This document shows, one piece after another, positions 1 through 64,000 of a stretch of DNA of 64,000 nt. How positions within the stretch are numbered: position 1 is the stretch's first letter; every line of letters begins with the position of its first letter. The DNA comes from an uncultured delta proteobacterium (GTDB lineage Bacteria; Desulfobacterota; Binatia; UBA9968), in NCBI GenBank assembly GCA_963760795.1, contig CAVXEP010000004.1, positions 96,001 through 160,000 of the forward strand, written 5' to 3'. Under the pieces are notes generated by a model. The model worked only from the letters and a program-made list of their open reading frames with translations, had not been told where the DNA came from and did no database searches. A program made the translations under genes and the position numbers.

Positions 1-330
1 TGTTTAGGTTTTCCACCGCTCGGACGGCACGCCCTGGAACCTACCCGAGTGGATCGCCTTCAGTCAAGATCAATCGGCCCTTTCGTTAGTTAAATCGCTC
101 TCCAGCTAATCGAGCCGTGAATTATTTACCGCTCTGTAAAAGTGCGTGCCTTGATGATTGGGTTTATTTCTTAGCTTGCTGCTTCAAACACGCTGTTGCA
201 TCGTTGTGATTCCCCTTTGACAGCCGTCGCCAACTATAATAAGGATCTATTGCTTTCACTTTTGCCAGCCAGCGAGTCGGTGACGCTCGCAAGCCAGCGC
301 TCAATTCAGGATTACTATTAGAGGTTGATA

Positions 331-1386
331 ATGCACATCGGGCTTTTCTCGAATGGTGAGCGACGCAATCAGGTAGCTCGGATCAGCTATGAGGAAGATC
401 TGCACGAGGTCATCGTCGCCGATGAACTCGGCATCCAGGAAGCTTGGATCAGCGAGCACGGAACTTTCGTCGGTTATCAATCTCCCGATCAGCTTCCCTG
501 CGCGGATCCTTTTATTTGCCAGGCCGCCGCGCTGACCAAGCAAATCCGCATGGGGCCGGGCATCCGTCCATTACCTTACTTTCACCCGCTTCAGGTAGCC
601 ACCGACGCCGCCGTATGCGACCATTTGACTAACGGCCGCTACATGGCCGGATTCGGCGTCGGACTTGGCAGCAAGACACCTCAACGGGGACCATTGCCGG
701 GTGATCAGCGCGCCATGGTTCGCGAAGCCATCGATCTTATTCTCACCGCGTGGACCGCAACGGAGCCTTTCGATTGGCACGGCGAGTTCTGGCAGGGAGA
801 GAAGTGGCATATTATCCCGCAGCCGTTAACCAAGCCGCACATGGAGGTGGGAATCGCCTGCTCGCGCAGCGAGGGAACGTTGGATTTGACGGCGCGCAAT
901 GGCTTTATCCCGCTTATAAGTTGGCTGCCGCCGCCCAAGCAGCTCAAAGACATGATTGAGATCTACCAGCGCGCCGGCGAAGAAGCCCGTCGCGACGCGC
1001 CCCGCAGCCGCGTTCGCGTTGCCCGCATGGTTTATGTGACCGAATCGGTAAAAGAGGCGAAACGCGATCTGCGCGATATTGATCTGGGCGCGGCCAAGGT
1101 AACCGGGCGCCTCAATCACTACATCCCGGCTGGGGCAACGCGCGACGATCTGACAATGGAGTACATGATCGATCGCGGCGTTTTTTTCTGCGGCGACGCC
1201 GATACGGTATACGACAGCATCAAAAACTTGTACGACGAAATCGGCGGCTTTGGCGTCTTGTTGCTGCTCGCCGGCAAGGACTGGGGAACGCGCGAACAGC
1301 GTGAGCGTTCGATGCGCCGATTCATGGCTGAAGTGGCGCCGCGCTTGGCAAATCTGAACGCGGATGCTGTGTCCCCTACTGCATGA
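331..1386 (+). CDS. LLM-class flavin-dependent oxidoreductase (luciferase-like monooxygenase)
   Basis: ADELGIQEAWISEH, HPLQVA..DHLTNGRY and FDWHGEFW motifs. ATG at 331 follows GAGG. Confidence 0.9.
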   Translation: MHIGLFSNGERRNQVARISYEEDLHEVIVADELGIQEAWISEHGTFVGYQSPDQLPCADPFICQAAALTKQIRMGPGIRPLPYFHPLQVATDAAVCDHLTNGRYMAGFGVGLGSKTPQRGPLPGDQRAMVREAIDLILTAWTATEPFDWHGEFWQGEKWHIIPQPLTKPHMEVGIACSRSEGTLDLTARNGFIPLISWLPPPKQLKDMIEIYQRAGEEARRDAPRSRVRVARMVYVTESVKEAKRDLRDIDLGAAKVTGRLNHYIPAGATRDDLTMEYMIDRGVFFCGDADTVYDSIKNLYDEIGGFGVLLLLAGKDWGTREQRERSMRRFMAEVAPRLANLNADAVSPTA

Positions 1387-1568
1387 ATATATGCGGCGTG
1401 TGGACGGCAGCGGTGCAACGGGCACGCCCCGAATACGGTCAAGTTCCAACTCCGCCTGATCCGCTGACTCGGTGAGAAACGCACAAGGACAAACGGACGG
1501 GCCCGCCAAGAGCGATCGTGCAGGACGGCGTGCCCGAGCAAGACCCGCAAGGATGAAGGGAGGCGACG

Positions 1569-2075
1569 ATGGACGACCTATTCGATTACATATCCGTCAA
1601 CACGTACTGGACGATCTTGCTGATCATCCATGGACTGTTGGCGGTCGCTCTGCTCGGCGCGCTCACCCATCAGGCGATGTCGGTGCTCATACCGGTGCGC
1701 CACGCGGCGGCAAGCGCCGGTTTCGTCACCCGCTTCCGCGCCGTACCGGGCGCGGGCTACGCCGCCGCGGTCTGCGTGCTATGGATCGTGACTTTCATCT
1801 TCGGCGCATGGATCTACACCAAGTACCGCATCTACGTCCGCGTTCCGATCGAGCAGGAAGGCTTCTGGAAGACACAGGGCTTCTTCGAGATGAAGGAACA
1901 CCTCGCCACCATCGGGCTCGGACTGCTGCCGATCTATTGGTACCTCTGGAAGAATTCCCAGCACGCGGACTACGACAGCGCGCGTAAATGGGTGACCATG
2001 TATCTCGCCGGGGGGTGCTGGTTTAATTTCCTGGTCGGTCATATCGTCAACAACGTCAGGGGATTTGGCTCATGA
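1569..2075 (+). CDS. Hypothetical integral membrane protein (~4 TM, several His in or near TM segments)
   Basis: GGAGG RBS and hydrophobic segments. Stop overlaps the next start (ATGA). Confidence 0.75.
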   Translation: MDDLFDYISVNTYWTILLIIHGLLAVALLGALTHQAMSVLIPVRHAAASAGFVTRFRAVPGAGYAAAVCVLWIVTFIFGAWIYTKYRIYVRVPIEQEGFWKTQGFFEMKEHLATIGLGLLPIYWYLWKNSQHADYDSARKWVTMYLAGGCWFNFLVGHIVNNVRGFGS

Positions 2076-2464
2076 GCAAACCAAGCAACACCGCGCCAGA
2101 CGGCAGCGCGTCTAAATCTCTGGCTTCGTCCCCGGCGTTCAAGACCTTCGCCACCGTGTTCGGCTTCACCGCAGCAGCGCTCTACGTGGCCTGTGACATG
2201 ATGGGCTGGCCGCTGTTCTCCTATCATCCCGCAACCGACCGGGTGGAGCTGTTTTATGCGCGGCCGCGCCAGGGCGAAGGCCCGGTCATGTACTGGTACG
2301 GCTGGACGGCTACGTCGATGCTCGGCGCCGCTGCGCTCGGCCTGCTCGCTACACTCCTGCCGCAACAGGTCGCCCGAAAAATCCCGCTGGCCCTCGTCTG
2401 GATCGTCCCAGTGCTGGCGATTCCGCTGCTGTTCTATTCACTGATGCCGTTCTGGACGAAGTAG
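2072..2464 (+). CDS. Hypothetical membrane protein (~3 TM), coupled to the upstream gene
   Basis: ATGA overlap, hydrophobic helices, GC-rich third codon positions. Confidence 0.7.
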   Translation: MSKPSNTAPDGSASKSLASSPAFKTFATVFGFTAAALYVACDMMGWPLFSYHPATDRVELFYARPRQGEGPVMYWYGWTATSMLGAAALGLLATLLPQQVARKIPLALVWIVPVLAIPLLFYSLMPFWTK

Positions 2465-2842
2465 CTGCAACAGATGATTGATGGGCGGTCGGACTTTTCC
2501 CAATGTCGCCCGCTTGTTCCGCCGCAACGCCGGCACTATTTTCTGAAAATATTGATTTTTTCTACGTAGCTGCCTAGCGCCCGACCTATTTCCGCAGTCC
2601 TGACATCCCGTGCGAATGCGAAGCATCTAAAAAAGGACTTCTCTCTGCGTTCGCAATGACATCGCCTTCCCCTTGTGCCTGCGCGGGAGATATTCGATTT
2701 CCCTTTTGCGCCCTTTGCATTCTATGCGGCCATTCTTCTTTCCGGTTGCAGTTCTTCCGCGCTAAGCTCTCTGCGGTTAATACTCCGATTCCGAATTCAT
2801 ACGGTTGACGCCTTCAACCATTTTGCCTAAATTGTGGCCTCG

Positions 2843-3422
2843 ATGAAAATTGCTTTGGATATCGACGGTGTGCTGGCGGATTTCGTCACACCGTTTTTGC
2901 AACTGCTCGAACAGCGCGTCGGCGGCCCGTCCATCGACCCGGCGTCGATCACCGATCCCAACTTTCAACATCATCCGTTTCTGACCAAGGAACTTATTTA
3001 CGACTGCATGGTCGACACGTCCTACGATGCCGAGTTTTGGCGCTTGCTCTCGCCGCTGCCGTCGCAGCAGCAATGGCAAGCGCTCAACCAGGTGAGCCGC
3101 GACAACGAAGTGGTCTTCATCACTCACCGTTGGGTGCGCGACACCTACGACATCAACCACGTCACTTGCGACTGGCTGCGCCGCCATGGCATCGACAATC
3201 CCGGTGGTCCATTTCACCCAAGAAGTAAAATCACAGCTGGTGCGGAAACTAGCGGTCGAGCTGTTCGTCGACGACCGCCACGAAAACTGCGAAGACGTGG
3301 CGACGCAAACCGAGGCCGTGGTCATGATGCCGCACCGGCCATACAACCGAGCATTCACCCATCCGAAAGTGCAGCGCATCCAGGATTTAAGCGAACTGTT
3401 CGGCTATCTTTCAAACAAGTGA
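2843..3422 (+). CDS. HAD-superfamily 5'(3')-nucleotidase-like protein (1-nt frameshift near 3200, probably an assembly error)
   Basis: ALDIDGVLAD motif I and FITHR in one frame. K..LFVDD motif IV continues in frame 3186..3422. Confidence 0.8.
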
Positions 3423-3446
3423 GATTGCAGCGACGGAGGAGATCTC

Positions 3447-4196
3447 ATGGGAAGCATCGATAATAAAGTAGCCATCGTCACCGGCGGTGGCGGCGGTATC
3501 GGCGGCGCCATCGTCCACCGCTTCGCCCGCGAAGGCGCCAAGCTCGCGGTCGCCGATATAAACCCGCAGGCGGCCCAAGCGCGCGTCAAAGAGGTCGCCG
3601 ACCGCGGCACCGACGCCATCGCCATCACCAGCGACGTGACCAACAAGAAATCGGTGCAGGACATGGTCACGGCGACCGTCGACCGCTGGGGCAAGATCGA
3701 CATCCTGGTCAACGTCGCCGGCGGCGCCCAGCGCAAAAACGTCGTCGACATCACGGCTGAAGACTGGGACCATGTCGTCAACATGAATTTGAAATCGGTA
3801 TTTCTCTGCTCCCAGGCGGTGCTGCCGACCATGCTCAAAGCCAAGTACGGCAAGATCGTCAGCATCTCGTCGATTTATGGATTCGCCGGCAATGCCACCA
3901 GGTCGAGTTACGCCGCCGCCAAAGCCGGCGTCGCGGTATTCACCAAATCTCTCGCCCTCGAACATGTCAAAGACGGCATCAACATCAACGCCATCGCGCC
4001 GGGCAGGATCGAAACTCCGGCGGTGCGCGGCCACTACTCCGACGAAGCCTGGGCCGCCGCCGAAGCGCAGATCCCCATGGGCCACACCGGCAAACCGGAA
4101 AACATCGCCAGCGCCGCAATCTTTTTGGTCCAGGACGAAAACAACTACATCACCGGGCAAACGATCCATGTCAATGGCGCCTGGCTGAACTGGTAG
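3447..4196 (+). CDS. SDR family oxidoreductase (FabG-like)
   Basis: TGGGGGIG, NVAG, YAAAK, NAIAPG motifs. GGAGG RBS. Confidence 0.92.
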   Translation: MGSIDNKVAIVTGGGGGIGGAIVHRFAREGAKLAVADINPQAAQARVKEVADRGTDAIAITSDVTNKKSVQDMVTATVDRWGKIDILVNVAGGAQRKNVVDITAEDWDHVVNMNLKSVFLCSQAVLPTMLKAKYGKIVSISSIYGFAGNATRSSYAAAKAGVAVFTKSLALEHVKDGININAIAPGRIETPAVRGHYSDEAWAAAEAQIPMGHTGKPENIASAAIFLVQDENNYITGQTIHVNGAWLNW

Positions 4197-4209
4197 AAAA
4201 GAAACAGCC

Positions 4210-4302
4210 GTTCAAAGTTCAACGGTTCAAGGTTCAATCACGTGCTCGGAACAGTCCGGGGAAGTCTCTGACCTTGAACGTTTGAACCTTTGAACCTTGA
4301 AC
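4210..4302. repeat. GTTCAA/TTGAAC tandem-repeat inverted hairpin
   Basis: 4x GTTCAA followed by 4x TTGAAC at 7-8 nt spacing. Confidence 0.85.
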
Positions 4303-4327
4303 ACCGACGACGAAGGAGGAGTAAATC

Positions 4328-5053
4328 ATGTACGGATGGAGAGTAAGAATCGGACATGTCGCGCCATCGCGCGGCGACACGTTGGTCTATGAGTTTTATC
4401 AGATGTTGCCGGCGGGCTTCATGATGCTCAACAGCACCGGCACGATCCGCCAGTTGGTCGATGCCGACCTGGAAAGACAGCTGCAGAGCATCGAAGCAGC
4501 GGCGGCTGATCTGGTCGACAACAAGTGCGACTCGGTGATCATCGGCGGTTCGCCGTTGTTTACCAAGCTCGGTTACGGCAGCGATATCGAGATGGGCAAG
4601 CGGCTGAGCGACAAGTACGGCGTGCCGGTGTCACCCGGCATCACCGGCGAAATCGAGGCGTTGAAATCCCTCGGCCTCAACAAGCTCGTCGTCGCCACGC
4701 CCCACGAGGACACGCTCAACGAGCGCATGAAGGCGTTTCTCGAAGCCTCAGGCTTCAAAGTCTTGAAGATCCAAGGCTACGGCGTGCGCAAGAACGCGGA
4801 CATTACCGACATGGACGAGCACGCCGCCTACAAGATCGCCAAGCGGCTCTACGAGTCGGCGCCGGAAGCCGACGGCGTCTTCGTCCCCTGCCCGCGCTGG
4901 CCGACCATCACCGATGTCGACCTGCTAGAGCGCGAAATCGGCAAACCGGTGATCACCAGCTCCCAGGCTTATATCTGGCACGCCTTGAAGATGGCGAGGG
5001 TAAAGCAAGAAGTCAGCGGCTACGGCAGGCTGATGGCGTCGCTGGCGAACTGA
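4328..5053 (+). CDS. Maleate isomerase / arylmalonate decarboxylase / Asp-Glu racemase family protein
   Basis: MYGWRVRIG, VVATP, ADGVFVPCPRWPT..LEREIGKPVITSSQA motifs. Confidence 0.88.
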   Translation: MYGWRVRIGHVAPSRGDTLVYEFYQMLPAGFMMLNSTGTIRQLVDADLERQLQSIEAAAADLVDNKCDSVIIGGSPLFTKLGYGSDIEMGKRLSDKYGVPVSPGITGEIEALKSLGLNKLVVATPHEDTLNERMKAFLEASGFKVLKIQGYGVRKNADITDMDEHAAYKIAKRLYESAPEADGVFVPCPRWPTITDVDLLEREIGKPVITSSQAYIWHALKMARVKQEVSGYGRLMASLAN

Positions 5054-5076
5054 TTGCCGATTGAACCGAAGCAAAC

Positions 5077-5111
5077 ACAAAGGGCGAGTGAATGATTCAC
5101 TCGCCCTTTGT
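5077..5111. terminator. Bidirectional intrinsic terminator
   Basis: Perfect inverted repeat ACAAAGGGCGAGTGAAT/ATTCACTCGCCCTTTGT between convergent genes. Confidence 0.75.
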
Positions 5112-5140
5112 TTCGCAATAACTTTGATCTGGCTGAGCTG

Positions 5141-5866
5141 CTATCTCTTCTGGCTGCCGAACACTTCCTTCAATAAATCCGTCACCCGCGCCGCCGGATT
5201 GGTTCTGATCTTCTTTTCTTCCTGGGCGACCACGAAGAAGATGCCGTCGGTGGTCTTCTCGGTGACATATTGGTTCACGTCGAAGGCGATATTCTTGGAG
5301 AACGGCACGTCTTTATACTTGCCGACCAGGGCATTGTACTGCTGGTTGACACCGACCTGATTCATCACGTCGGTGACCGACGGCTTGAACGCCGTCTGCA
5401 GCTTTTTCGAAGTCTTCCCTTTGAAATAATCCGTCGCCGCCGTGTCGCTGCCGTCCAAGATCTTGCGCGCATCGTCGAAGCTCATCTCGCCGATGGCGCC
5501 CCAAAAAATATCTTTCGCGAAGGGCACAGCCTTTTCCGCCGCCCGGTTCATGCCGACGATGAACTCGTCGATCTGCGGCCCGTAGCCGACCAGACGCAGC
5601 GGTTGCTCCATGGTCTGCAACTGTTTGGGCATGAGAATCTTGATCGCTTTATTCATTAGAAAGCCGTCGACGGAACCCGTCTGTTGCACTGCGTTCTCAG
5701 TGCCGACCTTGAGCGCCTCCTGCAGACCGGAGCCGACCTTGGCGTCGCTCAAACCGCCGACGCTGGGCAGCTTACCGCCAAAATCCTTCAAAAGTTTATC
5801 GAACTGCGCCGCCGCCGGATGCGCCGCCAATAAGAAAAACAGGACCGTCAGCCACCCTTTGATCAT
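5141..5866 (-). CDS. DUF4197 family exported protein
   Basis: Signal peptide. GLQEAL, MNRAAE.A, AATDYF and [21 protein letters not shown] motifs. Confidence 0.9.
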
Positions 5867-5916
5867 TTCCGTCTCCTGCGACGCTGTTCGGAAACCGAAT
5901 CGGTTGGACCACGGCG

Positions 5917-6318
5917 CTACAAAAGCTCCTTCGAGCGGCGCGGCGAATCGAGAATATCGCCCAGCTTAAAATCGTTGATCGCCGCGGCGAAACCGGCGTC
6001 GATAATCAAATTGATAATCTCCTCTTGAGCGTCCCGCGGCGACAAGCGAAACGCCGTGCGCAACGGCGGGATCGCCTTGCGCCATTTGCTCTGGCTCAGA
6101 TAGGCGCGGCCAAGGTAGAAAAAAGCCTGTCCGTCCCTTGGATTGTCATGGGTCGCATCCTCAAGATAGGGAATTGCCTCGGCGAAGCGGCCCTGCTGAA
6201 AAAGTGTCAAACCGGTGTCAAAAACGTCGCGCCGCGAACCCCAGCGGTCCATGGACGAACAAGACGTGAGGAATACCAAACCTAAGGCGATGCCCACCAT
6301 GGCGAGACGATTGCTCAT
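5917..6318 (-). CDS. TPR-repeat lipoprotein
   Basis: Lipobox-like LTSC and TPR-like AFFYLGRAY..A..LSP. Confidence 0.75.
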   Translation of the reverse strand: MSNRLAMVGIALGLVFLTSCSSMDRWGSRRDVFDTGLTLFQQGRFAEAIPYLEDATHDNPRDGQAFFYLGRAYLSQSKWRKAIPPLRTAFRLSPRDAQEEIINLIIDAGFAAAINDFKLGDILDSPRRSKELL

Positions 6319-6349
6319 TGGACGCACCCTCCTATTGGCATTAGACGCA

Positions 6350-6394
6350 AAAAAGCCCCAAATCTTAGCGGACCAGCCAAAATTGGGGCTTTTT
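6350..6394 (-). terminator. Putative terminator after grxD
   Basis: AAAAAGCCCCAA...TTGGGGCTTTTT stem directly after the stop codon. Confidence 0.55.
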
Positions 6395-6395
6395 C

Positions 6396-6719
6396 TTACT
6401 TCGCAAAAGCGGCTTTGAGCAGCGGCTCGAGCTCGCCGCGCTCGTGCAGCTCGTGCAGGATATCGCAGCCGCCGACGAACTTGCCGTCGATATAGACCTG
6501 CGGAATGGTCGGCCAGTTCGAGTAGCGCTTGACGCCATCGCGCACCGCCGGGTCGGCGAGCACGTCATCGCTGGCGAATGGCAAGCCATAGGACTTGAGA
6601 ATCTCCACAGTGTGGGCCGAGAAGCCGCACTGAGGGAAATCCGGCGTGCCCTTCATGTAAACCATGACTTTGTTGTTCTTAACTTTCTCGTCAATCTTGC
6701 TGATCGCATCTTCTGCCAT
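6396..6719 (-). CDS. grxD: Monothiol glutaredoxin (Grx4)
   Basis: MKGTPDFPQCGFS, WPTIPQVY, GGCDI motifs. Confidence 0.95.
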   Translation of the reverse strand: MAEDAISKIDEKVKNNKVMVYMKGTPDFPQCGFSAHTVEILKSYGLPFASDDVLADPAVRDGVKRYSNWPTIPQVYIDGKFVGGCDILHELHERGELEPLLKAAFAK

Positions 6720-6747
6720 AAAAAAACTCTCCTTATAACGTTTGGAA

Positions 6748-7002
6748 TTACGTTCCCAGCTTTTCCCACTGGGCCGGACTATAGGTCTTGAGGGACAGCG
6801 CGTGAATGCGCTGATCGGCCAATGGCTCCTTGAGCACCTCGTTGACCATGCGGTGTTGTTCGAGCAACCCTTTGCCGTCAAAGGCCTCCGATACGATAAT
6901 GACTTGCCAATGATCGCCGCCGCCGGTCAAATCCTGTGTTTCGACCAGCGACACCGGCAGTCCTTTGGACAAAGTGTCTTTGATTTCGTCAGGACTAATC
7001 AT
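6748..7002 (-). CDS. bolA: BolA/IbaG family protein
   Basis: GGGDHW..IVS.AF.GK.LLEQHRMV..IHALSLKT. Adjacent to grxD. Confidence 0.92.
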   Translation of the reverse strand: MISPDEIKDTLSKGLPVSLVETQDLTGGGDHWQVIIVSEAFDGKGLLEQHRMVNEVLKEPLADQRIHALSLKTYSPAQWEKLGT

Positions 7003-7070
7003 GGAGAAATCTTACCGGCAACCAAGCCCGCTTGCAACCGTCGGGTAGCCGTTCAGTTTCACCAGAAAAC

Positions 7071-7132
7071 CGTAGGGGCGATCCTGTGTGGTCGCCCGTC
7101 CGAGAGGGCAGACACACAGGTCTGCCCCTACG
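7071..7132. repeat. GTAG-type REP doublet (REPIN-like)
   Basis: CGTAGGGGCGATCCTGTGTGGTCGCCC and inverted copy GGGCAGACACACAGGTCTGCCCCTACG. Confidence 0.8.
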
Positions 7133-7192
7133 TTGATGCGTCGTAGAACCAAATTGAAGATTTCCAACCGGTGCAGCCGCCCACGACAATTC

Positions 7193-7696
7193 CTAACCCA
7201 CCGGGCCTTCGTAGTCCGGCCGGACTTTGCGCAGCATGGCGCGCAGATCGGCGCGCAGTTCGTCGAGAGTCGGCCGGCCGACAAACCAGTAGCCGTTGTA
7301 AAGATTGTGGATCGTCAGGTCCGGCATCAGCGCGAACGTATGCGGCATGGCCGTCACCCCCTTGCTTTTGGAGGTCTCGGTCATGTCGAGCAGCTTGACG
7401 ACCTTGCGCTCTTGATCGCTCAGAAATGGATACTGCGCGCCCAAGCCGGTGCGAAAGGCATCGTTGATTTCCGGCGAATCGACACAGCAGACCGCGAGAT
7501 GGCAATAGTTTACCGCCAGCTCCCTTTGCAATTCTACGTATTGGCGCAACTGCACCTGGCACTTGCCTCACCAGTAGCCGCGGTAAAAAGCCAGGATGAA
7601 GGGAAACTTGCCGACCAGCTCGGACAATTTCACGGACTGTCCGTCGTGGTCGGGTAACTCGATGTCGGGAAACTTCTGACCGATCTTGAGATTCAT
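7193..7696 (-). CDS. Peroxiredoxin-like (AhpC/TSA/redoxin) selenoprotein, Sec43 in a UxxC motif
   Basis: AGGAGG then ATG 7696: MNLKIGQKFPDIELPDHDG...FYRGYW-TGA(7570-7568)-GKCQVQL, in frame with ORF 7193..7555 (YPFLSD). Confidence 0.88.
7543..7556 (-). promoter_or_regulatory. Candidate bacterial SECIS for the Prx-like gene
   Basis: GGTGC-AGTT-GCGCC hairpin with loop G 18 nt downstream of UGA. Confidence 0.5.
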
Positions 7697-7741
7697 ACTA
7701 CCTCCTTTGGTTTAGGCACGGCATGCGAGTTGGCGTCGACG

Positions 7742-8758
7742 CTACTGATATCGTTTGGCCATCTCAGTAAAGAAGCCTTCTTTTTCCAATTGCTGCAGCA
7801 AGCTTACATCGACGAACTGTTCCGGCTTGGCGGTTTTGGCCTGAGCCACCTTTGGCGCCAACTCGTCGAGCAGATACTGAATGCCTTTCAACGTCGGATA
7901 GGGCCGCTTGGCGACACTCTTGGCGAACCAGTCATAGGTCGCGTCCAACACTTCCTGATCGTTGGTGCGCATGTACTTGGCGGCGATGCGCTTGGACTCG
8001 TCCTTATTCTTACCGATAAAATAAATCGCCTCGACATAGGAGCGCAGCGCGCTCAGAACGGTGTCGCGCTGGCTGCGGATGAAGCCGCGCGAAGTCGCGA
8101 AGCCATTGCCCTGCACTTCGATGCCGAGTTCGAGCATGTCGTAAACTTCGATCAAACCCTGCTTTCTCGCCCGCGGGGTCTCGGACGGCGTGAGAATCGT
8201 CGCTTCGATCCGCCCAGCTTCCACCGCGGCGAGCCGCTCCATGGTCGGGCCGGCAACGACCAGCGCGACATCTTTGCCGGCTTCGAGATTGAACTTTTTC
8301 AGCAAGATCAGGGCGGCGTTATGGGAGGCCGAGCCAAAGCCGCTGACACCCAATCGTTTACCCTTCAGTTGTTCGACCCGCGTAATCGCCGGCTTGGCGA
8401 CGACAGAATAATTATAAGCCGATTCGGACGAAGCGATCAAAACAATATCGTGACCCTGCAGGCCGGCCGGCACCACGGTGCCGATATTGACGATCGGCGG
8501 ATCGCCGGCGACCAGCGCCTGCGTCGCCATTTGGCCGCCGCGAAAGAATATCACTTCGGCATCGAGTCCGTGGCGCCGATAGATGCCGGCATCCTTGGCG
8601 ATCCAAATGTGAATCTGATTGTAAGAGATCGCCGGATAGCCGATCTTGATCTTCTTCAGTTCTTGACCGTCGACCTTGGCGCCGACAAACAATTGTAAGA
8701 TCAATAGGGCAACAAAAAAATGAGTCTTCACAGGCAGGCCACTCGTTTCTGGAATCAA
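7742..8758 (-). CDS. NitT/TauT (SsuA/THI5-like) substrate-binding protein
   Basis: Signal peptide. WIAKDAGIYRRHGLD and LKGKRLGVSGFGS motifs. The true start may be GTG near 8731. Confidence 0.88.
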   Translation of the reverse strand: MIPETSGLPVKTHFFVALLILQLFVGAKVDGQELKKIKIGYPAISYNQIHIWIAKDAGIYRRHGLDAEVIFFRGGQMATQALVAGDPPIVNIGTVVPAGLQGHDIVLIASSESAYNYSVVAKPAITRVEQLKGKRLGVSGFGSASHNAALILLKKFNLEAGKDVALVVAGPTMERLAAVEAGRIEATILTPSETPRARKQGLIEVYDMLELGIEVQGNGFATSRGFIRSQRDTVLSALRSYVEAIYFIGKNKDESKRIAAKYMRTNDQEVLDATYDWFAKSVAKRPYPTLKGIQYLLDELAPKVAQAKTAKPEQFVDVSLLQQLEKEGFFTEMAKRYQ

Positions 8759-8846
8759 TAGCAGATGTCCATGATGTCGGGCATCGGTTCACGTGATTTT
8801 CGCGGACGGTCAAATCTAACGGATAACCTCCTGAGCGTCAATTGGC

Positions 8847-9284
8847 TTAGCGGTCTTTCGCTGCCAGGACTTGCTGCCCCCTCGGCGCGCGGTCTTTCGC
8901 GCTGCCTAACGACCGCCGGGCGGAAAGCATTAGGCCAAGCGCCGCGCCCAAGACGTTGCAACCAACGTCGGTGGCGGACGGAAATCTGCCGTGTGAGTAA
9001 ATTTGTAAAAACTCGGCCAATGTCGAAAGCAGCGTCGCGCCAACGAGCACCCAGAGCTGCTTTTTTCCAGGCAAAAGAGCGGAGAGAAATCCGCCGGCGA
9101 AATAGCCCAATGGGACAAAAAGCGCGACATTGGCGGCGATGTCCAACCAGTCCAACCGATGGCCGTAGAATGGTACCCACTGAACCCGACCCCAATGGGA
9201 ATGACCGACGAAATTGGACCAAGGCAACAGAGTCGCCGCCAGTACCGCGGCAATCGATGCGAGCAAGCCGCTGAAGCTCATCAC
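8847..9284 (-). CDS. VanZ family membrane protein
   Basis: DIAANVALFVPLG, EFLQ..GRFPSATDV..NVLGA. Confidence 0.85.
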   Translation of the reverse strand: MMSFSGLLASIAAVLAATLLPWSNFVGHSHWGRVQWVPFYGHRLDWLDIAANVALFVPLGYFAGGFLSALLPGKKQLWVLVGATLLSTLAEFLQIYSHGRFPSATDVGCNVLGAALGLMLSARRSLGSAKDRAPRGQQVLAAKDR

Positions 9285-10021
9285 GAATTTTCTCGCCAGT
9301 CACGCGCGTTCAACGCCTGGCCGGTAACCCGTCGCGATTCATCCGATGCCAGGTAGATGAAAATAGGCAGAACCGATTCCGCCGTCGGCAGCGTCGACGG
9401 ATCTTCTTGCGGATATGCCGCCGCTCTCATGCCGGTTCGCGTTGGCGCCGGATTGACCGAATTCACTCTAATCCCGCTAGCTTTAACTTCATCCGCGAGC
9501 ACCTGGGTAAATCCCTCCAAGCCGGCTTTCGCGACCGCATAGGCGCCCCAACGCGCCTTGCCAAGCCGTGCAACGCCGGAAGTCAGGTTAATGATCGAGC
9601 CGCCCCGGCGCGCTAACATCCCCGGCAAAACTTCGCGGGTAATAAAAAACTGCCCATTGAGATTGATCCGCAAGACTTCCTCCCACTCGGCGATCGGATA
9701 ATCGGCGATCGCCACCCGCGGTCCGAGGATGCCGGCGTTGTTGACCAAAATATCGATGGCGGCGAATTTCGCCAGCGCGGCAGCGACGATGCGCCGCACG
9801 TGCCTAGCGTTGCCGATATCGCCCGGGGCACCAGCGATCTCGCCACCGGCTTTTTGAATCTCCGCCACCGTGCGATCAATGGCTGCCGGGTTGCGCGCGC
9901 AGATAAACACTTGGGCACCTTGATCCGCATAGGCCGCGGCGATGGCACGGCCGATACCACGGCTGCCGCCGGTGATCAGCGCGACCTTGCCGAGGAGTTT
10001 TTTATTGCCGCTGCTTGCCAT
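9281..10021 (-). CDS. SDR family oxidoreductase (YciK-like)
   Basis: TGGSRGIG, NNAG, WGAYAVAK, RTGMRAAAYPQED. Confidence 0.9.
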   Translation of the reverse strand: MASSGNKKLLGKVALITGGSRGIGRAIAAAYADQGAQVFICARNPAAIDRTVAEIQKAGGEIAGAPGDIGNARHVRRIVAAALAKFAAIDILVNNAGILGPRVAIADYPIAEWEEVLRINLNGQFFITREVLPGMLARRGGSIINLTSGVARLGKARWGAYAVAKAGLEGFTQVLADEVKASGIRVNSVNPAPTRTGMRAAAYPQEDPSTLPTAESVLPIFIYLASDESRRVTGQALNARDWRENS

Positions 10022-10053
10022 CGTTTCGTCGCTATAACATAGTTGAAGAGTTC

Positions 10054-11064
10054 ATGACATCGTGGCAACCGCACCAGCGACTCCTCCTCTACCTGTTGCT
10101 CGCACTCGCCCTCGCTTGCGTCATCAGCCCTGTCCTATCCCTGGGCGCCGACTGGTTCATGACCCAGTGGCCGGCGCTAATGCCGCAGCGCATTCCGTTC
10201 CATCGCACCTTCGATCGCGCCTTCATGATTTCCGGTATCCTGCTGTTCATCGTTGGCCGGCGCGCGCTGATTCCCGCGCAGTTGAAAGAGCTGTGGCGGG
10301 TCGGCGCTGCTACCGCGCGACGAGATTTCGCCGCCGGCCTCGGCTTGGCGTTGGCTTCAATGCTCTTGGTCGTCGCCGCGATGACCGCGGCCGAAGTCTT
10401 TACGCCGTTCTTTCGGCTGACAAGATCGGTCGCCATCGGACGAGTTGCCAGCGCCGCGGCGGCGGGAATATTTGCCGGCGTGTTCGAGGAAATATTTTTT
10501 CGCGGCATCTTGTTCATGGGACTACGCGCCCATAGCTACAAGGTCCGCGCTTATCTCCTGGCCAACTTATTTTATGCCGCGCTCCATTTCGTCAGACCGG
10601 GCGATGCCTACTTTCTCGACAGCCTCGACCTCGGCGCCGGCTTCCGCCATTTGGGGTACACCTTCACGCCATTTCTCGACCCGCTGTCATTGCTGCCCGG
10701 CCTGATCGGACTGCTACTCGTCGGCGCCGTATTATCATTTGCCGTGGAGCGCGCCGGCAATTTGTATCTCGCCATCGGCTTGCACGCAGGATGGGTGTTT
10801 AGCTTAAAAACTTTACGTGTCTTCGGCGACTTCCAACGCGATGGATTAGGCTGGCTCTTCGGCTCCAGCGATCCGAAACTCGTCAGCGGCGTAGCCGCCT
10901 GGGCAGCGATCCTATTGGCCGGCGTAGCGGTATATTACTTGACTAAAAGCCGCGCCGTCCGGTCAAACGATCTGCCTCGCGCAGCAGCGGCCTTATCTTC
11001 TCGGCGATACGCTGCCCCATCAAGCGATAGCCCGCGCCGTTGGGATGGATCGGATCGCTTTTGA
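10054..11064 (+). CDS. CPBP/CAAX intramembrane metalloprotease
   Basis: FEEIFFRG, FYAALH, AIGLHAGW motifs. The 3' end overlaps the convergent gene. Confidence 0.85.
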   Translation: MTSWQPHQRLLLYLLLALALACVISPVLSLGADWFMTQWPALMPQRIPFHRTFDRAFMISGILLFIVGRRALIPAQLKELWRVGAATARRDFAAGLGLALASMLLVVAAMTAAEVFTPFFRLTRSVAIGRVASAAAAGIFAGVFEEIFFRGILFMGLRAHSYKVRAYLLANLFYAALHFVRPGDAYFLDSLDLGAGFRHLGYTFTPFLDPLSLLPGLIGLLLVGAVLSFAVERAGNLYLAIGLHAGWVFSLKTLRVFGDFQRDGLGWLFGSSDPKLVSGVAAWAAILLAGVAVYYLTKSRAVRSNDLPRAAAALSSRRYAAPSSDSPRRWDGSDRF

Positions 11065-11596
11065 GCTTGGCGTCGGTAAGAATTCCTTGCATCACCTGGG
11101 GCATGTAAAAGGCGCCAAGCTGCTTAGCCGCCTCTTCGTAGATCGGGCTGTATTCATCGGTAAATATCCCAAGCCGCATGCCGGCGATCGCCACCATGGC
11201 GCCTTGAGCCTGTATGCGCCGCACCAGCTCTGCTAAATTTTTCTTCGTCTCCGCGCGTGGCACCTGGCGCAAGAAATCGTTGCCGCCCAATAAAACAATC
11301 ACCAGCCGCGGGTTGCCGTCGAGGACTTCCGATAACCGCGCCAGGGCCAGCGCCGTGGTGTCGCCGCGCCGGCCACGGTTAAGCACCGGAAAGGCCAGTT
11401 CGCGCGACAGCACCGACGGATAGTCTTCGCCGCCATCGGCACCGACGCCTTCGGTCAAGCTGTCGCCCAAGCAGACGATCGCCTCGTTGGTCGATCGCAA
11501 GTTACGCACGCTGTCAAAGCTGTCGCCGCCACAAGCGAGTAACGCGATGGCGACGAAAACGTAAGCGGCGGCGCGCAACACCCTTCGCTTGGTCAT
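10943..11596 (-). CDS. SGNH/GDSL arylesterase (TesA-like), putative lipoprotein
   Basis: GDSLT, GDTT, LGGND, DPIHPN motifs. LLAC lipobox. Confidence 0.9.
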   Translation of the reverse strand: MTKRRVLRAAAYVFVAIALLACGGDSFDSVRNLRSTNEAIVCLGDSLTEGVGADGGEDYPSVLSRELAFPVLNRGRRGDTTALALARLSEVLDGNPRLVIVLLGGNDFLRQVPRAETKKNLAELVRRIQAQGAMVAIAGMRLGIFTDEYSPIYEEAAKQLGAFYMPQVMQGILTDAKLKSDPIHPNGAGYRLMGQRIAEKIRPLLREADRLTGRRGF

Positions 11597-11639
11597 GGCC
11601 GGGACAGTCTTCGCCGAATCGCGGAAGCCGCGCAAAGCG

Positions 11640-13031
11640 TCATAATTTAAGCAACAGATCGCTCAGCTCTCGGGTCAAGGATAACTGTTCCAAATGCTGC
11701 ACCGCGTCGAGAACTTTTTCGACTCGGTCCATCGGTAGTGCCAGCTTGGCGTTGGCGCGGAACTTCGCCTCGATGTCGGAGGGCGGCAGCGGGTCTTCAA
11801 AACCGCCGCGCGGATGGGGCTGGTTCTCTTCGAGCACAGTGCCATCGTCGAGAAAGACTTTGACATGGCCGGAAAAATGGCGCGGGTAGTCGATGGTCGG
11901 ATCGAGTTCGTAGCGTACTTTAGCCGCGAGACGCAGGACTCCGGCGTCGTGAATCGCTTCGTCGGTAAACTCCTCCAAGCCGGCTCGCCCGTGCACTAAC
12001 ATCACCGCGATGCTGTAGGGCAGACTGAACTTGGCGCCATAGGAACTGATCGGCTGCCGTTTGTCAGCCAGCGGCTCCCACAGCCGATGCACCGGTCCTT
12101 CCGCGGTGCGGCACACGACTTCTCTTATCCGCTCCGGCGCCGGCCCATGCTGCTGTTTAATCTTGAGGGCGCAATCCATGTAGGGATGGGAGATCGAACC
12201 GCAGGGATAAGATTTAAAAGTCAGCTTGGGAATCTCCCAGACTTTGCCGAGCTCGGTTATTTTCTCATAGCGATAATCGTTCTTGCCGCCGAAGGTCGGG
12301 AAAAAACCGTTGGTGCCTTCGAAAACTTTCGCCGGTCCGCGAAAGCCTTCCTGGGCCAAGAGCGTCGCGATGACGCCGCCATGGGCGGACCAACCCGGGT
12401 GCAAACGCTTGGTCCAGGTACCGTCGGCCAAGTACTCGATAATGCCCGAGCTCTGGCTGCCGCATAGTCCGAAGGCATCGATCCATTGCGGCAGGCTGAG
12501 GCCGTAGAGCCGGCCCGCCGCTGCCGCGGCGCCAAAAGTCGAGCAGATCGCCGTCGGATGAAAACCGCGGGCGTGAAATTTTCCCGGCGCCACCAGACCG
12601 ATTTTACACAGCACCTCGGTACCGACGATGGCTGCTGCCAACAACGCCGCACCGCTAGCCGCGGTTTCTTCCGCCACCGCGAAGGCGGTCATCCAGGCGC
12701 AAGCACCGGTGTGGACGATCGCCTCTTCCAAGGTGTCGTCGTAATCCAGGCCATGGGCCAGGGTGCCGTTGGCGATCACCGCATTGGCCGCCGCCACCCG
12801 GTGCGGCGAACCGATAATCGCGCTATCGCCCGGGCCGCCGAGTTTCTTGGCCACCTGGGTGACCATCGCGCCGAAATCCATGGTCGAGGACGCCAGCGCG
12901 ACGCCGAGAGTATCGAGAAACACCAGCTTGGCTTTCTCGATCACCGCCGGCGGCACATCGACAAGCTTCAAGTCGCCGGCAAATTTACCGATCTGTGCAG
13001 AATATGAATCCACGCGGGCGAATCTCCTCAT
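11640..13031 (-). CDS. MmgE/PrpD family protein
   Basis: NGTLAHGLDYDD, GFHPT, KRLHPG, KSYPC, AKFSLPY. Confidence 0.93.
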   Translation of the reverse strand: MRRFARVDSYSAQIGKFAGDLKLVDVPPAVIEKAKLVFLDTLGVALASSTMDFGAMVTQVAKKLGGPGDSAIIGSPHRVAAANAVIANGTLAHGLDYDDTLEEAIVHTGACAWMTAFAVAEETAASGAALLAAAIVGTEVLCKIGLVAPGKFHARGFHPTAICSTFGAAAAAGRLYGLSLPQWIDAFGLCGSQSSGIIEYLADGTWTKRLHPGWSAHGGVIATLLAQEGFRGPAKVFEGTNGFFPTFGGKNDYRYEKITELGKVWEIPKLTFKSYPCGSISHPYMDCALKIKQQHGPAPERIREVVCRTAEGPVHRLWEPLADKRQPISSYGAKFSLPYSIAVMLVHGRAGLEEFTDEAIHDAGVLRLAAKVRYELDPTIDYPRHFSGHVKVFLDDGTVLEENQPHPRGGFEDPLPPSDIEAKFRANAKLALPMDRVEKVLDAVQHLEQLSLTRELSDLLLKL

Positions 13032-13115
13032 TACGCTTTACAGCGCTTTTTCTACCATGCTACTTTCGAGCGAAGCTACACTTCGACCATCGCACGCGCA
13101 ACCTGGGAGATTCAA

Positions 13116-13953
13116 ATGGAATGGCACAGCATCCTGATCGGGCCGCTCACTCTCGCCCTCGGCGTCTTGCTTCTGCTCATCTGCTTAGCGGGATTTCTCT
13201 GGTTGACCGGCAAGCTCGAAGGCTACGATCCGATCAATGAATTGCTCATGCGCGACAACGCGGCGCTTGGGCTTCGCTATGGCCTCTTTGCTCATCGCCG
13301 TGGTTTTCTCCCTGCTGGGAATTTTTGACCGTGGCCAAGGCGACTCAGGCGCGGCGGATTTCTCAGTCCATGCAATTTTGGCAACCTTGCTTATTTACAT
13401 TTCCCGTTTCTTAAACGACTGGTTCATCCTCTATCATTTCAGCAACAACCGCGAAGTGATAGAGGAGAAAAATGTCGCCGTCGCGCTCGTCGAAGGCGCC
13501 ACCTACATGGCCAGCGCCTATGTGATCGGCGGCGCGTTTTACGACTGGGAAAGCGGGCTGTTGACGGCGCTCCTATGGTTTATCATCGGCCAACTATTAT
13601 TGGTATTTCTCGCCCTGCTCTACCGCGCCGTGGCGCACGGCGCCGACAAAGCCCTCGACGATCAGAATCTCGCCGTCGGCATTTCACTGGGCGCGTTTCT
13701 TCTCGCCGGCGGCATGATTTGCGGCACGGTGATCAGCGGCCCTTCCGCCGGCTGGCGCAATGACTTGCTCATCGTCGCCGCCTATCTCGCCACCTGGATC
13801 GTCACCATGCTGGCGGCTCATTGGCTCTCCGACCGGCTGGTGTTTCGCACCGCGCGCATGGCCGACGAAGTTACCGAGCAGCGCAACATCGCCGCCGCCC
13901 TGTTTAAAGCGGTGATCTTTATTTCGGTAACGTTAGGCTTCACCCACGGATGA
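13116..13953 (+). CDS. DUF350 membrane protein (1-nt frameshift near 13290)
   Basis: Repeated 'E..DNAALG / KNVAVA / QNLAVG / RNIAAA' units across ORFs 13116 and 13237. Confidence 0.8.
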
Positions 13954-13959
13954 TTCGCG

Positions 13960-14316
13960 ATGAAGAAATCCGCCAAGGTCACCGTTGCGTTTCTGTCATC
14001 CGTCGCCAGCGCATTCATGAACGGCTGCGGCGACGACGGCGACTGGGTCGAAGCCAAACGCTGCGTCAATAACAGCAACGTCGTCGTCGAGGACAGTTGG
14101 TGCGAAGATCCCGCGCGCAGCTCGGGCCGCACCGGCGCTGGTTATCATTCCTACTACTACGGCGGCCGCGGATACTACCCCGGCGACGTCGTTAGCGGCG
14201 GCGGTCATGTGCCGCAGAGCGGCGTCAACTACCGAAGCGCTAGCCAGGTGCCGCGCGGCGGCTTCGGCGCCACCGGGAAGGCATTCGTCAGCCACGGCGG
14301 TTCCATCAGCAGTTAG
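13960..14316 (+). CDS. YgiB/DUF1190-like lipoprotein
   Basis: Lipobox-like NGC and C-terminal RGGFGATG. Lies between DUF350 and the GSP synthase gene. Confidence 0.75.
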   Translation: MKKSAKVTVAFLSSVASAFMNGCGDDGDWVEAKRCVNNSNVVVEDSWCEDPARSSGRTGAGYHSYYYGGRGYYPGDVVSGGGHVPQSGVNYRSASQVPRGGFGATGKAFVSHGGSISS

Positions 14317-14336
14317 CTATTTGCCAATACGGATGT

Positions 14337-14416
14337 TCACCACGAAGGCACGAAGGACACGAAGGTTTCAGATATATAAATTTCCGAACTTCGCGATCTT
14401 CGTGCCTTCGTGGTGA
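14337..14416. repeat. CACGAAG tandem-repeat hairpin
   Basis: CACCACGAAGGCACGAAGGACACGAAG ... CTTCGCGATCTTCGTGCCTTCGTGGTG. A related copy is near 37657-37683. Confidence 0.85.
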
Positions 14417-14431
14417 GAGAGAATTTTGCGC

Positions 14432-15574
14432 ATGAAACGAATTAGTACCACACCGCGTCAAGATTGGGAGAAAAAGGTCGAAGAGATCGGCCTGATTTAC
14501 CATCATACCGCGGGGCAACCCTACTGGAACGAGTCGGCGTACTATTCGTTTCGCTCTGCTGAAATCGACCGCATCGAAGTGGCCAGCAACGAACTGCATC
14601 AGATGTGCCTCGAAGCGGCACAGCATGTCATCGACAACAACCGCTTCGGCGAACTTGGCATTCCCGCCGTTGCGGTTCCATTCATCAAGCTAGCCTGGGA
14701 GGACGAACCGCCGGCGCTCTATGGTCGCTTCGACCTCGCCTATGACGGCGAGCAGCTAAAGTTACTGGAATACAATGCCGACACGCCGACCGCGCTGGTC
14801 GAAGCCGCGGTCGCCCAGTGGTACTGGCTGCAAGAGCGTTTCCCCGATCTCGATCAGTTCAATTCCATTCACGAAAAGCTTTTGGCCAAGTGGCAAGAGT
14901 TGAGGCCCTATCTGGCCAATCCCATGCATTTCACTTACCTGCCGCCGCCCGACGTGGAAAACAGCGAAGACCTGATGACGGTAACCTACCTAATGGATTT
15001 GGCTGGCCAGGCCGGTATCGAAGGCTCGCTGGTCACTATTGACGAAATCGGTTGGGACACCGAACGAAGCACGTTTGTCGACCAGGCCGAAAAGCCGATC
15101 CGCAGCATCTTCAAGCTCTACCCCTGGGAGTGGCTATTGCGCGATCGCTTCGCCGAACATTTTTTCGCGTCTTATAACTTGACCCAATGGGTCGAGCCGG
15201 TCTGGAAGATGCTGTTATCGAACAAGGGGATTCTACCGATTCTGTGGGAATTGTTCCCGCATCACGCCAATCTGTTGGAGTGTTATTTCACCGGCCCGAA
15301 GCGTTTAAACAATTACGTCAAAAAGCCGCTGCTGTCACGCGAGGGCGCCAACTTGTCGTTTCACCATGGCGCCGTGGTTGAGGAAACCGGCGGTCCCTAC
15401 GGCGAGGAAGGTTTCATCTATCAAGCCACGGCCCGTATCGCGAACTTCGACGGCGCCTTTCCGATCATCGGCAGTTGGATAATCGACGGCGTCGCCGCAG
15501 GTATCGGCATCCGCGAATCGGACACCCGGGTTACCAACAACTTGAGCGCCTTCGTGCCCCACCTATTCGAGTAG
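14432..15574 (+). CDS. Glutathionylspermidine synthase-like ATP-grasp protein (YgiC/YjfC)
   Basis: LYGRFD, LLEYNADTPT, FKLYPWE, KPLLSREG, FVPH. Confidence 0.93.
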   Translation: MKRISTTPRQDWEKKVEEIGLIYHHTAGQPYWNESAYYSFRSAEIDRIEVASNELHQMCLEAAQHVIDNNRFGELGIPAVAVPFIKLAWEDEPPALYGRFDLAYDGEQLKLLEYNADTPTALVEAAVAQWYWLQERFPDLDQFNSIHEKLLAKWQELRPYLANPMHFTYLPPPDVENSEDLMTVTYLMDLAGQAGIEGSLVTIDEIGWDTERSTFVDQAEKPIRSIFKLYPWEWLLRDRFAEHFFASYNLTQWVEPVWKMLLSNKGILPILWELFPHHANLLECYFTGPKRLNNYVKKPLLSREGANLSFHHGAVVEETGGPYGEEGFIYQATARIANFDGAFPIIGSWIIDGVAAGIGIRESDTRVTNNLSAFVPHLFE

Positions 15575-15602
15575 CCTAGCCGGCGCCAAATCACGCAACC
15601 CG

Positions 15603-16073
15603 TCATGCCGCCTCAAACAGCGGTTCATGCCGCTTCGGCGCGGGAATCGCCATCACCGGACAAGGCGCATGGGCGATCACTTTCTCCGTGACGCTGCCGA
15701 GCAGTATGTGATCCAGCCCGGTGCGCCCATGGGTCGACATGATCACCAGATCCACCGCTTCACGGCCGGCGAGATCGGCGATGTTCACATGGGCCGCGCC
15801 CAGTTCGACCTTCTGGCGGACCTCGACTAAATTCATCAACGCAGCGAACTTCTCTCGCAGGAATTTGTCCAGGAACTCCGTCTGTTCGGCCATCAAGGTG
15901 CGCACCGGACCGAGATTTTCATGTTTGCCGAACCAGTCGTTACCCATGTCAACGACATGAAGCACGATCAGCTCCGCGCCCGCGTCATGAGCGCTTTCAA
16001 AAGCGCGTTGCAGACCGACACAGGACAAGTCGGAATAATCCGTCGGCGCCAATATCTTTTTTATCTTGCTCAT
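15603..16073 (-). CDS. Universal stress protein
   Basis: KILAPTDYS, MSTHGRTG..LGSVTEKV. Confidence 0.92.
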   Translation of the reverse strand: MSKIKKILAPTDYSDLSCVGLQRAFESAHDAGAELIVLHVVDMGNDWFGKHENLGPVRTLMAEQTEFLDKFLREKFAALMNLVEVRQKVELGAAHVNIADLAGREAVDLVIMSTHGRTGLDHILLGSVTEKVIAHAPCPVMAIPAPKRHEPLFEAA

Positions 16074-16126
16074 ATTCTCCTCCTGCGAACTACCACGTTA
16101 GTCAGTCCAGATGCATCCAATGGCGA

Positions 16127-17030
16127 TCACGCGGCGTGAACCACCAGCACCGGCTCCTCCGCATGACGCACCACCTTCTCGGTGACGCTGCCGAGCGCCC
16201 AACGTGCCGCTCCGGATCTGCCATGGGTAGACATCGCCACCAGCGCATCAGGCAGCTTATTGGCGTAACGCACGATCTCCTCGGCGTCGGATCCCGCCAA
16301 CGCCGCCCACGTTACTTTGGTTAGCCCCGACGCCCTAAGCGCTTCCGTCTTTTTCTTGAGATACCCTTCCACGTCTTCCCTCAGGTCGCGCAGCATCTCG
16401 TCATAGTTGGGCAGATAGTCTTCGCTGCCGTAATACGCCGCTGCCGCGAGTTCATAGGCGCGACAGAGAACGATCTCGAGGTCGAGCTGTTTAGCGACTT
16501 CACACACCGTGGGCAACACCGACTCCGCTAACTCAGATCCGTCGAGGGGCACGACGATGGATTTGATGGCGGCCGGCGGCGCCGCCGGCGCCGCTTCACT
16601 GGCGCGCACGAGAAATAACGGCGTGGTCGTGCCGCGCAGCACCTTTTCCGCCACGCTGCCCATCATCCAGCGGTTGATGCCCGAGCGGCCATGGGTCGCC
16701 ATGGCGATCAGTGTGCCTTTCTCCGCCTCAGCTCTTTCAATGATCACATCAGCTGGCCGGCCTCTTTCCACCTTGCAACTCACAGGTAAACCGCCAAACG
16801 TCGCGGCGATTTCGTCCAAATGCTCCCGGCTCGCGCTTTCGCCCTCGGCGATGATCGTGTCCAGATAGCGCGCCTTGTCAGCTGCGATATGCGCCGTCGC
16901 TGCGCCGATGTCGACGACTTCCAGGAGTTCAATGGGCAGCTTCAGTGTACCGGCCAAGATGCGCGCAAACGGCAGATACTCGTTCGGCAGTCTTCGAACC
17001 ATCCAGCGGGATCAATAACCTTGAATACAT
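16127..17030 (-). CDS. Tandem-domain universal stress protein (indel near the 5' end, ~16980)
   Basis: MYSRLLIPLDGSKTAE starts in another frame. Two MATHGRSG/MSTHGRSG..GSV motifs. Confidence 0.85.
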
Positions 17031-17408
17031 TGCCAGCCCCTTTTCGCATAAGCTTCTCAACTGGATGACGGCGCAACTAGCATGCCAGCGGCCAGACCTG
17101 AGAACACGGGTGTAATCGGGCGAGTGTTTTTCAAAGATGGGAAAACATCGAGTTAATTCTCGCAGGAATGGGAACGGTAGGAGCCTCAATCCGAACCGCG
17201 AGGCGGTCGGCTGGCCGCCTTGAAGACAACGGGCTACACCCTCATTCCCGCTCAGGCGGAATTCAGGTGTGTGCCGTTGAAATATCTCGGCGACAGGCTC
17301 GCGAGAGCCGTTCATGCTACTTTCGGCGCTACCTGTTCCATGAAACGCCGCATCGAGACACGAGCTTGTGAGTCGCTTAATCCGCCCAATGCGAAGTTGC
17401 CTGCCAGA

Positions 17409-18072
17409 TCAGTCAAGCAGAACCGTCGCGCACATAGGCCACATGGTCGCGTACTTCTTCGGCGCTGTGAGCCGCTTCATAGCCGCTCGATGCTTATCAT
17501 GGCTGCGATACGACTCAGGATCGGCCATGCCGGGAGTCAGACTGTGAGCGACCTGCGCCGCCGAATGATACTCGTGCAGTCCATGTGCCGCCGCCGCGCG
17601 CGCCTCGGCGGAATTTTCACCGACGTACGCGTGATAGACGCCGAGCACTCGCGCCGTCGCCTGATCATATCCCGCCAGCCCGCCGAGCAGCGAAGTACGC
17701 CTGCATTTCCCCGCGCAGCTCTTCGACCTCGTTTAGAAACGGGATCAGCATCATGTGAAATCCCTGTGCGCCCGAGTATTCGAAAGACTCCACCGAGGTC
17801 GTCGCCGCCATCCACACGGTGGGGTGCGGCTCTTGCACCGGCCGCGGCAAGACTTCCACCCCATGAAAATTGTAAAAGTGCCCCTGATGATCGAGCTTCG
17901 GCTCACGCCACGCCTTCAGCACGATGGCGAGATTCTCTTTGAAGCGGTCGCGCAATTCGTCTAGCAGGATACCGCCATACGCGGCCTGATCGATCATAGT
18001 ACGAAAGCGCATGGCGCCTTCGCCACGCGCGGCGGGCAACGACGAGGGTAGATAAAAAAGTCCGTAGCTCAT
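17409..18072 (-). pseudogene. Degraded LLM monooxygenase with internal deletions
   Basis: LLM N-terminus fused directly to 'RDRFKE..HQGHFYNF..VLPRPVQEPHP'. The EHH region is missing and the 3' part is fragmented. Confidence 0.75.
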
Positions 18073-18326
18073 GGCCGGACCTTATGTCAGCGCGCTGGTG
18101 ATGACAAGATGAAATCCACTGGGGATAAAAGTTGACTTAATGCTAACTTATCTGATACAGGCCGGTACAATCTGTTGTCGTAACCGGGGAACGGCTTTTG
18201 CAGTGAGAATCTGTCCTGCGCATGCTCGGTCGGGCGCTCGGCTGTATTACCGCCACCGCGCTCTGGAAAATAAATTTCGATCGCTTTGTTCCGCTTGCGA
18301 GCGGCACACATGAAAGGAGAAATGCC

Positions 18327-19274
18327 ATGCAGAGATCCGTGGGCGTTTTGGGGTTCCTCTTTCTTGCCACTGCGCTGGCAGGAACTGTGTCCGCGGCCGA
18401 TCTCAAGTTAATGACCGGACCGCAGGGCGGCGCCTGGGTGCCTCTGGGCGGCCAGCTCAAGGACATGTGGGAAAAGGCGATTGCGAATACATCGGTACAG
18501 GCGCTGCCGGGCGCCGGCATCGCCAACGTGCGCGGCATCGAGGAAGGCAAGACCGATGTCGGCTTCGGCAATTCGATTTCGACCGTCGATGCGATCGCCG
18601 GCAAGCCGCCGTTCCCTAAGCCGCACGCCAACGTTTGCAACGTCGCGACGCTTTATCCGCAATATTTCCAGGTGGTCGTGCGCGCCGATGCCGGCGTCAA
18701 CGCGATCAAGGACTTCAAGGGCAAGGCGATTGCCGCCCAGCCGCGCGGCAACACCGCCGAGGAGATCACCAAGCAGCTCTTGCAGGTAAACGGTCTCACC
18801 TACAACGACGTCAAGATGAGCTTCGTGTCCTATACCGATGCCGTCACTCAAGTGCAGGATGGGCATGCGGTCGCTTTCACCGCCGGGACGACCATTCCCT
18901 CCAGCGCCGTGATGGACCTTGCTAGTTCGCGGGAGGTGAAGCTGATCGATCTCGCCAATCAGCTTGAGGCGATGAAGAAGCTCAATCCCGGCTACACGCT
19001 CAATACCATTCCCAAGGGCACCTATCCGAAGCAGGACAAGGACGTGCAGGTGATCGGCTATGCGACCCACATCGTCGCCTCCTGCAAACTGCCCGAAGAC
19101 ACGGTCTACGGCATGACGAAGACCATCGCGCAAAACACCCAACTGCTCTCCGCCATCGTCAAAGACATCAGGGGACTCACCGCGAAGGGAATGGCCGAGG
19201 ACATCGGCGTGCCGTTCCACCCTGGCGCGGCCAAGTTTTACAAAGAAGCCGGCGTCACCGTGAAGGTGAGATAG
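18327..19274 (+). CDS. TAXI-family TRAP solute receptor
   Basis: TGPQGGAW, GAGIANV, LYPQYFQ, VPFHPGAAKFYKE. AAGGAG RBS. Confidence 0.93.
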   Translation: MQRSVGVLGFLFLATALAGTVSAADLKLMTGPQGGAWVPLGGQLKDMWEKAIANTSVQALPGAGIANVRGIEEGKTDVGFGNSISTVDAIAGKPPFPKPHANVCNVATLYPQYFQVVVRADAGVNAIKDFKGKAIAAQPRGNTAEEITKQLLQVNGLTYNDVKMSFVSYTDAVTQVQDGHAVAFTAGTTIPSSAVMDLASSREVKLIDLANQLEAMKKLNPGYTLNTIPKGTYPKQDKDVQVIGYATHIVASCKLPEDTVYGMTKTIAQNTQLLSAIVKDIRGLTAKGMAEDIGVPFHPGAAKFYKEAGVTVKVR

Positions 19275-19387
19275 CCCGACCGGCGACGCCGACGCGCTCC
19301 CGCGCGTTTGCGCACTGCGACGATGCCCGGTCGTGGGATCTACGTCAACGTCAGTTTCACGTGAGTGAATTGATCTCAAGAGTTATC

Positions 19388-19467
19388 CAAAAATCCCCCT
19401 TCCCCCCTTTTCCAAAGTGGGGAATTGAAAGTCTCCCTTTGTAAAGGGAGATTTAGAGGGATTTTTG
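19388..19467. repeat. CCCCCTTT..AAAGGGGG-type palindromic intergenic repeat
   Basis: AAATCCCCCTTCCCCCCTTTTCCAAAGTGGGG and CTCCCTTTGTAAAGGGAGATTTAGAGGGATTT. Same family as 26231-26319. Confidence 0.75.
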
Positions 19468-19520
19468 ATTCGGCTCACGACGACTTTGACGGGACCCTGA
19501 GGGAGAATCGGATAGCTCAG

Positions 19521-21404
19521 GTGAATAAGATCGACTTCAGTTACGCGGGCGTGATTCGTCTCGCCGTGACGGTGAGCGCCGTCGCGATGGGCCTCTATCA
19601 CATGTGGGTGATCGTCGCCGGCCAGCCGGAAGCGATTATCTTCCGCGGCACCCACCTGCTCTTTGCGCTGATTCTGGTCTTTCTAATTTATGGCACCCGC
19701 GTAAATATCCAAAGGCCGATTCCGAGCCTTTTCGACTACACCTGGCTCGCCCTCGGTGTCGCTTCACTGGTCTACCTGTTCATCAATTACGAATACGTCG
19801 TCACGCGCATCTATTACATCGACGCGCTGACGCCGGCCGACATGATCTTCGGCGCGATCCTGCTCGTGGTCGTCACCGAAGCGACCCGCCGCTGTGTCGA
19901 CCTGTCGCTGCCGGTCACCTCGATTCTGTTCCTCCTGTACGGACTGTTCATTGCCAAGCTCGAGCCAATGCGCATCCTCGATCAGCTCTACATGACCACC
20001 GAAGGGGTTTTCGGCCAGGCGCTCGCGGTGTCGGCGTCGTTCGTGATTATCTTCGTCGTGTTCGGCGCTTTTATGGAGCGCACCGGCGTCGGCCAATTGT
20101 TCATGGACTTTGCCATGGCGCTTACCGGCCACAGCGCCGGCGGTCCCGGCAAGGTCTCGGTGATCAGCTCGAGCCTGTTCGGCACGATCTCCGGCAGCGC
20201 GGTCGCCAACGTCATGGTCGACGGACCGATTTCGATCCCGCTGATGAAACGCTCGGGCTTTCCGCCACACTTCGCGGCCGGCGTCGAGGCCACGGCGTCG
20301 ACCGGTGGCCAGATCATGCCGCCGATCATGGGCGCCGCCGCGTTCGTGATGGCGGAGTTCTTGGCCGTCCCTTACAGCCAGGTGGTGATCTGGGCGATCA
20401 TTCCGGCGATTCTCTACTACGTCGCCTGCTTCGCCGCGGTTCATTTCGAGGCCAAACGTCGCGGCATCGTCGGCGTGCCCCGCTCGGAGCTGCCGAAGCT
20501 GCCGGGCGTCATAGCCGAGCGCGGACATCTCTTCCTGCCAATCGTCATTCTGTTAACCGTCATGTATTCTGGCTATAGCGCGCCGCTTGCAGCCCTCGCC
20601 GGCACGGTCGCCTGCTTCCCGGCGGCCGCGCTTCGCAAGTCGACGCGCGTCAACGTCAGGCCGTCGATTGTCATAGAGGCGATGGTGGACGGCGCCAAGA
20701 ATTCGCTCGCGGTCGCGCTGGCCTGCGCTTCCGCCGGCATCATGATCGGCGTGGTGACGCTGTCGGGCCTGGGCATCGTATTCACCCAGTGGGTGGTCGC
20801 GCTGGCGCAGGACAGCCTGTTCATCGCGCTCTTCATGACGATGCTTGCCGGCATCGTGCTCGGTACCGGCCTGCCGACGACACCTTCTTATATTCTCCTT
20901 ACCGCGTTGCTCATCCCCGCGATCATGAAGCTCGGCGTGATCGAGCCGGCTGCCCATATGTTCGCTTTCTATTACGCGATTCTCTCGGCGATCACGCCGC
21001 CGGTGGCGCTCGCCGTGTTTGCCGCGGCCGGACTGGCGAAAGCGGATATGTGGGAAAGCGGCTGGGCCGCCATGAAGGTCGGCGCCGCCGGCTTCATCAT
21101 CCCGTTTATGTTCGTCTATCAGCCGGCGCTGTTGATGATCGGCGACTGGCCGACGATTATCTGGAGCTTTTCGACGGCTTGTGTGGGCATCGCGCTATTC
21201 GCTGGCGGGCTGCACGGTTATTTCATCACCGCCGCTTCCTACCGGCAGCGCGCCTTACTCACCGCCGGCGGGATATGCCTGGTTTTTCCTGGGATCTGGA
21301 CCGATCTTGCCGGAGCCGGCTTCGCGGCCATCGTCATCGTGAGCCAGCTCACCCGGCGCCGCGCCGCCGGCAGCCAAACCGTTAAGCAAGCACAGCCGCA
21401 ATGA
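19521..21404 (+). CDS. TRAP fused permease (4TM/12TM)
   Basis: GGPGKVSV, SGSAVAN, STGGQIMPPIMGAAAF, ITPPVALA. Confidence 0.93.
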   Translation: MNKIDFSYAGVIRLAVTVSAVAMGLYHMWVIVAGQPEAIIFRGTHLLFALILVFLIYGTRVNIQRPIPSLFDYTWLALGVASLVYLFINYEYVVTRIYYIDALTPADMIFGAILLVVVTEATRRCVDLSLPVTSILFLLYGLFIAKLEPMRILDQLYMTTEGVFGQALAVSASFVIIFVVFGAFMERTGVGQLFMDFAMALTGHSAGGPGKVSVISSSLFGTISGSAVANVMVDGPISIPLMKRSGFPPHFAAGVEATASTGGQIMPPIMGAAAFVMAEFLAVPYSQVVIWAIIPAILYYVACFAAVHFEAKRRGIVGVPRSELPKLPGVIAERGHLFLPIVILLTVMYSGYSAPLAALAGTVACFPAAALRKSTRVNVRPSIVIEAMVDGAKNSLAVALACASAGIMIGVVTLSGLGIVFTQWVVALAQDSLFIALFMTMLAGIVLGTGLPTTPSYILLTALLIPAIMKLGVIEPAAHMFAFYYAILSAITPPVALAVFAAAGLAKADMWESGWAAMKVGAAGFIIPFMFVYQPALLMIGDWPTIIWSFSTACVGIALFAGGLHGYFITAASYRQRALLTAGGICLVFPGIWTDLAGAGFAAIVIVSQLTRRRAAGSQTVKQAQPQ

Positions 21405-21713
21405 GTCGGCGCGTACGCCCTGCTCCTTAGCACCAGCGCCGCCGGTCATGACCATGCCAAATGAATTAACCGAATCGAAATCCCCGCGCGGTCGATGGCG
21501 AATTAGCCACTTCGGAGTTTGGCAACAGGAATTCGATGATAAGAAGAAAAACGGTCCTTCCTTTAGTTTATAGCACGCCGGCACCGATACGATCTTGCGC
21601 TCCTCGTCCCATTCTCGGTCTTTGAAGCGCGAAGTACGCAACCCAGTGTTACCATTCAAGCAATTAAATGATCCTGTAATCTTCGCGAAGCAAATATTGG
21701 CATCGGGCGTCGT

Positions 21714-22433
21714 TCAGTTTTCCCCCGCCACCCCCAGAAACTCGCTATCGAGCGCCACTTCCTGCACCGAGCCATGGACTGCGCGCATGCTGTAAGCCCG
21801 CGCGCCGCGCTTGGACGCGATCACTTTATGAATCTCACTGCCAATGAAATGCACGCCGGTCCAGTCTTCGATGGCGACACCGGCGGCGATTTCACCGGCG
21901 GTCAACAACTTATGCAACGACGGCCGGCGCTGCGCTTCGCCGTCGTAGTGCGGACAACAACTGCCAGGAAGAAAACCCAGACAGTCGAGCGGCCGTAGTC
22001 CGTCGGAAAAAGAATCGGTCAACCCCTGCTCGAACCAGCAGATCGCACCGGCGCTCACGCCGGTGAGCACGATGCCGGATTGCCAGGCCTCGCGGAGTAT
22101 CTCGATGGCGCCCCAATCGCGCCACACGGCGATCAAGCTTTTCGTGTTGCCGCCGCCGACGAAGATGACGTCCTGGTTGAGCAGGAACGAGCGCAAGTCC
22201 GGCGTCCGCTTGAAAAACGTCAGCACCGAAGGTTGGCAGCCAAGCTTTAAGAACGCGGTATAGAAACTGGCGACATAATGATCCGGCTCGCCGCTCGCCG
22301 TCGGGATGAAGCAGACGCGCGGGTTGTCCGATCCGCTTTGCCGAATGACGTATTTCTCCAGTTCAAGATTCTCTGCATCCCGGTAAAATCCGCCGCCGCC
22401 GATGGGAATGATCTGTTTGGGTTTCTCCGCCAC
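21714..22433 (-). CDS. Peptidase E (S51 family)
   Basis: FIPTASG, VGGGNT, GVSAGAICWF, CPHYDGE. Confidence 0.92.
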   Translation of the reverse strand: MAEKPKQIIPIGGGGFYRDAENLELEKYVIRQSGSDNPRVCFIPTASGEPDHYVASFYTAFLKLGCQPSVLTFFKRTPDLRSFLLNQDVIFVGGGNTKSLIAVWRDWGAIEILREAWQSGIVLTGVSAGAICWFEQGLTDSFSDGLRPLDCLGFLPGSCCPHYDGEAQRRPSLHKLLTAGEIAAGVAIEDWTGVHFIGSEIHKVIASKRGARAYSMRAVHGSVQEVALDSEFLGVAGEN

Positions 22434-22449
22434 TCTCTCTCCTCTGCTG

Positions 22450-23758
22450 CTAATACAATTTCACACGCCCACTTCCCTCCGCCCCAATTGTCGACGCCGC
22501 CGATGATCATATCGCGCGCGTCGAGTGTCAAAGCATTGGACGCCGGCGTCGTCGGAGCGCCGGGATAGGTCAAGACACGAATATCGCGGTAGGGACCGAT
22601 GACTTTCTCCGCCGCGGGTAATTCGATCCAGCGATCGCGGCTGCCGGTGCTGACCACGGCGTCCGCTTCAGCGGCGTAGAATAGCAGCGGCGAATCGACA
22701 CCGTCTTTGCCGCCGTACTCGTAAGTGACGAGAACGGTTTTGATGCCGAGCCCCTCGCAGGCGCGAATCGTCAACATCATCTCGACGAAGGCATTGCCCG
22801 AGCCGAGCCAGGTTAGCAGCACCGCGTCGGCGCCCAAACTTTGCGCCAACCGCGCCGCGTTGTGGGCAACGACTTCTTTGGCGTGATGGGTCTCATAGGA
22901 GATGCGCTCTATGATGACGCCGGCAAAATCGACATTGCCCGCCGCTTGCTCGCGGCACAAGCCCAGCGCCAATGGGTGATTCTGCCAATCCCAGGTCGTC
23001 GGGTAATAGCCGATGCCGCGGGTGGTGTTCATGGTCATCGCGCCGTCGAATAATTCATTGGGGTTGAGTGCCGTCGGCAACGACTCGCGGATCGGCAGGC
23101 CATAGTAACTCACGCCGGCATGGGGCTGCTGCGCTTGGGTGATGCAGCCTTGAATCAACACCACCCGTGGCCGCGCGCTGCGCTGCGCCGGCGATGAGAA
23201 AATCTCCGTGCGCGCAGCGGTCAGTCCTTTGGTCGTTTCGGCGAGCTTGCACGCGACTTGATAGGCCGCGTGCTGAATCGCCTGGTGCGCTTCCAGTTCG
23301 CCCAAGCCGGCGCGAATTTCCAGGCTCAACACCAGATGGCGCAGCCCGCTAAAGCGCGATGCCGCCGCGCCGGCGCCCCACATGTCGAGGATGGCGCTGC
23401 GCTGCACGCCGGTGCCGGCGCGAATCGTGCCCTCGTACGCCGCGGCAGCGAGCACGGCCATGCCGGAAAGCCGATGGGTTACACCATCGCCCACCGTCAC
23501 CACCGGACCGATCACGCCGGGAAATACTTGCGCGTCATTATCGAACTTGACTCGCGGCTCGATGACATCGCGGATGCCGGTGACCCGCACCGGTTCGCCC
23601 GGCGACACCACGTCTAGTTGCGCACTGTCAATGCGCGCATCTTGGCGCACCAGCCGAGTCAGATCCTCACGGTCAACTTCCAACAGTTCATCGTGATAAC
23701 CAGATACGCTACCGAGGCGAATCTGCCGCACCGGAAATTCTGCCAAGGTAAGTTGCAT
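22450..23758 (-). CDS. Glycine/sarcosine/betaine reductase component B alpha/beta (GrdE-like) subunit, paralog 2; 1-nt insertion at the 3' end
   Basis: Starts MQLTLAEFPV. RDVIEPRVK, PNELFDGA, QNHP and GKDG..SPLL motifs. Removing one A from TGTGAAATTGTATTAG gives ...CELY*, matching the paralog ends. Confidence 0.85.
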
Positions 23759-23810
23759 GGAGTTTTTCGCTTGGAAACGATAGGTAGCGCGAAGCACAAC
23801 CGATCCGATT

Positions 23811-23845
23811 TTGGAACCTGTGGAACCGTTGGAACAATTGGAACG
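23811..23845. repeat. TGGAAC 9-nt tandem repeat
   Basis: TTGGAACCTGTGGAACCGTTGGAACAATTGGAAC. Confidence 0.75.
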
Positions 23846-23852
23846 TGTTTTT

Positions 23853-24851
23853 TTATTGAAACAGCCCGTCCTTCTCCAACTTGCGCACGATTGAATCGTC
23901 GACGATATTAGCGGCCTTGAGCTGGCGAATTTTTTCATTGCCGAGGCCGAGCAGACGAATCGCGTTGTTGATCCCCTCGGGATTCGGGAACGCGCGCCGC
24001 TCATAGACATTGCGAATCACTTCGTACCCCTCTTCCGCTTCCTCTGGCCGGACGATCTGCAAATTTTTCGTCAGGGTCGCGACCACCGCACCCTTATTGG
24101 ATGGGCGCTGAATGAAAGCGATCGCTTCGACTAAAGCGCGGATCACTTTCTCCGCCGTGGCAGAGTTCGAGTTCAAATAACTTCGGCGCGCTAAAATCGC
24201 CGTGCTCTGAAACGGCACGCCGAGTTTGGTCAGGTCCGCCATCACACGAAAACCCTGCTTCTTGAGCATGGTCGCATAGGCGTAGCCGGCGTAAGTCGCG
24301 TCGATACTGCCCAACATCAAGGACTGCACCATCACGGATTCATCGCCAACGATGCGCAGGTTGATGCCGTCCCGTTTAGGATCGAGTCCCCAGTGTTCGA
24401 GCACCAGCTGGGTGATCATCCAGACGCCGCCACCGATGCTCTGGATACCGATGTTCTTGCCCTTCAAATCGGCCGGCGACGCAATCGCCGGCGACGCCAC
24501 CATGGTGCCGTTGAGTTTGTTGGCCAAGCCGGCGATGAAAGCCAGGTCGAGGCCGTTGGCGATGGCGCCGAGCACGGAGCCATTGGCCGACCCCGAATAG
24601 AACTGCGCCTCGCCCGCCGATAGCGCCGACAACGCCACCGCGGCGTTGCGCATGAAGATCAGATTCACATCCAGATCGTACTTGCGAAAGAAGCCCTGAT
24701 CCCGCGCCACCAGCAAAGCGCCGGCGCCGCGCTCGTTGAGCGACGCGTAGGCGATGACGATTTTGCTCGGCGCCGTGGCCGCGCCGGCGAACTCCATCGT
24801 CGCGAGTAAAGCAATTAATTGCATCGCAATAGCCGTTGCCAGTCTTTTCAT
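23853..24851 (-). CDS. NitT/TauT substrate-binding protein (within Grd-like locus 1)
   Basis: Signal peptide. VARDQGFFRKYDLD and DLKGKNIGIQSIGGG motifs. Confidence 0.9.
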   Translation of the reverse strand: MKRLATAIAMQLIALLATMEFAGAATAPSKIVIAYASLNERGAGALLVARDQGFFRKYDLDVNLIFMRNAAVALSALSAGEAQFYSGSANGSVLGAIANGLDLAFIAGLANKLNGTMVASPAIASPADLKGKNIGIQSIGGGVWMITQLVLEHWGLDPKRDGINLRIVGDESVMVQSLMLGSIDATYAGYAYATMLKKQGFRVMADLTKLGVPFQSTAILARRSYLNSNSATAEKVIRALVEAIAFIQRPSNKGAVVATLTKNLQIVRPEEAEEGYEVIRNVYERRAFPNPEGINNAIRLLGLGNEKIRQLKAANIVDDSIVRKLEKDGLFQ

Positions 24852-24867
24852 CTTCGCTCCGTTTGCA

Positions 24868-26172
24868 TCAATAAGCGGCGCAGTTCCAGCCGCCGCGGCC
24901 CCAATAATCGACGCCGCCGAGAATCATGTCGCGGGCGTCAAGCGTGAACGGGCCCCGCGCCGAAGTTAGCGGCGCGCCCGGATAAGTCAACACTTTGATT
25001 TCCTCGTAGGGACCGACAATTTTTTCCGCCGCCGGCAGTTCGATCCAACGATCGCGGCTGCCGGTGCTGGTCATGGCGCTCGCCGCCGGCGTGTAAAACA
25101 GCAGCGGCGAATCGACGCCGTCTTTGCCGCCGTATTCGTAAGTGACCAAATTGGTCTTGATGCCGCGCCCCTCGCAGGCGCGCAAGGTCAGCATGACATC
25201 GACAAAGGCGTTGCCGGAACCGATCCAGGACAGCAGCGCTGCATCGGCGCCCAGCATGGTCGCCAATTGCGCGGTATTCTGGGCGATCACTTCTTTGCCA
25301 TGAAAGGTATCGAAGGCGATGCGTTCGAGGATGACACCGAGAAAGTTGACGCTGCGGCGATGCGCGCGATAGAGCCCGAGCAGCAACGGATGATTCTGCC
25401 AATCCCAGGTGACCGGGAAGTAGGCCAGGCATCGAGTGGCGTACATGGTGAACGCGCCGTCGAGAAACTCATTGGGATGCACCGTGGTCGCCAGCGAGTC
25501 GCGGACCGGCAGGCCGAAATAGCCGACGCCGGAGTGCGGATTGCCGGCATCGGTCAAACAGCCTTGAATGAGCAGGACACTTGGCAGCGTCGGATCGGCG
25601 CCGCCTAATTCAAAGACCTCGATTTGCGCCGGACTCAATCCAAGCGTCACTTCAGCCAGGCGCTTGGCGGTTTCTAAAGCGGCACGCTGAATGATTGTGT
25701 GCGCGGCGAGTTCCGACAACCCCTTCGCCAGGCGCAGATTCAGAACTAATCCGTTGAGCCCGCTGAATGACGACGCCGCCGCGCCGCCGCCCCACATATC
25801 GAGGATCGCGCTGCGCTGCACGCCGAGCCCGGCGCGCACCATGCCCTCGTACTCGGCCGTGACGAACACAGCCATGCCGGAGAGCCGATGTGTCCGGCCC
25901 TCCCCGACCGGCTGCACCGGCCCAAGCACGCCGGGAAACACTTGCCCCGAGCCGCTCACTTTGACGCGCGGCTCGACGACATCGCGGATGCCGGTGATGC
26001 GAACTTTATCGCCGGGTGAGACGACATCGAGCCAGGCCGCCGCGATGCGGCTCTCCTGCAAGACCGATTGCTCGATGGCCGACTTGTCAACGGTCAGCTG
26101 CCCAGCGGCGTAGTGAAACCGATCGGCGAGCTTGATGCTCGCCACCGGAAACTCCGCCAACTCAAGACGCAT
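24868..26172 (-). CDS. GrdE-like reductase component B alpha/beta subunit, paralog 1
   Basis: MRLELAEFPV, RDVVEPRVK..FPG..GEGRTHRLSG, HPNEFLDGA, QNHP, GNAFVD. Confidence 0.9.
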   Translation of the reverse strand: MRLELAEFPVASIKLADRFHYAAGQLTVDKSAIEQSVLQESRIAAAWLDVVSPGDKVRITGIRDVVEPRVKVSGSGQVFPGVLGPVQPVGEGRTHRLSGMAVFVTAEYEGMVRAGLGVQRSAILDMWGGGAAASSFSGLNGLVLNLRLAKGLSELAAHTIIQRAALETAKRLAEVTLGLSPAQIEVFELGGADPTLPSVLLIQGCLTDAGNPHSGVGYFGLPVRDSLATTVHPNEFLDGAFTMYATRCLAYFPVTWDWQNHPLLLGLYRAHRRSVNFLGVILERIAFDTFHGKEVIAQNTAQLATMLGADAALLSWIGSGNAFVDVMLTLRACEGRGIKTNLVTYEYGGKDGVDSPLLFYTPAASAMTSTGSRDRWIELPAAEKIVGPYEEIKVLTYPGAPLTSARGPFTLDARDMILGGVDYWGRGGWNCAAY

Positions 26173-26230
26173 GGATAATTCCTAGACAAATACCGCAACG
26201 CAGGAATACTCCTACCAAGGTGCTCATAAC

Positions 26231-26319
26231 ATCCCCCTTTGAAAAAGGGGGACCGAGGGGGATTTGAAGTTTACGAGCATGAGAAAATCCCCCCTTCCCC
26301 CCTTTTTCAAAGGGGGGAT
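26231..26319. repeat. CCCCCTTT..AAAGGGGG palindromic repeat between grdB-like and grdE-like genes
   Basis: Two inverted units: ATCCCCCTTTGAAAAAGGGGGACCGAGGGGGATTT and AAATCCCCCCTTCCCCCTTTTTCAAAGGGGGGAT. Confidence 0.8.
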
Positions 26320-26395
26320 AAACTCAACGAACTTATAGGTCATCATCGTAAACGGATGAACGAACACGAGCCGCGAACACGATCACGACTCCCCC

Positions 26396-27736
26396 TCACG
26401 CGCTCGTCGCGATCTTCGGCGTGAACACCGTCGACGATTCGACCTTCGCCTCAAGCGCCTTCAGTGCCGTCGAGACAATCTCGCGGCGCAACTGCGCGTC
26501 CAGCGCGGCGGGCAAGCTTGGATCGCCGCAGGGGTGCGGGATCGATACGCCTTTGACGATACGGCTGGCGCCCACCTGCTCCGCCACCGGATACATCGCA
26601 CTGATCATCGCCACCGGAAGTTTCGCTCGATCGAGTTCTTTGCTAATCACAGCGCCGCTGCGACTACAGGTGCCTCAAGTTGCCACCAGCAAGACCGCTT
26701 CGACGCCGTCCTTTTTTAGATCGGCGGCGATCTCCTGGCCGACCCGGCGCATCACCGCCGGCGAGCCCTGGTTGCCGGGGATCACGTAATAAGCCGGATA
26801 GAGTTTGCCCCGGCCGATCTTGCCGTCGGCTTCCAAAGACCGCAGCGCATCGAGGGGCATGCCGTAGTGCGGGTTTTGATTCATAAAGGCGACGTTGTAA
26901 CCGCCATGCACCGCTTCCCACTGGCCCGGCTCCAACGCTTTCAGCTCGGAGAAATTATATTTACGCCAAAATGTATTGCGATAGGTTTTGAAGCCGTCGG
27001 GATTGCCCCAGGGCACCACGCCGCCGGTGCAAATCACCGCCAAATTGGCCGCGGCGGTATCGGCCAGCGCTGCCGCCGGCTCGACTTTGTCCCAAACCTC
27101 CATGGGGATCTCAGTGGTGAAGGGCTTGCCGTCGATCTTGGCGAGCAACATTTCGATGGCGCGATCCGCGCCGCTCTTGTCGACGCGCACCAGCCGGCGA
27201 ATGCCGCGCGGCAAATATCCCTCGTCCGCCGCCGGCCCGATCTCTTCGCCGTTGGCCAAACGGCAGGCGAAGGTTGCCAGCGCCGCCAGCGCGCGCGCCA
27301 TGCCCGACGCGGTTTCCGCCGTCGGCAGTAAAAACACTTTGTCGTTGTGATTGTCGCGGTAGACGCCGACGCCGGGGTTTTCCGGCTCCATGCCGGTGAC
27401 GCAGCGCATGTCAAGCTTCTCGCTCACCGCCTGGCAAATATCCACGCAGGCGAGCCCATAACGCCCGGCGTTAAACGCCGGACCGGCGATAACCACATCT
27501 GGTTTTTGTTTTTCTAATTCGGCGGTAATGGCCGCCAGCGCGTCGTCTTTGTGTTCATGAAAATAATTGTCGCCAAAGTAAAGCGTCGCGACCACCTGGC
27601 CGCGCTCGGCCAGCTGGGTTTGCAGACCGCGAGCCGCCCCCGCTGCGCCGTCGGCGACGGCGACAGCGATATCGGCCTTGTCCTCGCCGCCGATGCCGGC
27701 GAAAAACTGATTAAGGATATGAACGATGCGGATCAT
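26396..27736 (-). CDS. GrdB-like selenoprotein (reductase component B gamma subunit), Sec354
   Basis: NQFFAGIGGED, AGPAFNAGRYG.AC and HGGY motifs. VLLVAT-TGA(26677-26675)-GTCSRSGA is in frame with ORF 26396..26650. Confidence 0.92.
26644..26666 (-). promoter_or_regulatory. SECIS-like hairpin, GrdB-like gene 1
   Basis: TAGTCGCAGC-GGC-GCTGTGATTA 10-bp stem (two G-U pairs). Loop G is 19 nt after UGA. Confidence 0.75.
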
Positions 27737-27782
27737 GATTTATCCCTCCATCGACGGCTGGTTTAGCGCCACCGCCGTAAAG

Positions 27783-28784
27783 TCATTGCGTCTCCAACTT
27801 GCGTGCGATGCGATCGTCAACCAGATCTTCCACTTTTAGCTTGGTGTACTTGGGATCGACTTTACCCAGCACCCGCAAGGCGTTTTGCATGCCCTCGCGG
27901 GTTGGTGCGATGCGCCGGTCGTAGAGCAGCCGCATGCGTTCGTACAAGTCATCGGTGTTATCGTTGGGCGATAGCCGCAACCATTTACGAATGCTGCGCA
28001 CCACCGCCGCTTGATTGCTTTTGTCCCGGACAAAACTGTTGGCCTTGATGAAGCCGCGCAAAGTCTTCTCTACTACGTCCGGCGAGCTGGCAATAAATCC
28101 CCGCCGCGCCGCCAGCCCGGTTCCCTGGTATGGAATGTTGAGCGCCGTCAAATCCGCCAACAGCCGACCGCCGCTGCGTTGCAAGGCAGAATTATAGGCG
28201 TAGCCCCATACCGAGCCATCGATCAGCCCGGCGTTTAATGATTGCACCAGCACCGACTGGTCGCCGATCACCCGCATCTGAATCTTATCGCGCTCCGGGC
28301 TCAAGCCCCAGTGATCCAACGTCATCATGACAAACATCCATATGCCGCCGCCGATGCTTTGCACGCCGAGCGTCTTGCCTTTCAAATCCTCGGGCTTTTG
28401 GACTTTCGATGAGACGTAAAAGTAACCGTCCAGTTTATTGATCATTCCCGCCACCCAGACCAGATCGAGCCCGCTTGAGATGGCGCCGAGAGCGGAACCG
28501 GTGGCCGACACGGTGTAGAACTCGGCTTCGTTGGCGGCCATCGCAGCCACTGCCACCGGGCCCGTGTTTACCTGAACCAGGTCTGCGTCCAAGCCCTGCT
28601 CTTCGAAGAAACGTTGATCCTTGGCGACAAAGAACAGGCCCATGCGCTCGCTGAAGTCGGCATAGAGGATGCGCACGCGCTTATTGGGCGCCGGCGTCGC
28701 CGCCAGCGAAGTGCCGAGGCAACAAACGAGCCATACCGCCGCCATCGCGCCGGCGGCGAATTTAACCCAGGTCGTGTGCATCAT
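27783..28784 (-). CDS. NitT/TauT substrate-binding protein (upstream of GrdB-like gene 1)
   Basis: AAGGAG then ATG 28784. VAKDQRFFEEQGLD and DLKGKTLGVQSIGGG motifs. Paralog of 23853..24851. Confidence 0.88.
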   Translation of the reverse strand: MMHTTWVKFAAGAMAAVWLVCCLGTSLAATPAPNKRVRILYADFSERMGLFFVAKDQRFFEEQGLDADLVQVNTGPVAVAAMAANEAEFYTVSATGSALGAISSGLDLVWVAGMINKLDGYFYVSSKVQKPEDLKGKTLGVQSIGGGIWMFVMMTLDHWGLSPERDKIQMRVIGDQSVLVQSLNAGLIDGSVWGYAYNSALQRSGGRLLADLTALNIPYQGTGLAARRGFIASSPDVVEKTLRGFIKANSFVRDKSNQAAVVRSIRKWLRLSPNDNTDDLYERMRLLYDRRIAPTREGMQNALRVLGKVDPKYTKLKVEDLVDDRIARKLETQ

Positions 28785-28870
28785 CGCTGGCTCCTTTCCG
28801 GCCGATTCGTCGATCCCCATGACCATGTAGCGCGCTTCCTTGAATAACTCCACCCGGTGTAAAATTGCAA

Positions 28871-29764
28871 TCACTGTTTCAGCGCACCGAGAGCGATTAG
28901 CGTCTGCTTCACGTCTGCAAGCGCCTCAGCCGTCAGCGGCGCTTGCGGCGGCAACGGCGCGCCCACCGCGTAACCCTGAAGTTCGAGGGCGCCTTTGATG
29001 CAGGCGGCGAGATTGTATTTGGCGAAGGCCTGGTTGAGCGCCCACAGCGGCCGCTGCAACTCCATCGCTCGCGTCCAATCGCCGCGCCGGCAAGTCTCGT
29101 AAAGCGCAACACTCTGGCGCGGCGCGACACAGGCCGGCCCCGCCATCCAACCGACACCGCCGATCAACATGACCGTGGCGGGAATATGCGCCGACGCGGC
29201 AAAGACCTTCATCCGCCCCTGCACTTGATTCAGAATCGACAGGAGCCGGCCGGTATTGTTCGATGCGTCTTTGATATAACCGATGTTGGGAATCTGACTG
29301 AGCCGGTCAATCACCGGCAGGGTTAAATCGGAGCGCTGAAAGGTCGGATTGGTGTAAAGCACCACGGGGAGCGAAACTGCATCGGCAATCGCCTTGAAGT
29401 AATCGAACACGCCGCCGTCCGAGAGCGGGAAATAGGCTTCGAGAATGGCGAGAATGCCGCTCGCCCCCATCTGCGCGAACTCCCGCGCCTGCGCCGTCGC
29501 ATCCGCGATCGTCGTCGATGCCACCCCCGCCACCACCGGCACCCGCCCGCGCGCCGCCTCAATGACGACTTCAACCACCCGCCGCCGCTGCGCCCAGTTT
29601 AGATAGGCAAACTCACCGGTCGAACCGAGCGGCGTCAGGCCATGGACGCCGGCTTTAATAAGATCGTCGCACAGGCGCGCCAGAACATCGCTCTTGACGG
29701 CACCCGAGGAATCGATCGGCGAAACAAGATAGGGGAAAACGCCGTGGAAGTCGGGAGTTGCCAT
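28871..29764 (-). CDS. Dihydrodipicolinate synthase family aldolase
   Basis: LGSTGEF, VLYTNP, YIKDAS Schiff-base Lys. Confidence 0.9.
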
Positions 29765-29807
29765 AATAGTCGTTGAACCAACGACGGTGATTTTTTTACC
29801 GGTTCGG

Positions 29808-30359
29808 CTAACCGGCGAGCCAGCGCAGTATCCGCAACCCGAGAGCGCCGGCCAATAGGGTCAACATGCCGAACGTCGGGTAGGCAGTTAAGCCAAACCC
29901 GGTTGCGCGCCCAGCGGCGCCGCGTTCGTAACCGCTGGCGAAAAGAATGCGGCCCACGACAAATAGTACCGCGGCCACCGGAATCGCCCGTAGCCAACTA
30001 TGCGGCATGACCGCCGCCCAAATCAAATAAGCGGCGACGGCAAGCACAGACTGCTCCAAGGTATTCTGCAAAATCGCCCGAAGCACCAACATGCGCGAGG
30101 TGCCGATAGTGAGCCCGCTGCCGTCGATATCTTCCGGCGTAGAGAATCGATGGTTCGCCACCCGCATGACCGAAATCATCAGAGTGAGGATCGGCAGCAC
30201 AGCCCACCGCAATCCCCATGCGAGTCGCGCCGCCGGTTCGTCCACGGGCAGCGCGCTTACAGGAATCAAGAACGTAACCCCGCACATGGCAAGCACCGCA
30301 CTTGCCACGGCGGGAATGACGCCGCGCACCACGCCTTTTTGCTTTTCGCTTAATTCCAC
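29808..30359 (-). CDS. MAPEG-like membrane protein
   Basis: [20 protein letters not shown]. Four TM segments. Confidence 0.75.
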
Positions 30360-30412
30360 TTCGGCCGCAACGCCAAATCTTTGAACCGCAAATTAATCTC
30401 GATGGACAATTG

Positions 30413-30859
30413 TCATCGGGGCAGCGGTGACGAAAGCTCATCCAGTTCTTCCATCTCTTCTGCCGCATCGACAATGCTTTTCGTCCCGGTACAAATGCCG
30501 CTTTGAATATGCTTTTGCTCGGCTGCGACGTAAACCAGGTATTCTTTCTGCTCCTCGAACGGGAATCCGCACCCCTCTCCGGTAAGCCGCGTGACGACAA
30601 CGGTAGTCTCGGCCGCCGCGCCTTTCCACTGTTTCAATATTTCGAACTTAACTCGATGAGCGCCGGTGCGAGTGAGACCTATCCAATCCAAAGTTGGAAC
30701 ACTGATCTTGACGACTCTGCCCTTAAACACCACCGTAGACTGCTTCAACGCCTCGGCGGTTGTCGCCGGCGCGCTACAACTGCAGGCCCGGGCCGATCCC
30801 GTATGGCTGAAGTAAAAGACCAACGCACCGATAATGATTAGTAATTTGGCTGGTCTCAT
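30413..30859 (-). CDS. Secreted TIMP-like/NTR-fold protein
   Basis: Signal ending ARA then CSC. VVFKGRV, GCGFPF..EYLVY, C-terminal Cys. Confidence 0.7.
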   Translation of the reverse strand: MRPAKLLIIIGALVFYFSHTGSARACSCSAPATTAEALKQSTVVFKGRVVKISVPTLDWIGLTRTGAHRVKFEILKQWKGAAAETTVVVTRLTGEGCGFPFEEQKEYLVYVAAEQKHIQSGICTGTKSIVDAAEEMEELDELSSPLPR

Positions 30860-31130
30860 AACGCCTCGAAGGTTAACAAAAAGAATGCGCATTTTACACC
30901 TTAAAAACTGTCTTTTTAGAGAGCGCCACGACGACGACGCTCAACCGATCGGCGCAGCCACGCCGCGACTTGGGACGGCGCGGCGGCGAATTAGTGATGA
31001 ACTCCAACCCGGAGCGTCCCGCCATCTGATGACATCGCTTAGTTTTTTCAGTAGAGTCCCACCATGGCAGGCGACCCTGGGCGAGTAGCGTCACGGCGCC
31101 GGCTTGGTTGGATTACGGGAGGCGATTCAT

Positions 31131-32408
<1,278 letters not shown>

Positions 32409-32510
32409 CCAAGATCCCGCTGGGGCAAAAGATTTTTCGTTTCTGACTTTGTGCCCTTTGCGTTCTTTGCGGCCAATCCTTCGACTGCTATTTTCCCAAG
32501 GAGCCTGCCC

Positions 32511-33401
32511 ATGACCTTGTACGACGACATGATGGAAGGCGTCATCGACGTTCACTGCCACATCGATTTCGAGTTTTCCGCCAAGGAGCGCAAACGCGAG
32601 CCGGAGTTTCTCTGGCTGCCCAAGGCCGAGGCGATGGGCATGCGCGGTGTCGTGCTGAAATCCCACTGGTGGCCGACGGTCAACGTCACGCCGTACATTT
32701 TGTCTTCGGTGGAAACCAAAGTCGCGCTCTGGTCGAGCGTCGCGCTGAACCTCACCGCCGGCGGACCGAATCCGTGCATCGTCGACGCCTGCGCCGCCCT
32801 CGGCGGCAAGATGATTTTCCTGCCGACGTGGAGCGCGCGCAATGACGTCGAGCGCAAAGGCTTCAGCAGCCGCATCAAGTCCTACTACGCCAACCACGCC
32901 AAGTTAGAAAACCCCAACTATTATTTTCTCGACGACCAAGGCAGGCTGATCAAAAGCGGCTATGAGATCATCGAGTGCTGCAAAGCCCATGATCTGACCC
33001 TCGGCATGGGCCATGTGTCGTGGCAGGAATCTCTCGCCTTTATCGCAGCTGCGCGCGACATGGGCTACAGCCACAGGTTGGTGATCAATCACGTGCAGAG
33101 CCACATCATCGCCATGCCGGTGGACGCCATGAAACAAGCCGCCGAGATGGGCGCATTCCTCGAAGCCTGCTGGAATGCCCTGGCGCCGGGACGCATGGAC
33201 TCGCCGGAATTGGTCGCCCAGTTCCGTCAAGTCGGACTGCGCCAGATCGTCGCCAGCACCGACTACTTCCGCCCCTACAGTCCCAATCCTGCCGAGCTAT
33301 TTAGAATGTACCTGGGCATGCTCCACGAAGGCGGCTTGAGCAAGGGCGAAGTCAACCAAGTCGCGTCGATCAATCCGGCGCGCTTGATGGGCATGGCGTA
33401 A
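32511..33401 (+). CDS. Amidohydrolase-superfamily protein (DUF6282-like)
   Basis: IDVHCH, GMRGVVLKSH, LPTWSA, GH, STD, INPARLMG. Confidence 0.82.
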   Translation: MTLYDDMMEGVIDVHCHIDFEFSAKERKREPEFLWLPKAEAMGMRGVVLKSHWWPTVNVTPYILSSVETKVALWSSVALNLTAGGPNPCIVDACAALGGKMIFLPTWSARNDVERKGFSSRIKSYYANHAKLENPNYYFLDDQGRLIKSGYEIIECCKAHDLTLGMGHVSWQESLAFIAAARDMGYSHRLVINHVQSHIIAMPVDAMKQAAEMGAFLEACWNALAPGRMDSPELVAQFRQVGLRQIVASTDYFRPYSPNPAELFRMYLGMLHEGGLSKGEVNQVASINPARLMGMA

Positions 33402-33534
33402 AGGCTTCGCATAACCCACCAACGTGATCGAACGAGGTGGGTTGCGACCATGATCGGGTTGAGATTCACTTTTTCCGAGCAGTCAAACGGTGCGAGTTAA
33501 TTGAGCAGATAGCGAAGTCGAGGGCGCACTCGAA

Positions 33535-34437
33535 TCATTTTTCGAAGAGCGCGCTTTCTTCACGATAAGCCTGCGCCAGCTCCTCAAGCAGCTGAGCGAT
33601 CGCGGCCTCGTCGACTAAACCGCACCTAGAGAGCAACTGCTCGGGCGGTGTCGCCGGTTCGGTGAAAAAACCCAGATTGCACCGGCTGCTGAGATAATCG
33701 GCGACAGTCAACAGGTTCGCCAATTCATTATTGCTGGCGCCGTCGCTATGGTGCTTCAGCGTCGCATGGATGATCTGGCCGTCGAGATTCCAGCGGTTGA
33801 GAATCGTGTGGCCCATGAGCGCGTGATCGACGCCGTACACTTCGCGCTCGGCTTCGACGACGGGGCGCCGCGCCGCCTGAACCGCGGCAAGCAAGTTCTC
33901 GTAGCCGACGGGATCGCCGTGCAAGAATAGCATCTGCCCGACGTCGTGCATGAGACCGATGAGAAAACCGATCTCGTCGTCGCGCGAGCGAGCGCGCTGA
34001 GACAAAATGCGCATCGCCAGGGCCACGCCCAGCGAATGGCGCCACAGCTTCTCGGAAATAGCGTTGCCCTTCAAGCGCAAGCTCTGGGTCGCGCTGGTGA
34101 TCACCAAACTGGTCAGCGCGCGAAAGCCGAGCACCTGCACGGCGCCGAGGAGCGTGGTCGGCAGAGTGCGCAGCGCGTAACGGGGCGACCGCGACACCGC
34201 CAACACCCGCGCCGAAAGCATTGGGTCGTCGGCCAGCACGCGACAGAGATTTTGCATGCTGACTTCCGGATCCTGGACCAGCTCCAACAGCTTATTCACC
34301 ACCGCCGGGACGGACGGCAGTGGATGGCCCTCCATTACGTTGTGGAGATAATTGCGCACCGGCCCTGGGCGCAAACTGTTGGTTTGATTCGCGGCTTTCG
34401 GTATCACGGCCACTCTCGATATAAAAATTATCGGCAT
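33535..34437 (-). CDS. HDOD domain protein
   Basis: LPSVP, DPMLSARVL, LWRHS, GLMHDVG, DHA..G..WNL. Confidence 0.9.
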   Translation of the reverse strand: MPIIFISRVAVIPKAANQTNSLRPGPVRNYLHNVMEGHPLPSVPAVVNKLLELVQDPEVSMQNLCRVLADDPMLSARVLAVSRSPRYALRTLPTTLLGAVQVLGFRALTSLVITSATQSLRLKGNAISEKLWRHSLGVALAMRILSQRARSRDDEIGFLIGLMHDVGQMLFLHGDPVGYENLLAAVQAARRPVVEAEREVYGVDHALMGHTILNRWNLDGQIIHATLKHHSDGASNNELANLLTVADYLSSRCNLGFFTEPATPPEQLLSRCGLVDEAAIAQLLEELAQAYREESALFEK

Positions 34438-34507
34438 GGCTCTGGAGAACTTTAGCTTTGATAATCGGGCGGGGGGATTGTCGCGGAAAAATCTTGTGAG
34501 TTAGAAC

Positions 34508-35266
34508 TTAAACCAGCTTCCTGCCTCGATAGACGACTATCTCCGACCCTTCGGCGAGAAACGCCGACGACGGCGCGCCGCGCAAAACCTGGCCGAACTG
34601 CTCGCCGTAAAGCTTCTCGACATCGACCTCCAAGCGCGCGCTGCGTGCCTGCCACAGGCGCCACCCCGGATGATCCACACGATACTCCATGGTGCCGCCG
34701 TTTCTCTGCCTTGAATAACCCCAGTAGTGCTGCGCGATAAACTCTTCCGCTGAACCTTCGACAAAATGGCTCGGCGCGCCGCCGGTCACAACTTCGAGAA
34801 ACTGCGCGCGTTTTTCAAACGTCCAGAAATATCTTGCCGCTGCAATATTCATGGGATCATCCGGCGAACGAAAAAGCTCGTGGCCGGTCGGCAAGGCGAC
34901 ATAGTTCTCGTTGTAAAGCCAGCGCGCCACCCAGGCGATCGCCGCGCGCGGCACGATCTCCTTGATGAACACCACTCCGCGGCGCCAACCATCCTCAGCC
35001 TTGTGGCGCACGTAAAAGCGCAAATTGATCTCTTCAAAGTTCTCGTGCAGTGGAATCGCCAGCCCCAAGACCCTGGTGTTAAGAAACGAAAATCCGACCA
35101 TGCTGACGAAAGTCCGGCCGTTCCACGTATCCAACTCCGTGCCACCTGGCACCAACGGTTGGAGCAGCGCCGGATCGCTTTCATAATTGAGCAGCGCCAG
35201 ATAGCGCCAGTCGGCGGTGAGAAACGGTTTGCCGTACTGATTCATAGAGCCACGGTTTAGCGCCAT
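34508..35266 (-). CDS. DUF2071/YqjF family protein
   Basis: FLTADWRYL..LNY, FEEINLRFYV, EYRVDHP.W. Confidence 0.88.
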   Translation of the reverse strand: MALNRGSMNQYGKPFLTADWRYLALLNYESDPALLQPLVPGGTELDTWNGRTFVSMVGFSFLNTRVLGLAIPLHENFEEINLRFYVRHKAEDGWRRGVVFIKEIVPRAAIAWVARWLYNENYVALPTGHELFRSPDDPMNIAAARYFWTFEKRAQFLEVVTGGAPSHFVEGSAEEFIAQHYWGYSRQRNGGTMEYRVDHPGWRLWQARSARLEVDVEKLYGEQFGQVLRGAPSSAFLAEGSEIVVYRGRKLV

Positions 35267-35267
35267 T

Positions 35268-35618
35268 CTACGGTTCGAATTTTTCGTCTTCTGGGATCAC
35301 GTCCGTCACCAGATCGCGAATCAGCGGCCGTTTAGGCAGCGGCTCGACGGTCGTTCCACCCGGCATCAATTTAGCGATGCAGGTGTACTCGACAACGCCG
35401 TTGACCAGCGCCATGCAGGTCTTGCAGGCATTGGCGTTGATGCAGCTGTAGCGGATCGCCAGGCCGCTGTCTAAATTCCCGCGAATCCAGCGCAGGGCGT
35501 CGAGTACCGACATGCCCTCTTCGTAGGGCACTTGGAAATCGTCGTAGCGCGCCGCCTCGCCCGGCGCGCCGCGCCGGACGTGAAGAGTTGCCGTTTTTGT
35601 TGCCGCCGCCATTGTCAT
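35268..35618 (-). CDS. Small [2Fe-2S] protein resembling only the N-terminal domain of SdhB/FrdB
   Basis: SVLDAL.WI, RYSCINANACKTCMALVNG..YTC, EPL..IRDLV. ATGA-coupled to the flavoprotein gene. Confidence 0.85.
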   Translation of the reverse strand: MTMAAATKTATLHVRRGAPGEAARYDDFQVPYEEGMSVLDALRWIRGNLDSGLAIRYSCINANACKTCMALVNGVVEYTCIAKLMPGGTTVEPLPKRPLIRDLVTDVIPEDEKFEP

Positions 35619-37303
35619 CCGCCGGGCAAGCGCACAGGGGCGATCCAGCTTGTCCGGAGTTCGCCGTTGTCCAACGCAAGGACTTGGTTTTTCAGAAATG
35701 AATCGTCCGGCGCGGGAAAATCCTCGCGCTGGTGCGCGCCCCGGCTCTCGGTGCGGGCCAGCGCGGCGGTAACGATCGCCGCGGCGGTGGTCAGCATGGC
35801 GCGCAGCTCGAACCAGTCTTGAAGATCCATGTTGTAGGGCTGCGCCGCGGCGAGATTTAGTCTCGGCAATTGCTGCCGCATGCCCTCGATTCGTGCCAGC
35901 GCCGCTGACAATTTTTCGCCGCTGCGAAACGGCCCGGCGTTCTCCCACATGAGTTTTTGCAGCTCGACCTGCAGCGAGATCGGTGTCGCTGCGCCGGCGC
36001 CATCGCTGCAAGCTGAACCGCGCAAACGTTCGAGCGCCGCCTCTGCCGCGGTTTCATGCCAATGAGAACTGGTCTGTTTAAGATTACGCGCGGCGCTCGA
36101 TCCGGCGCGCTCGCCGAAAACAAAGGCTTCGGTGATGGCGTTGCCGGACAAGCGATTGGCGCCGTTGGCGCCGCCCACCGCTTCGCCGGCGGCGTAAAGC
36201 CCGGCGATTCGCGTTTGCATGTCGGCGCCGACGCGAACGCCGCCCATGTGGTAATGCGCCATGGGACCGACCTCCACCGCTGTTTTGGTCAGATCGATGC
36301 CATTGGTCAGCAAACGGTCGATCACCGGACCGAAGGCGCCGCGCAGTTCGGCCTCGGCAACATGGCGAAAGTCCAGGTAAGCCCCGCCATGGGGCGTGCC
36401 GCGGCCGGCCTCGACTTCCTTCAAGATGGCGTAGGCGGCGACATCGCGGGTGGCGTTGTACTTGCCGAAATCCGTGCTGCCGTAGCGGTCGATGAATTCT
36501 TCGAACTTGCCGTTGAGTAATTTACCGCCGAGCTTGTAGCGAAACGGATCCCACATGATCGGGTCCATGCCGACCAAGCGCGGCGCCAGATGACCGATGG
36601 GAAAGAACTGGACGAACTCCATATCGATCAATTCCGCGCCGGCCCACAAGGCCATCGCATAGGCTTCGCCGCCCATGTTGGCCGACGCGCTATTGCGCTG
36701 GTAGAGTTTGGTCAAACCGCCGGCGGCGAGGATCACCGCCTTGGCCTCTATGACCAGCCATTGTCCGTCGGCGAGATTGAGCGCCACAGCACCCATCGCT
36801 CTGCCCTGGCTAACGAGAATTTCCACCACCGCCAGGTTACTGATGCGCCGAATCGCGGCAGTCTCGCTGACCTTGCGCCGCAAGGTTGCCGCCACCGCCG
36901 GACCGGTATTGAGAAAGTCGACATAGCAGCAGCGCTTGACGCTATGGCCGGGCGCCATCTCCTGCTTGATATGGCCGTCCTCGCGCGCCCAGCGTGTGCC
37001 CCACTGCGCCATCTCGCGTATGCGCTTCGGCCCGTCTTCACAGAGTAAATGCGCCAGCGCCTGATTGCACAGGCCGCGCCCGGCGTTCAACGTGTCTTGA
37101 AAATGCAGTTGCACCGAGTCGGCTTCCTGCTCACCCAGGGCGACGGCTACAGTCATCTGCGCCATGATCGTCGCGCCGCCGCGGCCGACCTGGCTCTTGT
37201 CGAGCAGCAGCACCGACGCGCCTTCGCGCGCCGCGGCGATCGCCGCGTACATGCCGGCGCCGCCGGCGCCGACGATGAGAACATCGGTGGAGAGATGGGG
37301 CAT
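35615..37303 (-). CDS. SdhA/FrdA/NadB-family flavoprotein
   Basis: VGAGGAG, DMEFVQF, HYHMGG, GANRLSGN, ESRGAH.R.DFP. Confidence 0.92.
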   Translation of the reverse strand: MPHLSTDVLIVGAGGAGMYAAIAAAREGASVLLLDKSQVGRGGATIMAQMTVAVALGEQEADSVQLHFQDTLNAGRGLCNQALAHLLCEDGPKRIREMAQWGTRWAREDGHIKQEMAPGHSVKRCCYVDFLNTGPAVAATLRRKVSETAAIRRISNLAVVEILVSQGRAMGAVALNLADGQWLVIEAKAVILAAGGLTKLYQRNSASANMGGEAYAMALWAGAELIDMEFVQFFPIGHLAPRLVGMDPIMWDPFRYKLGGKLLNGKFEEFIDRYGSTDFGKYNATRDVAAYAILKEVEAGRGTPHGGAYLDFRHVAEAELRGAFGPVIDRLLTNGIDLTKTAVEVGPMAHYHMGGVRVGADMQTRIAGLYAAGEAVGGANGANRLSGNAITEAFVFGERAGSSAARNLKQTSSHWHETAAEAALERLRGSACSDGAGAATPISLQVELQKLMWENAGPFRSGEKLSAALARIEGMRQQLPRLNLAAAQPYNMDLQDWFELRAMLTTAAAIVTAALARTESRGAHQREDFPAPDDSFLKNQVLALDNGELRTSWIAPVRLPGG

Positions 37304-37642
37304 TGGGGATTAGCAGGCGCGGTTGCGTTGCGATTCATTTTCGCGAGTAGCGCGGCTCCTGTCGGATCGATCGTAGGGAATTTGCTTGCGTCCTTGACTC
37401 CCACGAACGGATCGACTTAGTGCAACAATACGAAGTTTGTCGTCATTCCCGCGTACAGCGCGGCACAATCGCACGGAATTTGATTTCTGCGCCCAGGCAA
37501 GCCGTAAAGGTGACGGACCGCGCTCGTCATCCGCGAGGTAATGGATCCGGAACTCCGAAGGCGTCTTCGCTTGTGGATCAATCCCATTCCCTAACAGGTA
37601 TTTTCGCAGGAGGACACGCGCAAGCGCACGAAGTGCGGAATC

Positions 37643-38386
37643 TCAATCATCCGAACCTTCGTGTCCTTCGTGCCTTCGTGGTGCAAGCGTCTTCTCGCTA
37701 TCGCCCTGCTGCAGCTCCAGCAGCGCCAATTTAGCCGCTTCCTGTTCGGAAATCTTTTTACTCTTCCCTTCACCTTTGCCCAACACCCTGCCGCCCACCG
37801 TGATCTCGGTGACGAAAACTTTTTCATGATCGGGACCGGCCTCGGCGACGATCTGGTAAGTTGGCGGCGCGTGAAACAGCATCTGGCTGATTTCCTGCAG
37901 CCGGGTCTTGTAGTCTTGCTGGCCCAGCTGTTTACCGGTGACATCCTGGAGAAAAAAGCGCTCGACGACGCTGCGCGCCGCTGCGTAACCGCCGTCGCGA
38001 TAAACGGCGCCGAGGATCGCCTCGAAGGCGCCCGCTAAGATCGACGGCTTGCTGCGCCCTTCACTGCGTTCTTCGCCCTTGCCCAGACGCAGCAGCGCGC
38101 CGAGGTTGAGCTCGGCCGCCTTCTCCGCCAGCACCGTGGAATTCACCAGCGCCGCGCGCATGCGCGACAGATCGCCCTCGGTCTTGTCGGGATTATGCTG
38201 CATCAATAGATCGCTCACCGCCAGGTCGAGCACGGCGTCGCCGAGGAACTCCAGGACCTCGTTATGGTCGCCGCTCTTGTGCCGGTCGTAGGACACATGG
38301 GTGAGGGCGCGCTCGAGCAAAGCCTCGTCTGTGAAGCTGTAGCCCAGTTCGCCCAGCAACAGATTGAGTTGTTCGTCGGTATTCAA
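37643..38386 (-). CDS. rnc: Ribonuclease III
   Basis: ALTH.S, NEVLEFLGDAVL and dsRBD DYKTRLQE..G.GKSKK.SEQ.AA. Start codon uncertain. Confidence 0.93.
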   Translation of the reverse strand: MNTDEQLNLLLGELGYSFTDEALLERALTHVSYDRHKSGDHNEVLEFLGDAVLDLAVSDLLMQHNPDKTEGDLSRMRAALVNSTVLAEKAAELNLGALLRLGKGEERSEGRSKPSILAGAFEAILGAVYRDGGYAAARSVVERFFLQDVTGKQLGQQDYKTRLQEISQMLFHAPPTYQIVAEAGPDHEKVFVTEITVGGRVLGKGEGKSKKISEQEAAKLALLELQQGDSEKTLAPRRHEGHEGSDD

Positions 38387-38393
38387 GGGGATT

Positions 38394-39737
38394 TCACCCA
38401 CCGGTTGCGGTGAGATTTCGCTCAACGTCCGGAGTCTCCACGGTATCCACGATACCGCGCAGCCAACCGCTGCGGTATTCGCCCAGACGCACGGTGACTT
38501 CGCGGTTGGCCAGCACGCCGGCGCCGGCGAGCGCCACCGGCAGGTAATTGCGGCTGAAACCACGACCCAAGCCGGTTGTCTTGTCGACTCTGCCCTCGAC
38601 CAGCACGGCCACGCGCTGGCCGGCAAAGCCGGCGCAAAACTCCTGCTTCTTGCGCGCGCCCAGATCGCGCATCCGTTGGGCGCGCAGTTTTTTTACCGGC
38701 GTTGGAACCGCATCTGGCAACGTCGTCGCCACCGTGCCGCGCCGTGACGAATAAGGAAAAACATGAAAATAGGTCAGCGGCAGGTCGTCAAAATACTTCA
38801 GGGAAGCCTCGAATTGCCCGTCGCTCTCGCCGGGGAAGCCGACGATGATATCGCTGCCAATGGCCGCATCGGGCAGACGTTGGCGGACACGCGCGAGCAG
38901 GTCGCGATAGTAGGCGGTGTCGTAATTGCGCCGCATGGCTTTGAGAATCGCGTCATCGCCCGCCTGGGCGCAGATATGCAGATGCGGGCAGATCGAATCC
39001 GAACTCGCCATTAAATCGAGCAGCCGATCGGGGACTTCGCGCGGGTCGAGAGAACTGAGACGAATGCGCGACATCAAACCGCTTTCGGCGATCTGCTCGA
39101 CCAGCGCGGTCAAATCCAGTTTCGCCGGCAGATCCTGGCCGTAGCCGCCGAGATGGATGCCGGTGAGGACGATCTCCTGGTAACCCGAGTCGGCCAGTTG
39201 GCGCACTTGAGACAGAACTTCCCGCGGCATCACGCTGCGGCTCAGGCCGCGCGCCGTCGGGATGATGCAGTAGGTGCAGCTGTAGTTGCAGCCCTCCTGG
39301 ATTTTCACAAAGGCGCGGGTGTGGCCGGGCAGCGCCCGCGTGCCCAACACCGGCACGCCGCGCTCGCGCTTGACGTCGCTGACCGCCACCTGAGTTTCCC
39401 CGAGGGGGGCAGCCTCGACGAAACGGAGCAGATCGTCCAGGCGATTGAGACCGACGACATAGTCGACGCCTTCCAGCCGCGCCACCTCGTCCGGGCTGAC
39501 CTGGGCGTAGCAGCCGGTGACCAGCACCCTGGCGCCGGGATTCATCCGTTTGGCGCGGCGCACCAGCTGGCGCGCCTCCCAATCGGCGCGGTCGGTGACC
39601 GTGCAGGTATTGATCACATAGCAGTCCGCGGCGGTTTCGAAGGGCACGAACGAATGCTTTGCCTCCAAGCGGTTTTGAATCACCGCCGAGTCGTACTGGT
39701 TGATCTTGCAACCCAAGGTAGTAATCGCGATTCTCAT
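38394..39737 (-). CDS. mtaB: tRNA methylthiotransferase MtaB
   Basis: TLGCKINQYDS, INTCTVT, KIQEGCNYSCTYCIIP, HVFPYS.R.GT. Confidence 0.93.
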   Translation of the reverse strand: MRIAITTLGCKINQYDSAVIQNRLEAKHSFVPFETAADCYVINTCTVTDRADWEARQLVRRAKRMNPGARVLVTGCYAQVSPDEVARLEGVDYVVGLNRLDDLLRFVEAAPLGETQVAVSDVKRERGVPVLGTRALPGHTRAFVKIQEGCNYSCTYCIIPTARGLSRSVMPREVLSQVRQLADSGYQEIVLTGIHLGGYGQDLPAKLDLTALVEQIAESGLMSRIRLSSLDPREVPDRLLDLMASSDSICPHLHICAQAGDDAILKAMRRNYDTAYYRDLLARVRQRLPDAAIGSDIIVGFPGESDGQFEASLKYFDDLPLTYFHVFPYSSRRGTVATTLPDAVPTPVKKLRAQRMRDLGARKKQEFCAGFAGQRVAVLVEGRVDKTTGLGRGFSRNYLPVALAGAGVLANREVTVRLGEYRSGWLRGIVDTVETPDVERNLTATGG

Positions 39738-39750
39738 AATCTCAATACGT

Positions 39751-39900
39751 GAAATTCCAGATTACATATTCCATATTCCAAAGCGCAGATTCCAGAATTC
39801 AGCAAATTGCAGATTGCAGATTTGAATCGGACTGCATGAATCGCTCGTTGAATCCATTGCAATTTCGTAGTCAATTCTGCAGATTCTGCTAGAATTTGTA
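39751..39900. repeat. ATTCCAG/ATTGCAG 7-nt degenerate tandem repeat
   Basis: attccagattacatattccatattcca...attgcagattgcagattt between mnmA and mtaB. Confidence 0.6.
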
Positions 39901-39915
39901 ATCGCGGGCCTGCGC

Positions 39916-40982
39916 CTAGCGCAGCGCCCGCTCGATCCAGCCGCCGCCGAGCACTTGCTCGCCGCGATAAAAAACCGCCGCCTGGCCGGGTGTCACCGCC
40001 GGCAGTGGATTATCGAAGCGAACTTCACAGCCGCCATCCGCCATCGGGCGAATCACGCAAGGAACCGCCGGCGCGCGGTAGCGAATCTGCACTTCGGCGG
40101 CGCTCGCGCCATCCATCGGACGCTTCGATCCAGTTCACCGAGCGCGCGATCAGCCCCGCGCAATTCAGGTCATTCTTGTTACCGACAACGACGCGCTTCG
40201 AAGCCTGGTCAATATCGACGACGTAAAGCGGTTCGGCACCGGAGATGCCCAATCCCCGGCGCTGGCCGACCGTCACGGTGTGGACCCCGCCATGCTGCCC
40301 GAGCACTTTGCCGGCACGGTCGACCACCTCGCCGCCGGCTAACTCATCGGTGGCAGCGTAGGTGGCGACCAAAGCTTTGTAATCGCCGAAACAGATATCC
40401 TGGCTCTCCGGCCGCTCCGCCGCGGGCAAGTCCAACTGCCGGGCTTTCGCGCGCACCGCAGTCTTGTGCATCCCGCCCAGGGGAAACAGCGTGCGCGACA
40501 ATTGCGCCTGCGACAATGCGAAGAGAAAATACGACTGATCCTTGGCGCCGTCGACACCGCGCAGCAATGACGTATGCGCCGTCGGGGAATCCTGTGCGAG
40601 CCGGGCATAATGGCCGGTGGCGACGAAATCCGCCCCCTGCTCATCCGTCCAGCGTAGCAGCGTGCCGAGTTTGAAGTCGCGATTGCACGCCACGCAGGGA
40701 TTGGGCGTGCGGCCGTGCAGATAGTCCTGGGCAAACGGCTTGACCACCATGTTGGCGAATTGTTCGCGCAGATCGAGCAAGGTATGCGAGATGCCCAGAT
40801 GCTTGGCGACTTCCTCGGCGCCGCGATGATCCGAGCACACCCGCGGCCCCTGCTCGCCCTCCCACATGCGCAAGGAGACGCCGATGACCTCATGCCCCTG
40901 CTCCACCAGCAGCGCCGCGGTCACCGAACTATCGACCCCGCCGCTCATGGCGACGACGATTTTTTTTGCGTGGTGGTTTCAT
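39916..40982 (-). CDS. mnmA: tRNA 2-thiouridylase MnmA (indels at the T-run 40960-40967 and near 40115)
   Basis: VVAMSGGVDSS, TPNPC..CN, ATGHYA, KDQSYFL, ESQDICF. C-terminus QIRYR..AVTPGQAAVFY..LGGGWI is in another frame. Confidence 0.92.
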
Positions 40983-41008
40983 GACCGACGTGACTCAGTG
41001 TGGCTTCC

Positions 41009-41089
41009 TGGAACGATTGGAACGGCTGGAACCATTGGAACCGAGCGCGCAAAAAGTTCCAACTGTTCCAATCGTTCCAACAGTTCCAA
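41009..41089. repeat. TGGAAC/GTTCCA 9-nt tandem-repeat hairpin
   Basis: 4x TGGAAC then 4x GTTCCA. Confidence 0.85.
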
Positions 41090-41115
41090 CTGTTGCTTAT
41101 TGCCTATTGCCCTCG

Positions 41116-42105
41116 TCATTTTATGACTTGATTCGCCCGCTTCAGCAACTCGAGTGGTATCGTATGGCCAATTTGTTTTGCCGCCTTCAAGTTAATGATG
41201 AATTCAAACTTGGTCGCCTGTTGTACCGGCAGATCCTCCGGCTTAGTTCCCTTGAGGATTCTGTCTACGTATTGGGCGGCGTTGCGGAACAGGTCAGCGG
41301 CGTCCGGCCCGTAAGACATGAGACCGCCCTCATCGACAAACGCCTTCTCGGGGTAAATAGCCGGCAACTGGTACTTGACGGCAAGCTCGACGATCCGCTT
41401 TCTTTCAGCGAAAAAGGTGCGAGTGGCGGTCGTCATAATCGCTTTGACCTGCTTTTGCTTTGCGGTTTTAAAGGCGCTCTCTAAACCTTTGGCGTCGGCT
41501 TGAGTCTCTATCTCCTCCAATTTGAGCTTCAGGTACAGAGCCGCAGCCCTGAGCTCTTTCAGTTGGAGGTCAAATCCTATGTTGTCACCCGGCAGCCGCA
41601 GAAGTCCAACTCGGGCGAGCTTGGGGACCGCGTCCTTGAGTATCTCTAGCCTTTTGGTGTTTAGCTCGACCGCTAAACTCGAGAAACCGGTGACATTGCC
41701 TCCTGGCCGCGCCAGACTGGCAACCAAACCTGCACCGACGGGGTCGTCAACGTTCGTCATTACGATGGGGATGGTAGTAGTGGCGCTCTTGGCCGCTAAC
41801 GCCGGCGATACCCCTGCCACCACAATTAGATCAACCTTAAGACGAACCAGGTCCGCCGCAAGCTCAGTTCGGCGCTCAGGCTTTCCCTCCGTAAATCGGT
41901 ACTCGATGGTAAAATTCTTTCCCTCAATCCATCCCAGCTTGCTCAGCTCTTGCAGGAACGCCTTCACAAGGCCCGCGCTACCAGCAGCAGTGCCTCCACT
42001 GAGGAAACCGATGCGGAAGATTTTCCCTGCCTGCTGCGCCTCGGCGAGAGAAGCGGTAGTCAGAAAAAAAGTTGCCAGTCGCCGGATGGCGGTTCTTCTG
42101 TTCAT
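41116..42105 (-). CDS. ABC substrate-binding protein (ABC_sub_bind type), standalone
   Basis: DPVGAGLVASLARPGGNVTG, KRLEILK, GGLMSYG, DLPVQQATKFE..INLK.AK. Confidence 0.92.
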   Translation of the reverse strand: MNRRTAIRRLATFFLTTASLAEAQQAGKIFRIGFLSGGTAAGSAGLVKAFLQELSKLGWIEGKNFTIEYRFTEGKPERRTELAADLVRLKVDLIVVAGVSPALAAKSATTTIPIVMTNVDDPVGAGLVASLARPGGNVTGFSSLAVELNTKRLEILKDAVPKLARVGLLRLPGDNIGFDLQLKELRAAALYLKLKLEEIETQADAKGLESAFKTAKQKQVKAIMTTATRTFFAERKRIVELAVKYQLPAIYPEKAFVDEGGLMSYGPDAADLFRNAAQYVDRILKGTKPEDLPVQQATKFEFIINLKAAKQIGHTIPLELLKRANQVIK

Positions 42106-42275
42106 TTTTCCTTATCGTAAAGGGTTGGTTCGCTTACGAAACCCGTAGGATGTGGTGCAGTCCGCGAACCGCATCGAGCGACTAAAACTTACCTTTTCTT
42201 TTCACCATTGATCGAGTCACGAAACGTTTTGAACGGCTTGAACGATTTGAACGTTTTGAGCGCGTTCGGCCTGCT

Positions 42276-43011
42276 TCAGCTTCCGGTATTGCGCAACAGG
42301 TCTTTGATCTTGTTGAGCTCTTCGGTTTCCTCGGCGGTCTTTTCTTCGAGACCGCCCTGGCGCGCGCTCAGCTCGTCGACTTTCTTTTCCAACTTTTCGA
42401 TATAGTCGCCCACCGCGGCCAACGCCTTGGCGATGGGATCGGGGAGGTCGGCGGAATTCAAATCGATGACCGCCTTGCCGGTGGGCGTATGGAGCGCTTC
42501 GACTTTGACCACCCTACCGGGAATGCCGACGACGGTGGAATGGGCCGGCACCGCGGTCACCAGCACCGAGCCGGCGCCAATCCGGCTATGACGGCCAACC
42601 CTCACCGGACCGAGAACCGCCGCGCCGCTGAAAATCGTCACGGAATCTTCAATGGTCGGATGGCGCTTGATGCGCTGGGTGGAAGTGCCGCCGAGCGTTA
42701 CGCCTTGATAGATCGTCACGTCATCGCCGATCTCGGCGGTCTCGCCGATGACCACGCCCATGCCATGATCGATAAAAAAGCGCCGGCCGATCTTGCGCGC
42801 CCGGATGGATCTCGATACCGGTGAGAAACCGTCCGACGTGGCTGACGAAGCGCGCCAGGGTCGTCAGCCCCTGGCGCCACAGCTCATGGGCCATGCGGTG
42901 CAGCACGATGGCGTGAAATCCCGGATAGGCCAGGACGATCTCCCAGACCGAACGCAGCGCCGGATCGCGCTGCGAAACTACCTGGAAATCTTCTTTAATG
43001 GTTTGCCACAT
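42276..43011 (-). CDS. cysE: Serine O-acetyltransferase (1-nt frameshift near 42795)
   Basis: [19 protein letters not shown] continues in another frame as [23 protein letters not shown]. Confidence 0.92.
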
Positions 43012-43026
43012 GGGGGGATGGGGGCG

Positions 43027-43122
43027 CTGGAGTGCTGGAGTATTGGAGTACTGGAGTGTTGGGTAGAATTCGAACCCGGCTCCCCCCCATTACTCCATCA
43101 TTCCATTACTCCAACACTCCAA
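43027..43122. repeat. GGAGTRYT 8-nt tandem-repeat hairpin
   Basis: ctggagtgctggagtattggagtactggagtgttgg ... ccattactccatcattccattactccaacactccaa. Confidence 0.85.
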
Positions 43123-43129
43123 TTCTTTT

Positions 43130-44710
43130 TTAGTTCGCCCGATGCCGCGCGTCCTTGTACAACTTGTAGTCGATACTATCGACCAACGCCTGCCAGCTCG
43201 CCTCGATGACGTTGTGCGAAACCCCGACGGTGCCCCAGCGCTCCTTGCCGTCGCCCGATTCGATCAACACCCGCACCACCGCGCCGGTGCCTTCGCCGGA
43301 GGACAGCACGCGGACTTTGTAGTCGAGCAACTCCACTTGCTTGAGCGCCGGGTAAAATTTAGTCAGCGCCCGGCGCAGCGCCTGGTCCAGCGCATTCACC
43401 GGGCCGTTGCCCATGGCCGCCGCATGTTCGAGCTCGCCGTCGACTTGAACTTGAATGGTCGCTTCGGAAATCGGCGCTTCGCCTTCCGTGCGCTTTTCAT
43501 CGATGACGCGAAAGCCGATCAGATTGAAATTTTTCTTTTTCTTGCCCAACGCTTCCTGAATCAGCAGTTCGAAGGAAGCTTCCGCCGCTTGAAACTCGTA
43601 GCCCTGGCCCTCGAGCTCTTTGGTGCGGCGCAGCACCTCTTTAACGGCGTCGTTCTTGTCGGTCAAATCGATGCCGTATTCTTTGCCCTTGTAGACCACG
43701 TTGCTGCGGCCGGACAGATCGGAGACCAAAACCCGCTGGCGGTTACCGACCACCACGGGATCGATATGCTCGTAGGTCTCGCGGTTCTTGATCACGCCGG
43801 AAACATGCAGCCCGCCTTTATGGGCGAAGGCGCTGTCGCCGACATAGGCCTGGCGCTTGTTGGGATTGATATTGGCCAGCTCATAGAACAGCTGCGACAC
43901 CTCGCGGAGTTTTTTCAGCTGCGCCGGGGTCACGCATTTCTTGCCCATCTTGAGCTGCAAGTTGGCGATCACCGAGATCAAATTCATGTTGCCGCAGCGT
44001 TCGCCGAAACCGTTGATGGTGCCCTGCACCTGGGTGACGCCCATCTCCACGCCGGCCAGCGTGTTGGCCACCGCCAGCTCGCCGTCGTTATGGCAGTGAA
44101 TCCCCAGCGGCGTCTTGACCGCGCGGTTGACCTGGGTCAGCGCTTCGCGAATCTCGCCGGGCAGGCGCCCGCCATTGGTCTCGCACAGGACGATCCAGTC
44201 GGCGCCGCCTTCCTGCGCCGCCTTGAGGCACTCGATGGCGTAGTCCGGGTTGGCGCGGAAGCCGTCGAAGAAATGCTCGGCGTCGAAGATCACTTCGTCG
44301 ACGCGCTTCTTCATGTAAGCGATGGAGTCGGCGATGATATCCAGGTTGGCCTTTTGACTGATGCGCAGATCGTCGCGCACATGCAGGTCCCAGGTCTTGC
44401 CCACCAGGGTCACCACCGGCGTGTCGGCCGCCAGCAGCAGGCGCAGATTGAAATCCTGGGACGGCTTGATGCCGACCTTCATGGTGGTGCCGAAGGAAGC
44501 TACTTTGGCATTCTTGAGCTTGAGCTTTTTGACCTGTTTGAAAAAATCGGCGTCGCGCTCGTTGGAGCCGGGATAGCCGCCTTCGATGTAATCGATGCCG
44601 AGCTCGTCCAATTTCGCGGCGATGCGCAACTTGTCTTCCAGGGTAAACGAAACATCTTCGGCTTGGCAGCCGTCTCGCAGCGTCGTGTCGTACAGCAAAA
44701 CGTCTTTCAT
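43130..44710 (-). CDS. cimA: Citramalate synthase
   Basis: YDTTLRDGCQAE, GIHCHND, GFGERCGN, FAHKGGLH, WGTVGVS.NVIEASW. Confidence 0.93.
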   Translation of the reverse strand: MKDVLLYDTTLRDGCQAEDVSFTLEDKLRIAAKLDELGIDYIEGGYPGSNERDADFFKQVKKLKLKNAKVASFGTTMKVGIKPSQDFNLRLLLAADTPVVTLVGKTWDLHVRDDLRISQKANLDIIADSIAYMKKRVDEVIFDAEHFFDGFRANPDYAIECLKAAQEGGADWIVLCETNGGRLPGEIREALTQVNRAVKTPLGIHCHNDGELAVANTLAGVEMGVTQVQGTINGFGERCGNMNLISVIANLQLKMGKKCVTPAQLKKLREVSQLFYELANINPNKRQAYVGDSAFAHKGGLHVSGVIKNRETYEHIDPVVVGNRQRVLVSDLSGRSNVVYKGKEYGIDLTDKNDAVKEVLRRTKELEGQGYEFQAAEASFELLIQEALGKKKKNFNLIGFRVIDEKRTEGEAPISEATIQVQVDGELEHAAAMGNGPVNALDQALRRALTKFYPALKQVELLDYKVRVLSSGEGTGAVVRVLIESGDGKERWGTVGVSHNVIEASWQALVDSIDYKLYKDARHRAN

Positions 44711-44718
44711 AACTTCCT

Positions 44719-45930
44719 CTAATTGGCGATGAAGGCCTCGTGCAAGGCGCGCACGGCGTGATCCGACTGCTTGGCGTCGATGACCACGGAAATCTTGATC
44801 TCCGAAGTCGAGATCATTTGAATATTGATCTTCTCCCGCGCCAGGGTCTCGAACATCATCGCCGCCACGCCGGCATGGGTGCGCATGCCGACGCCGACCA
44901 CGGAAACCTTGGCGATATCGGTATCGACCCGCACGCCTTTGGCGTGTACTTCCGGCAGCGACTTCTCGACGATGGCGAGGGCCTTTTGATGATCGGCCAT
45001 GGGCACGGTGAAAGTCAGATCCGTGGTGCCGTCTTGACTGGCGTTTTGTATTATCATGTCGACGACGATATGCGCTGCCGCGATGGGGCCGAATATCTGC
45101 GCCGCCAGTCCCGGCCGATCGGGCACCCGGACCAGGGTAATCTTGGCTTCATTCTTGTCGCAAGCCACTCCGGAGACCAATACATCGCTCATGCTGTCAT
45201 CCTCCTCGACCAGCCAGGTGCCTTCGACATCGGCAAACGTCGAACGGACATGCACCGGCACGCCGTAATTTTTCGCAAACTCGACCGAGCGGATCTCCAA
45301 AACCTTCGCGCCGGTGCTGGCGAGCTCGATCATTTCATCGTAGGAAATCTTGCCCAATTTGCGCGCCTGCGGACAGATCCGCGGATCGGTGGTAAAGACG
45401 CCTTCGACATCGGTGTAAATCTCACAAGCCTTGGCGTTGAGAAACGCCGCCAGCGCCACCGCGCTGGTGTCCGAGCCGCCCCGCCCCAGGGTCGTGATGT
45501 TGTCATTTTCATCGACCCCTTGGAAACCGGCGATGACGACGACTTCGCCGGCGTTCAAGGCCTGGACGATCTTGGTCGAGTCGATGCTCAAGATGCGCGC
45601 CTTGCCGTAGGCGTTATCGGTCTCGATGCGCACCTGATGGCCCAGGTAGGAACGGGCCGGCTGGCCGATCTCTTTGATCGCCAAACTCAACAGCGCGACG
45701 GTCACCTGCTCGCCGGTGGCGATCAGGACATCTTTTTCCCGCTCATCGGGAATCGGCGAAATCTCCTGGGCCAGGGCGATCAGCCGGTTGGTCTCCCCGG
45801 CCATGGCGGAAACCACCACGATGACATCGTTGCCGGCGCGTTTCGCCGCCGCGACTTTTGCCGCCACGCCTTTGATTTTGTCGATGGATCCGACGGAAGT
45901 GCCGCCATATTTCTGTACTAACAACCCCAC
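44719..45930 (-). CDS. lysC: Aspartate kinase
   Basis: VQKYGGTSVG, TLGRGGSDTSA and two ACT domains (ISTSEIKIS). Confidence 0.95.
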   Translation of the reverse strand: MGLLVQKYGGTSVGSIDKIKGVAAKVAAAKRAGNDVIVVVSAMAGETNRLIALAQEISPIPDEREKDVLIATGEQVTVALLSLAIKEIGQPARSYLGHQVRIETDNAYGKARILSIDSTKIVQALNAGEVVVIAGFQGVDENDNITTLGRGGSDTSAVALAAFLNAKACEIYTDVEGVFTTDPRICPQARKLGKISYDEMIELASTGAKVLEIRSVEFAKNYGVPVHVRSTFADVEGTWLVEEDDSMSDVLVSGVACDKNEAKITLVRVPDRPGLAAQIFGPIAAAHIVVDMIIQNASQDGTTDLTFTVPMADHQKALAIVEKSLPEVHAKGVRVDTDIAKVSVVGVGMRTHAGVAAMMFETLAREKINIQMISTSEIKISVVIDAKQSDHAVRALHEAFIAN

Positions 45931-45948
45931 GCACCTAACCCCGCAATC

Positions 45949-46090
45949 TATTTTGGATTTTAGATTTTGGATTTTGGATTGTCGATCGTCTGATGAAGAT
46001 CCATGCCGGCACTTCATAGCAGTCTCTTTTCATGCTCCGATCCCTCAATCCAAAATCCAAAAGCCGCCCCGCGGACGAAAATCGAAAATT
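45949..46090. repeat. ATTTTGG/CCAAAAT 7-nt tandem-repeat hairpin
   Basis: attttggattttagattttggattttggatt ... aatccaaaatccaaaa..aaaatcgaaaat. Confidence 0.8.
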
Positions 46091-46568
46091 ATTTACCCGT
46101 TTTATGACGCAATGCTTGCAATAATATTTCATATCTCTGGCCATGAGCGACGAAAGCCAGCTCACGCCGGTTGCCGCCGCCGTGGGCGATTCTCAACTCA
46201 AGATGCTCGTCGACTTCATGGGACGGCAGGAACTCGAACCACTCGATCAAACTGACGCCGTCGCCGTAGAGATAATCGCGCAGGTTGAGGGTGTCCAGTT
46301 CTTCCTGCTTACCGACTCGATAAAGATCGATGTGGTAAACCGGCAAGCGCCCGCTGTATTCGTTGATCAGCGTAAAAGTCGGGCTGCGCACCCAAGCGCC
46401 GGCAGCCACTTCGATGCCCTGCGCGAAACCGCGGACAAAGCAGGTCTTGCCCGTGCCTAGTTCACCGATCAGGCCAACGATCTCGCCGCCTTGAACTAAT
46501 TTGCCAAGGTTTCGTCCCAGATTCTGGCTTTGCCGCGGCGAAGTAGTAACGATAGTCCAGCCACCCAT
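46089..46568 (-). CDS. tsaE: tRNA t6A biosynthesis ATPase TsaE
   Basis: GELGTGKT, SPTFTLINEY, YHIDLYR, IEW. Confidence 0.93.
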   Translation of the reverse strand: MGGWTIVTTSPRQSQNLGRNLGKLVQGGEIVGLIGELGTGKTCFVRGFAQGIEVAAGAWVRSPTFTLINEYSGRLPVYHIDLYRVGKQEELDTLNLRDYLYGDGVSLIEWFEFLPSHEVDEHLELRIAHGGGNRRELAFVAHGQRYEILLQALRHKTGK

Positions 46569-46968
46569 CTGCAACCGGCCTCACTCATTACAACTAGTAT
46601 ATTTTTAACGGGATTTCGAGTCTGGGGCACGGCGGGCCGAGGCCCCCGGTGCAAAAGTTCAATGGTTCAAGCGTTCAAGCACAGCCGGGATAACGGCTGA
46701 GGATTCTGAAACATAGGTTCAGCCTGGCAAGGAGCAAACTACGGAAACCAGCCTCGAAAAAAAGTCTCCCGTTACTGCATCGATATCACAATCTGTGACC
46801 TTGAAACGCGGCGAAAACATTAACTATCTACCCGGCTTTTCTTCAACAGCTGTCGTGATTGCATGGGGTCCTGGGTCCTATTTAAGAAATTTGCTCGAAA
46901 AATTATGACGTTGCATATCTGAGCCGGTGTGCTAGCTTCCCACTTCCTAATGAAAGGGAGTTACCAAT

Positions 46969-47521
46969 ATGTCACATATTAGGCCCCTTCCCGTAGACGA
47001 TGCACCGCCGGAAGTACGAGATACTTACAACGATTTTTCCCGCAGGATGAATTTTCCTTCGCCGCCTAATTTCATCATGACCCAGGGGCATGCTCCCAAT
47101 GTAGCTAGAGGGACTTGGGATCTTGTGCGCAACGTGCTCGTGACCGGCAAAATTGAGCGCTGGATCAAGGAAATGGTTTTTGCCGCAATTTCACAGGATC
47201 GCAACTGTCATTATTGTACCGCGGCCCATCTTGCGTGTTGCCGGATGTTGGGCGTAGATCCCGTCTTTCTGAATTCTTTAGTGCGCGACGTCAATTCGCT
47301 TAGCGATGCGAAACTGCGCGATATGATTTTGTTTGGCCTAAAATGCTCCAGAGACCCGCAAAGCATATCTAAAACCGACTACGCACATGCTGGGCCACCA
47401 CGGACTCGGTCAGCCTGAGATATTGGAATTGATCGCAATGTCCGGCTTGGCTGTGTATGCGAATATTATGGCCGATGCCACCGGCATGGAAGCGGACGCC
47501 ATGTTTGCCAGTCTTTCGTAA
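46969..47521 (+). CDS. AhpD/carboxymuconolactone decarboxylase family protein (frameshift near 47386)
   Basis: KEM..AIS..RNCHYCTAAH. C-terminus continues as L..HGL...EILELIAM..LAVYANI.ADA.G. Confidence 0.82.
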
Positions 47522-48182
47522 GGTAGTTTTCTGCGTGCTCTTTGCCGCCGGATCTTTAGTAAAAATTCTTCTGTGATATTGCTAGAACATGAAGTTCGAA
47601 AATGACCGAGGCGAGCCGGTGGAAATAAACTTTCAGAATTTCGAAAGTATATTGTCAACGGCCGAAGCCGGCTTCACTCGCGTGAAGCTTAAAGACGGGC
47701 AAGTAGTATCGGTGCAAGCGACGGAAAATGAAATTCTCGAAGCCACGGTGGAAGAATAGGCATGCCGCGCGCGAGAGTTTTCCTTGAGAAATTGAGTTGA
47801 TTTTTTCCTCATTCTTCGCTGTTTCTGATTGACTGATCTTGCCTTGGCCCGGTTGCTTCGTCGTCGGTCGCGCCGTTTTTGCGCTGGTCACCTTTTTTCC
47901 TGCCATTATGTAAGCTCGCACTAGAGTTGCCTGGGGCTTAAGCGGTTACGGACGATATATTGATCCCTTTTCTAAAGCTCTCATTGTGGTACTTTTAGAC
48001 CATGGATGTGAAAACCAAAAATGCAGGCCGCCTGCGAAAAGTTAAACAAATTAAAGAGCCTGTAGAGGTCGAGGAGAAAACCGTTACACCCGGGCTCGAA
48101 AAAGTAGAGATTAAAAACCCGAGAAAACCGCCCGTAAAAGCACCGCGGCAGAAGTAGATAATTGGAATCCACCGCTGAAACC

Positions 48183-48321
48183 TGTGGAACGACTGGAACC
48201 GGGGTTTCGCGGTGTGCCGGGGTATATTGAACTTTTGAACCCTTGAACGGGTTCGTCCCCGCCTTCATCCCGCCCAAATCCGTCCTTGAACTTTTGAACC
48301 TTTGAACGTGGGTCAATCGTT
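48183..48321 (+). repeat. TGGAAC/TTGAAC composite repeat, copy 1, upstream of the DUF2283 gene
   Basis: ggaacgactggaac..gccggggta.attgaacttttgaac..tttgaacgtgggtcaatcgtt, shared with copy 2. Confidence 0.8.
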
Positions 48322-48338
48322 TGGAAGGACAAATCCCC

Positions 48339-48646
48339 ATGAAGATCGAATACGATACCGCGCACGATCTACTAAACATCGAGTTTCTGGCCAACGTTAC
48401 ATCGAGTTTCTGGCCAACGTTGCCATCGACGACTCGCTGGAGATCGATGGTGTAGTCATCGACTACGCAAAAGACAAGCGCATCGTCGCCATCGAAGTGC
48501 TCGATGCGAGTAAGCGAACGACGCGCAAGCCTTTCGACCTTACGAACCTGGCCATCGTGAAGTCTACCGGGTCGGATACCGTGCCGGAAAGCGAGGAGAA
48601 GTACGGCAAAAAGCGGCCGGACAAGTCTAAACGTCGCCGCTCATGA
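48339..48646 (+). pseudogene. DUF2283 family protein disrupted by a 23-bp tandem duplication
   Basis: MKIEYD..DLLNIEF..GVVIDY..RIVAIEVLDASKR. ACATCGAGTTTCTGGCCAACGTT occurs at 48376-48398 and 48399-48421. Confidence 0.8.
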
Positions 48647-48665
48647 TCGAAGTAAAAATAATGGC

Positions 48666-48812
48666 TTGAACGATTTGAACGGGCCGATCTTCTATGGTTT
48701 TGAACGACACGTCGCGGTTGAACGTTTGGAACGACTGGAACTGATGGAATCGGGGTTGCGAGAGGAGCCGGGGTAATTGAACTTTTGAACTTTTGAACGT
48801 AGGTCAATCGTT
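48666..48812 (+). repeat. TGGAAC/TTGAAC composite repeat, copy 2, upstream of vapBC
   Basis: ggaacgactggaac..gccggggtaattgaacttttgaacttttgaacgtaggtcaatcgtt. Confidence 0.8.
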
Positions 48813-48868
48813 GAGAGTCTTGAGCTGGTTTGTAGTACACTGCTGTATCACATGGTGGAGTCGTGTTT

Positions 48869-49135
48869 ATGCCTTTGAGCGTTCGCTTAGATCAAAAGAC
48901 CGAGTCCTTGATCGGACGGTTGGCTCGCAGGAGACGACAGACCAAATCGGAAGTTATTCGGGACGCGATCGGTGTGCTCGCCAAACAGGAAGAGACGGGC
49001 GCGGTGAAAACGCGCCCTTATGAACTGGTGGCTCATCTGATTGGCTGTGTCAAAGGCGGACATCGGGATCTTTCCGTAGATGCGAGCAAGAAGGTCCGAG
49101 AAATGCTTGTCGAGCGAGCCCGCAAGCGTCGATGA
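48869..49135 (+). CDS. RHH/CopG antitoxin (VapB-like)
   Basis: LSVRLD..LAR..TKSEVIRDAI. ATGA overlap with the PIN gene. Confidence 0.88.
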   Translation: MPLSVRLDQKTESLIGRLARRRRQTKSEVIRDAIGVLAKQEETGAVKTRPYELVAHLIGCVKGGHRDLSVDASKKVREMLVERARKRR

Positions 49136-49542
49136 TCCTTGTCGACGCAGGGCCGCTGATCGCCCTCATACACCAAGACGACAATCAACATGAGCGTTGT
49201 CGAGACGCCTTTGCCGCGCTCGACGAGCCGCTCGGCACGGTGTGGCCCGTAGTCACCGAAGCCCTGCACCTTTTGAATTTTTCTTGGCGCGCCCAGGATG
49301 CACTTTGGGAGATGATCGCGACCGGCGCGATAGCAATCATGCCGTTAGCAATCGAGGACGTCCCGCGCATTAGAGAATTGATGCACAAGTACCGCGATTT
49401 GCCGATGGATCTGGCGGACGGTGCCTTGGTTCGCGTCGCCGAGCGCGAACGGTTGCGGCGAATCTTCACCCTCGACCGTCGTGATTTTCAGGTTTATCGG
49501 CCCGCTCGGCTCGGTCGCTTTGCGATCATACCGGCCCGGTAA
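49132..49542 (+). CDS. PIN-domain toxin (VapC-like)
   Basis: ILVDAGPLIA, VVTEA, KYRDLPMDLADG, IFTLD.RDF. Confidence 0.92.
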   Translation: MILVDAGPLIALIHQDDNQHERCRDAFAALDEPLGTVWPVVTEALHLLNFSWRAQDALWEMIATGAIAIMPLAIEDVPRIRELMHKYRDLPMDLADGALVRVAERERLRRIFTLDRRDFQVYRPARLGRFAIIPAR

Positions 49543-49674
49543 CTTTCAAGTAGCGCGCTCGATATCTCTGATCCGCTGCTGGCAATAGACGCCAGTCCTC
49601 CGAATCTGACCTTGAACGCTTGAACCCTTGAACCTTTGAACGAGCCTTTAGGTTTACGGACCAGACTAGGATGT

Positions 49675-49690
49675 ACATCAATATTGATGT
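49675..49690. promoter_or_regulatory. Perfect 16-bp palindrome, probable HigA operator
   Basis: ACATCAATATTGATGT ends 9 nt before the toxin ATG. Confidence 0.65.
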
Positions 49691-49699
49691 TGCGGTCAC

Positions 49700-50053
49700 A
49701 TGGATTTCATAGTAGAGTTTTACGAAACAACGGCGGGAAAGTGTCCGGTGCGGGAGTTTCTGCTGGAACTCAAGGCCAGCGATCCCGGCGACTTTGCAGC
49801 GGTGACAGCGGGGTTGGAGAAACTGCGCCATCGCGTGTATCACCGCGAGCCGCTGACCAAGGCTCTGAACGACGGCCTGTTTGAGTTGCGCCACGTTGGC
49901 AAGTTGAACACGCGCGTACTGTGGTTCTTTATGAATGGCCGGCGCATCGTCGCAGTTCACGGCGTCCGCAACAAAGGCCAGTCGATCCTGGCTCGCGATT
50001 TCGACACCGCACGGGCACGGATGCGCGACTGGCAAGAAAGGAATGAGCGATGA
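49700..50053 (+). CDS. RelE/HigB (Gp49-like) toxin
   Basis: VEFYET..GKCPVREFL, EP..K.L.DGLFELR, RVLWFF. Toxin-first gene order. Confidence 0.88.
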   Translation: MDFIVEFYETTAGKCPVREFLLELKASDPGDFAAVTAGLEKLRHRVYHREPLTKALNDGLFELRHVGKLNTRVLWFFMNGRRIVAVHGVRNKGQSILARDFDTARARMRDWQERNER

Positions 50054-50424
50054 GCAAGACGAACTTTGATGTTTTTCTGGAAGAGCAACTCCGCGACCCG
50101 GATTTCGCGGCACGGTTCAAGCGGGCAGGCGAGGCGTGGGATGTGGCGTTGCAGATTGTGGCGCTGCGCGAGAAGGCCGGCCTCTCGCAAAAGGACCTCG
50201 CGCGCAAACTCAAGACTTCCCAGCAACAGATCAGCCGCCTCGAATCGCCGTCGTACGAAGGTCATTCGTTGAGCATGTTGCGCCGCGTCGCCAACGTCTT
50301 ACACGCGCGGGTGCGCGTGGAGTTCGAAACGGACAGCGACCCCGCGCATGTTGCCGAGAAAGCAGCGCCCTACGGCAAGACCGCCGTGAAGGCGCGGAGA
50401 TTACGACGCAAAGTACGTCTTTGA
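50050..50424 (+). CDS. XRE HTH antitoxin (HigA-like)
   Basis: LREKAGLSQKDLARKLKTSQQQISRLES..SLSMLRRVA. Confidence 0.9.
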   Translation: MSKTNFDVFLEEQLRDPDFAARFKRAGEAWDVALQIVALREKAGLSQKDLARKLKTSQQQISRLESPSYEGHSLSMLRRVANVLHARVRVEFETDSDPAHVAEKAAPYGKTAVKARRLRRKVRL

Positions 50425-50490
50425 TCACCGGTAGTCTCCCGGTGTAAATGCGCGGTTGCCAGGGCGCGAATCCGATGGCAATGTGGCACC

Positions 50491-50691
50491 GTGAAGACAT
50501 TGGCTGAAATCGAACGTGCCGTCGAAGAATTGCCGTCGGGGCAAAAGACAGAGTTGCTGCTTTTCGTTGCGCAGCACCTGCGCGAGGAACAAGCGCCGTT
50601 GCCCGAGCCGCGGGATTTTTCCGATGAGCAGCTTCGGGCTTGGATGGACAAGGATGAGGAGGCGATGCGCCGTTTCCGATCCGGCGCGTGA
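50491..50691 (+). CDS. Small hypothetical protein resembling orphan antitoxins
   Basis: KTLAEIERAVEELP..LL pattern typical of small TA-associated proteins. Confidence 0.6.
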   Translation: MKTLAEIERAVEELPSGQKTELLLFVAQHLREEQAPLPEPRDFSDEQLRAWMDKDEEAMRRFRSGA

Positions 50692-50749
50692 ACCTATTCC
50701 TGGCTGCCAGTGCGGTTCCACCACAGTTCAGTCGGAGGCTACGAGCAGA

Positions 50750-51558
50750 ATGCCAAGAACAAAAGAGAGACCGGGGGTTGACGCTTATTTCGATGCAATG
50801 CAGCGGATTTTCAACTTGCAGTCGGAAATCCTTACGGGTGTGTTACCGCACAACGCGGAGCGCGGGCGAAAGGATGAGGAGCGGTTCCGAGATTTTCTAA
50901 GCAAAGTGCTCCCCAAAAGTATAGTGTTGGCACGGGTTTCATAATCTGCTCGGATCCGGAGATTCCGCTAAGCAACCAAACAGACGTTGTGATATTCGAC
51001 GAAATATCTAACTCTCCCTTACATAAAGAACTCTCGGCGTTTGTATATCCGGTTGAGATGGTTTACGGGGCGGTCGAAGTTAAAGGTGCTTTATGTTTCC
51101 AAGACCTCGAGAAAATCGCCATTGATATTCTAAAAATCAGAGAGTTAGCAGCGTACCGCTACTACATTACCTATGGGAGCAAACAAAAAGATGGCGGTTC
51201 CGAACATGAATTAGTAGTGGACCAAAACGAGTTTAACGTCCCTAGCCCTGCACCCAGAACATTTGTATTCGCATACTCGCAACGTGGATGGAAAAATATT
51301 GACGGGCTTGTAAAAAGCCTACAGCAAGTTTTGAAAAAAAACCCCGCGCACATCCACGGTCTCGTTGTGCTCGACAAAGGCTGGTACCTTAACCAGGAAG
51401 CGTATTCCTCAACAGGACATGAGTTCTTCGCCTACACCGACAATGCGCTCTTACGTTTCATCAACGATATGCTGCACGCTATTTCGAGTATGGGAATGTT
51501 TCAAGCCTCAATTGATCGATATCTTCGTCTCAAGTTGCCTTTGAAGAAGCGAGATTGA
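50750..51558 (+). CDS. DUF6602-like putative PD-(D/E)xK nuclease (frameshift near 50915)
   Basis: H.AERG..DEERFRDFL..VLP..YSVGTGFI..SNQTDVVIFD..YPVE.VYGAVEVK. Lower GC than the flanks. Confidence 0.75.
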
Positions 51559-51636
51559 CTAGCGAGCCAAGCTTTTCGATGTCGCCCAGAATTATTCCCC
51601 ATTCAGGGTCAGCGTAGGAGGTCGGGCCTGAGTATA

Positions 51637-51843
51637 GTATTGACTAATTGCCAAAACGTCGGGGGAAATTTCCGTAATACAGTTGGTTTTTTAAGCGAAT
51701 AAACCTCCGAGGGTCAGGTCCCCAAACTTGCAAGCGTAGAACCTATCTGTCTGCTTGCTGTTGAAAACAAAAGTTTTCTGAGCGCAAAACAGAGTGACCC
51801 GAGACACTGTATTTGCCGATCTTTATACACCTGAGAGGATGCG
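51637..51843 (+). repeat. ~207-bp direct repeat, copy 1
   Basis: GTATTGACTAATTGCCAAAACGTC...GCTTGCTGTTGAAAACAAAAGTTTTCTGAGCGCAAAACAGAGTGACCCGAGACACTGTATTTGCCGATCTTTAT...GGATGCG, near-identical to 59073-59279. Confidence 0.92.
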
Positions 51844-52154
51844 TGCGACTCGTTGATGAGCAAGCCCTGCAAGAGCGCAATCTCAACCAGACATTGGCGC
51901 GATTGACAACTCGGCGGGCCAGCGATATTGCTCGGGCCAGAAAAAAAGGTGATTTAAATTTCCTATACAGATCGAGGACAGCTACGTCATCACGGACAAA
52001 GGCTGGAGCGCATCAGCAACGCGCCGCGAAAGGTCGAGGAGATCGAGGCGCTCATGAAGATACGCTCGCCGATAGTCGTCCCGTAACACCGGGAAACCGC
52101 ACCGCTGAGCGGTTGGACGACTTTGCGACGTCCGTCGAGATGAAGGAGGCATGT

Positions 52155-53729
52155 ATGGACGCTCGCGGAACCGCTGCGCCGGCGATCGATATCGATCGGA
52201 TCACGGCGGCGAGCGACCACGCAATCCACGATCTCGTCCGCTATCTCGCCGCACCTAGGCATCGGCCGCAACTCATGCAGCTCCTCGCCGACTCGCCGGC
52301 CTGGCTCATCGCGAAATCGCGCCGGCTCGGCGGCGACCAGTCGGTATTGGAGGACGTGCAGATCGCGATCGACAGCTTTCACGATCCGCTCGCCACCGCG
52401 GACGTTATCAACTTGCTCCGCCTATATGCGGTGCGGGGCGCGGTGCAACAGCGCGCGACCCAGCGTGAAGGCGGTGGGCTGGACAGGCTCGTCGCGTCGG
52501 GCCGGTTGACTGATGCGCTCGACGCGGCTCTCGTGCTGGCCGAACCAACCGAGAGGTTCGGCGCGCTCAAGATAATCTGGGCGTCGCTGACATGTCTGCC
52601 TGGTAGCTCGGCCGAGGCGCACGCAAACATTCTGCTCCACGCCGGCGATGCGGCCAACGAGATGCCGAACGAATTCTTAACGGGGCAGGACCGCGCCAAC
52701 GCACTAAGCTGGCTTATCGACGAGTTCCTCGCGCTCGGCGAAAACGACGCCGCGCACGAGACCCTCAAGCGAATGAGTCGTACGATTGGGGATCGCGAAG
52801 ACGCCGTTGTCCGTGTGTTAGTGGGTGACGCAAGAGCAGGCCGTCTCGACGCAGCGCTCACGTTAATCCCTGGGATCTACAACGTCTGGCAGGATAGCAA
52901 AGCGCGAACTGCGCTCGCTCGAGAGCTCTGGCTCGCTCGGCGATACGACGACGCGCTGAAGCTTAGCGGGGAGGTGGGGGCGTTCGTTCGGACGCGGGTG
53001 CTCGCCGCGATCATCGAGGTGTTCGACACTCGCGATGTCAGTACGAGACAGCCATTGCTCGACGACGCACTCGCGACTGGCCGTGCGATTCCGCCGATCC
53101 CCGATACCGAGACCGAAAATCCATGGGATCTGAAGTGTGCCGGCCTTCGGTCGCTCGCCAACGCGCTAGCGTCGATTGGCGACTTTGCTCGCGCGCGAAT
53201 TGCCGCCGACGAGATTCCGCACATCGTCGACTCGGCGTTAACGTGGAGCGATGTCGCCGCCACAGCGCGCCGCGCGGGCAATCACGCCCTTGCCCGAGAG
53301 CTCCTCAATGCCGCGAAGGCCGCCGCAGAACACCTGCGTAACCGCGACATTCACGCGAAGCTCGCCCTTGCACTAGCGGCGGAACTCTCCACGCCTCTCG
53401 ACGTCAGGTTTAGCCTCACTGACGTCCTCCAGGCTCTCATCGGCGAAGGACGATCCACAATGGCACTTGACCTGATCGAGTCCAGCGTGAGCGGCGATCG
53501 CGATCAATTGATCAACCGGGCATTGCAGGCGACGACATGGTCCGAGCCGGAGCGACGTCGCCTGACGCAGATCGCCGCAAGCAATGGCGCCTTCAAGAGC
53601 CTCAACGTCGGCACTGCGGTCGAACACCCAACCCCGGAGCCTCGCGTGCAAAGTGCGGTCGACGTGACGCGGCGTCTCGCCGCGCTCGAGTCCCAGCATC
53701 GCGACGCTCGTGAGCGTCCAGCTCAATGA
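52155..53729 (+). CDS. Helical-repeat (TPR-like) protein with a STAND helical-domain-like N-terminus; possibly the 5' part of one ~1050-aa gene
   Basis: AAGGAGG then ATG 52155. Repeated 'A..AA..I..R..AL..LA.ALA..G' units. Confidence 0.72.
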   Translation: MDARGTAAPAIDIDRITAASDHAIHDLVRYLAAPRHRPQLMQLLADSPAWLIAKSRRLGGDQSVLEDVQIAIDSFHDPLATADVINLLRLYAVRGAVQQRATQREGGGLDRLVASGRLTDALDAALVLAEPTERFGALKIIWASLTCLPGSSAEAHANILLHAGDAANEMPNEFLTGQDRANALSWLIDEFLALGENDAAHETLKRMSRTIGDREDAVVRVLVGDARAGRLDAALTLIPGIYNVWQDSKARTALARELWLARRYDDALKLSGEVGAFVRTRVLAAIIEVFDTRDVSTRQPLLDDALATGRAIPPIPDTETENPWDLKCAGLRSLANALASIGDFARARIAADEIPHIVDSALTWSDVAATARRAGNHALARELLNAAKAAAEHLRNRDIHAKLALALAAELSTPLDVRFSLTDVLQALIGEGRSTMALDLIESSVSGDRDQLINRALQATTWSEPERRRLTQIAASNGAFKSLNVGTAVEHPTPEPRVQSAVDVTRRLAALESQHRDARERPAQ

Positions 53730-55314
53730 GAGAGCGCAAGCACTACTCGGGGAGGTGGGGTGCATAGGCGAGAGCGCGACCAACGACACCATTCGGCTGG
53801 ACACGATTCGAATCCTCATGCGGTTCGATCGCGTCGATCAGGCGCTCCGCTTGATCCGACCCGACAAAAAGGACGAGGAGTTAGAGACGGTCGTGGGTAA
53901 CGCAGTCGATGCGGGGCGATGCACGCAAGCCATTCACATCATCGATCAGATTGGCAATCCCGCGACACACGACATCATGGTCGAGCGCATCGTCGAGCGG
54001 CTGATTGCAATGCGCCGATTCGACGACGCGATATCCGCCGGCCGTGCCGCGTCGACCTCCCTCTTCGAGCCGATGGGGCGCGTCGCGTGGAACCTCATTC
54101 GCTCTGGAGAGGTGACTCGCGGATACGAGCTCGCCAGGTCGCTCGAGGGCAATCACGTGACTGGTTCGGTGGTGGCTCTCCATGCGGTCGGCCGCCCCGA
54201 CCTCGCTCGCGAGCTGGCCGAGAAGTGCCTACGAGAGGCTCCGGGCGATCTCGAGCTCTTCGTCCAAGCACTGGCGGGCGAAGGGCTCTACCGCGAGGCG
54301 CTCACGCTGGCGCAACGACACACGGTTGGCCAGATTCGCGATCAGACGATGGCGCACATCGCGATCAGCGCCGCGTCGGTAGACGAGTTCGAGTTCGCGC
54401 TGTCTGCGGTGCGAGATATGACGAGTCGCAGAGATCAGGACAGGGTACTGCAATCGGTCGTCGCGGGACTTCAGCGTTTGGGTCGCTCGCGCGAGGCGGA
54501 GGCGATCGCCGATACGATGGCCGACTCCGGAAGGAGAGACGCGGGACTTCAGGGCCGGCCGATGCTACTCCCCGGTGCATCGATGAGCCTCTGGCTCGAC
54601 AGTGGATTACTCGCGTACATCCGTTACTCGGCCCGCAGTTTCGCGGTAGCGATGCGCGTGCCCAGGCTCACGGAACTCTCGCGCGCCTATGCCGCCGTGG
54701 GTGATTTCGCGTCCGCCATAAATGTCGCGAGAGACATTGCCAACGGTGCGGCGCAGGCTGATGAGCTGCAGCGCCTCGCCGAGCAGCTTGCGTCGCTAGG
54801 CCGGTTCGACGAAGCGTTGGCGCTGGCGCGCGACATTGGGCCCGCAATGTCGCGAGCCTTGCAGCTCCAGGGCCTGCCGCCCGGCGAGGCCGAAGTGACA
54901 GCAAATTTGACAGTCCTGTCGGATACCGCGGAGCTCGACCCCGCATCAGGCAGAGTAAACTTTCCCGACCAGATCGTGACCGCTCTCGCGGGGATCGCCA
55001 TTGCGATCCGCGAAGCTGGGCGCGCGGTGGAAGCTGAAGCAGTGGTGGCCGAAGCGCGCCGCGTTGCGACCGTGCATGAGCTCTCGGACGAGACCTTGCG
55101 GCGATTTGCTCGCGCTCTCGCTGCGCTGGACCGCTGGAGCGAAGCTATGCGTACACTCCCTGCGCATGACGCCTACGCGTTTGCGCTCGAAGTGCACGCG
55201 CTTCACGATCTGCTGAATCGATTGCAGCCTGGTCTGGCGCTCGACGCAACGAACGCGGTCACGCGTATAGCCGGGTGGTTCGACGAAACCTGGAAGGATC
55301 TCGTTGCCGCATGA
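53710..55314 (+). CDS. Helical-repeat (TPR-like) protein; possibly the frameshifted continuation of 52155..53729
   Basis: Repeats such as 'LASLGRFDEALALARDI'. No clear RBS before the GTG. Stop overlaps the next ATG. Confidence 0.7.
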   Translation: MSVQLNERAQALLGEVGCIGESATNDTIRLDTIRILMRFDRVDQALRLIRPDKKDEELETVVGNAVDAGRCTQAIHIIDQIGNPATHDIMVERIVERLIAMRRFDDAISAGRAASTSLFEPMGRVAWNLIRSGEVTRGYELARSLEGNHVTGSVVALHAVGRPDLARELAEKCLREAPGDLELFVQALAGEGLYREALTLAQRHTVGQIRDQTMAHIAISAASVDEFEFALSAVRDMTSRRDQDRVLQSVVAGLQRLGRSREAEAIADTMADSGRRDAGLQGRPMLLPGASMSLWLDSGLLAYIRYSARSFAVAMRVPRLTELSRAYAAVGDFASAINVARDIANGAAQADELQRLAEQLASLGRFDEALALARDIGPAMSRALQLQGLPPGEAEVTANLTVLSDTAELDPASGRVNFPDQIVTALAGIAIAIREAGRAVEAEAVVAEARRVATVHELSDETLRRFARALAALDRWSEAMRTLPAHDAYAFALEVHALHDLLNRLQPGLALDATNAVTRIAGWFDETWKDLVAA

Positions 55315-56891
55315 GCAGTCGCCAGCCTCGCGTGTTCGTTTCACACACTGTTCGCGACGAACGCGATCGGGCGCTCGCCCACGGAATCGCCGACGCCCTG
55401 CAGGCACGCGGGAGCAAGGTCTGGATCGCACCGGAAAGTATTCCGGCCGGCGACGATTGGGAGGAGGCGATCGTCGCTGGTGTGCTCGATGAGTGCACGC
55501 ATTTTCTCGTCATTCTGTCGGCGGCGTCGGTAAGATCGAAATGGGTCCAGGCTGAGATCGAGCTCGCGCGGCGGCGCGCGAAGAAGTCTGCTCGGTTTCG
55601 GGTGCTTCCCCTTCGCGTCGGCGATCTGAAACGGTTTCCCAACGAGAAGTATCTCGGTACGCTGCAGGCCGTCCGCTACGAGGCGATTCTCGATCAACAG
55701 GTGCAGGCCATCGCCGACGCGATCGGTCTCGTCCCGGCGCTGCCGGCGTCACACCTAGACCTTGAGGATGACCACGGCGGTGGGTTCGTCGGGCGCGATC
55801 ATGCGTTCGCCGCCATCGATCAGTTCACGACGAGTCGCGCGAAGGGATACTTCACCATCGTCGGTGATCCGGGCGCCGGGAAGAGCAGTATTCTCGGCGA
55901 GCTGGTTCGGAGAACTGGGTGCGTCGCGCACTTCAACAGTCACGCGTCTGCCATTACGACGACGCGCCAGTTCGAGGAGAGCATCTGCCGTCGGCTCGAG
56001 GTGCGTTTCGACATCCACCCGCTCGTGGCGAGCACCGCGCACCACGATGGCGAACGGCTTCGGGTCTTCCTCAAAGGCGCAGCCGAGAAAGTCGCGCGAC
56101 GTGGTGAACGACCGCTCGTTATCGCCGTCGATGCGTTGGATGAGGTGTCCGACGTAGTGCCTAACGGGCCGAATACGTTGCTGTTGCCGCAGGTCATGCC
56201 TGACGGCGTCTACTTCATCATGACGCGCCGCCGCCTAACGCTGCCGCTCGTGTCGATATCGCCGCAGACCGTCTGGGACCTGAGCGATTTCCCACAGGAA
56301 AACCGGCGGGACATCGAAGTGTACTTTCGAGCGGCCGCAAAACGCCCAAAGGTTCGGAAGTGGATCGAGTCCAGCCGCGGGCAGCTTGGAGACTTCCTCG
56401 ACACGCTGGTTGCCAAGAGCGAGCTGAATTTCATGTACGCGCATTATGTGGTGCAGGCGATCGAGAGCGAAGCCTATGAGGATGCACGACTTGACGCATT
56501 GCCGACGGGGCTCCGCGGCTACTACGAGGCCCACTGGGCACGAATGGGAATGCTCGCTTCGCCACTCCCGCGAGAGAAAATTCGAATCATCTACGCGCTC
56601 TCCGAGATCGCGCGTCCGGCATCGGTGGTGGAGATCAGCAGGTTTGCGAGCGATGACACGATAACCATCGATCCGCTGCGGGTCTCGGAGCTGTTGCGGG
56701 AGTGGAGACCCTTCCTCCATCAGGAAGGCACTGGAATAGCCGGGCGGTTCGGCATCTATCACGAGAGCTTTCGAGACTTCCTTCGCCAACAGGAAGTGGT
56801 TCAAGCAGCTGGCATATGGCTCGACGATGTGAGAGACCGCATCGTGGGGAGCCTTTGGGAGGAAGTGGCGGGCCACAAGGCCCCCTCGTGA
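55311..56891 (+). CDS. TIR domain + STAND-type P-loop NTPase + winged helix, with no C-terminal sensor
   Basis: TIR VFVSH..S..S.WVQAEIE, FVGR, Walker A GDPGAGKS, Walker B IAVDALDE, LP.GL..YY, YHESFRDFL. Confidence 0.88.
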   Translation: MSSRQPRVFVSHTVRDERDRALAHGIADALQARGSKVWIAPESIPAGDDWEEAIVAGVLDECTHFLVILSAASVRSKWVQAEIELARRRAKKSARFRVLPLRVGDLKRFPNEKYLGTLQAVRYEAILDQQVQAIADAIGLVPALPASHLDLEDDHGGGFVGRDHAFAAIDQFTTSRAKGYFTIVGDPGAGKSSILGELVRRTGCVAHFNSHASAITTTRQFEESICRRLEVRFDIHPLVASTAHHDGERLRVFLKGAAEKVARRGERPLVIAVDALDEVSDVVPNGPNTLLLPQVMPDGVYFIMTRRRLTLPLVSISPQTVWDLSDFPQENRRDIEVYFRAAAKRPKVRKWIESSRGQLGDFLDTLVAKSELNFMYAHYVVQAIESEAYEDARLDALPTGLRGYYEAHWARMGMLASPLPREKIRIIYALSEIARPASVVEISRFASDDTITIDPLRVSELLREWRPFLHQEGTGIAGRFGIYHESFRDFLRQQEVVQAAGIWLDDVRDRIVGSLWEEVAGHKAPS

Positions 56892-56997
56892 TGGAACACG
56901 CTTCACAACGTCAAGTCGCTCGGACCGTCCTGCAACAGCCCGAGCGACTTGACGGTCTTTCAATTGTCGTGCACAGCAGCTCAGCTCAACATATAAA

Positions 56998-57189
56998 TCA
57001 AAGAATCGCGTCATCCGTGCGTTGAAGTTCGGAGCCCGTTTGTGGGTCGTAGAGTATCACGGACCAGACGTCCTTGGCGGGCACACGATGCGCACTCGGT
57101 AGTTGCTTCAGTCCGCCCAGGTAGTTCCCGTCCTTGCCCTGTTCCGTAGAGGCATATTGCGAGCCCGCGCGCAACATCTTCGCCGCCAT
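56998..57189 (-). pseudogene. Fragment of a DUF1254/DUF1214-family gene
   Basis: GSQYA..DGNYL.G..VPAKD.WSV.LYDPQT..LQ remnant. Confidence 0.6.
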
Positions 57190-57231
57190 CGCGCGCGCGT
57201 TCAGAAAGGCGCCGGGGTCAGGCGTAGGTAT

Positions 57232-59072
57232 TGGTTCTGCTGAAAAACCCCTGAATTTGATTCGCGACCGCCGCTAGTAAACAGTGGTCATCGCCAAATA
57301 ATGTTACGCCAGAGAAAGTTTCACCCTCAACGAAGCCATAGCCAGGAAAATGAGCTGCGCTCCGCCCTTAAGCGGGGCTCAGAGGCGGCGTTCTCATCTG
57401 AAACGCGAGTAGATTTAGATATCGTTTTACGTTGCAAGCTGCACCTATGAAGTAATTCGATAAACCGACCCGGCTTAAGCCCCGATATTTCGTCCGTCTC
57501 ATCGCGTGCCCACGCACCAACTCGCTGTGGGTTCCCTCAATCCCGTTTCTCGGATGCATGGATTTGGAGAAACCTTTCTGTTTCATTTCTCTGCGCCGCT
57601 GCTCGACCAGATCATGGCGCAGTCCAACGACCAAAGTTCTCCGTCCACTCTTGGACCGCGTACATTGCTTTTGTACCGGACAGCTATTGCATTGATTGCC
57701 CCACTCGATGCGATAGTACTCGGTTCCCATATAGTTATCTTTGATGCGGCTGCACTGCGTGCTGAGCTTGCCCTGAGGACAAACCGCCTGGCGCTCGTTG
57801 ATATCGACATGGAACGCATCGCTATTGTAGGGTCCCTTGTGAGGATCGGGACGCGTCGGTCCTAATAACTCCATGCCGTTTTGTTCCGCCTGCGTTAAGG
57901 TGTGCTCGGTCACATAACCTGCATCGGTGTAGATCGCCCGGGGTTCGATCTCATGGTGCGCTTGTTCTCTTGTGAGCGTCTCGGTCAAGCCAGCCTTCTC
58001 GTCCTGGGCCGCTTCGACGGTCAGCATCTCGGTGATGAAATGGTCGGTGGGCTCGCCCTTTTTCTTGATCGGTTGTTGAGGATCGACAGTCTCGGTTACA
58101 TGCACCTTGTAGCCGATCCATTGCTTGCTCCTCTTATCGGCATAATGCGCATCGGAATCATGGGGGTTCTGCACCGCGCGAGGCGGTCGCTTGGGGGCGA
58201 GCTCAAGCTTTCCGTCGACCATCTCAAACTGCTCGCCAAAGACTCGCCGCAATAGTTTCACTGCTTCACGTCCAGCGAGCTTAGGATCGTTTCCGTCTAG
58301 CCACTCCAGCAGCTCTCTCATGTCTTGCCCACACTGCCGATAGCGGCGGTCGCGCTCGGTCTTGTTTAGCCGCCAATCCAGTTTGCTCTCTACATACAGT
58401 TCCCACAACCTGTCCCAAAATTCTGGCTGCTTTTTCCTCCCCACTTTTACTTTCAAATCCTCCAACGCCAAGCGCAGCGTCTCTATCGCGCACTCCAACA
58501 AGCTCATCGCCTTGACGTACCCCACGATATGCGTGCTATCGAGCCGCTGCTTGCCCTTTCTCTTCACCAATCCCAGCTCCACCAGCAACTTAACTATCCC
58601 GTCAAAGATCATCCGCTCGACTTTGTTGTCTTCCAACCGGTCGCGAAAATAAACTAACACCGTGGCATGAAACCCGGCGTAATCCAGTTCCAGATCTAAG
58701 GCGTACTTCCAACCCAGATGATACACCACGCGCTCGGTGGCCGAGCGATCTGCTGCTTTCTCCATGAACTGGAGCAGCGTCACTCCGCAAAGTAGCACCG
58801 GATCGATCCCCGGCCGGCCGTTCTCGGCGCAATACAACGCTTCAAGTTTCGGGGAAAGCTCTAAAAGCTTGGGCCAGATCTTTTCCCGAAACAACCGGTA
58901 GCGATTGGCTGGACCGAAAAGATCTCCAGCAAGATAGTCGGTATGATAAAAGCTTCTCTGTGCAGCGACGGCTCTTACGCTCATGAGAAAACGATGAAGG
59001 CGATATCGTCGCTTGTCAACGTAGATTTAACTGAACAAACAAAAAACTTGAGGGGGTTTTTCAGCAGAACCA
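57232..59072 (-). mobile_element. IS1182-family insertion sequence (1841 bp)
   Basis: Terminal inverted repeats TGGTTCTGCTGAAAAACCCC and GGGGTTTTTCAGCAGAACCA. 4-bp target duplication GTAT at 57228-57231 and 59073-59076. Confidence 0.9.
57368..58984 (-). CDS. IS1182-family DDE transposase
   Basis: GRPGIDP (DUF772-like), QRLDSTH, GYKVH, DAGY, CPQGK..C..C...C, R.GIEGT.SEL. Confidence 0.93.
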   Translation of the reverse strand: MSVRAVAAQRSFYHTDYLAGDLFGPANRYRLFREKIWPKLLELSPKLEALYCAENGRPGIDPVLLCGVTLLQFMEKAADRSATERVVYHLGWKYALDLELDYAGFHATVLVYFRDRLEDNKVERMIFDGIVKLLVELGLVKRKGKQRLDSTHIVGYVKAMSLLECAIETLRLALEDLKVKVGRKKQPEFWDRLWELYVESKLDWRLNKTERDRRYRQCGQDMRELLEWLDGNDPKLAGREAVKLLRRVFGEQFEMVDGKLELAPKRPPRAVQNPHDSDAHYADKRSKQWIGYKVHVTETVDPQQPIKKKGEPTDHFITEMLTVEAAQDEKAGLTETLTREQAHHEIEPRAIYTDAGYVTEHTLTQAEQNGMELLGPTRPDPHKGPYNSDAFHVDINERQAVCPQGKLSTQCSRIKDNYMGTEYYRIEWGNQCNSCPVQKQCTRSKSGRRTLVVGLRHDLVEQRRREMKQKGFSKSMHPRNGIEGTHSELVRGHAMRRTKYRGLSRVGLSNYFIGAACNVKRYLNLLAFQMRTPPLSPA

Positions 59073-59279
59073 GTATTGACTAATTGCCAAAACGTCAGGG
59101 GAAATTTCCGTAATACAGGTGGTTTTTGAAGCGAAGAAAGTTCCGAGGCACAGGTGTTGAAACTTGCAAGCGTGGAACCTCTCTGTCTGCTTGCTGTTGA
59201 AAACAAAAGTTTTCTGAGCGCAAAACAGAGTGACCCGAGACACTGTATTTGCCGATCTTTATGTACCTGCTAGGATGCG
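59073..59279 (+). repeat. ~207-bp direct repeat, copy 2
   Basis: Near-identical to 51637-51843. The IS is inserted at its 5' edge. Confidence 0.92.
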
Positions 59280-59444
59280 GCGAGCCAATTTTGTCGATCA
59301 TCGCGGCTGCGGCCGCCGTTGAAAGGATCCCTGCTCGGTCGGCAAATCATTGTCAAAATTGTCGCTAGTGATACAACTATCGACTGAGCGGTGACGCAGC
59401 AACCCTGACACAGAAAACTTGGAGTGCAAACAGTGGAGTCGTCC

Positions 59445-60789
59445 ATGGTGCGAGCGAAAGCGATCTACTTTATCAACCAGTTTTTCGCCGGTGTCGGCGG
59501 TGAAGACAAAGCCGACCACGCGCTTGAACTTCGGCGGGAAGCGCTCGGCCCGGCCAAATATTTTCAGGAGTTGAGCAGGGATTCCGTCGATGTTGTTGCG
59601 ACGGTTTATTGCGGCGACAACTACTTCGCCGACCACTCGAGCGCGGTGGTCGAGGCAAGTCGTCGAAGCCGTCCGTAGCAACGGCGCGACAATTTTTATT
59701 GCCGGCCCGGCGTTTGGCTCCGGGCGCTATGGTTATGCCTGTGTCGAGCTCTGCCACCATGTGACCACTGCCACGGGAATCCCTTGCTTGAGTGCAATGG
59801 CGTTGGAGAATCCCGGGGTGGAGCTGTATCAACAATACAAGGATCGGCAGGTTTATCTCTTGCCCACCGGCGAAGCGGTCTCCGGTATGAGGGATATGCT
59901 GGCGCGCATGGCGCGCTTCGCCAAGCGGTTAGCCGGTGGCACGGTCATCGGACCCGCTGTGGACGAGGGATACATCCCCCGTGGCATACGCGTCGCTGCC
60001 CTAGCGCCGAAGCGTGGGGTGGAGCGCGCGGTCGATATGATGTTGGCGAAGGTTGCCGGGAGAGATTTTGTCAGTGAAATCCCGATCGAAACCGTTGAGC
60101 AGACGCCCATTGCCGCGCCGATCGGCAATCTCAAACAGGCCCGGCTGGCGTTGGTCAGTACCGCCGGCGTAGTGGCGCCGGGCAACCCCGACGGTTTCAA
60201 AACCAATGGCAACACGCAGTGGCGCAAGTATGCCGTCGGACAGATCGACTCGATGACCGATGCGCCCTGGGACGTGTGGCATGGCGGCTACAACACGGTG
60301 TTCATGCACGACAATCCCAACTACGGCGTGCCGCTGGATAGCTGCCGCGAATTCGAGCAGGCCGGCGGCATCGGCAAAGTCCATCCCTATTTTTATTCCA
60401 TCCCCGGCTCTTTCGGCCAAATATCGATCATGCAAAACATCGGCAAAGAGATCCTGCGCGACATGAAGGAGGAAGGCGTCAGCGGCGCGCTGCTGGTGTC
60501 GACCTGAGGGACCTGCACTCGCAGCGGCGCTGCGATCGCGCGGGAAATCGAACGGGGCGGTATTCCGGTTGCGCATATCACTTCCATGGCCGAGCTGGCC
60601 AAGCAGATGAAATCGAAACGCATCGTCATCGGCACCAAGATCCCGCACCCATGCGGCGATCCCAACTTGCCGCCGGACGCGGACCAGGCGCTGCGGCGCG
60701 AGATCGTCGCCACCGCGCTCAAAGCTCTGCAGATGGACGTCGAGGGGCCGGAGACTTTCAAGCCGGCAATCTCCTACACTTCGGGATAG
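59445..60789 (+). CDS. GrdB-like selenoprotein 2 (1-nt insertion near 59655; Sec TGA at 60505-60507)
   Basis: NQFFAGVGGED, AGPAFGSGRYG.AC, HGGY, ALLVST-TGA-GTCTRSGA..IPHPCGDP, in frame to TAG 60789. Confidence 0.9.
60519..60535 (+). promoter_or_regulatory. SECIS-like hairpin, GrdB-like gene 2
   Basis: Perfect TCGCAGC-GGC-GCTGCGA stem. Loop G is 19 nt after UGA, as in locus 1. Confidence 0.75.
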
Positions 60790-60797
60790 GCTGCGCT

Positions 60798-62106
60798 ATG
60801 CGATTGGAACTGGTCAGCTTTCCAGTAACGATGGTGCGCCGTGGCACGCAGACGCGTTATCAAAACGGCGCGTTGGAAATCGACATCGACGATCTGTCGG
60901 CGCTGGTGCTGTCCGACCCGAAAGTGGCGAGCGCCGACCTCGACATCGCTTTCCCCGGCGAGAAGACGCGCATCGTGCGCGTGCGCGACGCCGTCGAACC
61001 GCGCATCAAAGTGGCTGGGCCGGGCGCGGTTTTCCCCGGTATCCTGGGACCGGTGGAAACGGTTGGCGAGGGGCGGACGCATCGGCTTGCCGGGCTCACC
61101 GTCATCGCCTCGGCGGAATATGAGCGGACGATTTTCGAAGGCACCGCAGCGGGCCGCACCGGCCTGGTCGACATGTGGGGCCTGGCGGGCGAGCTGACGC
61201 CGTTCGGCTCGACGATCAATATTGTCCTCAAGATCGAGCTGCGCGGCGGTATTTCCGAATTAGAAGCCCATACGGCTATTCAACTGGCGGAGTTGCGGCT
61301 CGCGCGCGCGTTGGCGGAGACGACCCGGGAGTTAACGACTAAAGATGTCGAAGTGTTCGAAACCGGCGCTGCCGATCCGTCGTTGCCGCGGGTTGTTTAC
61401 GTTCTCGGCTGTCGCACGGCGTGGCACGAGCCCCATTCCGGTGTCGCGCTGTACGGCTTGCCGATCCGCGAGTCGTTTCCGACGCTCCTCCATCCCAATG
61501 AATTTCTCGACGGCGCCTTCACTTCCGACGCGCGGCGCGGCGGCCGCGGCACCTTTCCCAGGTACCTGGTATTGGATGAATCAGCCGGTGGTATTGCAGC
61601 TGCTGCGCGAGCATGGCAAGCGGCTCAATTTCCTGGGCGTGATCCTGCAGCGCACCCGCTTCGAGAGCGACTTCGGCAAGCAGGTGAGCGCCATGGCGGT
61701 GTCACAAATGGCCAGGATGCTCCACGCCGACACCGCTCTGATCACTCGCACCGGACCGTCGGGCAACAATTTCATCGACACCATGATGACGCTGCAGGCC
61801 TGCGAGAGTAAAGGAGTGAAAACGGTGCTGCTGACGCCGGAATGGGGCGGCCGGCAAGGCACCGAGCTGCCGCTGATGTTTTACGTCCCCGAGGCGACGG
61901 CGATGGTGACCACCGGCAGTCTGGATCGGCTGATCGACTTTGCCGCGCCGGACAAAGTCATCGGCGCGGGCGATACTCGCGTCGTCGAAATTGCCACCGG
62001 CGATCCGCCCATCGAGCCGGCGACCGCGTTCGTCGGCGACATGAGCTATTTACAGGACGGCATCGACTGGTGGGGCGAGTCGCGCCAGTATTGCGCGGTT
62101 TATTGA
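60798..62106 (+). CDS. GrdE-like subunit, paralog 3 (1-nt insertion near 61562)
   Basis: MRLELVSFPV, RDAVEPRIK..GEGRTHRL and HPNEFLDGA, then TWYWMNQP..GNNFID..YCAVY* in the next frame. Confidence 0.87.
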
Positions 62107-62211
62107 AAGCGAACAGGCGCGGGCGAATATCCCGCAAAGGCGCCAAGATGCAAAGTTGCAAAGTTCGCTGTGCGCGAACGACACGAGTGTCAATACATAA
62201 CGAGGTGAACG

Positions 62212-63231
62212 ATGTTGAGGACCCTTGACGCCGCTAAATCTTGGTGCGCCCTCTCGCTATTTGCGTCCTGCTTTTTGTCTTTCGCCGGCCATGCCGTCGG
62301 CGCCGAGAAAATCACCGCGATCTATTCTTCCTATTCGGTGTCTTATTCTCTCCCGTGGATCGCGCGCGAGGCCGGTTTGTTTCGCAAACATAATGTCGAC
62401 GCCGATCTGGTTTACATTCCATCATCGGGCATCGCCACTGCGGCTTTGCTCAGCGGCGAAGGCGATGTCGCGTTGGCTGGGGGCGTGGGGTTTGTCCGGG
62501 CCTTTGCTCAGGGCGCCACCGATTTGGTCTTCATCGGCAGCTTCAAAAATTTTCTCACCTTCGCCGTCATGGGCAAAGCCGAGCTGCAAAAACCGGAAGC
62601 GCTCAAAGGCAAGCGGGTCGGGGTCACGCGCTTGGGCAGCAATAGCCATTATTTTCTGCTGCAGCTCCTGCGCAAGGTCGGCTACGAGCCCGGTCGCGAC
62701 GTCACGATCCTGCAAATTGGTTCCGAGAACGAAGTGTTCGCCGCTCTGGCAAACGGCGCCATCGATGCCGGCGTCGTGCCGCCGCCGCTCGACGCGCGCG
62801 CCGTCGCTCAAGGCTTTCGCTATGTTTATGCCGCTTTCGGCCCTGAACAAGGGATTCCCTATCCCGCGGCAAATATTGTCACGCGCCGCTCGCTGTTGGA
62901 AAAACGCTCGGCGATCTTCACACCGTTCATGCGCGCCCTGGGCGAGGCATCGAAAATTTTGCACACCGATCGCGAATTTTCCTACAAAGTGTTCGAAAAA
63001 CTTTTCCGGGTGAGCGACCGCAAACTGGTTGAGCACGCTTACAATGCAGAGATCAAAGTCATGGAGCGGCGCTTCGATATCAGCACAAAAGCGATCCAGG
63101 CGGTGCTCGACGATGCGGCGAAGACCGATCCCAAAGCCGCCAAAGTCAACGTCGCGGATATGATCGATCGGCGCTATCTCGACGAAATGGACAAAAGCGG
63201 TTTCTTCAATCGAGTCTGGTCGGGAAAATAG
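62212..63231 (+). CDS. NitT/TauT substrate-binding protein (Grd-like locus 2)
   Basis: Signal peptide. WIAREAGLFRKHNVD and LKGKRVGVTRLGS motifs. Confidence 0.9.
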   Translation: MLRTLDAAKSWCALSLFASCFLSFAGHAVGAEKITAIYSSYSVSYSLPWIAREAGLFRKHNVDADLVYIPSSGIATAALLSGEGDVALAGGVGFVRAFAQGATDLVFIGSFKNFLTFAVMGKAELQKPEALKGKRVGVTRLGSNSHYFLLQLLRKVGYEPGRDVTILQIGSENEVFAALANGAIDAGVVPPPLDARAVAQGFRYVYAAFGPEQGIPYPAANIVTRRSLLEKRSAIFTPFMRALGEASKILHTDREFSYKVFEKLFRVSDRKLVEHAYNAEIKVMERRFDISTKAIQAVLDDAAKTDPKAAKVNVADMIDRRYLDEMDKSGFFNRVWSGK

Positions 63232-63437
63232 AACTGGAACTTGCCGAAGCCCGTTCAAAACGTTCAAGTCGTTCAATCGCTGCGCTCCGTTCAATCCATG
63301 GCCGATCATATCTTTCTTCGTATCTGCGCTATTTGGGACAAGCCTGCATGATTGTACAAGGAATCATCCGGCCGGCGCCGGAGCTACGCGCCCTACCGCT
63401 ATCAGCCGCCGCTCGTCTGGATCGACAGATTGAAAGC

Positions 63438-63451
63438 TATCATATATGATA
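63438..63451. promoter_or_regulatory. Perfect 14-bp palindrome, probable TA operator
   Basis: TATCATATATGATA just upstream of the toxin ATG. Confidence 0.65.
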
Positions 63452-63464
63452 ATCTGTAAGCGCC

Positions 63465-63803
63465 ATGAAATTGACCATCCGAGAGTACCTGACGCCGCAA
63501 GGCAAAAGTCCCTTCCGGAATTGGTTAAAGAGTCTCGATCTTGCCGTGCAGGCGCGCATTCAAGCGCGGGTGCTGCGATTTGAGAACGGCAATTTGGGCG
63601 ATCACAAAACTGTTGGTGGCGGGGTCTGGGAAGCGCGTTTGGATTTCGGACCAGGATACCGGCTATATTTTGGCAAAGATGGCGCTGCGGTAATCTTGCT
63701 GTTGGTCGGTGGCGACAAAGCGTCGCAGTCCAAGGATATCGACGCGGCGAAACGTTACTGGAATGACTTTAGGAAAGAGGTGAAACATGGCTCGACGCAG
63801 TAA
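63465..63803 (+). CDS. RelE-like addiction-module killer protein (HigB-like)
   Basis: GKSPF..W, GNLGDHK.VGGGVWE.RLDFGPGYRLYF, LLVGGDK.SQ.KDI. Confidence 0.92.
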   Translation: MKLTIREYLTPQGKSPFRNWLKSLDLAVQARIQARVLRFENGNLGDHKTVGGGVWEARLDFGPGYRLYFGKDGAAVILLLVGGDKASQSKDIDAAKRYWNDFRKEVKHGSTQ

Positions 63804-64000
63804 GGATTGGAACGTTGGCTTAGCGCAGGATCTGCGCGATCCGCGGTTTGCTCGTGAGTTTCTCTTGGCCGCTATCGAGGAGGGCGTGTCGATTCAGATC
63901 GCCTTGGGCAAGGTGATCCGAGCCATCGGGATAAAGAGTTCTCCGCGAAAATCGGCATGCCAGCCTCACATCCTTTCCAACATCCTGCGGGCGATTCATC
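63787..64000 (+). CDS. Addiction-module antidote (HTH), partial or disrupted at the window end
   Basis: MARRSKDWN..LAQDLRDP.FAREFLLAAIEEG..ALGKVIRA.G. Overlaps the toxin gene. Confidence 0.75.
   Translation, partial: MARRSKDWNVGLAQDLRDPRFAREFLLAAIEEGVSIQIALGKVIRAIGIKSSPRKSACQPHILSNILRAIH

What the first reader, a model, noticed from the sequence alone, without database searches (positions are those of the whole stretch)
52155..56891. Split NLR-like system: a sensor-less TIR-STAND NTPase coupled to an upstream, separately encoded helical-repeat sensor
Seen: 55311..56891 has a TIR domain with the putative catalytic Glu (WVQAEIE), Walker A/B motifs and the winged-helix YHESFRDFL, then stops about 35 aa later with no repeat domain. 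The ATGA-coupled upstream ORF(s) encode ~1050 aa of TPR-like repeats. Their N-terminus (DHAIHDLVRYL..LMQLLADSPAWLIAK..G..SVLEDVQIA) resembles the helical domain that normally follows the winged helix in NACHT/STAND proteins. Established: Avs and bNACHT antiphage NLRs fuse effector, NTPase and sensor in one chain, and TIR domains act as NADases. Inference: this is an NLR cut at the winged-helix/helical-domain boundary with the gene order reversed. It would be a two-component immune receptor whose sensor can be exchanged. It sits next to TA modules and a putative nuclease.
Basis: partly seen in the sequence, partly recalled or inferred. Interest (0 to 1): 0.85.

Follow-up and report, generated by a model that had tools for sequence, protein, structure and literature searches.

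The report
Split NLR-like defence receptor, sensor separate
A bacterial immune-type switch protein carrying a TIR killing domain is encoded apart from its large helical sensor, and this two-gene split proves to be the normal state of a large, little-described family rather than a one-off accident.

Summary
Window 55311-56891 encodes a 526-aa TIR + STAND NTPase that stops 35 aa after its winged-helix motif. It is ATGA-coupled to about 1058 aa of helical repeats upstream. The short NTPase is native: 58 homologues have the same TIR + NTPase build and similar length, with the C-terminus conserved to the end.

The N-terminal ~150 aa of the upstream protein is homologous to the helical domain that follows the winged helix in fused STAND proteins. 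One fused protein, P0117, aligns in the same order with both window proteins.

In 65 of 71 related loci with enough flank, a separate gene starting with this domain lies downstream on the same strand. Seventeen of 79 loci carry two to four such genes. A complex model docks the NTPase C-terminal helix on the sensor N-terminus: score 0.77, best control 0.02.

- The usual order is NTPase then sensor. The window's sensor-first order is a minority (5 of 79 loci).
- The two upstream ORFs are one gene broken by a frameshift. The nearest relative is a single 970-aa protein.
- An IS1182-family element sits 338 nt downstream.

I found no description of this split in the papers searched.

The parts
52143..52149 (+). 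Shine-Dalgarno-like AAGGAGG, 5 nt before the sensor's ATG
   Evidence: Read directly. It supports 52155 as the sensor start.
52155..53729 (+). Sensor gene, first part (ORF1, 524 aa): N-terminal adaptor domain plus helical repeats
   Evidence: It is 53% identical to residues 1-432 of the 970-aa protein P0111.
52179..52604 (+). Adaptor domain of the sensor (about residues 9-150), homologous to the helical domain (APAF1_C / HD2-like) that follows the winged helix in fused STAND proteins
   Evidence: 108 of 111 non-self hits match through this region. APAF1_C lies at the corresponding place in P0114, P0122 and P0125, and at the N-terminus of P0112 and P0118.; interface residues 9-43, 50, 66 and 70.
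53668..53729 (+). Zone in which the reading frame changes between ORF1 and ORF2 (frameshift, real or an assembly error)
   Evidence: ORF2's frame opens after a stop 42 nt before GTG 53710, and ORF1 stops at 53729. I saw no Shine-Dalgarno-like motif before 53710 in the sequence; the relative P0111 is one protein spanning both ORFs.
53710..55314 (+). Sensor gene, second part (ORF2, 534 aa): TPR-like helical repeats
   Evidence: weak TPR hits. (57% identical to P0111 residues 518-967).
55311..56891 (+). TIR + STAND NTPase gene (526 aa); start overlaps the sensor's stop (ATGA)
55332..55682 (+). TIR domain (residues 8-124) with conserved Glu82
   Evidence: TIR_2, E 3.4e-20. (profile hits to SPARTA TIR-APAZ, Cat1, AbTIR). 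(Glu in 27 of 28 rows).
55863..55886 (+). Walker A (GDPGAGKS, residues 185-192)
   Evidence: G185 nearly invariant; P187, G188, G190 and K191 invariant in 37 sequences.
56118..56144 (+). Walker B (VIAVDALDE, residues 270-278)
   Evidence: D274, A275, L276, D277 and E278 invariant.
56757..56783 (+). Winged-helix motif YHESFRDFL (residues 483-491)
   Evidence: Y483, H484, F490 and L491 invariant. (aligns with IFHQSLRDYL of the fused protein P0117).
56820..56873 (+). C-terminal helix of the NTPase (residues 504-521), predicted docking surface for the sensor's N-terminus
   Evidence: helix 504-520, pLDDT about 70. (interface residues 505-521). (tail conserved across the family).
56909..56954 (+). 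20-nt inverted repeat (90% complementary, 6-nt loop) 18 nt after the NTPase stop; possible transcription end
   Evidence: I14. The terminator scan did not call it (no T run).
57229..59075 (-). IS1182-family insertion sequence flanking the operon (context, not part of the system)
   Evidence: 23-nt inverted repeats, 96%. (DDE_Tnp_1_6, DUF772). (transpos_IS1182, E 6.6e-78).

Best explanation
This is a two-protein NLR-like (STAND) receptor.

The two parts. The 526-aa protein holds the effector (a TIR domain with its catalytic-type Glu) and the nucleotide switch (P-loop NTPase, lid, winged helix). It ends in one extra helix. The sensor is a separate protein of about 1000 aa. Its first ~150 residues are the helical domain that follows the winged helix in single-chain STAND proteins. 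The rest is a TPR-like solenoid.

Shown here. (a) The split form is the native and conserved state of a large family. (b) The two window proteins map in order onto single fused relatives. (c) Partner genes are almost always adjacent and often present in several copies.

Inferred, with model support. The sensor's N-terminal helices pack on the NTPase's last helix and winged helix. This rebuilds one NLR-like protomer.

Inferred from what is established for Avs, Apaf-1 and plant TIR-NLRs. Ligand binding by the solenoid releases the NTPase. It then oligomerises and brings the TIR domains together, and these consume or convert NAD+ to stop an infection.

State of this copy. In this genome the system was acquired horizontally. 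The sensor gene lies upstream and is read in two frames, so this copy is either mis-assembled at one base or inactivated.
For: Short form is native. One search scored 8000 candidates and found 109 proteins at E <= 0.001. Of these, 58 (P0002-P0059, 39-66% identical, 482-624 aa) have the same TIR + NTPase build. One search shows the tail after the winged helix conserved to the end.

Fused forms are rare. The 'longer' search gave only 5 hits, one of them a clear fusion: P0223, 1528 aa, 44% identical. Its residues 540-667 align with the N-terminus of a separate sensor.

Sensor domain. One search gave 111 non-self hits. Of these, 108 match through ORF1's N-terminal domain. In 42 the domain is at the hit's own N-terminus. 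In 59 it lies 259-705 residues in, median 453. In the fused hits it sits after NB-ARC or after an NPHP3_N/TANC1-like NTPase and overlaps Pfam APAF1_C.

Same order on one chain..

Neighbourhood. 72 of 79 loci have an ORF with the domain. 65 of 71 loci with at least 1500 nt of downstream flank have it downstream on the same strand, 58 of them starting within 600 nt of the NTPase stop (mostly 30-50 nt). 95 of 102 domain hits begin in the first 100 residues of their ORF. The iterated profile hit no other ORF of the 64-kb window, not even the TPR-like ORF2.

Several sensors per NTPase. 17 loci have two or more, 6 have three or four. Within a locus the N-terminal domain is more conserved than the remainder in 15 of 18 pairs, for example 83% against 33% in L004.

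Sensor bodies vary. WD40 propellers (L007, L008, L009), TPR (L012), or no Pfam hit (L006, L048, L031).

Effectors vary. TIR, trypsin-like, CHAT, HTH and effector-associated domains. In L012 a separate caspase + TCAD2 gene precedes the sensor and NTPase.

Docking model. ipSAE 0.77 against a best control of 0.02. That mark was reached by 58 of 80 solved complexes and 2 of 110 mismatched pairs. The runs agree in at least 55% of contacts and the partner pLDDT is at least 74.

Fold. The NTPase model's best Foldseek hits are the plant TIR-NLR RPP1 (E 3.4e-11), Apaf-1, ZAR1, CED-4 and Avs4.

Accessory status. No match in 40 relatives, 24 of them in the same genus. GC is 0.60-0.655 against 0.46-0.58 in the flanks.
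Against: - No experiment bears on binding, NADase activity or phage defence. Nothing here shows a ligand.
- The complex model joins two halves of what is one chain in relatives. It may therefore pass by likeness to solved STAND structures. It shows likeness, not that these copies bind.
- The window's own ORF1 gets no Pfam hit, APAF1_C included, at E <= 0.01. The link to APAF1_C runs through homologues.
- Foldseek with the whole ORF1 model returned only generic TPR solenoids with low TM-scores of 0.10-0.30.
- The neighbourhood profile was iterated on the same loci that it then counted. The first, non-iterated round found the domain in only 13 loci at its thresholds.
- The sensor here is split by a frameshift and an IS lies beside the operon, so this copy may be dead.
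- Six of the 71 loci with enough flank lack a same-strand downstream partner. L024 and L076 show none at all.
Confidence: 0.75

Rival explanations
1. The architecture is as described, but this copy is a decaying remnant. The sensor's frameshift is real, the IS insertion is part of the same erosion, and the locus no longer works.
For: ORF1 and ORF2 lie in different frames with a 20-nt overlap, and I saw no ribosome-binding motif before ORF2 in the sequence read. The nearest relative is one 970-aa protein. An IS1182-family element lies 338 nt after the NTPase stop. The DUF6602-like gene nearby matches only the last half of its profile.
Against: The GrdB gene 2.5 kb further on is also cut by a frameshift exactly where its Pfam profile continues (positions 2-68, then 67-347). 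That fits single-base assembly errors in this 35-contig metagenome-assembled genome as well as it fits decay. Both halves of the sensor keep 53-57% identity to the relative, with no internal stops. All catalytic motifs of the NTPase are intact. No run covering the site was available.
Confidence: 0.3
2. The repeat protein is not the ligand sensor. It is instead a constitutive inhibitor, chaperone or scaffold of the NTPase, in the way CED-9 holds CED-4. The trigger is sensed elsewhere.
For: CED-4-like STAND proteins without repeats exist and are among the Foldseek hits. That CED-9 regulates CED-4 is recalled, not from a call. The data here show pairing, not ligand binding.
Against: The partner starts with the very domain that links NTPase and sensor in single-chain relatives, and carries the same kinds of repeats (TPR, WD40) that serve as sensors there. 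Tandem paralogues keep the adaptor and diverge in the body. That pattern is expected of specificity subunits rather than of a fixed inhibitor.
Confidence: 0.12
3. The pair is a signalling or developmental switch unrelated to defence, like the STAND transcription regulators. The TIR domain would act only as an interaction module.
For: Some family members carry HTH or Trans_reg_C domains in place of TIR (P0073, P0102, P0107). The family is rich in filamentous cyanobacteria, actinomycetes and Chloroflexota.
Against: The catalytic-type Glu is kept in 27 of 28 TIR-bearing rows. The alternative N-terminal domains are mostly peptidases and effector-associated domains. The locus lies beside two toxin-antitoxin pairs. 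It was not found in 40 relatives, which is typical of accessory defence genes.
Confidence: 0.08
4. The early stop of the NTPase is a sequencing or gene-calling artefact of a normal single-chain NLR.
For: The assembly shows at least one probable indel error nearby.
Against: 58 homologues from many sources have the same build at 482-624 aa. The partner in the window lies upstream, not downstream, so no read-through could join them. In 58 related loci the partner ORF starts right after the NTPase stop, as a separate frame or start.
Confidence: 0.02

Closest known systems
Avs (antiviral STAND) proteins and other single-chain prokaryotic STAND defence proteins (Gao laboratory; Lee et al., Nature 2026, PMC13581612: abstract, sections 5 and 15, and passages read)
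   Same: An N-terminal effector, a central STAND NTPase and a large, mostly TPR-like sensor. Avs4 is among the Foldseek hits of the NTPase model. The expected logic is ligand-induced oligomerisation.
   Different: Avs proteins carry all three parts on one chain. Here the sensor is a separate gene product with its own adaptor domain, and many loci have several sensors. No Avs model in PADLOC matched. That survey analysed sensors only where the region C-terminal to the NTPase was at least 400 aa (section 15). By that rule, short forms like this one fall outside its sensor analysis.
Apaf-1 / AP-ATPase (NB-ARC) proteins, including bacterial Apaf-1-like proteins
   Same: The domain order NTPase, winged helix, helical domain 2, repeats. 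Fused relatives of the sensor domain carry NB-ARC + APAF1_C + TPR (P0122, P0125). One split sensor has APAF1_C + WD40 (L008). Apaf-1 is a Foldseek hit.
   Different: The chain is cut before helical domain 2. The window's NTPase itself gives no NB-ARC hit. Its Walker B reads DALDE, which fits the NACHT-type D[GAS]hDE signature quoted in the Kibby et al. preprint.
Plant TIR-NLRs (RPP1, ROQ1)
   Same: TIR + STAND NTPase. RPP1 is the best structural match (E 3.4e-11). The conserved catalytic-type Glu is present.
   Different: Plant TNLs have LRR and post-LRR domains on the same chain. The likeness is of architecture and fold, with about 11-13% identity.
CED-4 and plant TIR-NB (TN) proteins: STAND proteins without repeats (recalled from general knowledge, not from a call)
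   Same: An NTPase module that lacks its own repeat sensor and depends on another protein.
   Different: Their partners (CED-9, or full-length NLRs) are not the detached helical-domain-plus-repeat half of the same ancestral chain.
Effector-in-trans STAND systems: bacterial CARD-NLR (PMC13236601, passages read), EAD-coupled conflict systems (Kaur et al. 2020, PMC7159879, passages read), fungal NWD2/HET-S
   Same: An NLR-type machine spread over several polypeptides of one operon. Some relatives of the window's NTPase carry effector-associated domains. L012 adds a separate caspase + TCAD2 gene.
   Different: In those systems the effector is detached and the sensor stays fused to the NTPase (LypB: ATPase + TPR). 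Here the sensor is detached. Kaur et al. mention one case of a TIR + AP-ATPase gene apart from TPRs that are fused to a vWA protein. That is the nearest statement in print that I found.

Membership tests
STAND NTPase superfamily (NLR-like) | P-loop NTPase with Walker A GxxxxGK[ST] and Walker B hhhhD followed by acidic residues | tested here: met
   GDPGAGKS and VIAVDALDE are present. K191, D274, D277 and E278 are invariant in 37 homologues. AAA_16 scores E 2.3e-9.
STAND NTPase superfamily (NLR-like) | Helical lid and winged-helix domain directly after the NTPase core | tested here: met
   Homologues carry AAA_lid_TANC1 (PF25520). The fused relatives P0117 and P0130 carry HTH_TANC1. The NTPase aligns with P0117 up to its winged-helix motif. 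Foldseek hits RPP1, Apaf-1, CED-4, ZAR1, NLRP3 and Avs4.
STAND NTPase superfamily (NLR-like) | Repeat or sensor region C-terminal on the same polypeptide (typical, not universal) | tested here: not met
   The protein ends 35 aa after the winged-helix motif, as do 58 homologues. The sensor is a separate gene.
NACHT clade (bNACHT) | Walker B signature D[GAS]hDE (as quoted in the Kibby et al. preprint) and a match to the NACHT profile | tested here: inconclusive
   The signature is present (D-A-L-D-E, 274-278). Pfam NACHT does not hit the window's protein at E <= 0.01, only some homologues (P0034, P0107) and L031's NTPase weakly.
AP-ATPase / NB-ARC clade | Match to the NB-ARC profile, with helical domain 2 (APAF1_C) after the winged helix | tested here: inconclusive
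   There is no NB-ARC hit for the window's NTPase; one homologue has it (P0061). The sensor's N-terminal domain is homologous to regions that overlap APAF1_C in P0114, P0122, P0125, P0112 and P0118. The window's ORF1 itself has no APAF1_C hit.
Avs (antiviral STAND) | Single chain with effector, NTPase and sensor; match to Avs family models; shown anti-phage activity | tested here: not met
   It is not a single chain. PADLOC gave only TIR-level hits and no Avs model. Activity cannot be tested here.
TIR-domain NADases of immune systems | TIR fold with the conserved catalytic glutamate | tested here: met
   TIR_2 scores E 3.4e-20. The family profile hits SPARTA TIR-APAZ, Cat1 and AbTIR structures. 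Glu82 is kept in 27 of 28 TIR-bearing rows. That this Glu is the catalytic one rests on established knowledge of TIR NADases (recalled).
TIR-domain NADases of immune systems | NAD+ cleavage or cyclisation on oligomerisation | not testable with these tools
   This needs an enzyme assay.
Thoeris | ThsB-type TIR protein together with a ThsA-type effector | tested here: not met
   There are only domain-level ThsB hits (E 1.4e-6 and weaker) and a ThcB4 hit at 24.8 bits against a cut-off of 220. None of the ten ORFs scanned between 48863 and 58984 gave a Pfam hit to a SIR2, SLOG or Macro domain, which is what a ThsA-type partner would carry (the ThsA domain types are recalled).

The most novel reading that the evidence does not exclude
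The family is a plug-in receptor system. One effector + NTPase chassis accepts several interchangeable sensor subunits through a constant N-terminal adaptor that completes the helical domain left unfinished at the NTPase's C-terminus. A locus with two to four sensor genes would then guard against several triggers with a single death switch. New specificities would arise by duplicating or swapping a sensor gene alone. That would be a prokaryotic counterpart of sensor/helper NLR networks, reached by splitting one chain. In relatives such as L012 the effector (a caspase) is detached as well, giving an apoptosome-like machine in three separate genes.
Probability: 0.45. Interest if true: 0.8.

Novelty: new variant of a known kind. 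Interest (0 to 1): 0.62.

Why it matters
STAND/NLR receptors are usually described as single chains in which the effector, switch and sensor are fused. The largest recent survey of prokaryotic STAND sensors kept only proteins with at least 400 aa after the NTPase: 34,990 sequences from 178,641 proteins (PMC13581612, section 15). If sensors are often encoded separately, part of the set left out of that analysis may have sensors that were not counted.

A detachable sensor with a constant adaptor would explain how specificity can diversify without touching the lethal module. It would also give a simple system for three things: studying how the helical domain passes ligand binding to the NTPase, testing one NTPase with many sensors, and re-targeting such receptors by exchanging one gene.

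For this genome, the locus is a horizontally acquired accessory island whose sensor gene reads as broken.

Tried and rejected
- Direct tblastn of ORF1 and ORF2 against the 79 loci found only one weak match (L031, E 2.8e-9). ORF2 found none, so the sensor bodies are too divergent for pairwise search.
- A first, non-iterated profile of the adaptor domain found it in only 13 loci at E and domain-E of 1e-4 (round 1; 52 domain rows at E 1e-3). Iteration was needed.
- phmmer of ORF1 residues 1-200 against PDB sequences gave nothing meaningful (one hit, E 0.17).
- Foldseek with the whole ORF1 model gave only generic TPR solenoids. I did not fold the adaptor domain alone.
- Rfam search of 47000-64000 found no family at E <= 0.1, so the 208-nt repeat is not a known RNA.
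- The promoter and terminator scan of 51500-57300 gave nothing above the shuffled expectation.
- I tested whether the 208-nt repeat extends left of the IS, so as to bracket just the two genes. It does not.
- Sequencing runs: three runs hold only 5-6% of the sampled words, and no RNA holder is listed. Their contigs cover 52231-52638, 54566-55162 and 33 bases at 55547-55579, but not the frameshift zone. The frameshift therefore could not be checked. No habitat is claimed.
- The metagenome scan for the 66%-identical NTPase's contig returned only two relatives at 42-43% identity. The gene order in the closest relatives is unknown. The only pointer is that the intact sensor and the NTPase sit on contigs of equal length (9087 nt and 8626 nt).

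Literature. Searches were. Their phrases included split NLR, split STAND, bipartite NLR, two-component NLR, split Avs, split NTPase, separate sensor, sensor in trans, and combinations of STAND, TIR, TPR and separate gene. None returned a paper that, by its title or the start of its abstract in the listing, describes this split; I opened only the six papers named next.
- PMC13581612: abstract, sections 5 and 15, and passages read.
- PMC7159879, PMC8195603, preprint 10.1101/2022.07.19.500537, PMC10907252 and PMC13236601: passages only.
- All other papers: search listings only.
The neighbourhood tables of Kaur et al. and the clade tables of Lee et al. may list these genes. Subscription papers (Leipe et al. 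2004; Gao et al. 2020 and 2022) were not seen.

Full report
WHAT IS THERE. Between 52155 and 56891 the + strand carries three ORFs.
- ORF1 is 52155-53729 (524 aa). AAGGAGG lies 5 nt before its ATG.
- ORF2 is 53710-55314 (534 aa). It has a GTG start in another frame and overlaps ORF1 by 20 nt.
- The third ORF is 55311-56891 (526 aa). Its ATG overlaps ORF2's TGA as ATGA.

The 526-aa protein has a TIR_2 domain at residues 8-124 (E 3.4e-20) and a P-loop NTPase (AAA_16, E 2.3e-9). It has weak nSTAND1 and NPHP3_N hits. Walker A (K191), Walker B (DALDE, 274-278) and the winged-helix motif YHESFRDFL (483-491) are invariant or nearly so in 37 aligned homologues. The TIR Glu82 is kept in 27 of 28 rows that have a TIR region. 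The protein stops 35 residues after the winged-helix motif.

THE SHORT NTPASE IS NATIVE. A search among proteins of 289-921 aa gave 109 hits at E <= 0.001 among 8000 candidates scored.
- Fifty-eight of them (P0002-P0059) have the same TIR + NTPase build at 39-66% identity and 482-624 aa. They come from Streptomyces, Actinoplanes and many metagenomes.
- The rest share the NTPase module behind other N-terminal domains: effector-associated domains, trypsin-like and CHAT peptidases, and HTH domains.
- The alignment is conserved up to the last residues.
- A search among proteins of 922-2630 aa gave only 5 hits (the tool warns that finding few is weak evidence). One is a clear fusion, P0223 (1528 aa, 44% identical over 99% of the query). 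Its residues 540-667 align with the N-terminus of a separate sensor from locus L006.

The NTPase's stop codon is therefore not an error.

THE UPSTREAM PROTEIN STARTS WITH THE DOMAIN THAT FOLLOWS THE WINGED HELIX. An exhaustive HMMER search of ORF1 against 1.84 billion representatives gave 111 non-self hits at E <= 0.001.
- In 108 of them the matched part is ORF1's N-terminal ~150 residues.
- In 42 this domain sits at the hit's own N-terminus. In 59 it lies 259-705 residues in (median 453). Seven are in between.
- Pfam on a sample shows that the internal class are single-chain STAND proteins. P0122 is TIR_2 + NB-ARC + APAF1_C + TPR. P0125 is HTH + NB-ARC + APAF1_C + TPR. P0114, P0117 and P0130 are NPHP3_N + TANC1-like lid and winged helix + TPR. 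In these the matched region overlaps or directly follows APAF1_C.
- The N-terminal class (P0112, P0118) has APAF1_C at residues 6-68, followed by TPR or PPR repeats.
- One fused protein, P0117, aligns with both window proteins in order. NTPase 158-491 aligns with P0117 24-396 and ends at the winged-helix motif. ORF1 3-173 aligns with P0117 420-583.

The 24 residues of P0117 in between correspond to the NTPase's 35-residue tail.

The window's ORF1 itself has no Pfam hit. Its AlphaFold2 model (pLDDT 84.2, all helical) matches only generic TPR solenoids.

ORF1 AND ORF2 ARE ONE GENE.
- The nearest relative, P0111, is a single 970-aa protein. Its residues 1-432 align with ORF1 16-456 (53% identity). 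Its residues 518-967 align with ORF2 82-531 (57% identity).
- ORF2's frame opens only 42 nt before its GTG. I saw no ribosome-binding motif before that GTG in the sequence.
- One base gained or lost between 53668 and 53729 would join the frames.
- Whether this is real cannot be told, because no sequencing run covering the site was available.
- The GrdB gene 2.5 kb further on is cut in the same way, just where its Pfam profile continues (positions 2-68 and 67-347 in two frames). Single-base assembly errors are therefore a live explanation.

THE PAIRING IS CONSERVED. Scanning one genome for each of 185,579 species gave 377 relatives of the NTPase. The best 80 hits were kept, giving 79 distinct loci with up to 8 kb of flank. 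A profile of the adaptor domain, iterated on all ORFs of these loci, converged on 102 domain hits in 72 of the 79 loci.
- Ninety-five of the 102 hits start within the first 100 residues of their ORF.
- No other ORF of the 64-kb window was hit, not even the TPR-like ORF2. The profile did not drift into repeats.
- Of the 71 loci with at least 1500 nt after the NTPase, 65 have such a gene downstream on the same strand. In 58 of them the domain begins within 600 nt of the NTPase stop, mostly 30-50 nt.
- The exceptions are L012 (upstream), L020 (divergent), L031 (convergent), L049 (far away), and L024 and L076 (none).
- Same-strand upstream sensors occur in 5 loci (L004, L012, L013, L038, L058). 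In L012 the order is caspase + TCAD2 gene, 1054-aa sensor, 465-aa NTPase. L012 and L013 are also the closest matches to the window's NTPase module (49% identity).
- Seventeen loci carry two or more distinct ORFs with the domain, and six carry three or four.
- Within a locus the adaptor is more conserved than the rest of the protein in 15 of 18 pairs, equal in 2 and lower in 1. The clearest case is 83% against 33% in L004.
- Sensor bodies differ between loci: WD40 propellers in L007, L008 and L009; TPR in L012; DUF3856 in L005; nothing known in L006, L048 and L031.

DOCKING MODEL. I submitted NTPase residues 140-526 and ORF1 residues 1-200, each with its alignment. The complex scored 0.77 (runs 0.77, 0.78, 0.77) against 0.02 for the best of three controls. 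That mark was reached by 58 of 80 solved complexes and 2 of 110 mismatched pairs. The runs agree in at least 55% of contacts and the partner's pLDDT is at least 74.

The confident contacts join NTPase residues 505-521 (its last helix, H504-520) and 433-441 with sensor residues 9-43. Because these are two halves of what is one chain in relatives, the pass may come from likeness to solved STAND structures. It supports binding but does not show it.

LIKELY WORKING.
- Shown: a conserved two-gene architecture with a constant adaptor and variable sensor bodies and effectors.
- Inferred: the adaptor completes a helical domain with the NTPase's last helix. The solenoid binds a trigger. The NTPase then exchanges nucleotide and oligomerises. 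The clustered TIR domains act on NAD+ and halt the infected cell, as established for Avs, Apaf-1 and TIR-NLRs.
- The NTPase model's best structural matches are RPP1 (E 3.4e-11), Apaf-1, SAMD9, ZAR1, CED-4 and Avs4.

CONTEXT.
- The operon has GC 0.60-0.655, against 0.46-0.58 in its flanks.
- It lies after two toxin-antitoxin pairs and a weak nuclease match.
- It is followed by a 20-nt hairpin and an IS1182-family element at 57229-59075.
- The system is single-copy in its genome.
- It was not found in 40 relatives at E <= 1e-10, 24 of them in the same genus. Completeness of those genomes was 60-100%.

It is an acquired accessory locus.

COMPARISON AND NOVELTY. By its motifs and fold the NTPase is a STAND NTPase. 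Clade assignment is inconclusive: it has a NACHT-like Walker B but no NACHT or NB-ARC Pfam hit for the window's protein. It is not an Avs, because it is not a single chain and no Avs model hit it. It is not Thoeris either.

Known multi-gene NLR-like systems (CARD-NLR, EAD-coupled systems) detach the effector, not the sensor. The nearest statement in print that I found is a TIR + AP-ATPase gene separate from TPRs that are fused to a vWA protein (Kaur et al. 2020). [quoted passage not shown] 2026).

None of six literature searches returned a description of this family's split. Supplements and subscription papers were not seen.

I rate it a new variant of a known kind. The finding is real, widespread and mechanistically suggestive, but it is untested, and this copy may be broken.

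Noticed in passing
window 59424-60789 (+): This is a glycine/sarcosine/betaine reductase selenoprotein B (GrdB) gene. The in-frame TGA at 60505-60507 reads as selenocysteine in the motif VSTUGTC. The gene is also cut by a frameshift: Pfam GRDB positions 2-68 lie in ORF 59424-59678 and positions 67-347 in ORF 59590-60507, in another frame.
   Followed up: partly
window 51636-51843 and 59072-59279; third partial copy at G000:C4:160286-160424 (just beyond the window): A 208-nt direct repeat (91% identical) lies upstream of the sensor gene and again directly after the IS. There are only three copies in the genome, all within 13 kb. Each is followed by a + strand gene or operon: the sensor, GrdB, and a 358-aa ORF. 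Copies 1 and 2 share the left part, and copies 2 and 3 share the right part. There is no Rfam match.
   Followed up: partly
window 46649-46684, 48227-48321, 48777-48812, 49606-49655: Short arrays of TTGAAC-containing octamers, in direct and inverted orientation, flank the toxin-antitoxin genes (D2, D6, I1, I7, I20).
   Followed up: no
window 48376-48421: An exact 23-nt tandem duplication (D8) lies inside a DUF2283-like ORF at 48302-48646.
   Followed up: no
window 50989-51558 (+): This ORF matches only the last half of DUF6602 (profile 54-103 of 104) and of a PD-(D/E)xK model (profile 72-123 of 123). The gene may be truncated or frameshifted. The ORF piece upstream (50717-50944) gave no Pfam hit.
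   Followed up: partly
L012 3068-13707: This Anaerolineae locus carries a caspase + TCAD2 gene, a 1054-aa sensor and a 465-aa NTPase in one direction. Effector, sensor and switch are all on separate genes. A single-chain NACHT + HEAT protein follows.
   Followed up: partly
L004 9517-15533: There are three tandem sensor genes after one TIR-NTPase. The first two share 83% identity in the adaptor domain but 33% in the remainder. An upstream 955-aa ORF is itself a STAND NTPase with the domain in mid-chain.
   Followed up: partly
window 56998-57189 (-) and 57229-59075: A 63-aa ORF without a Pfam hit lies between the NTPase's hairpin and the left end of an IS1182-family element with 23-nt inverted repeats. 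It may be the remnant of a gene cut by the insertion.
   Followed up: no
G000:C3:120929-121177 and G000:C32:195957-196247: Two further weak TIR-domain matches (E 2e-5 and 3e-5) occur elsewhere in the same genome. Neither has the NTPase module.
   Followed up: no
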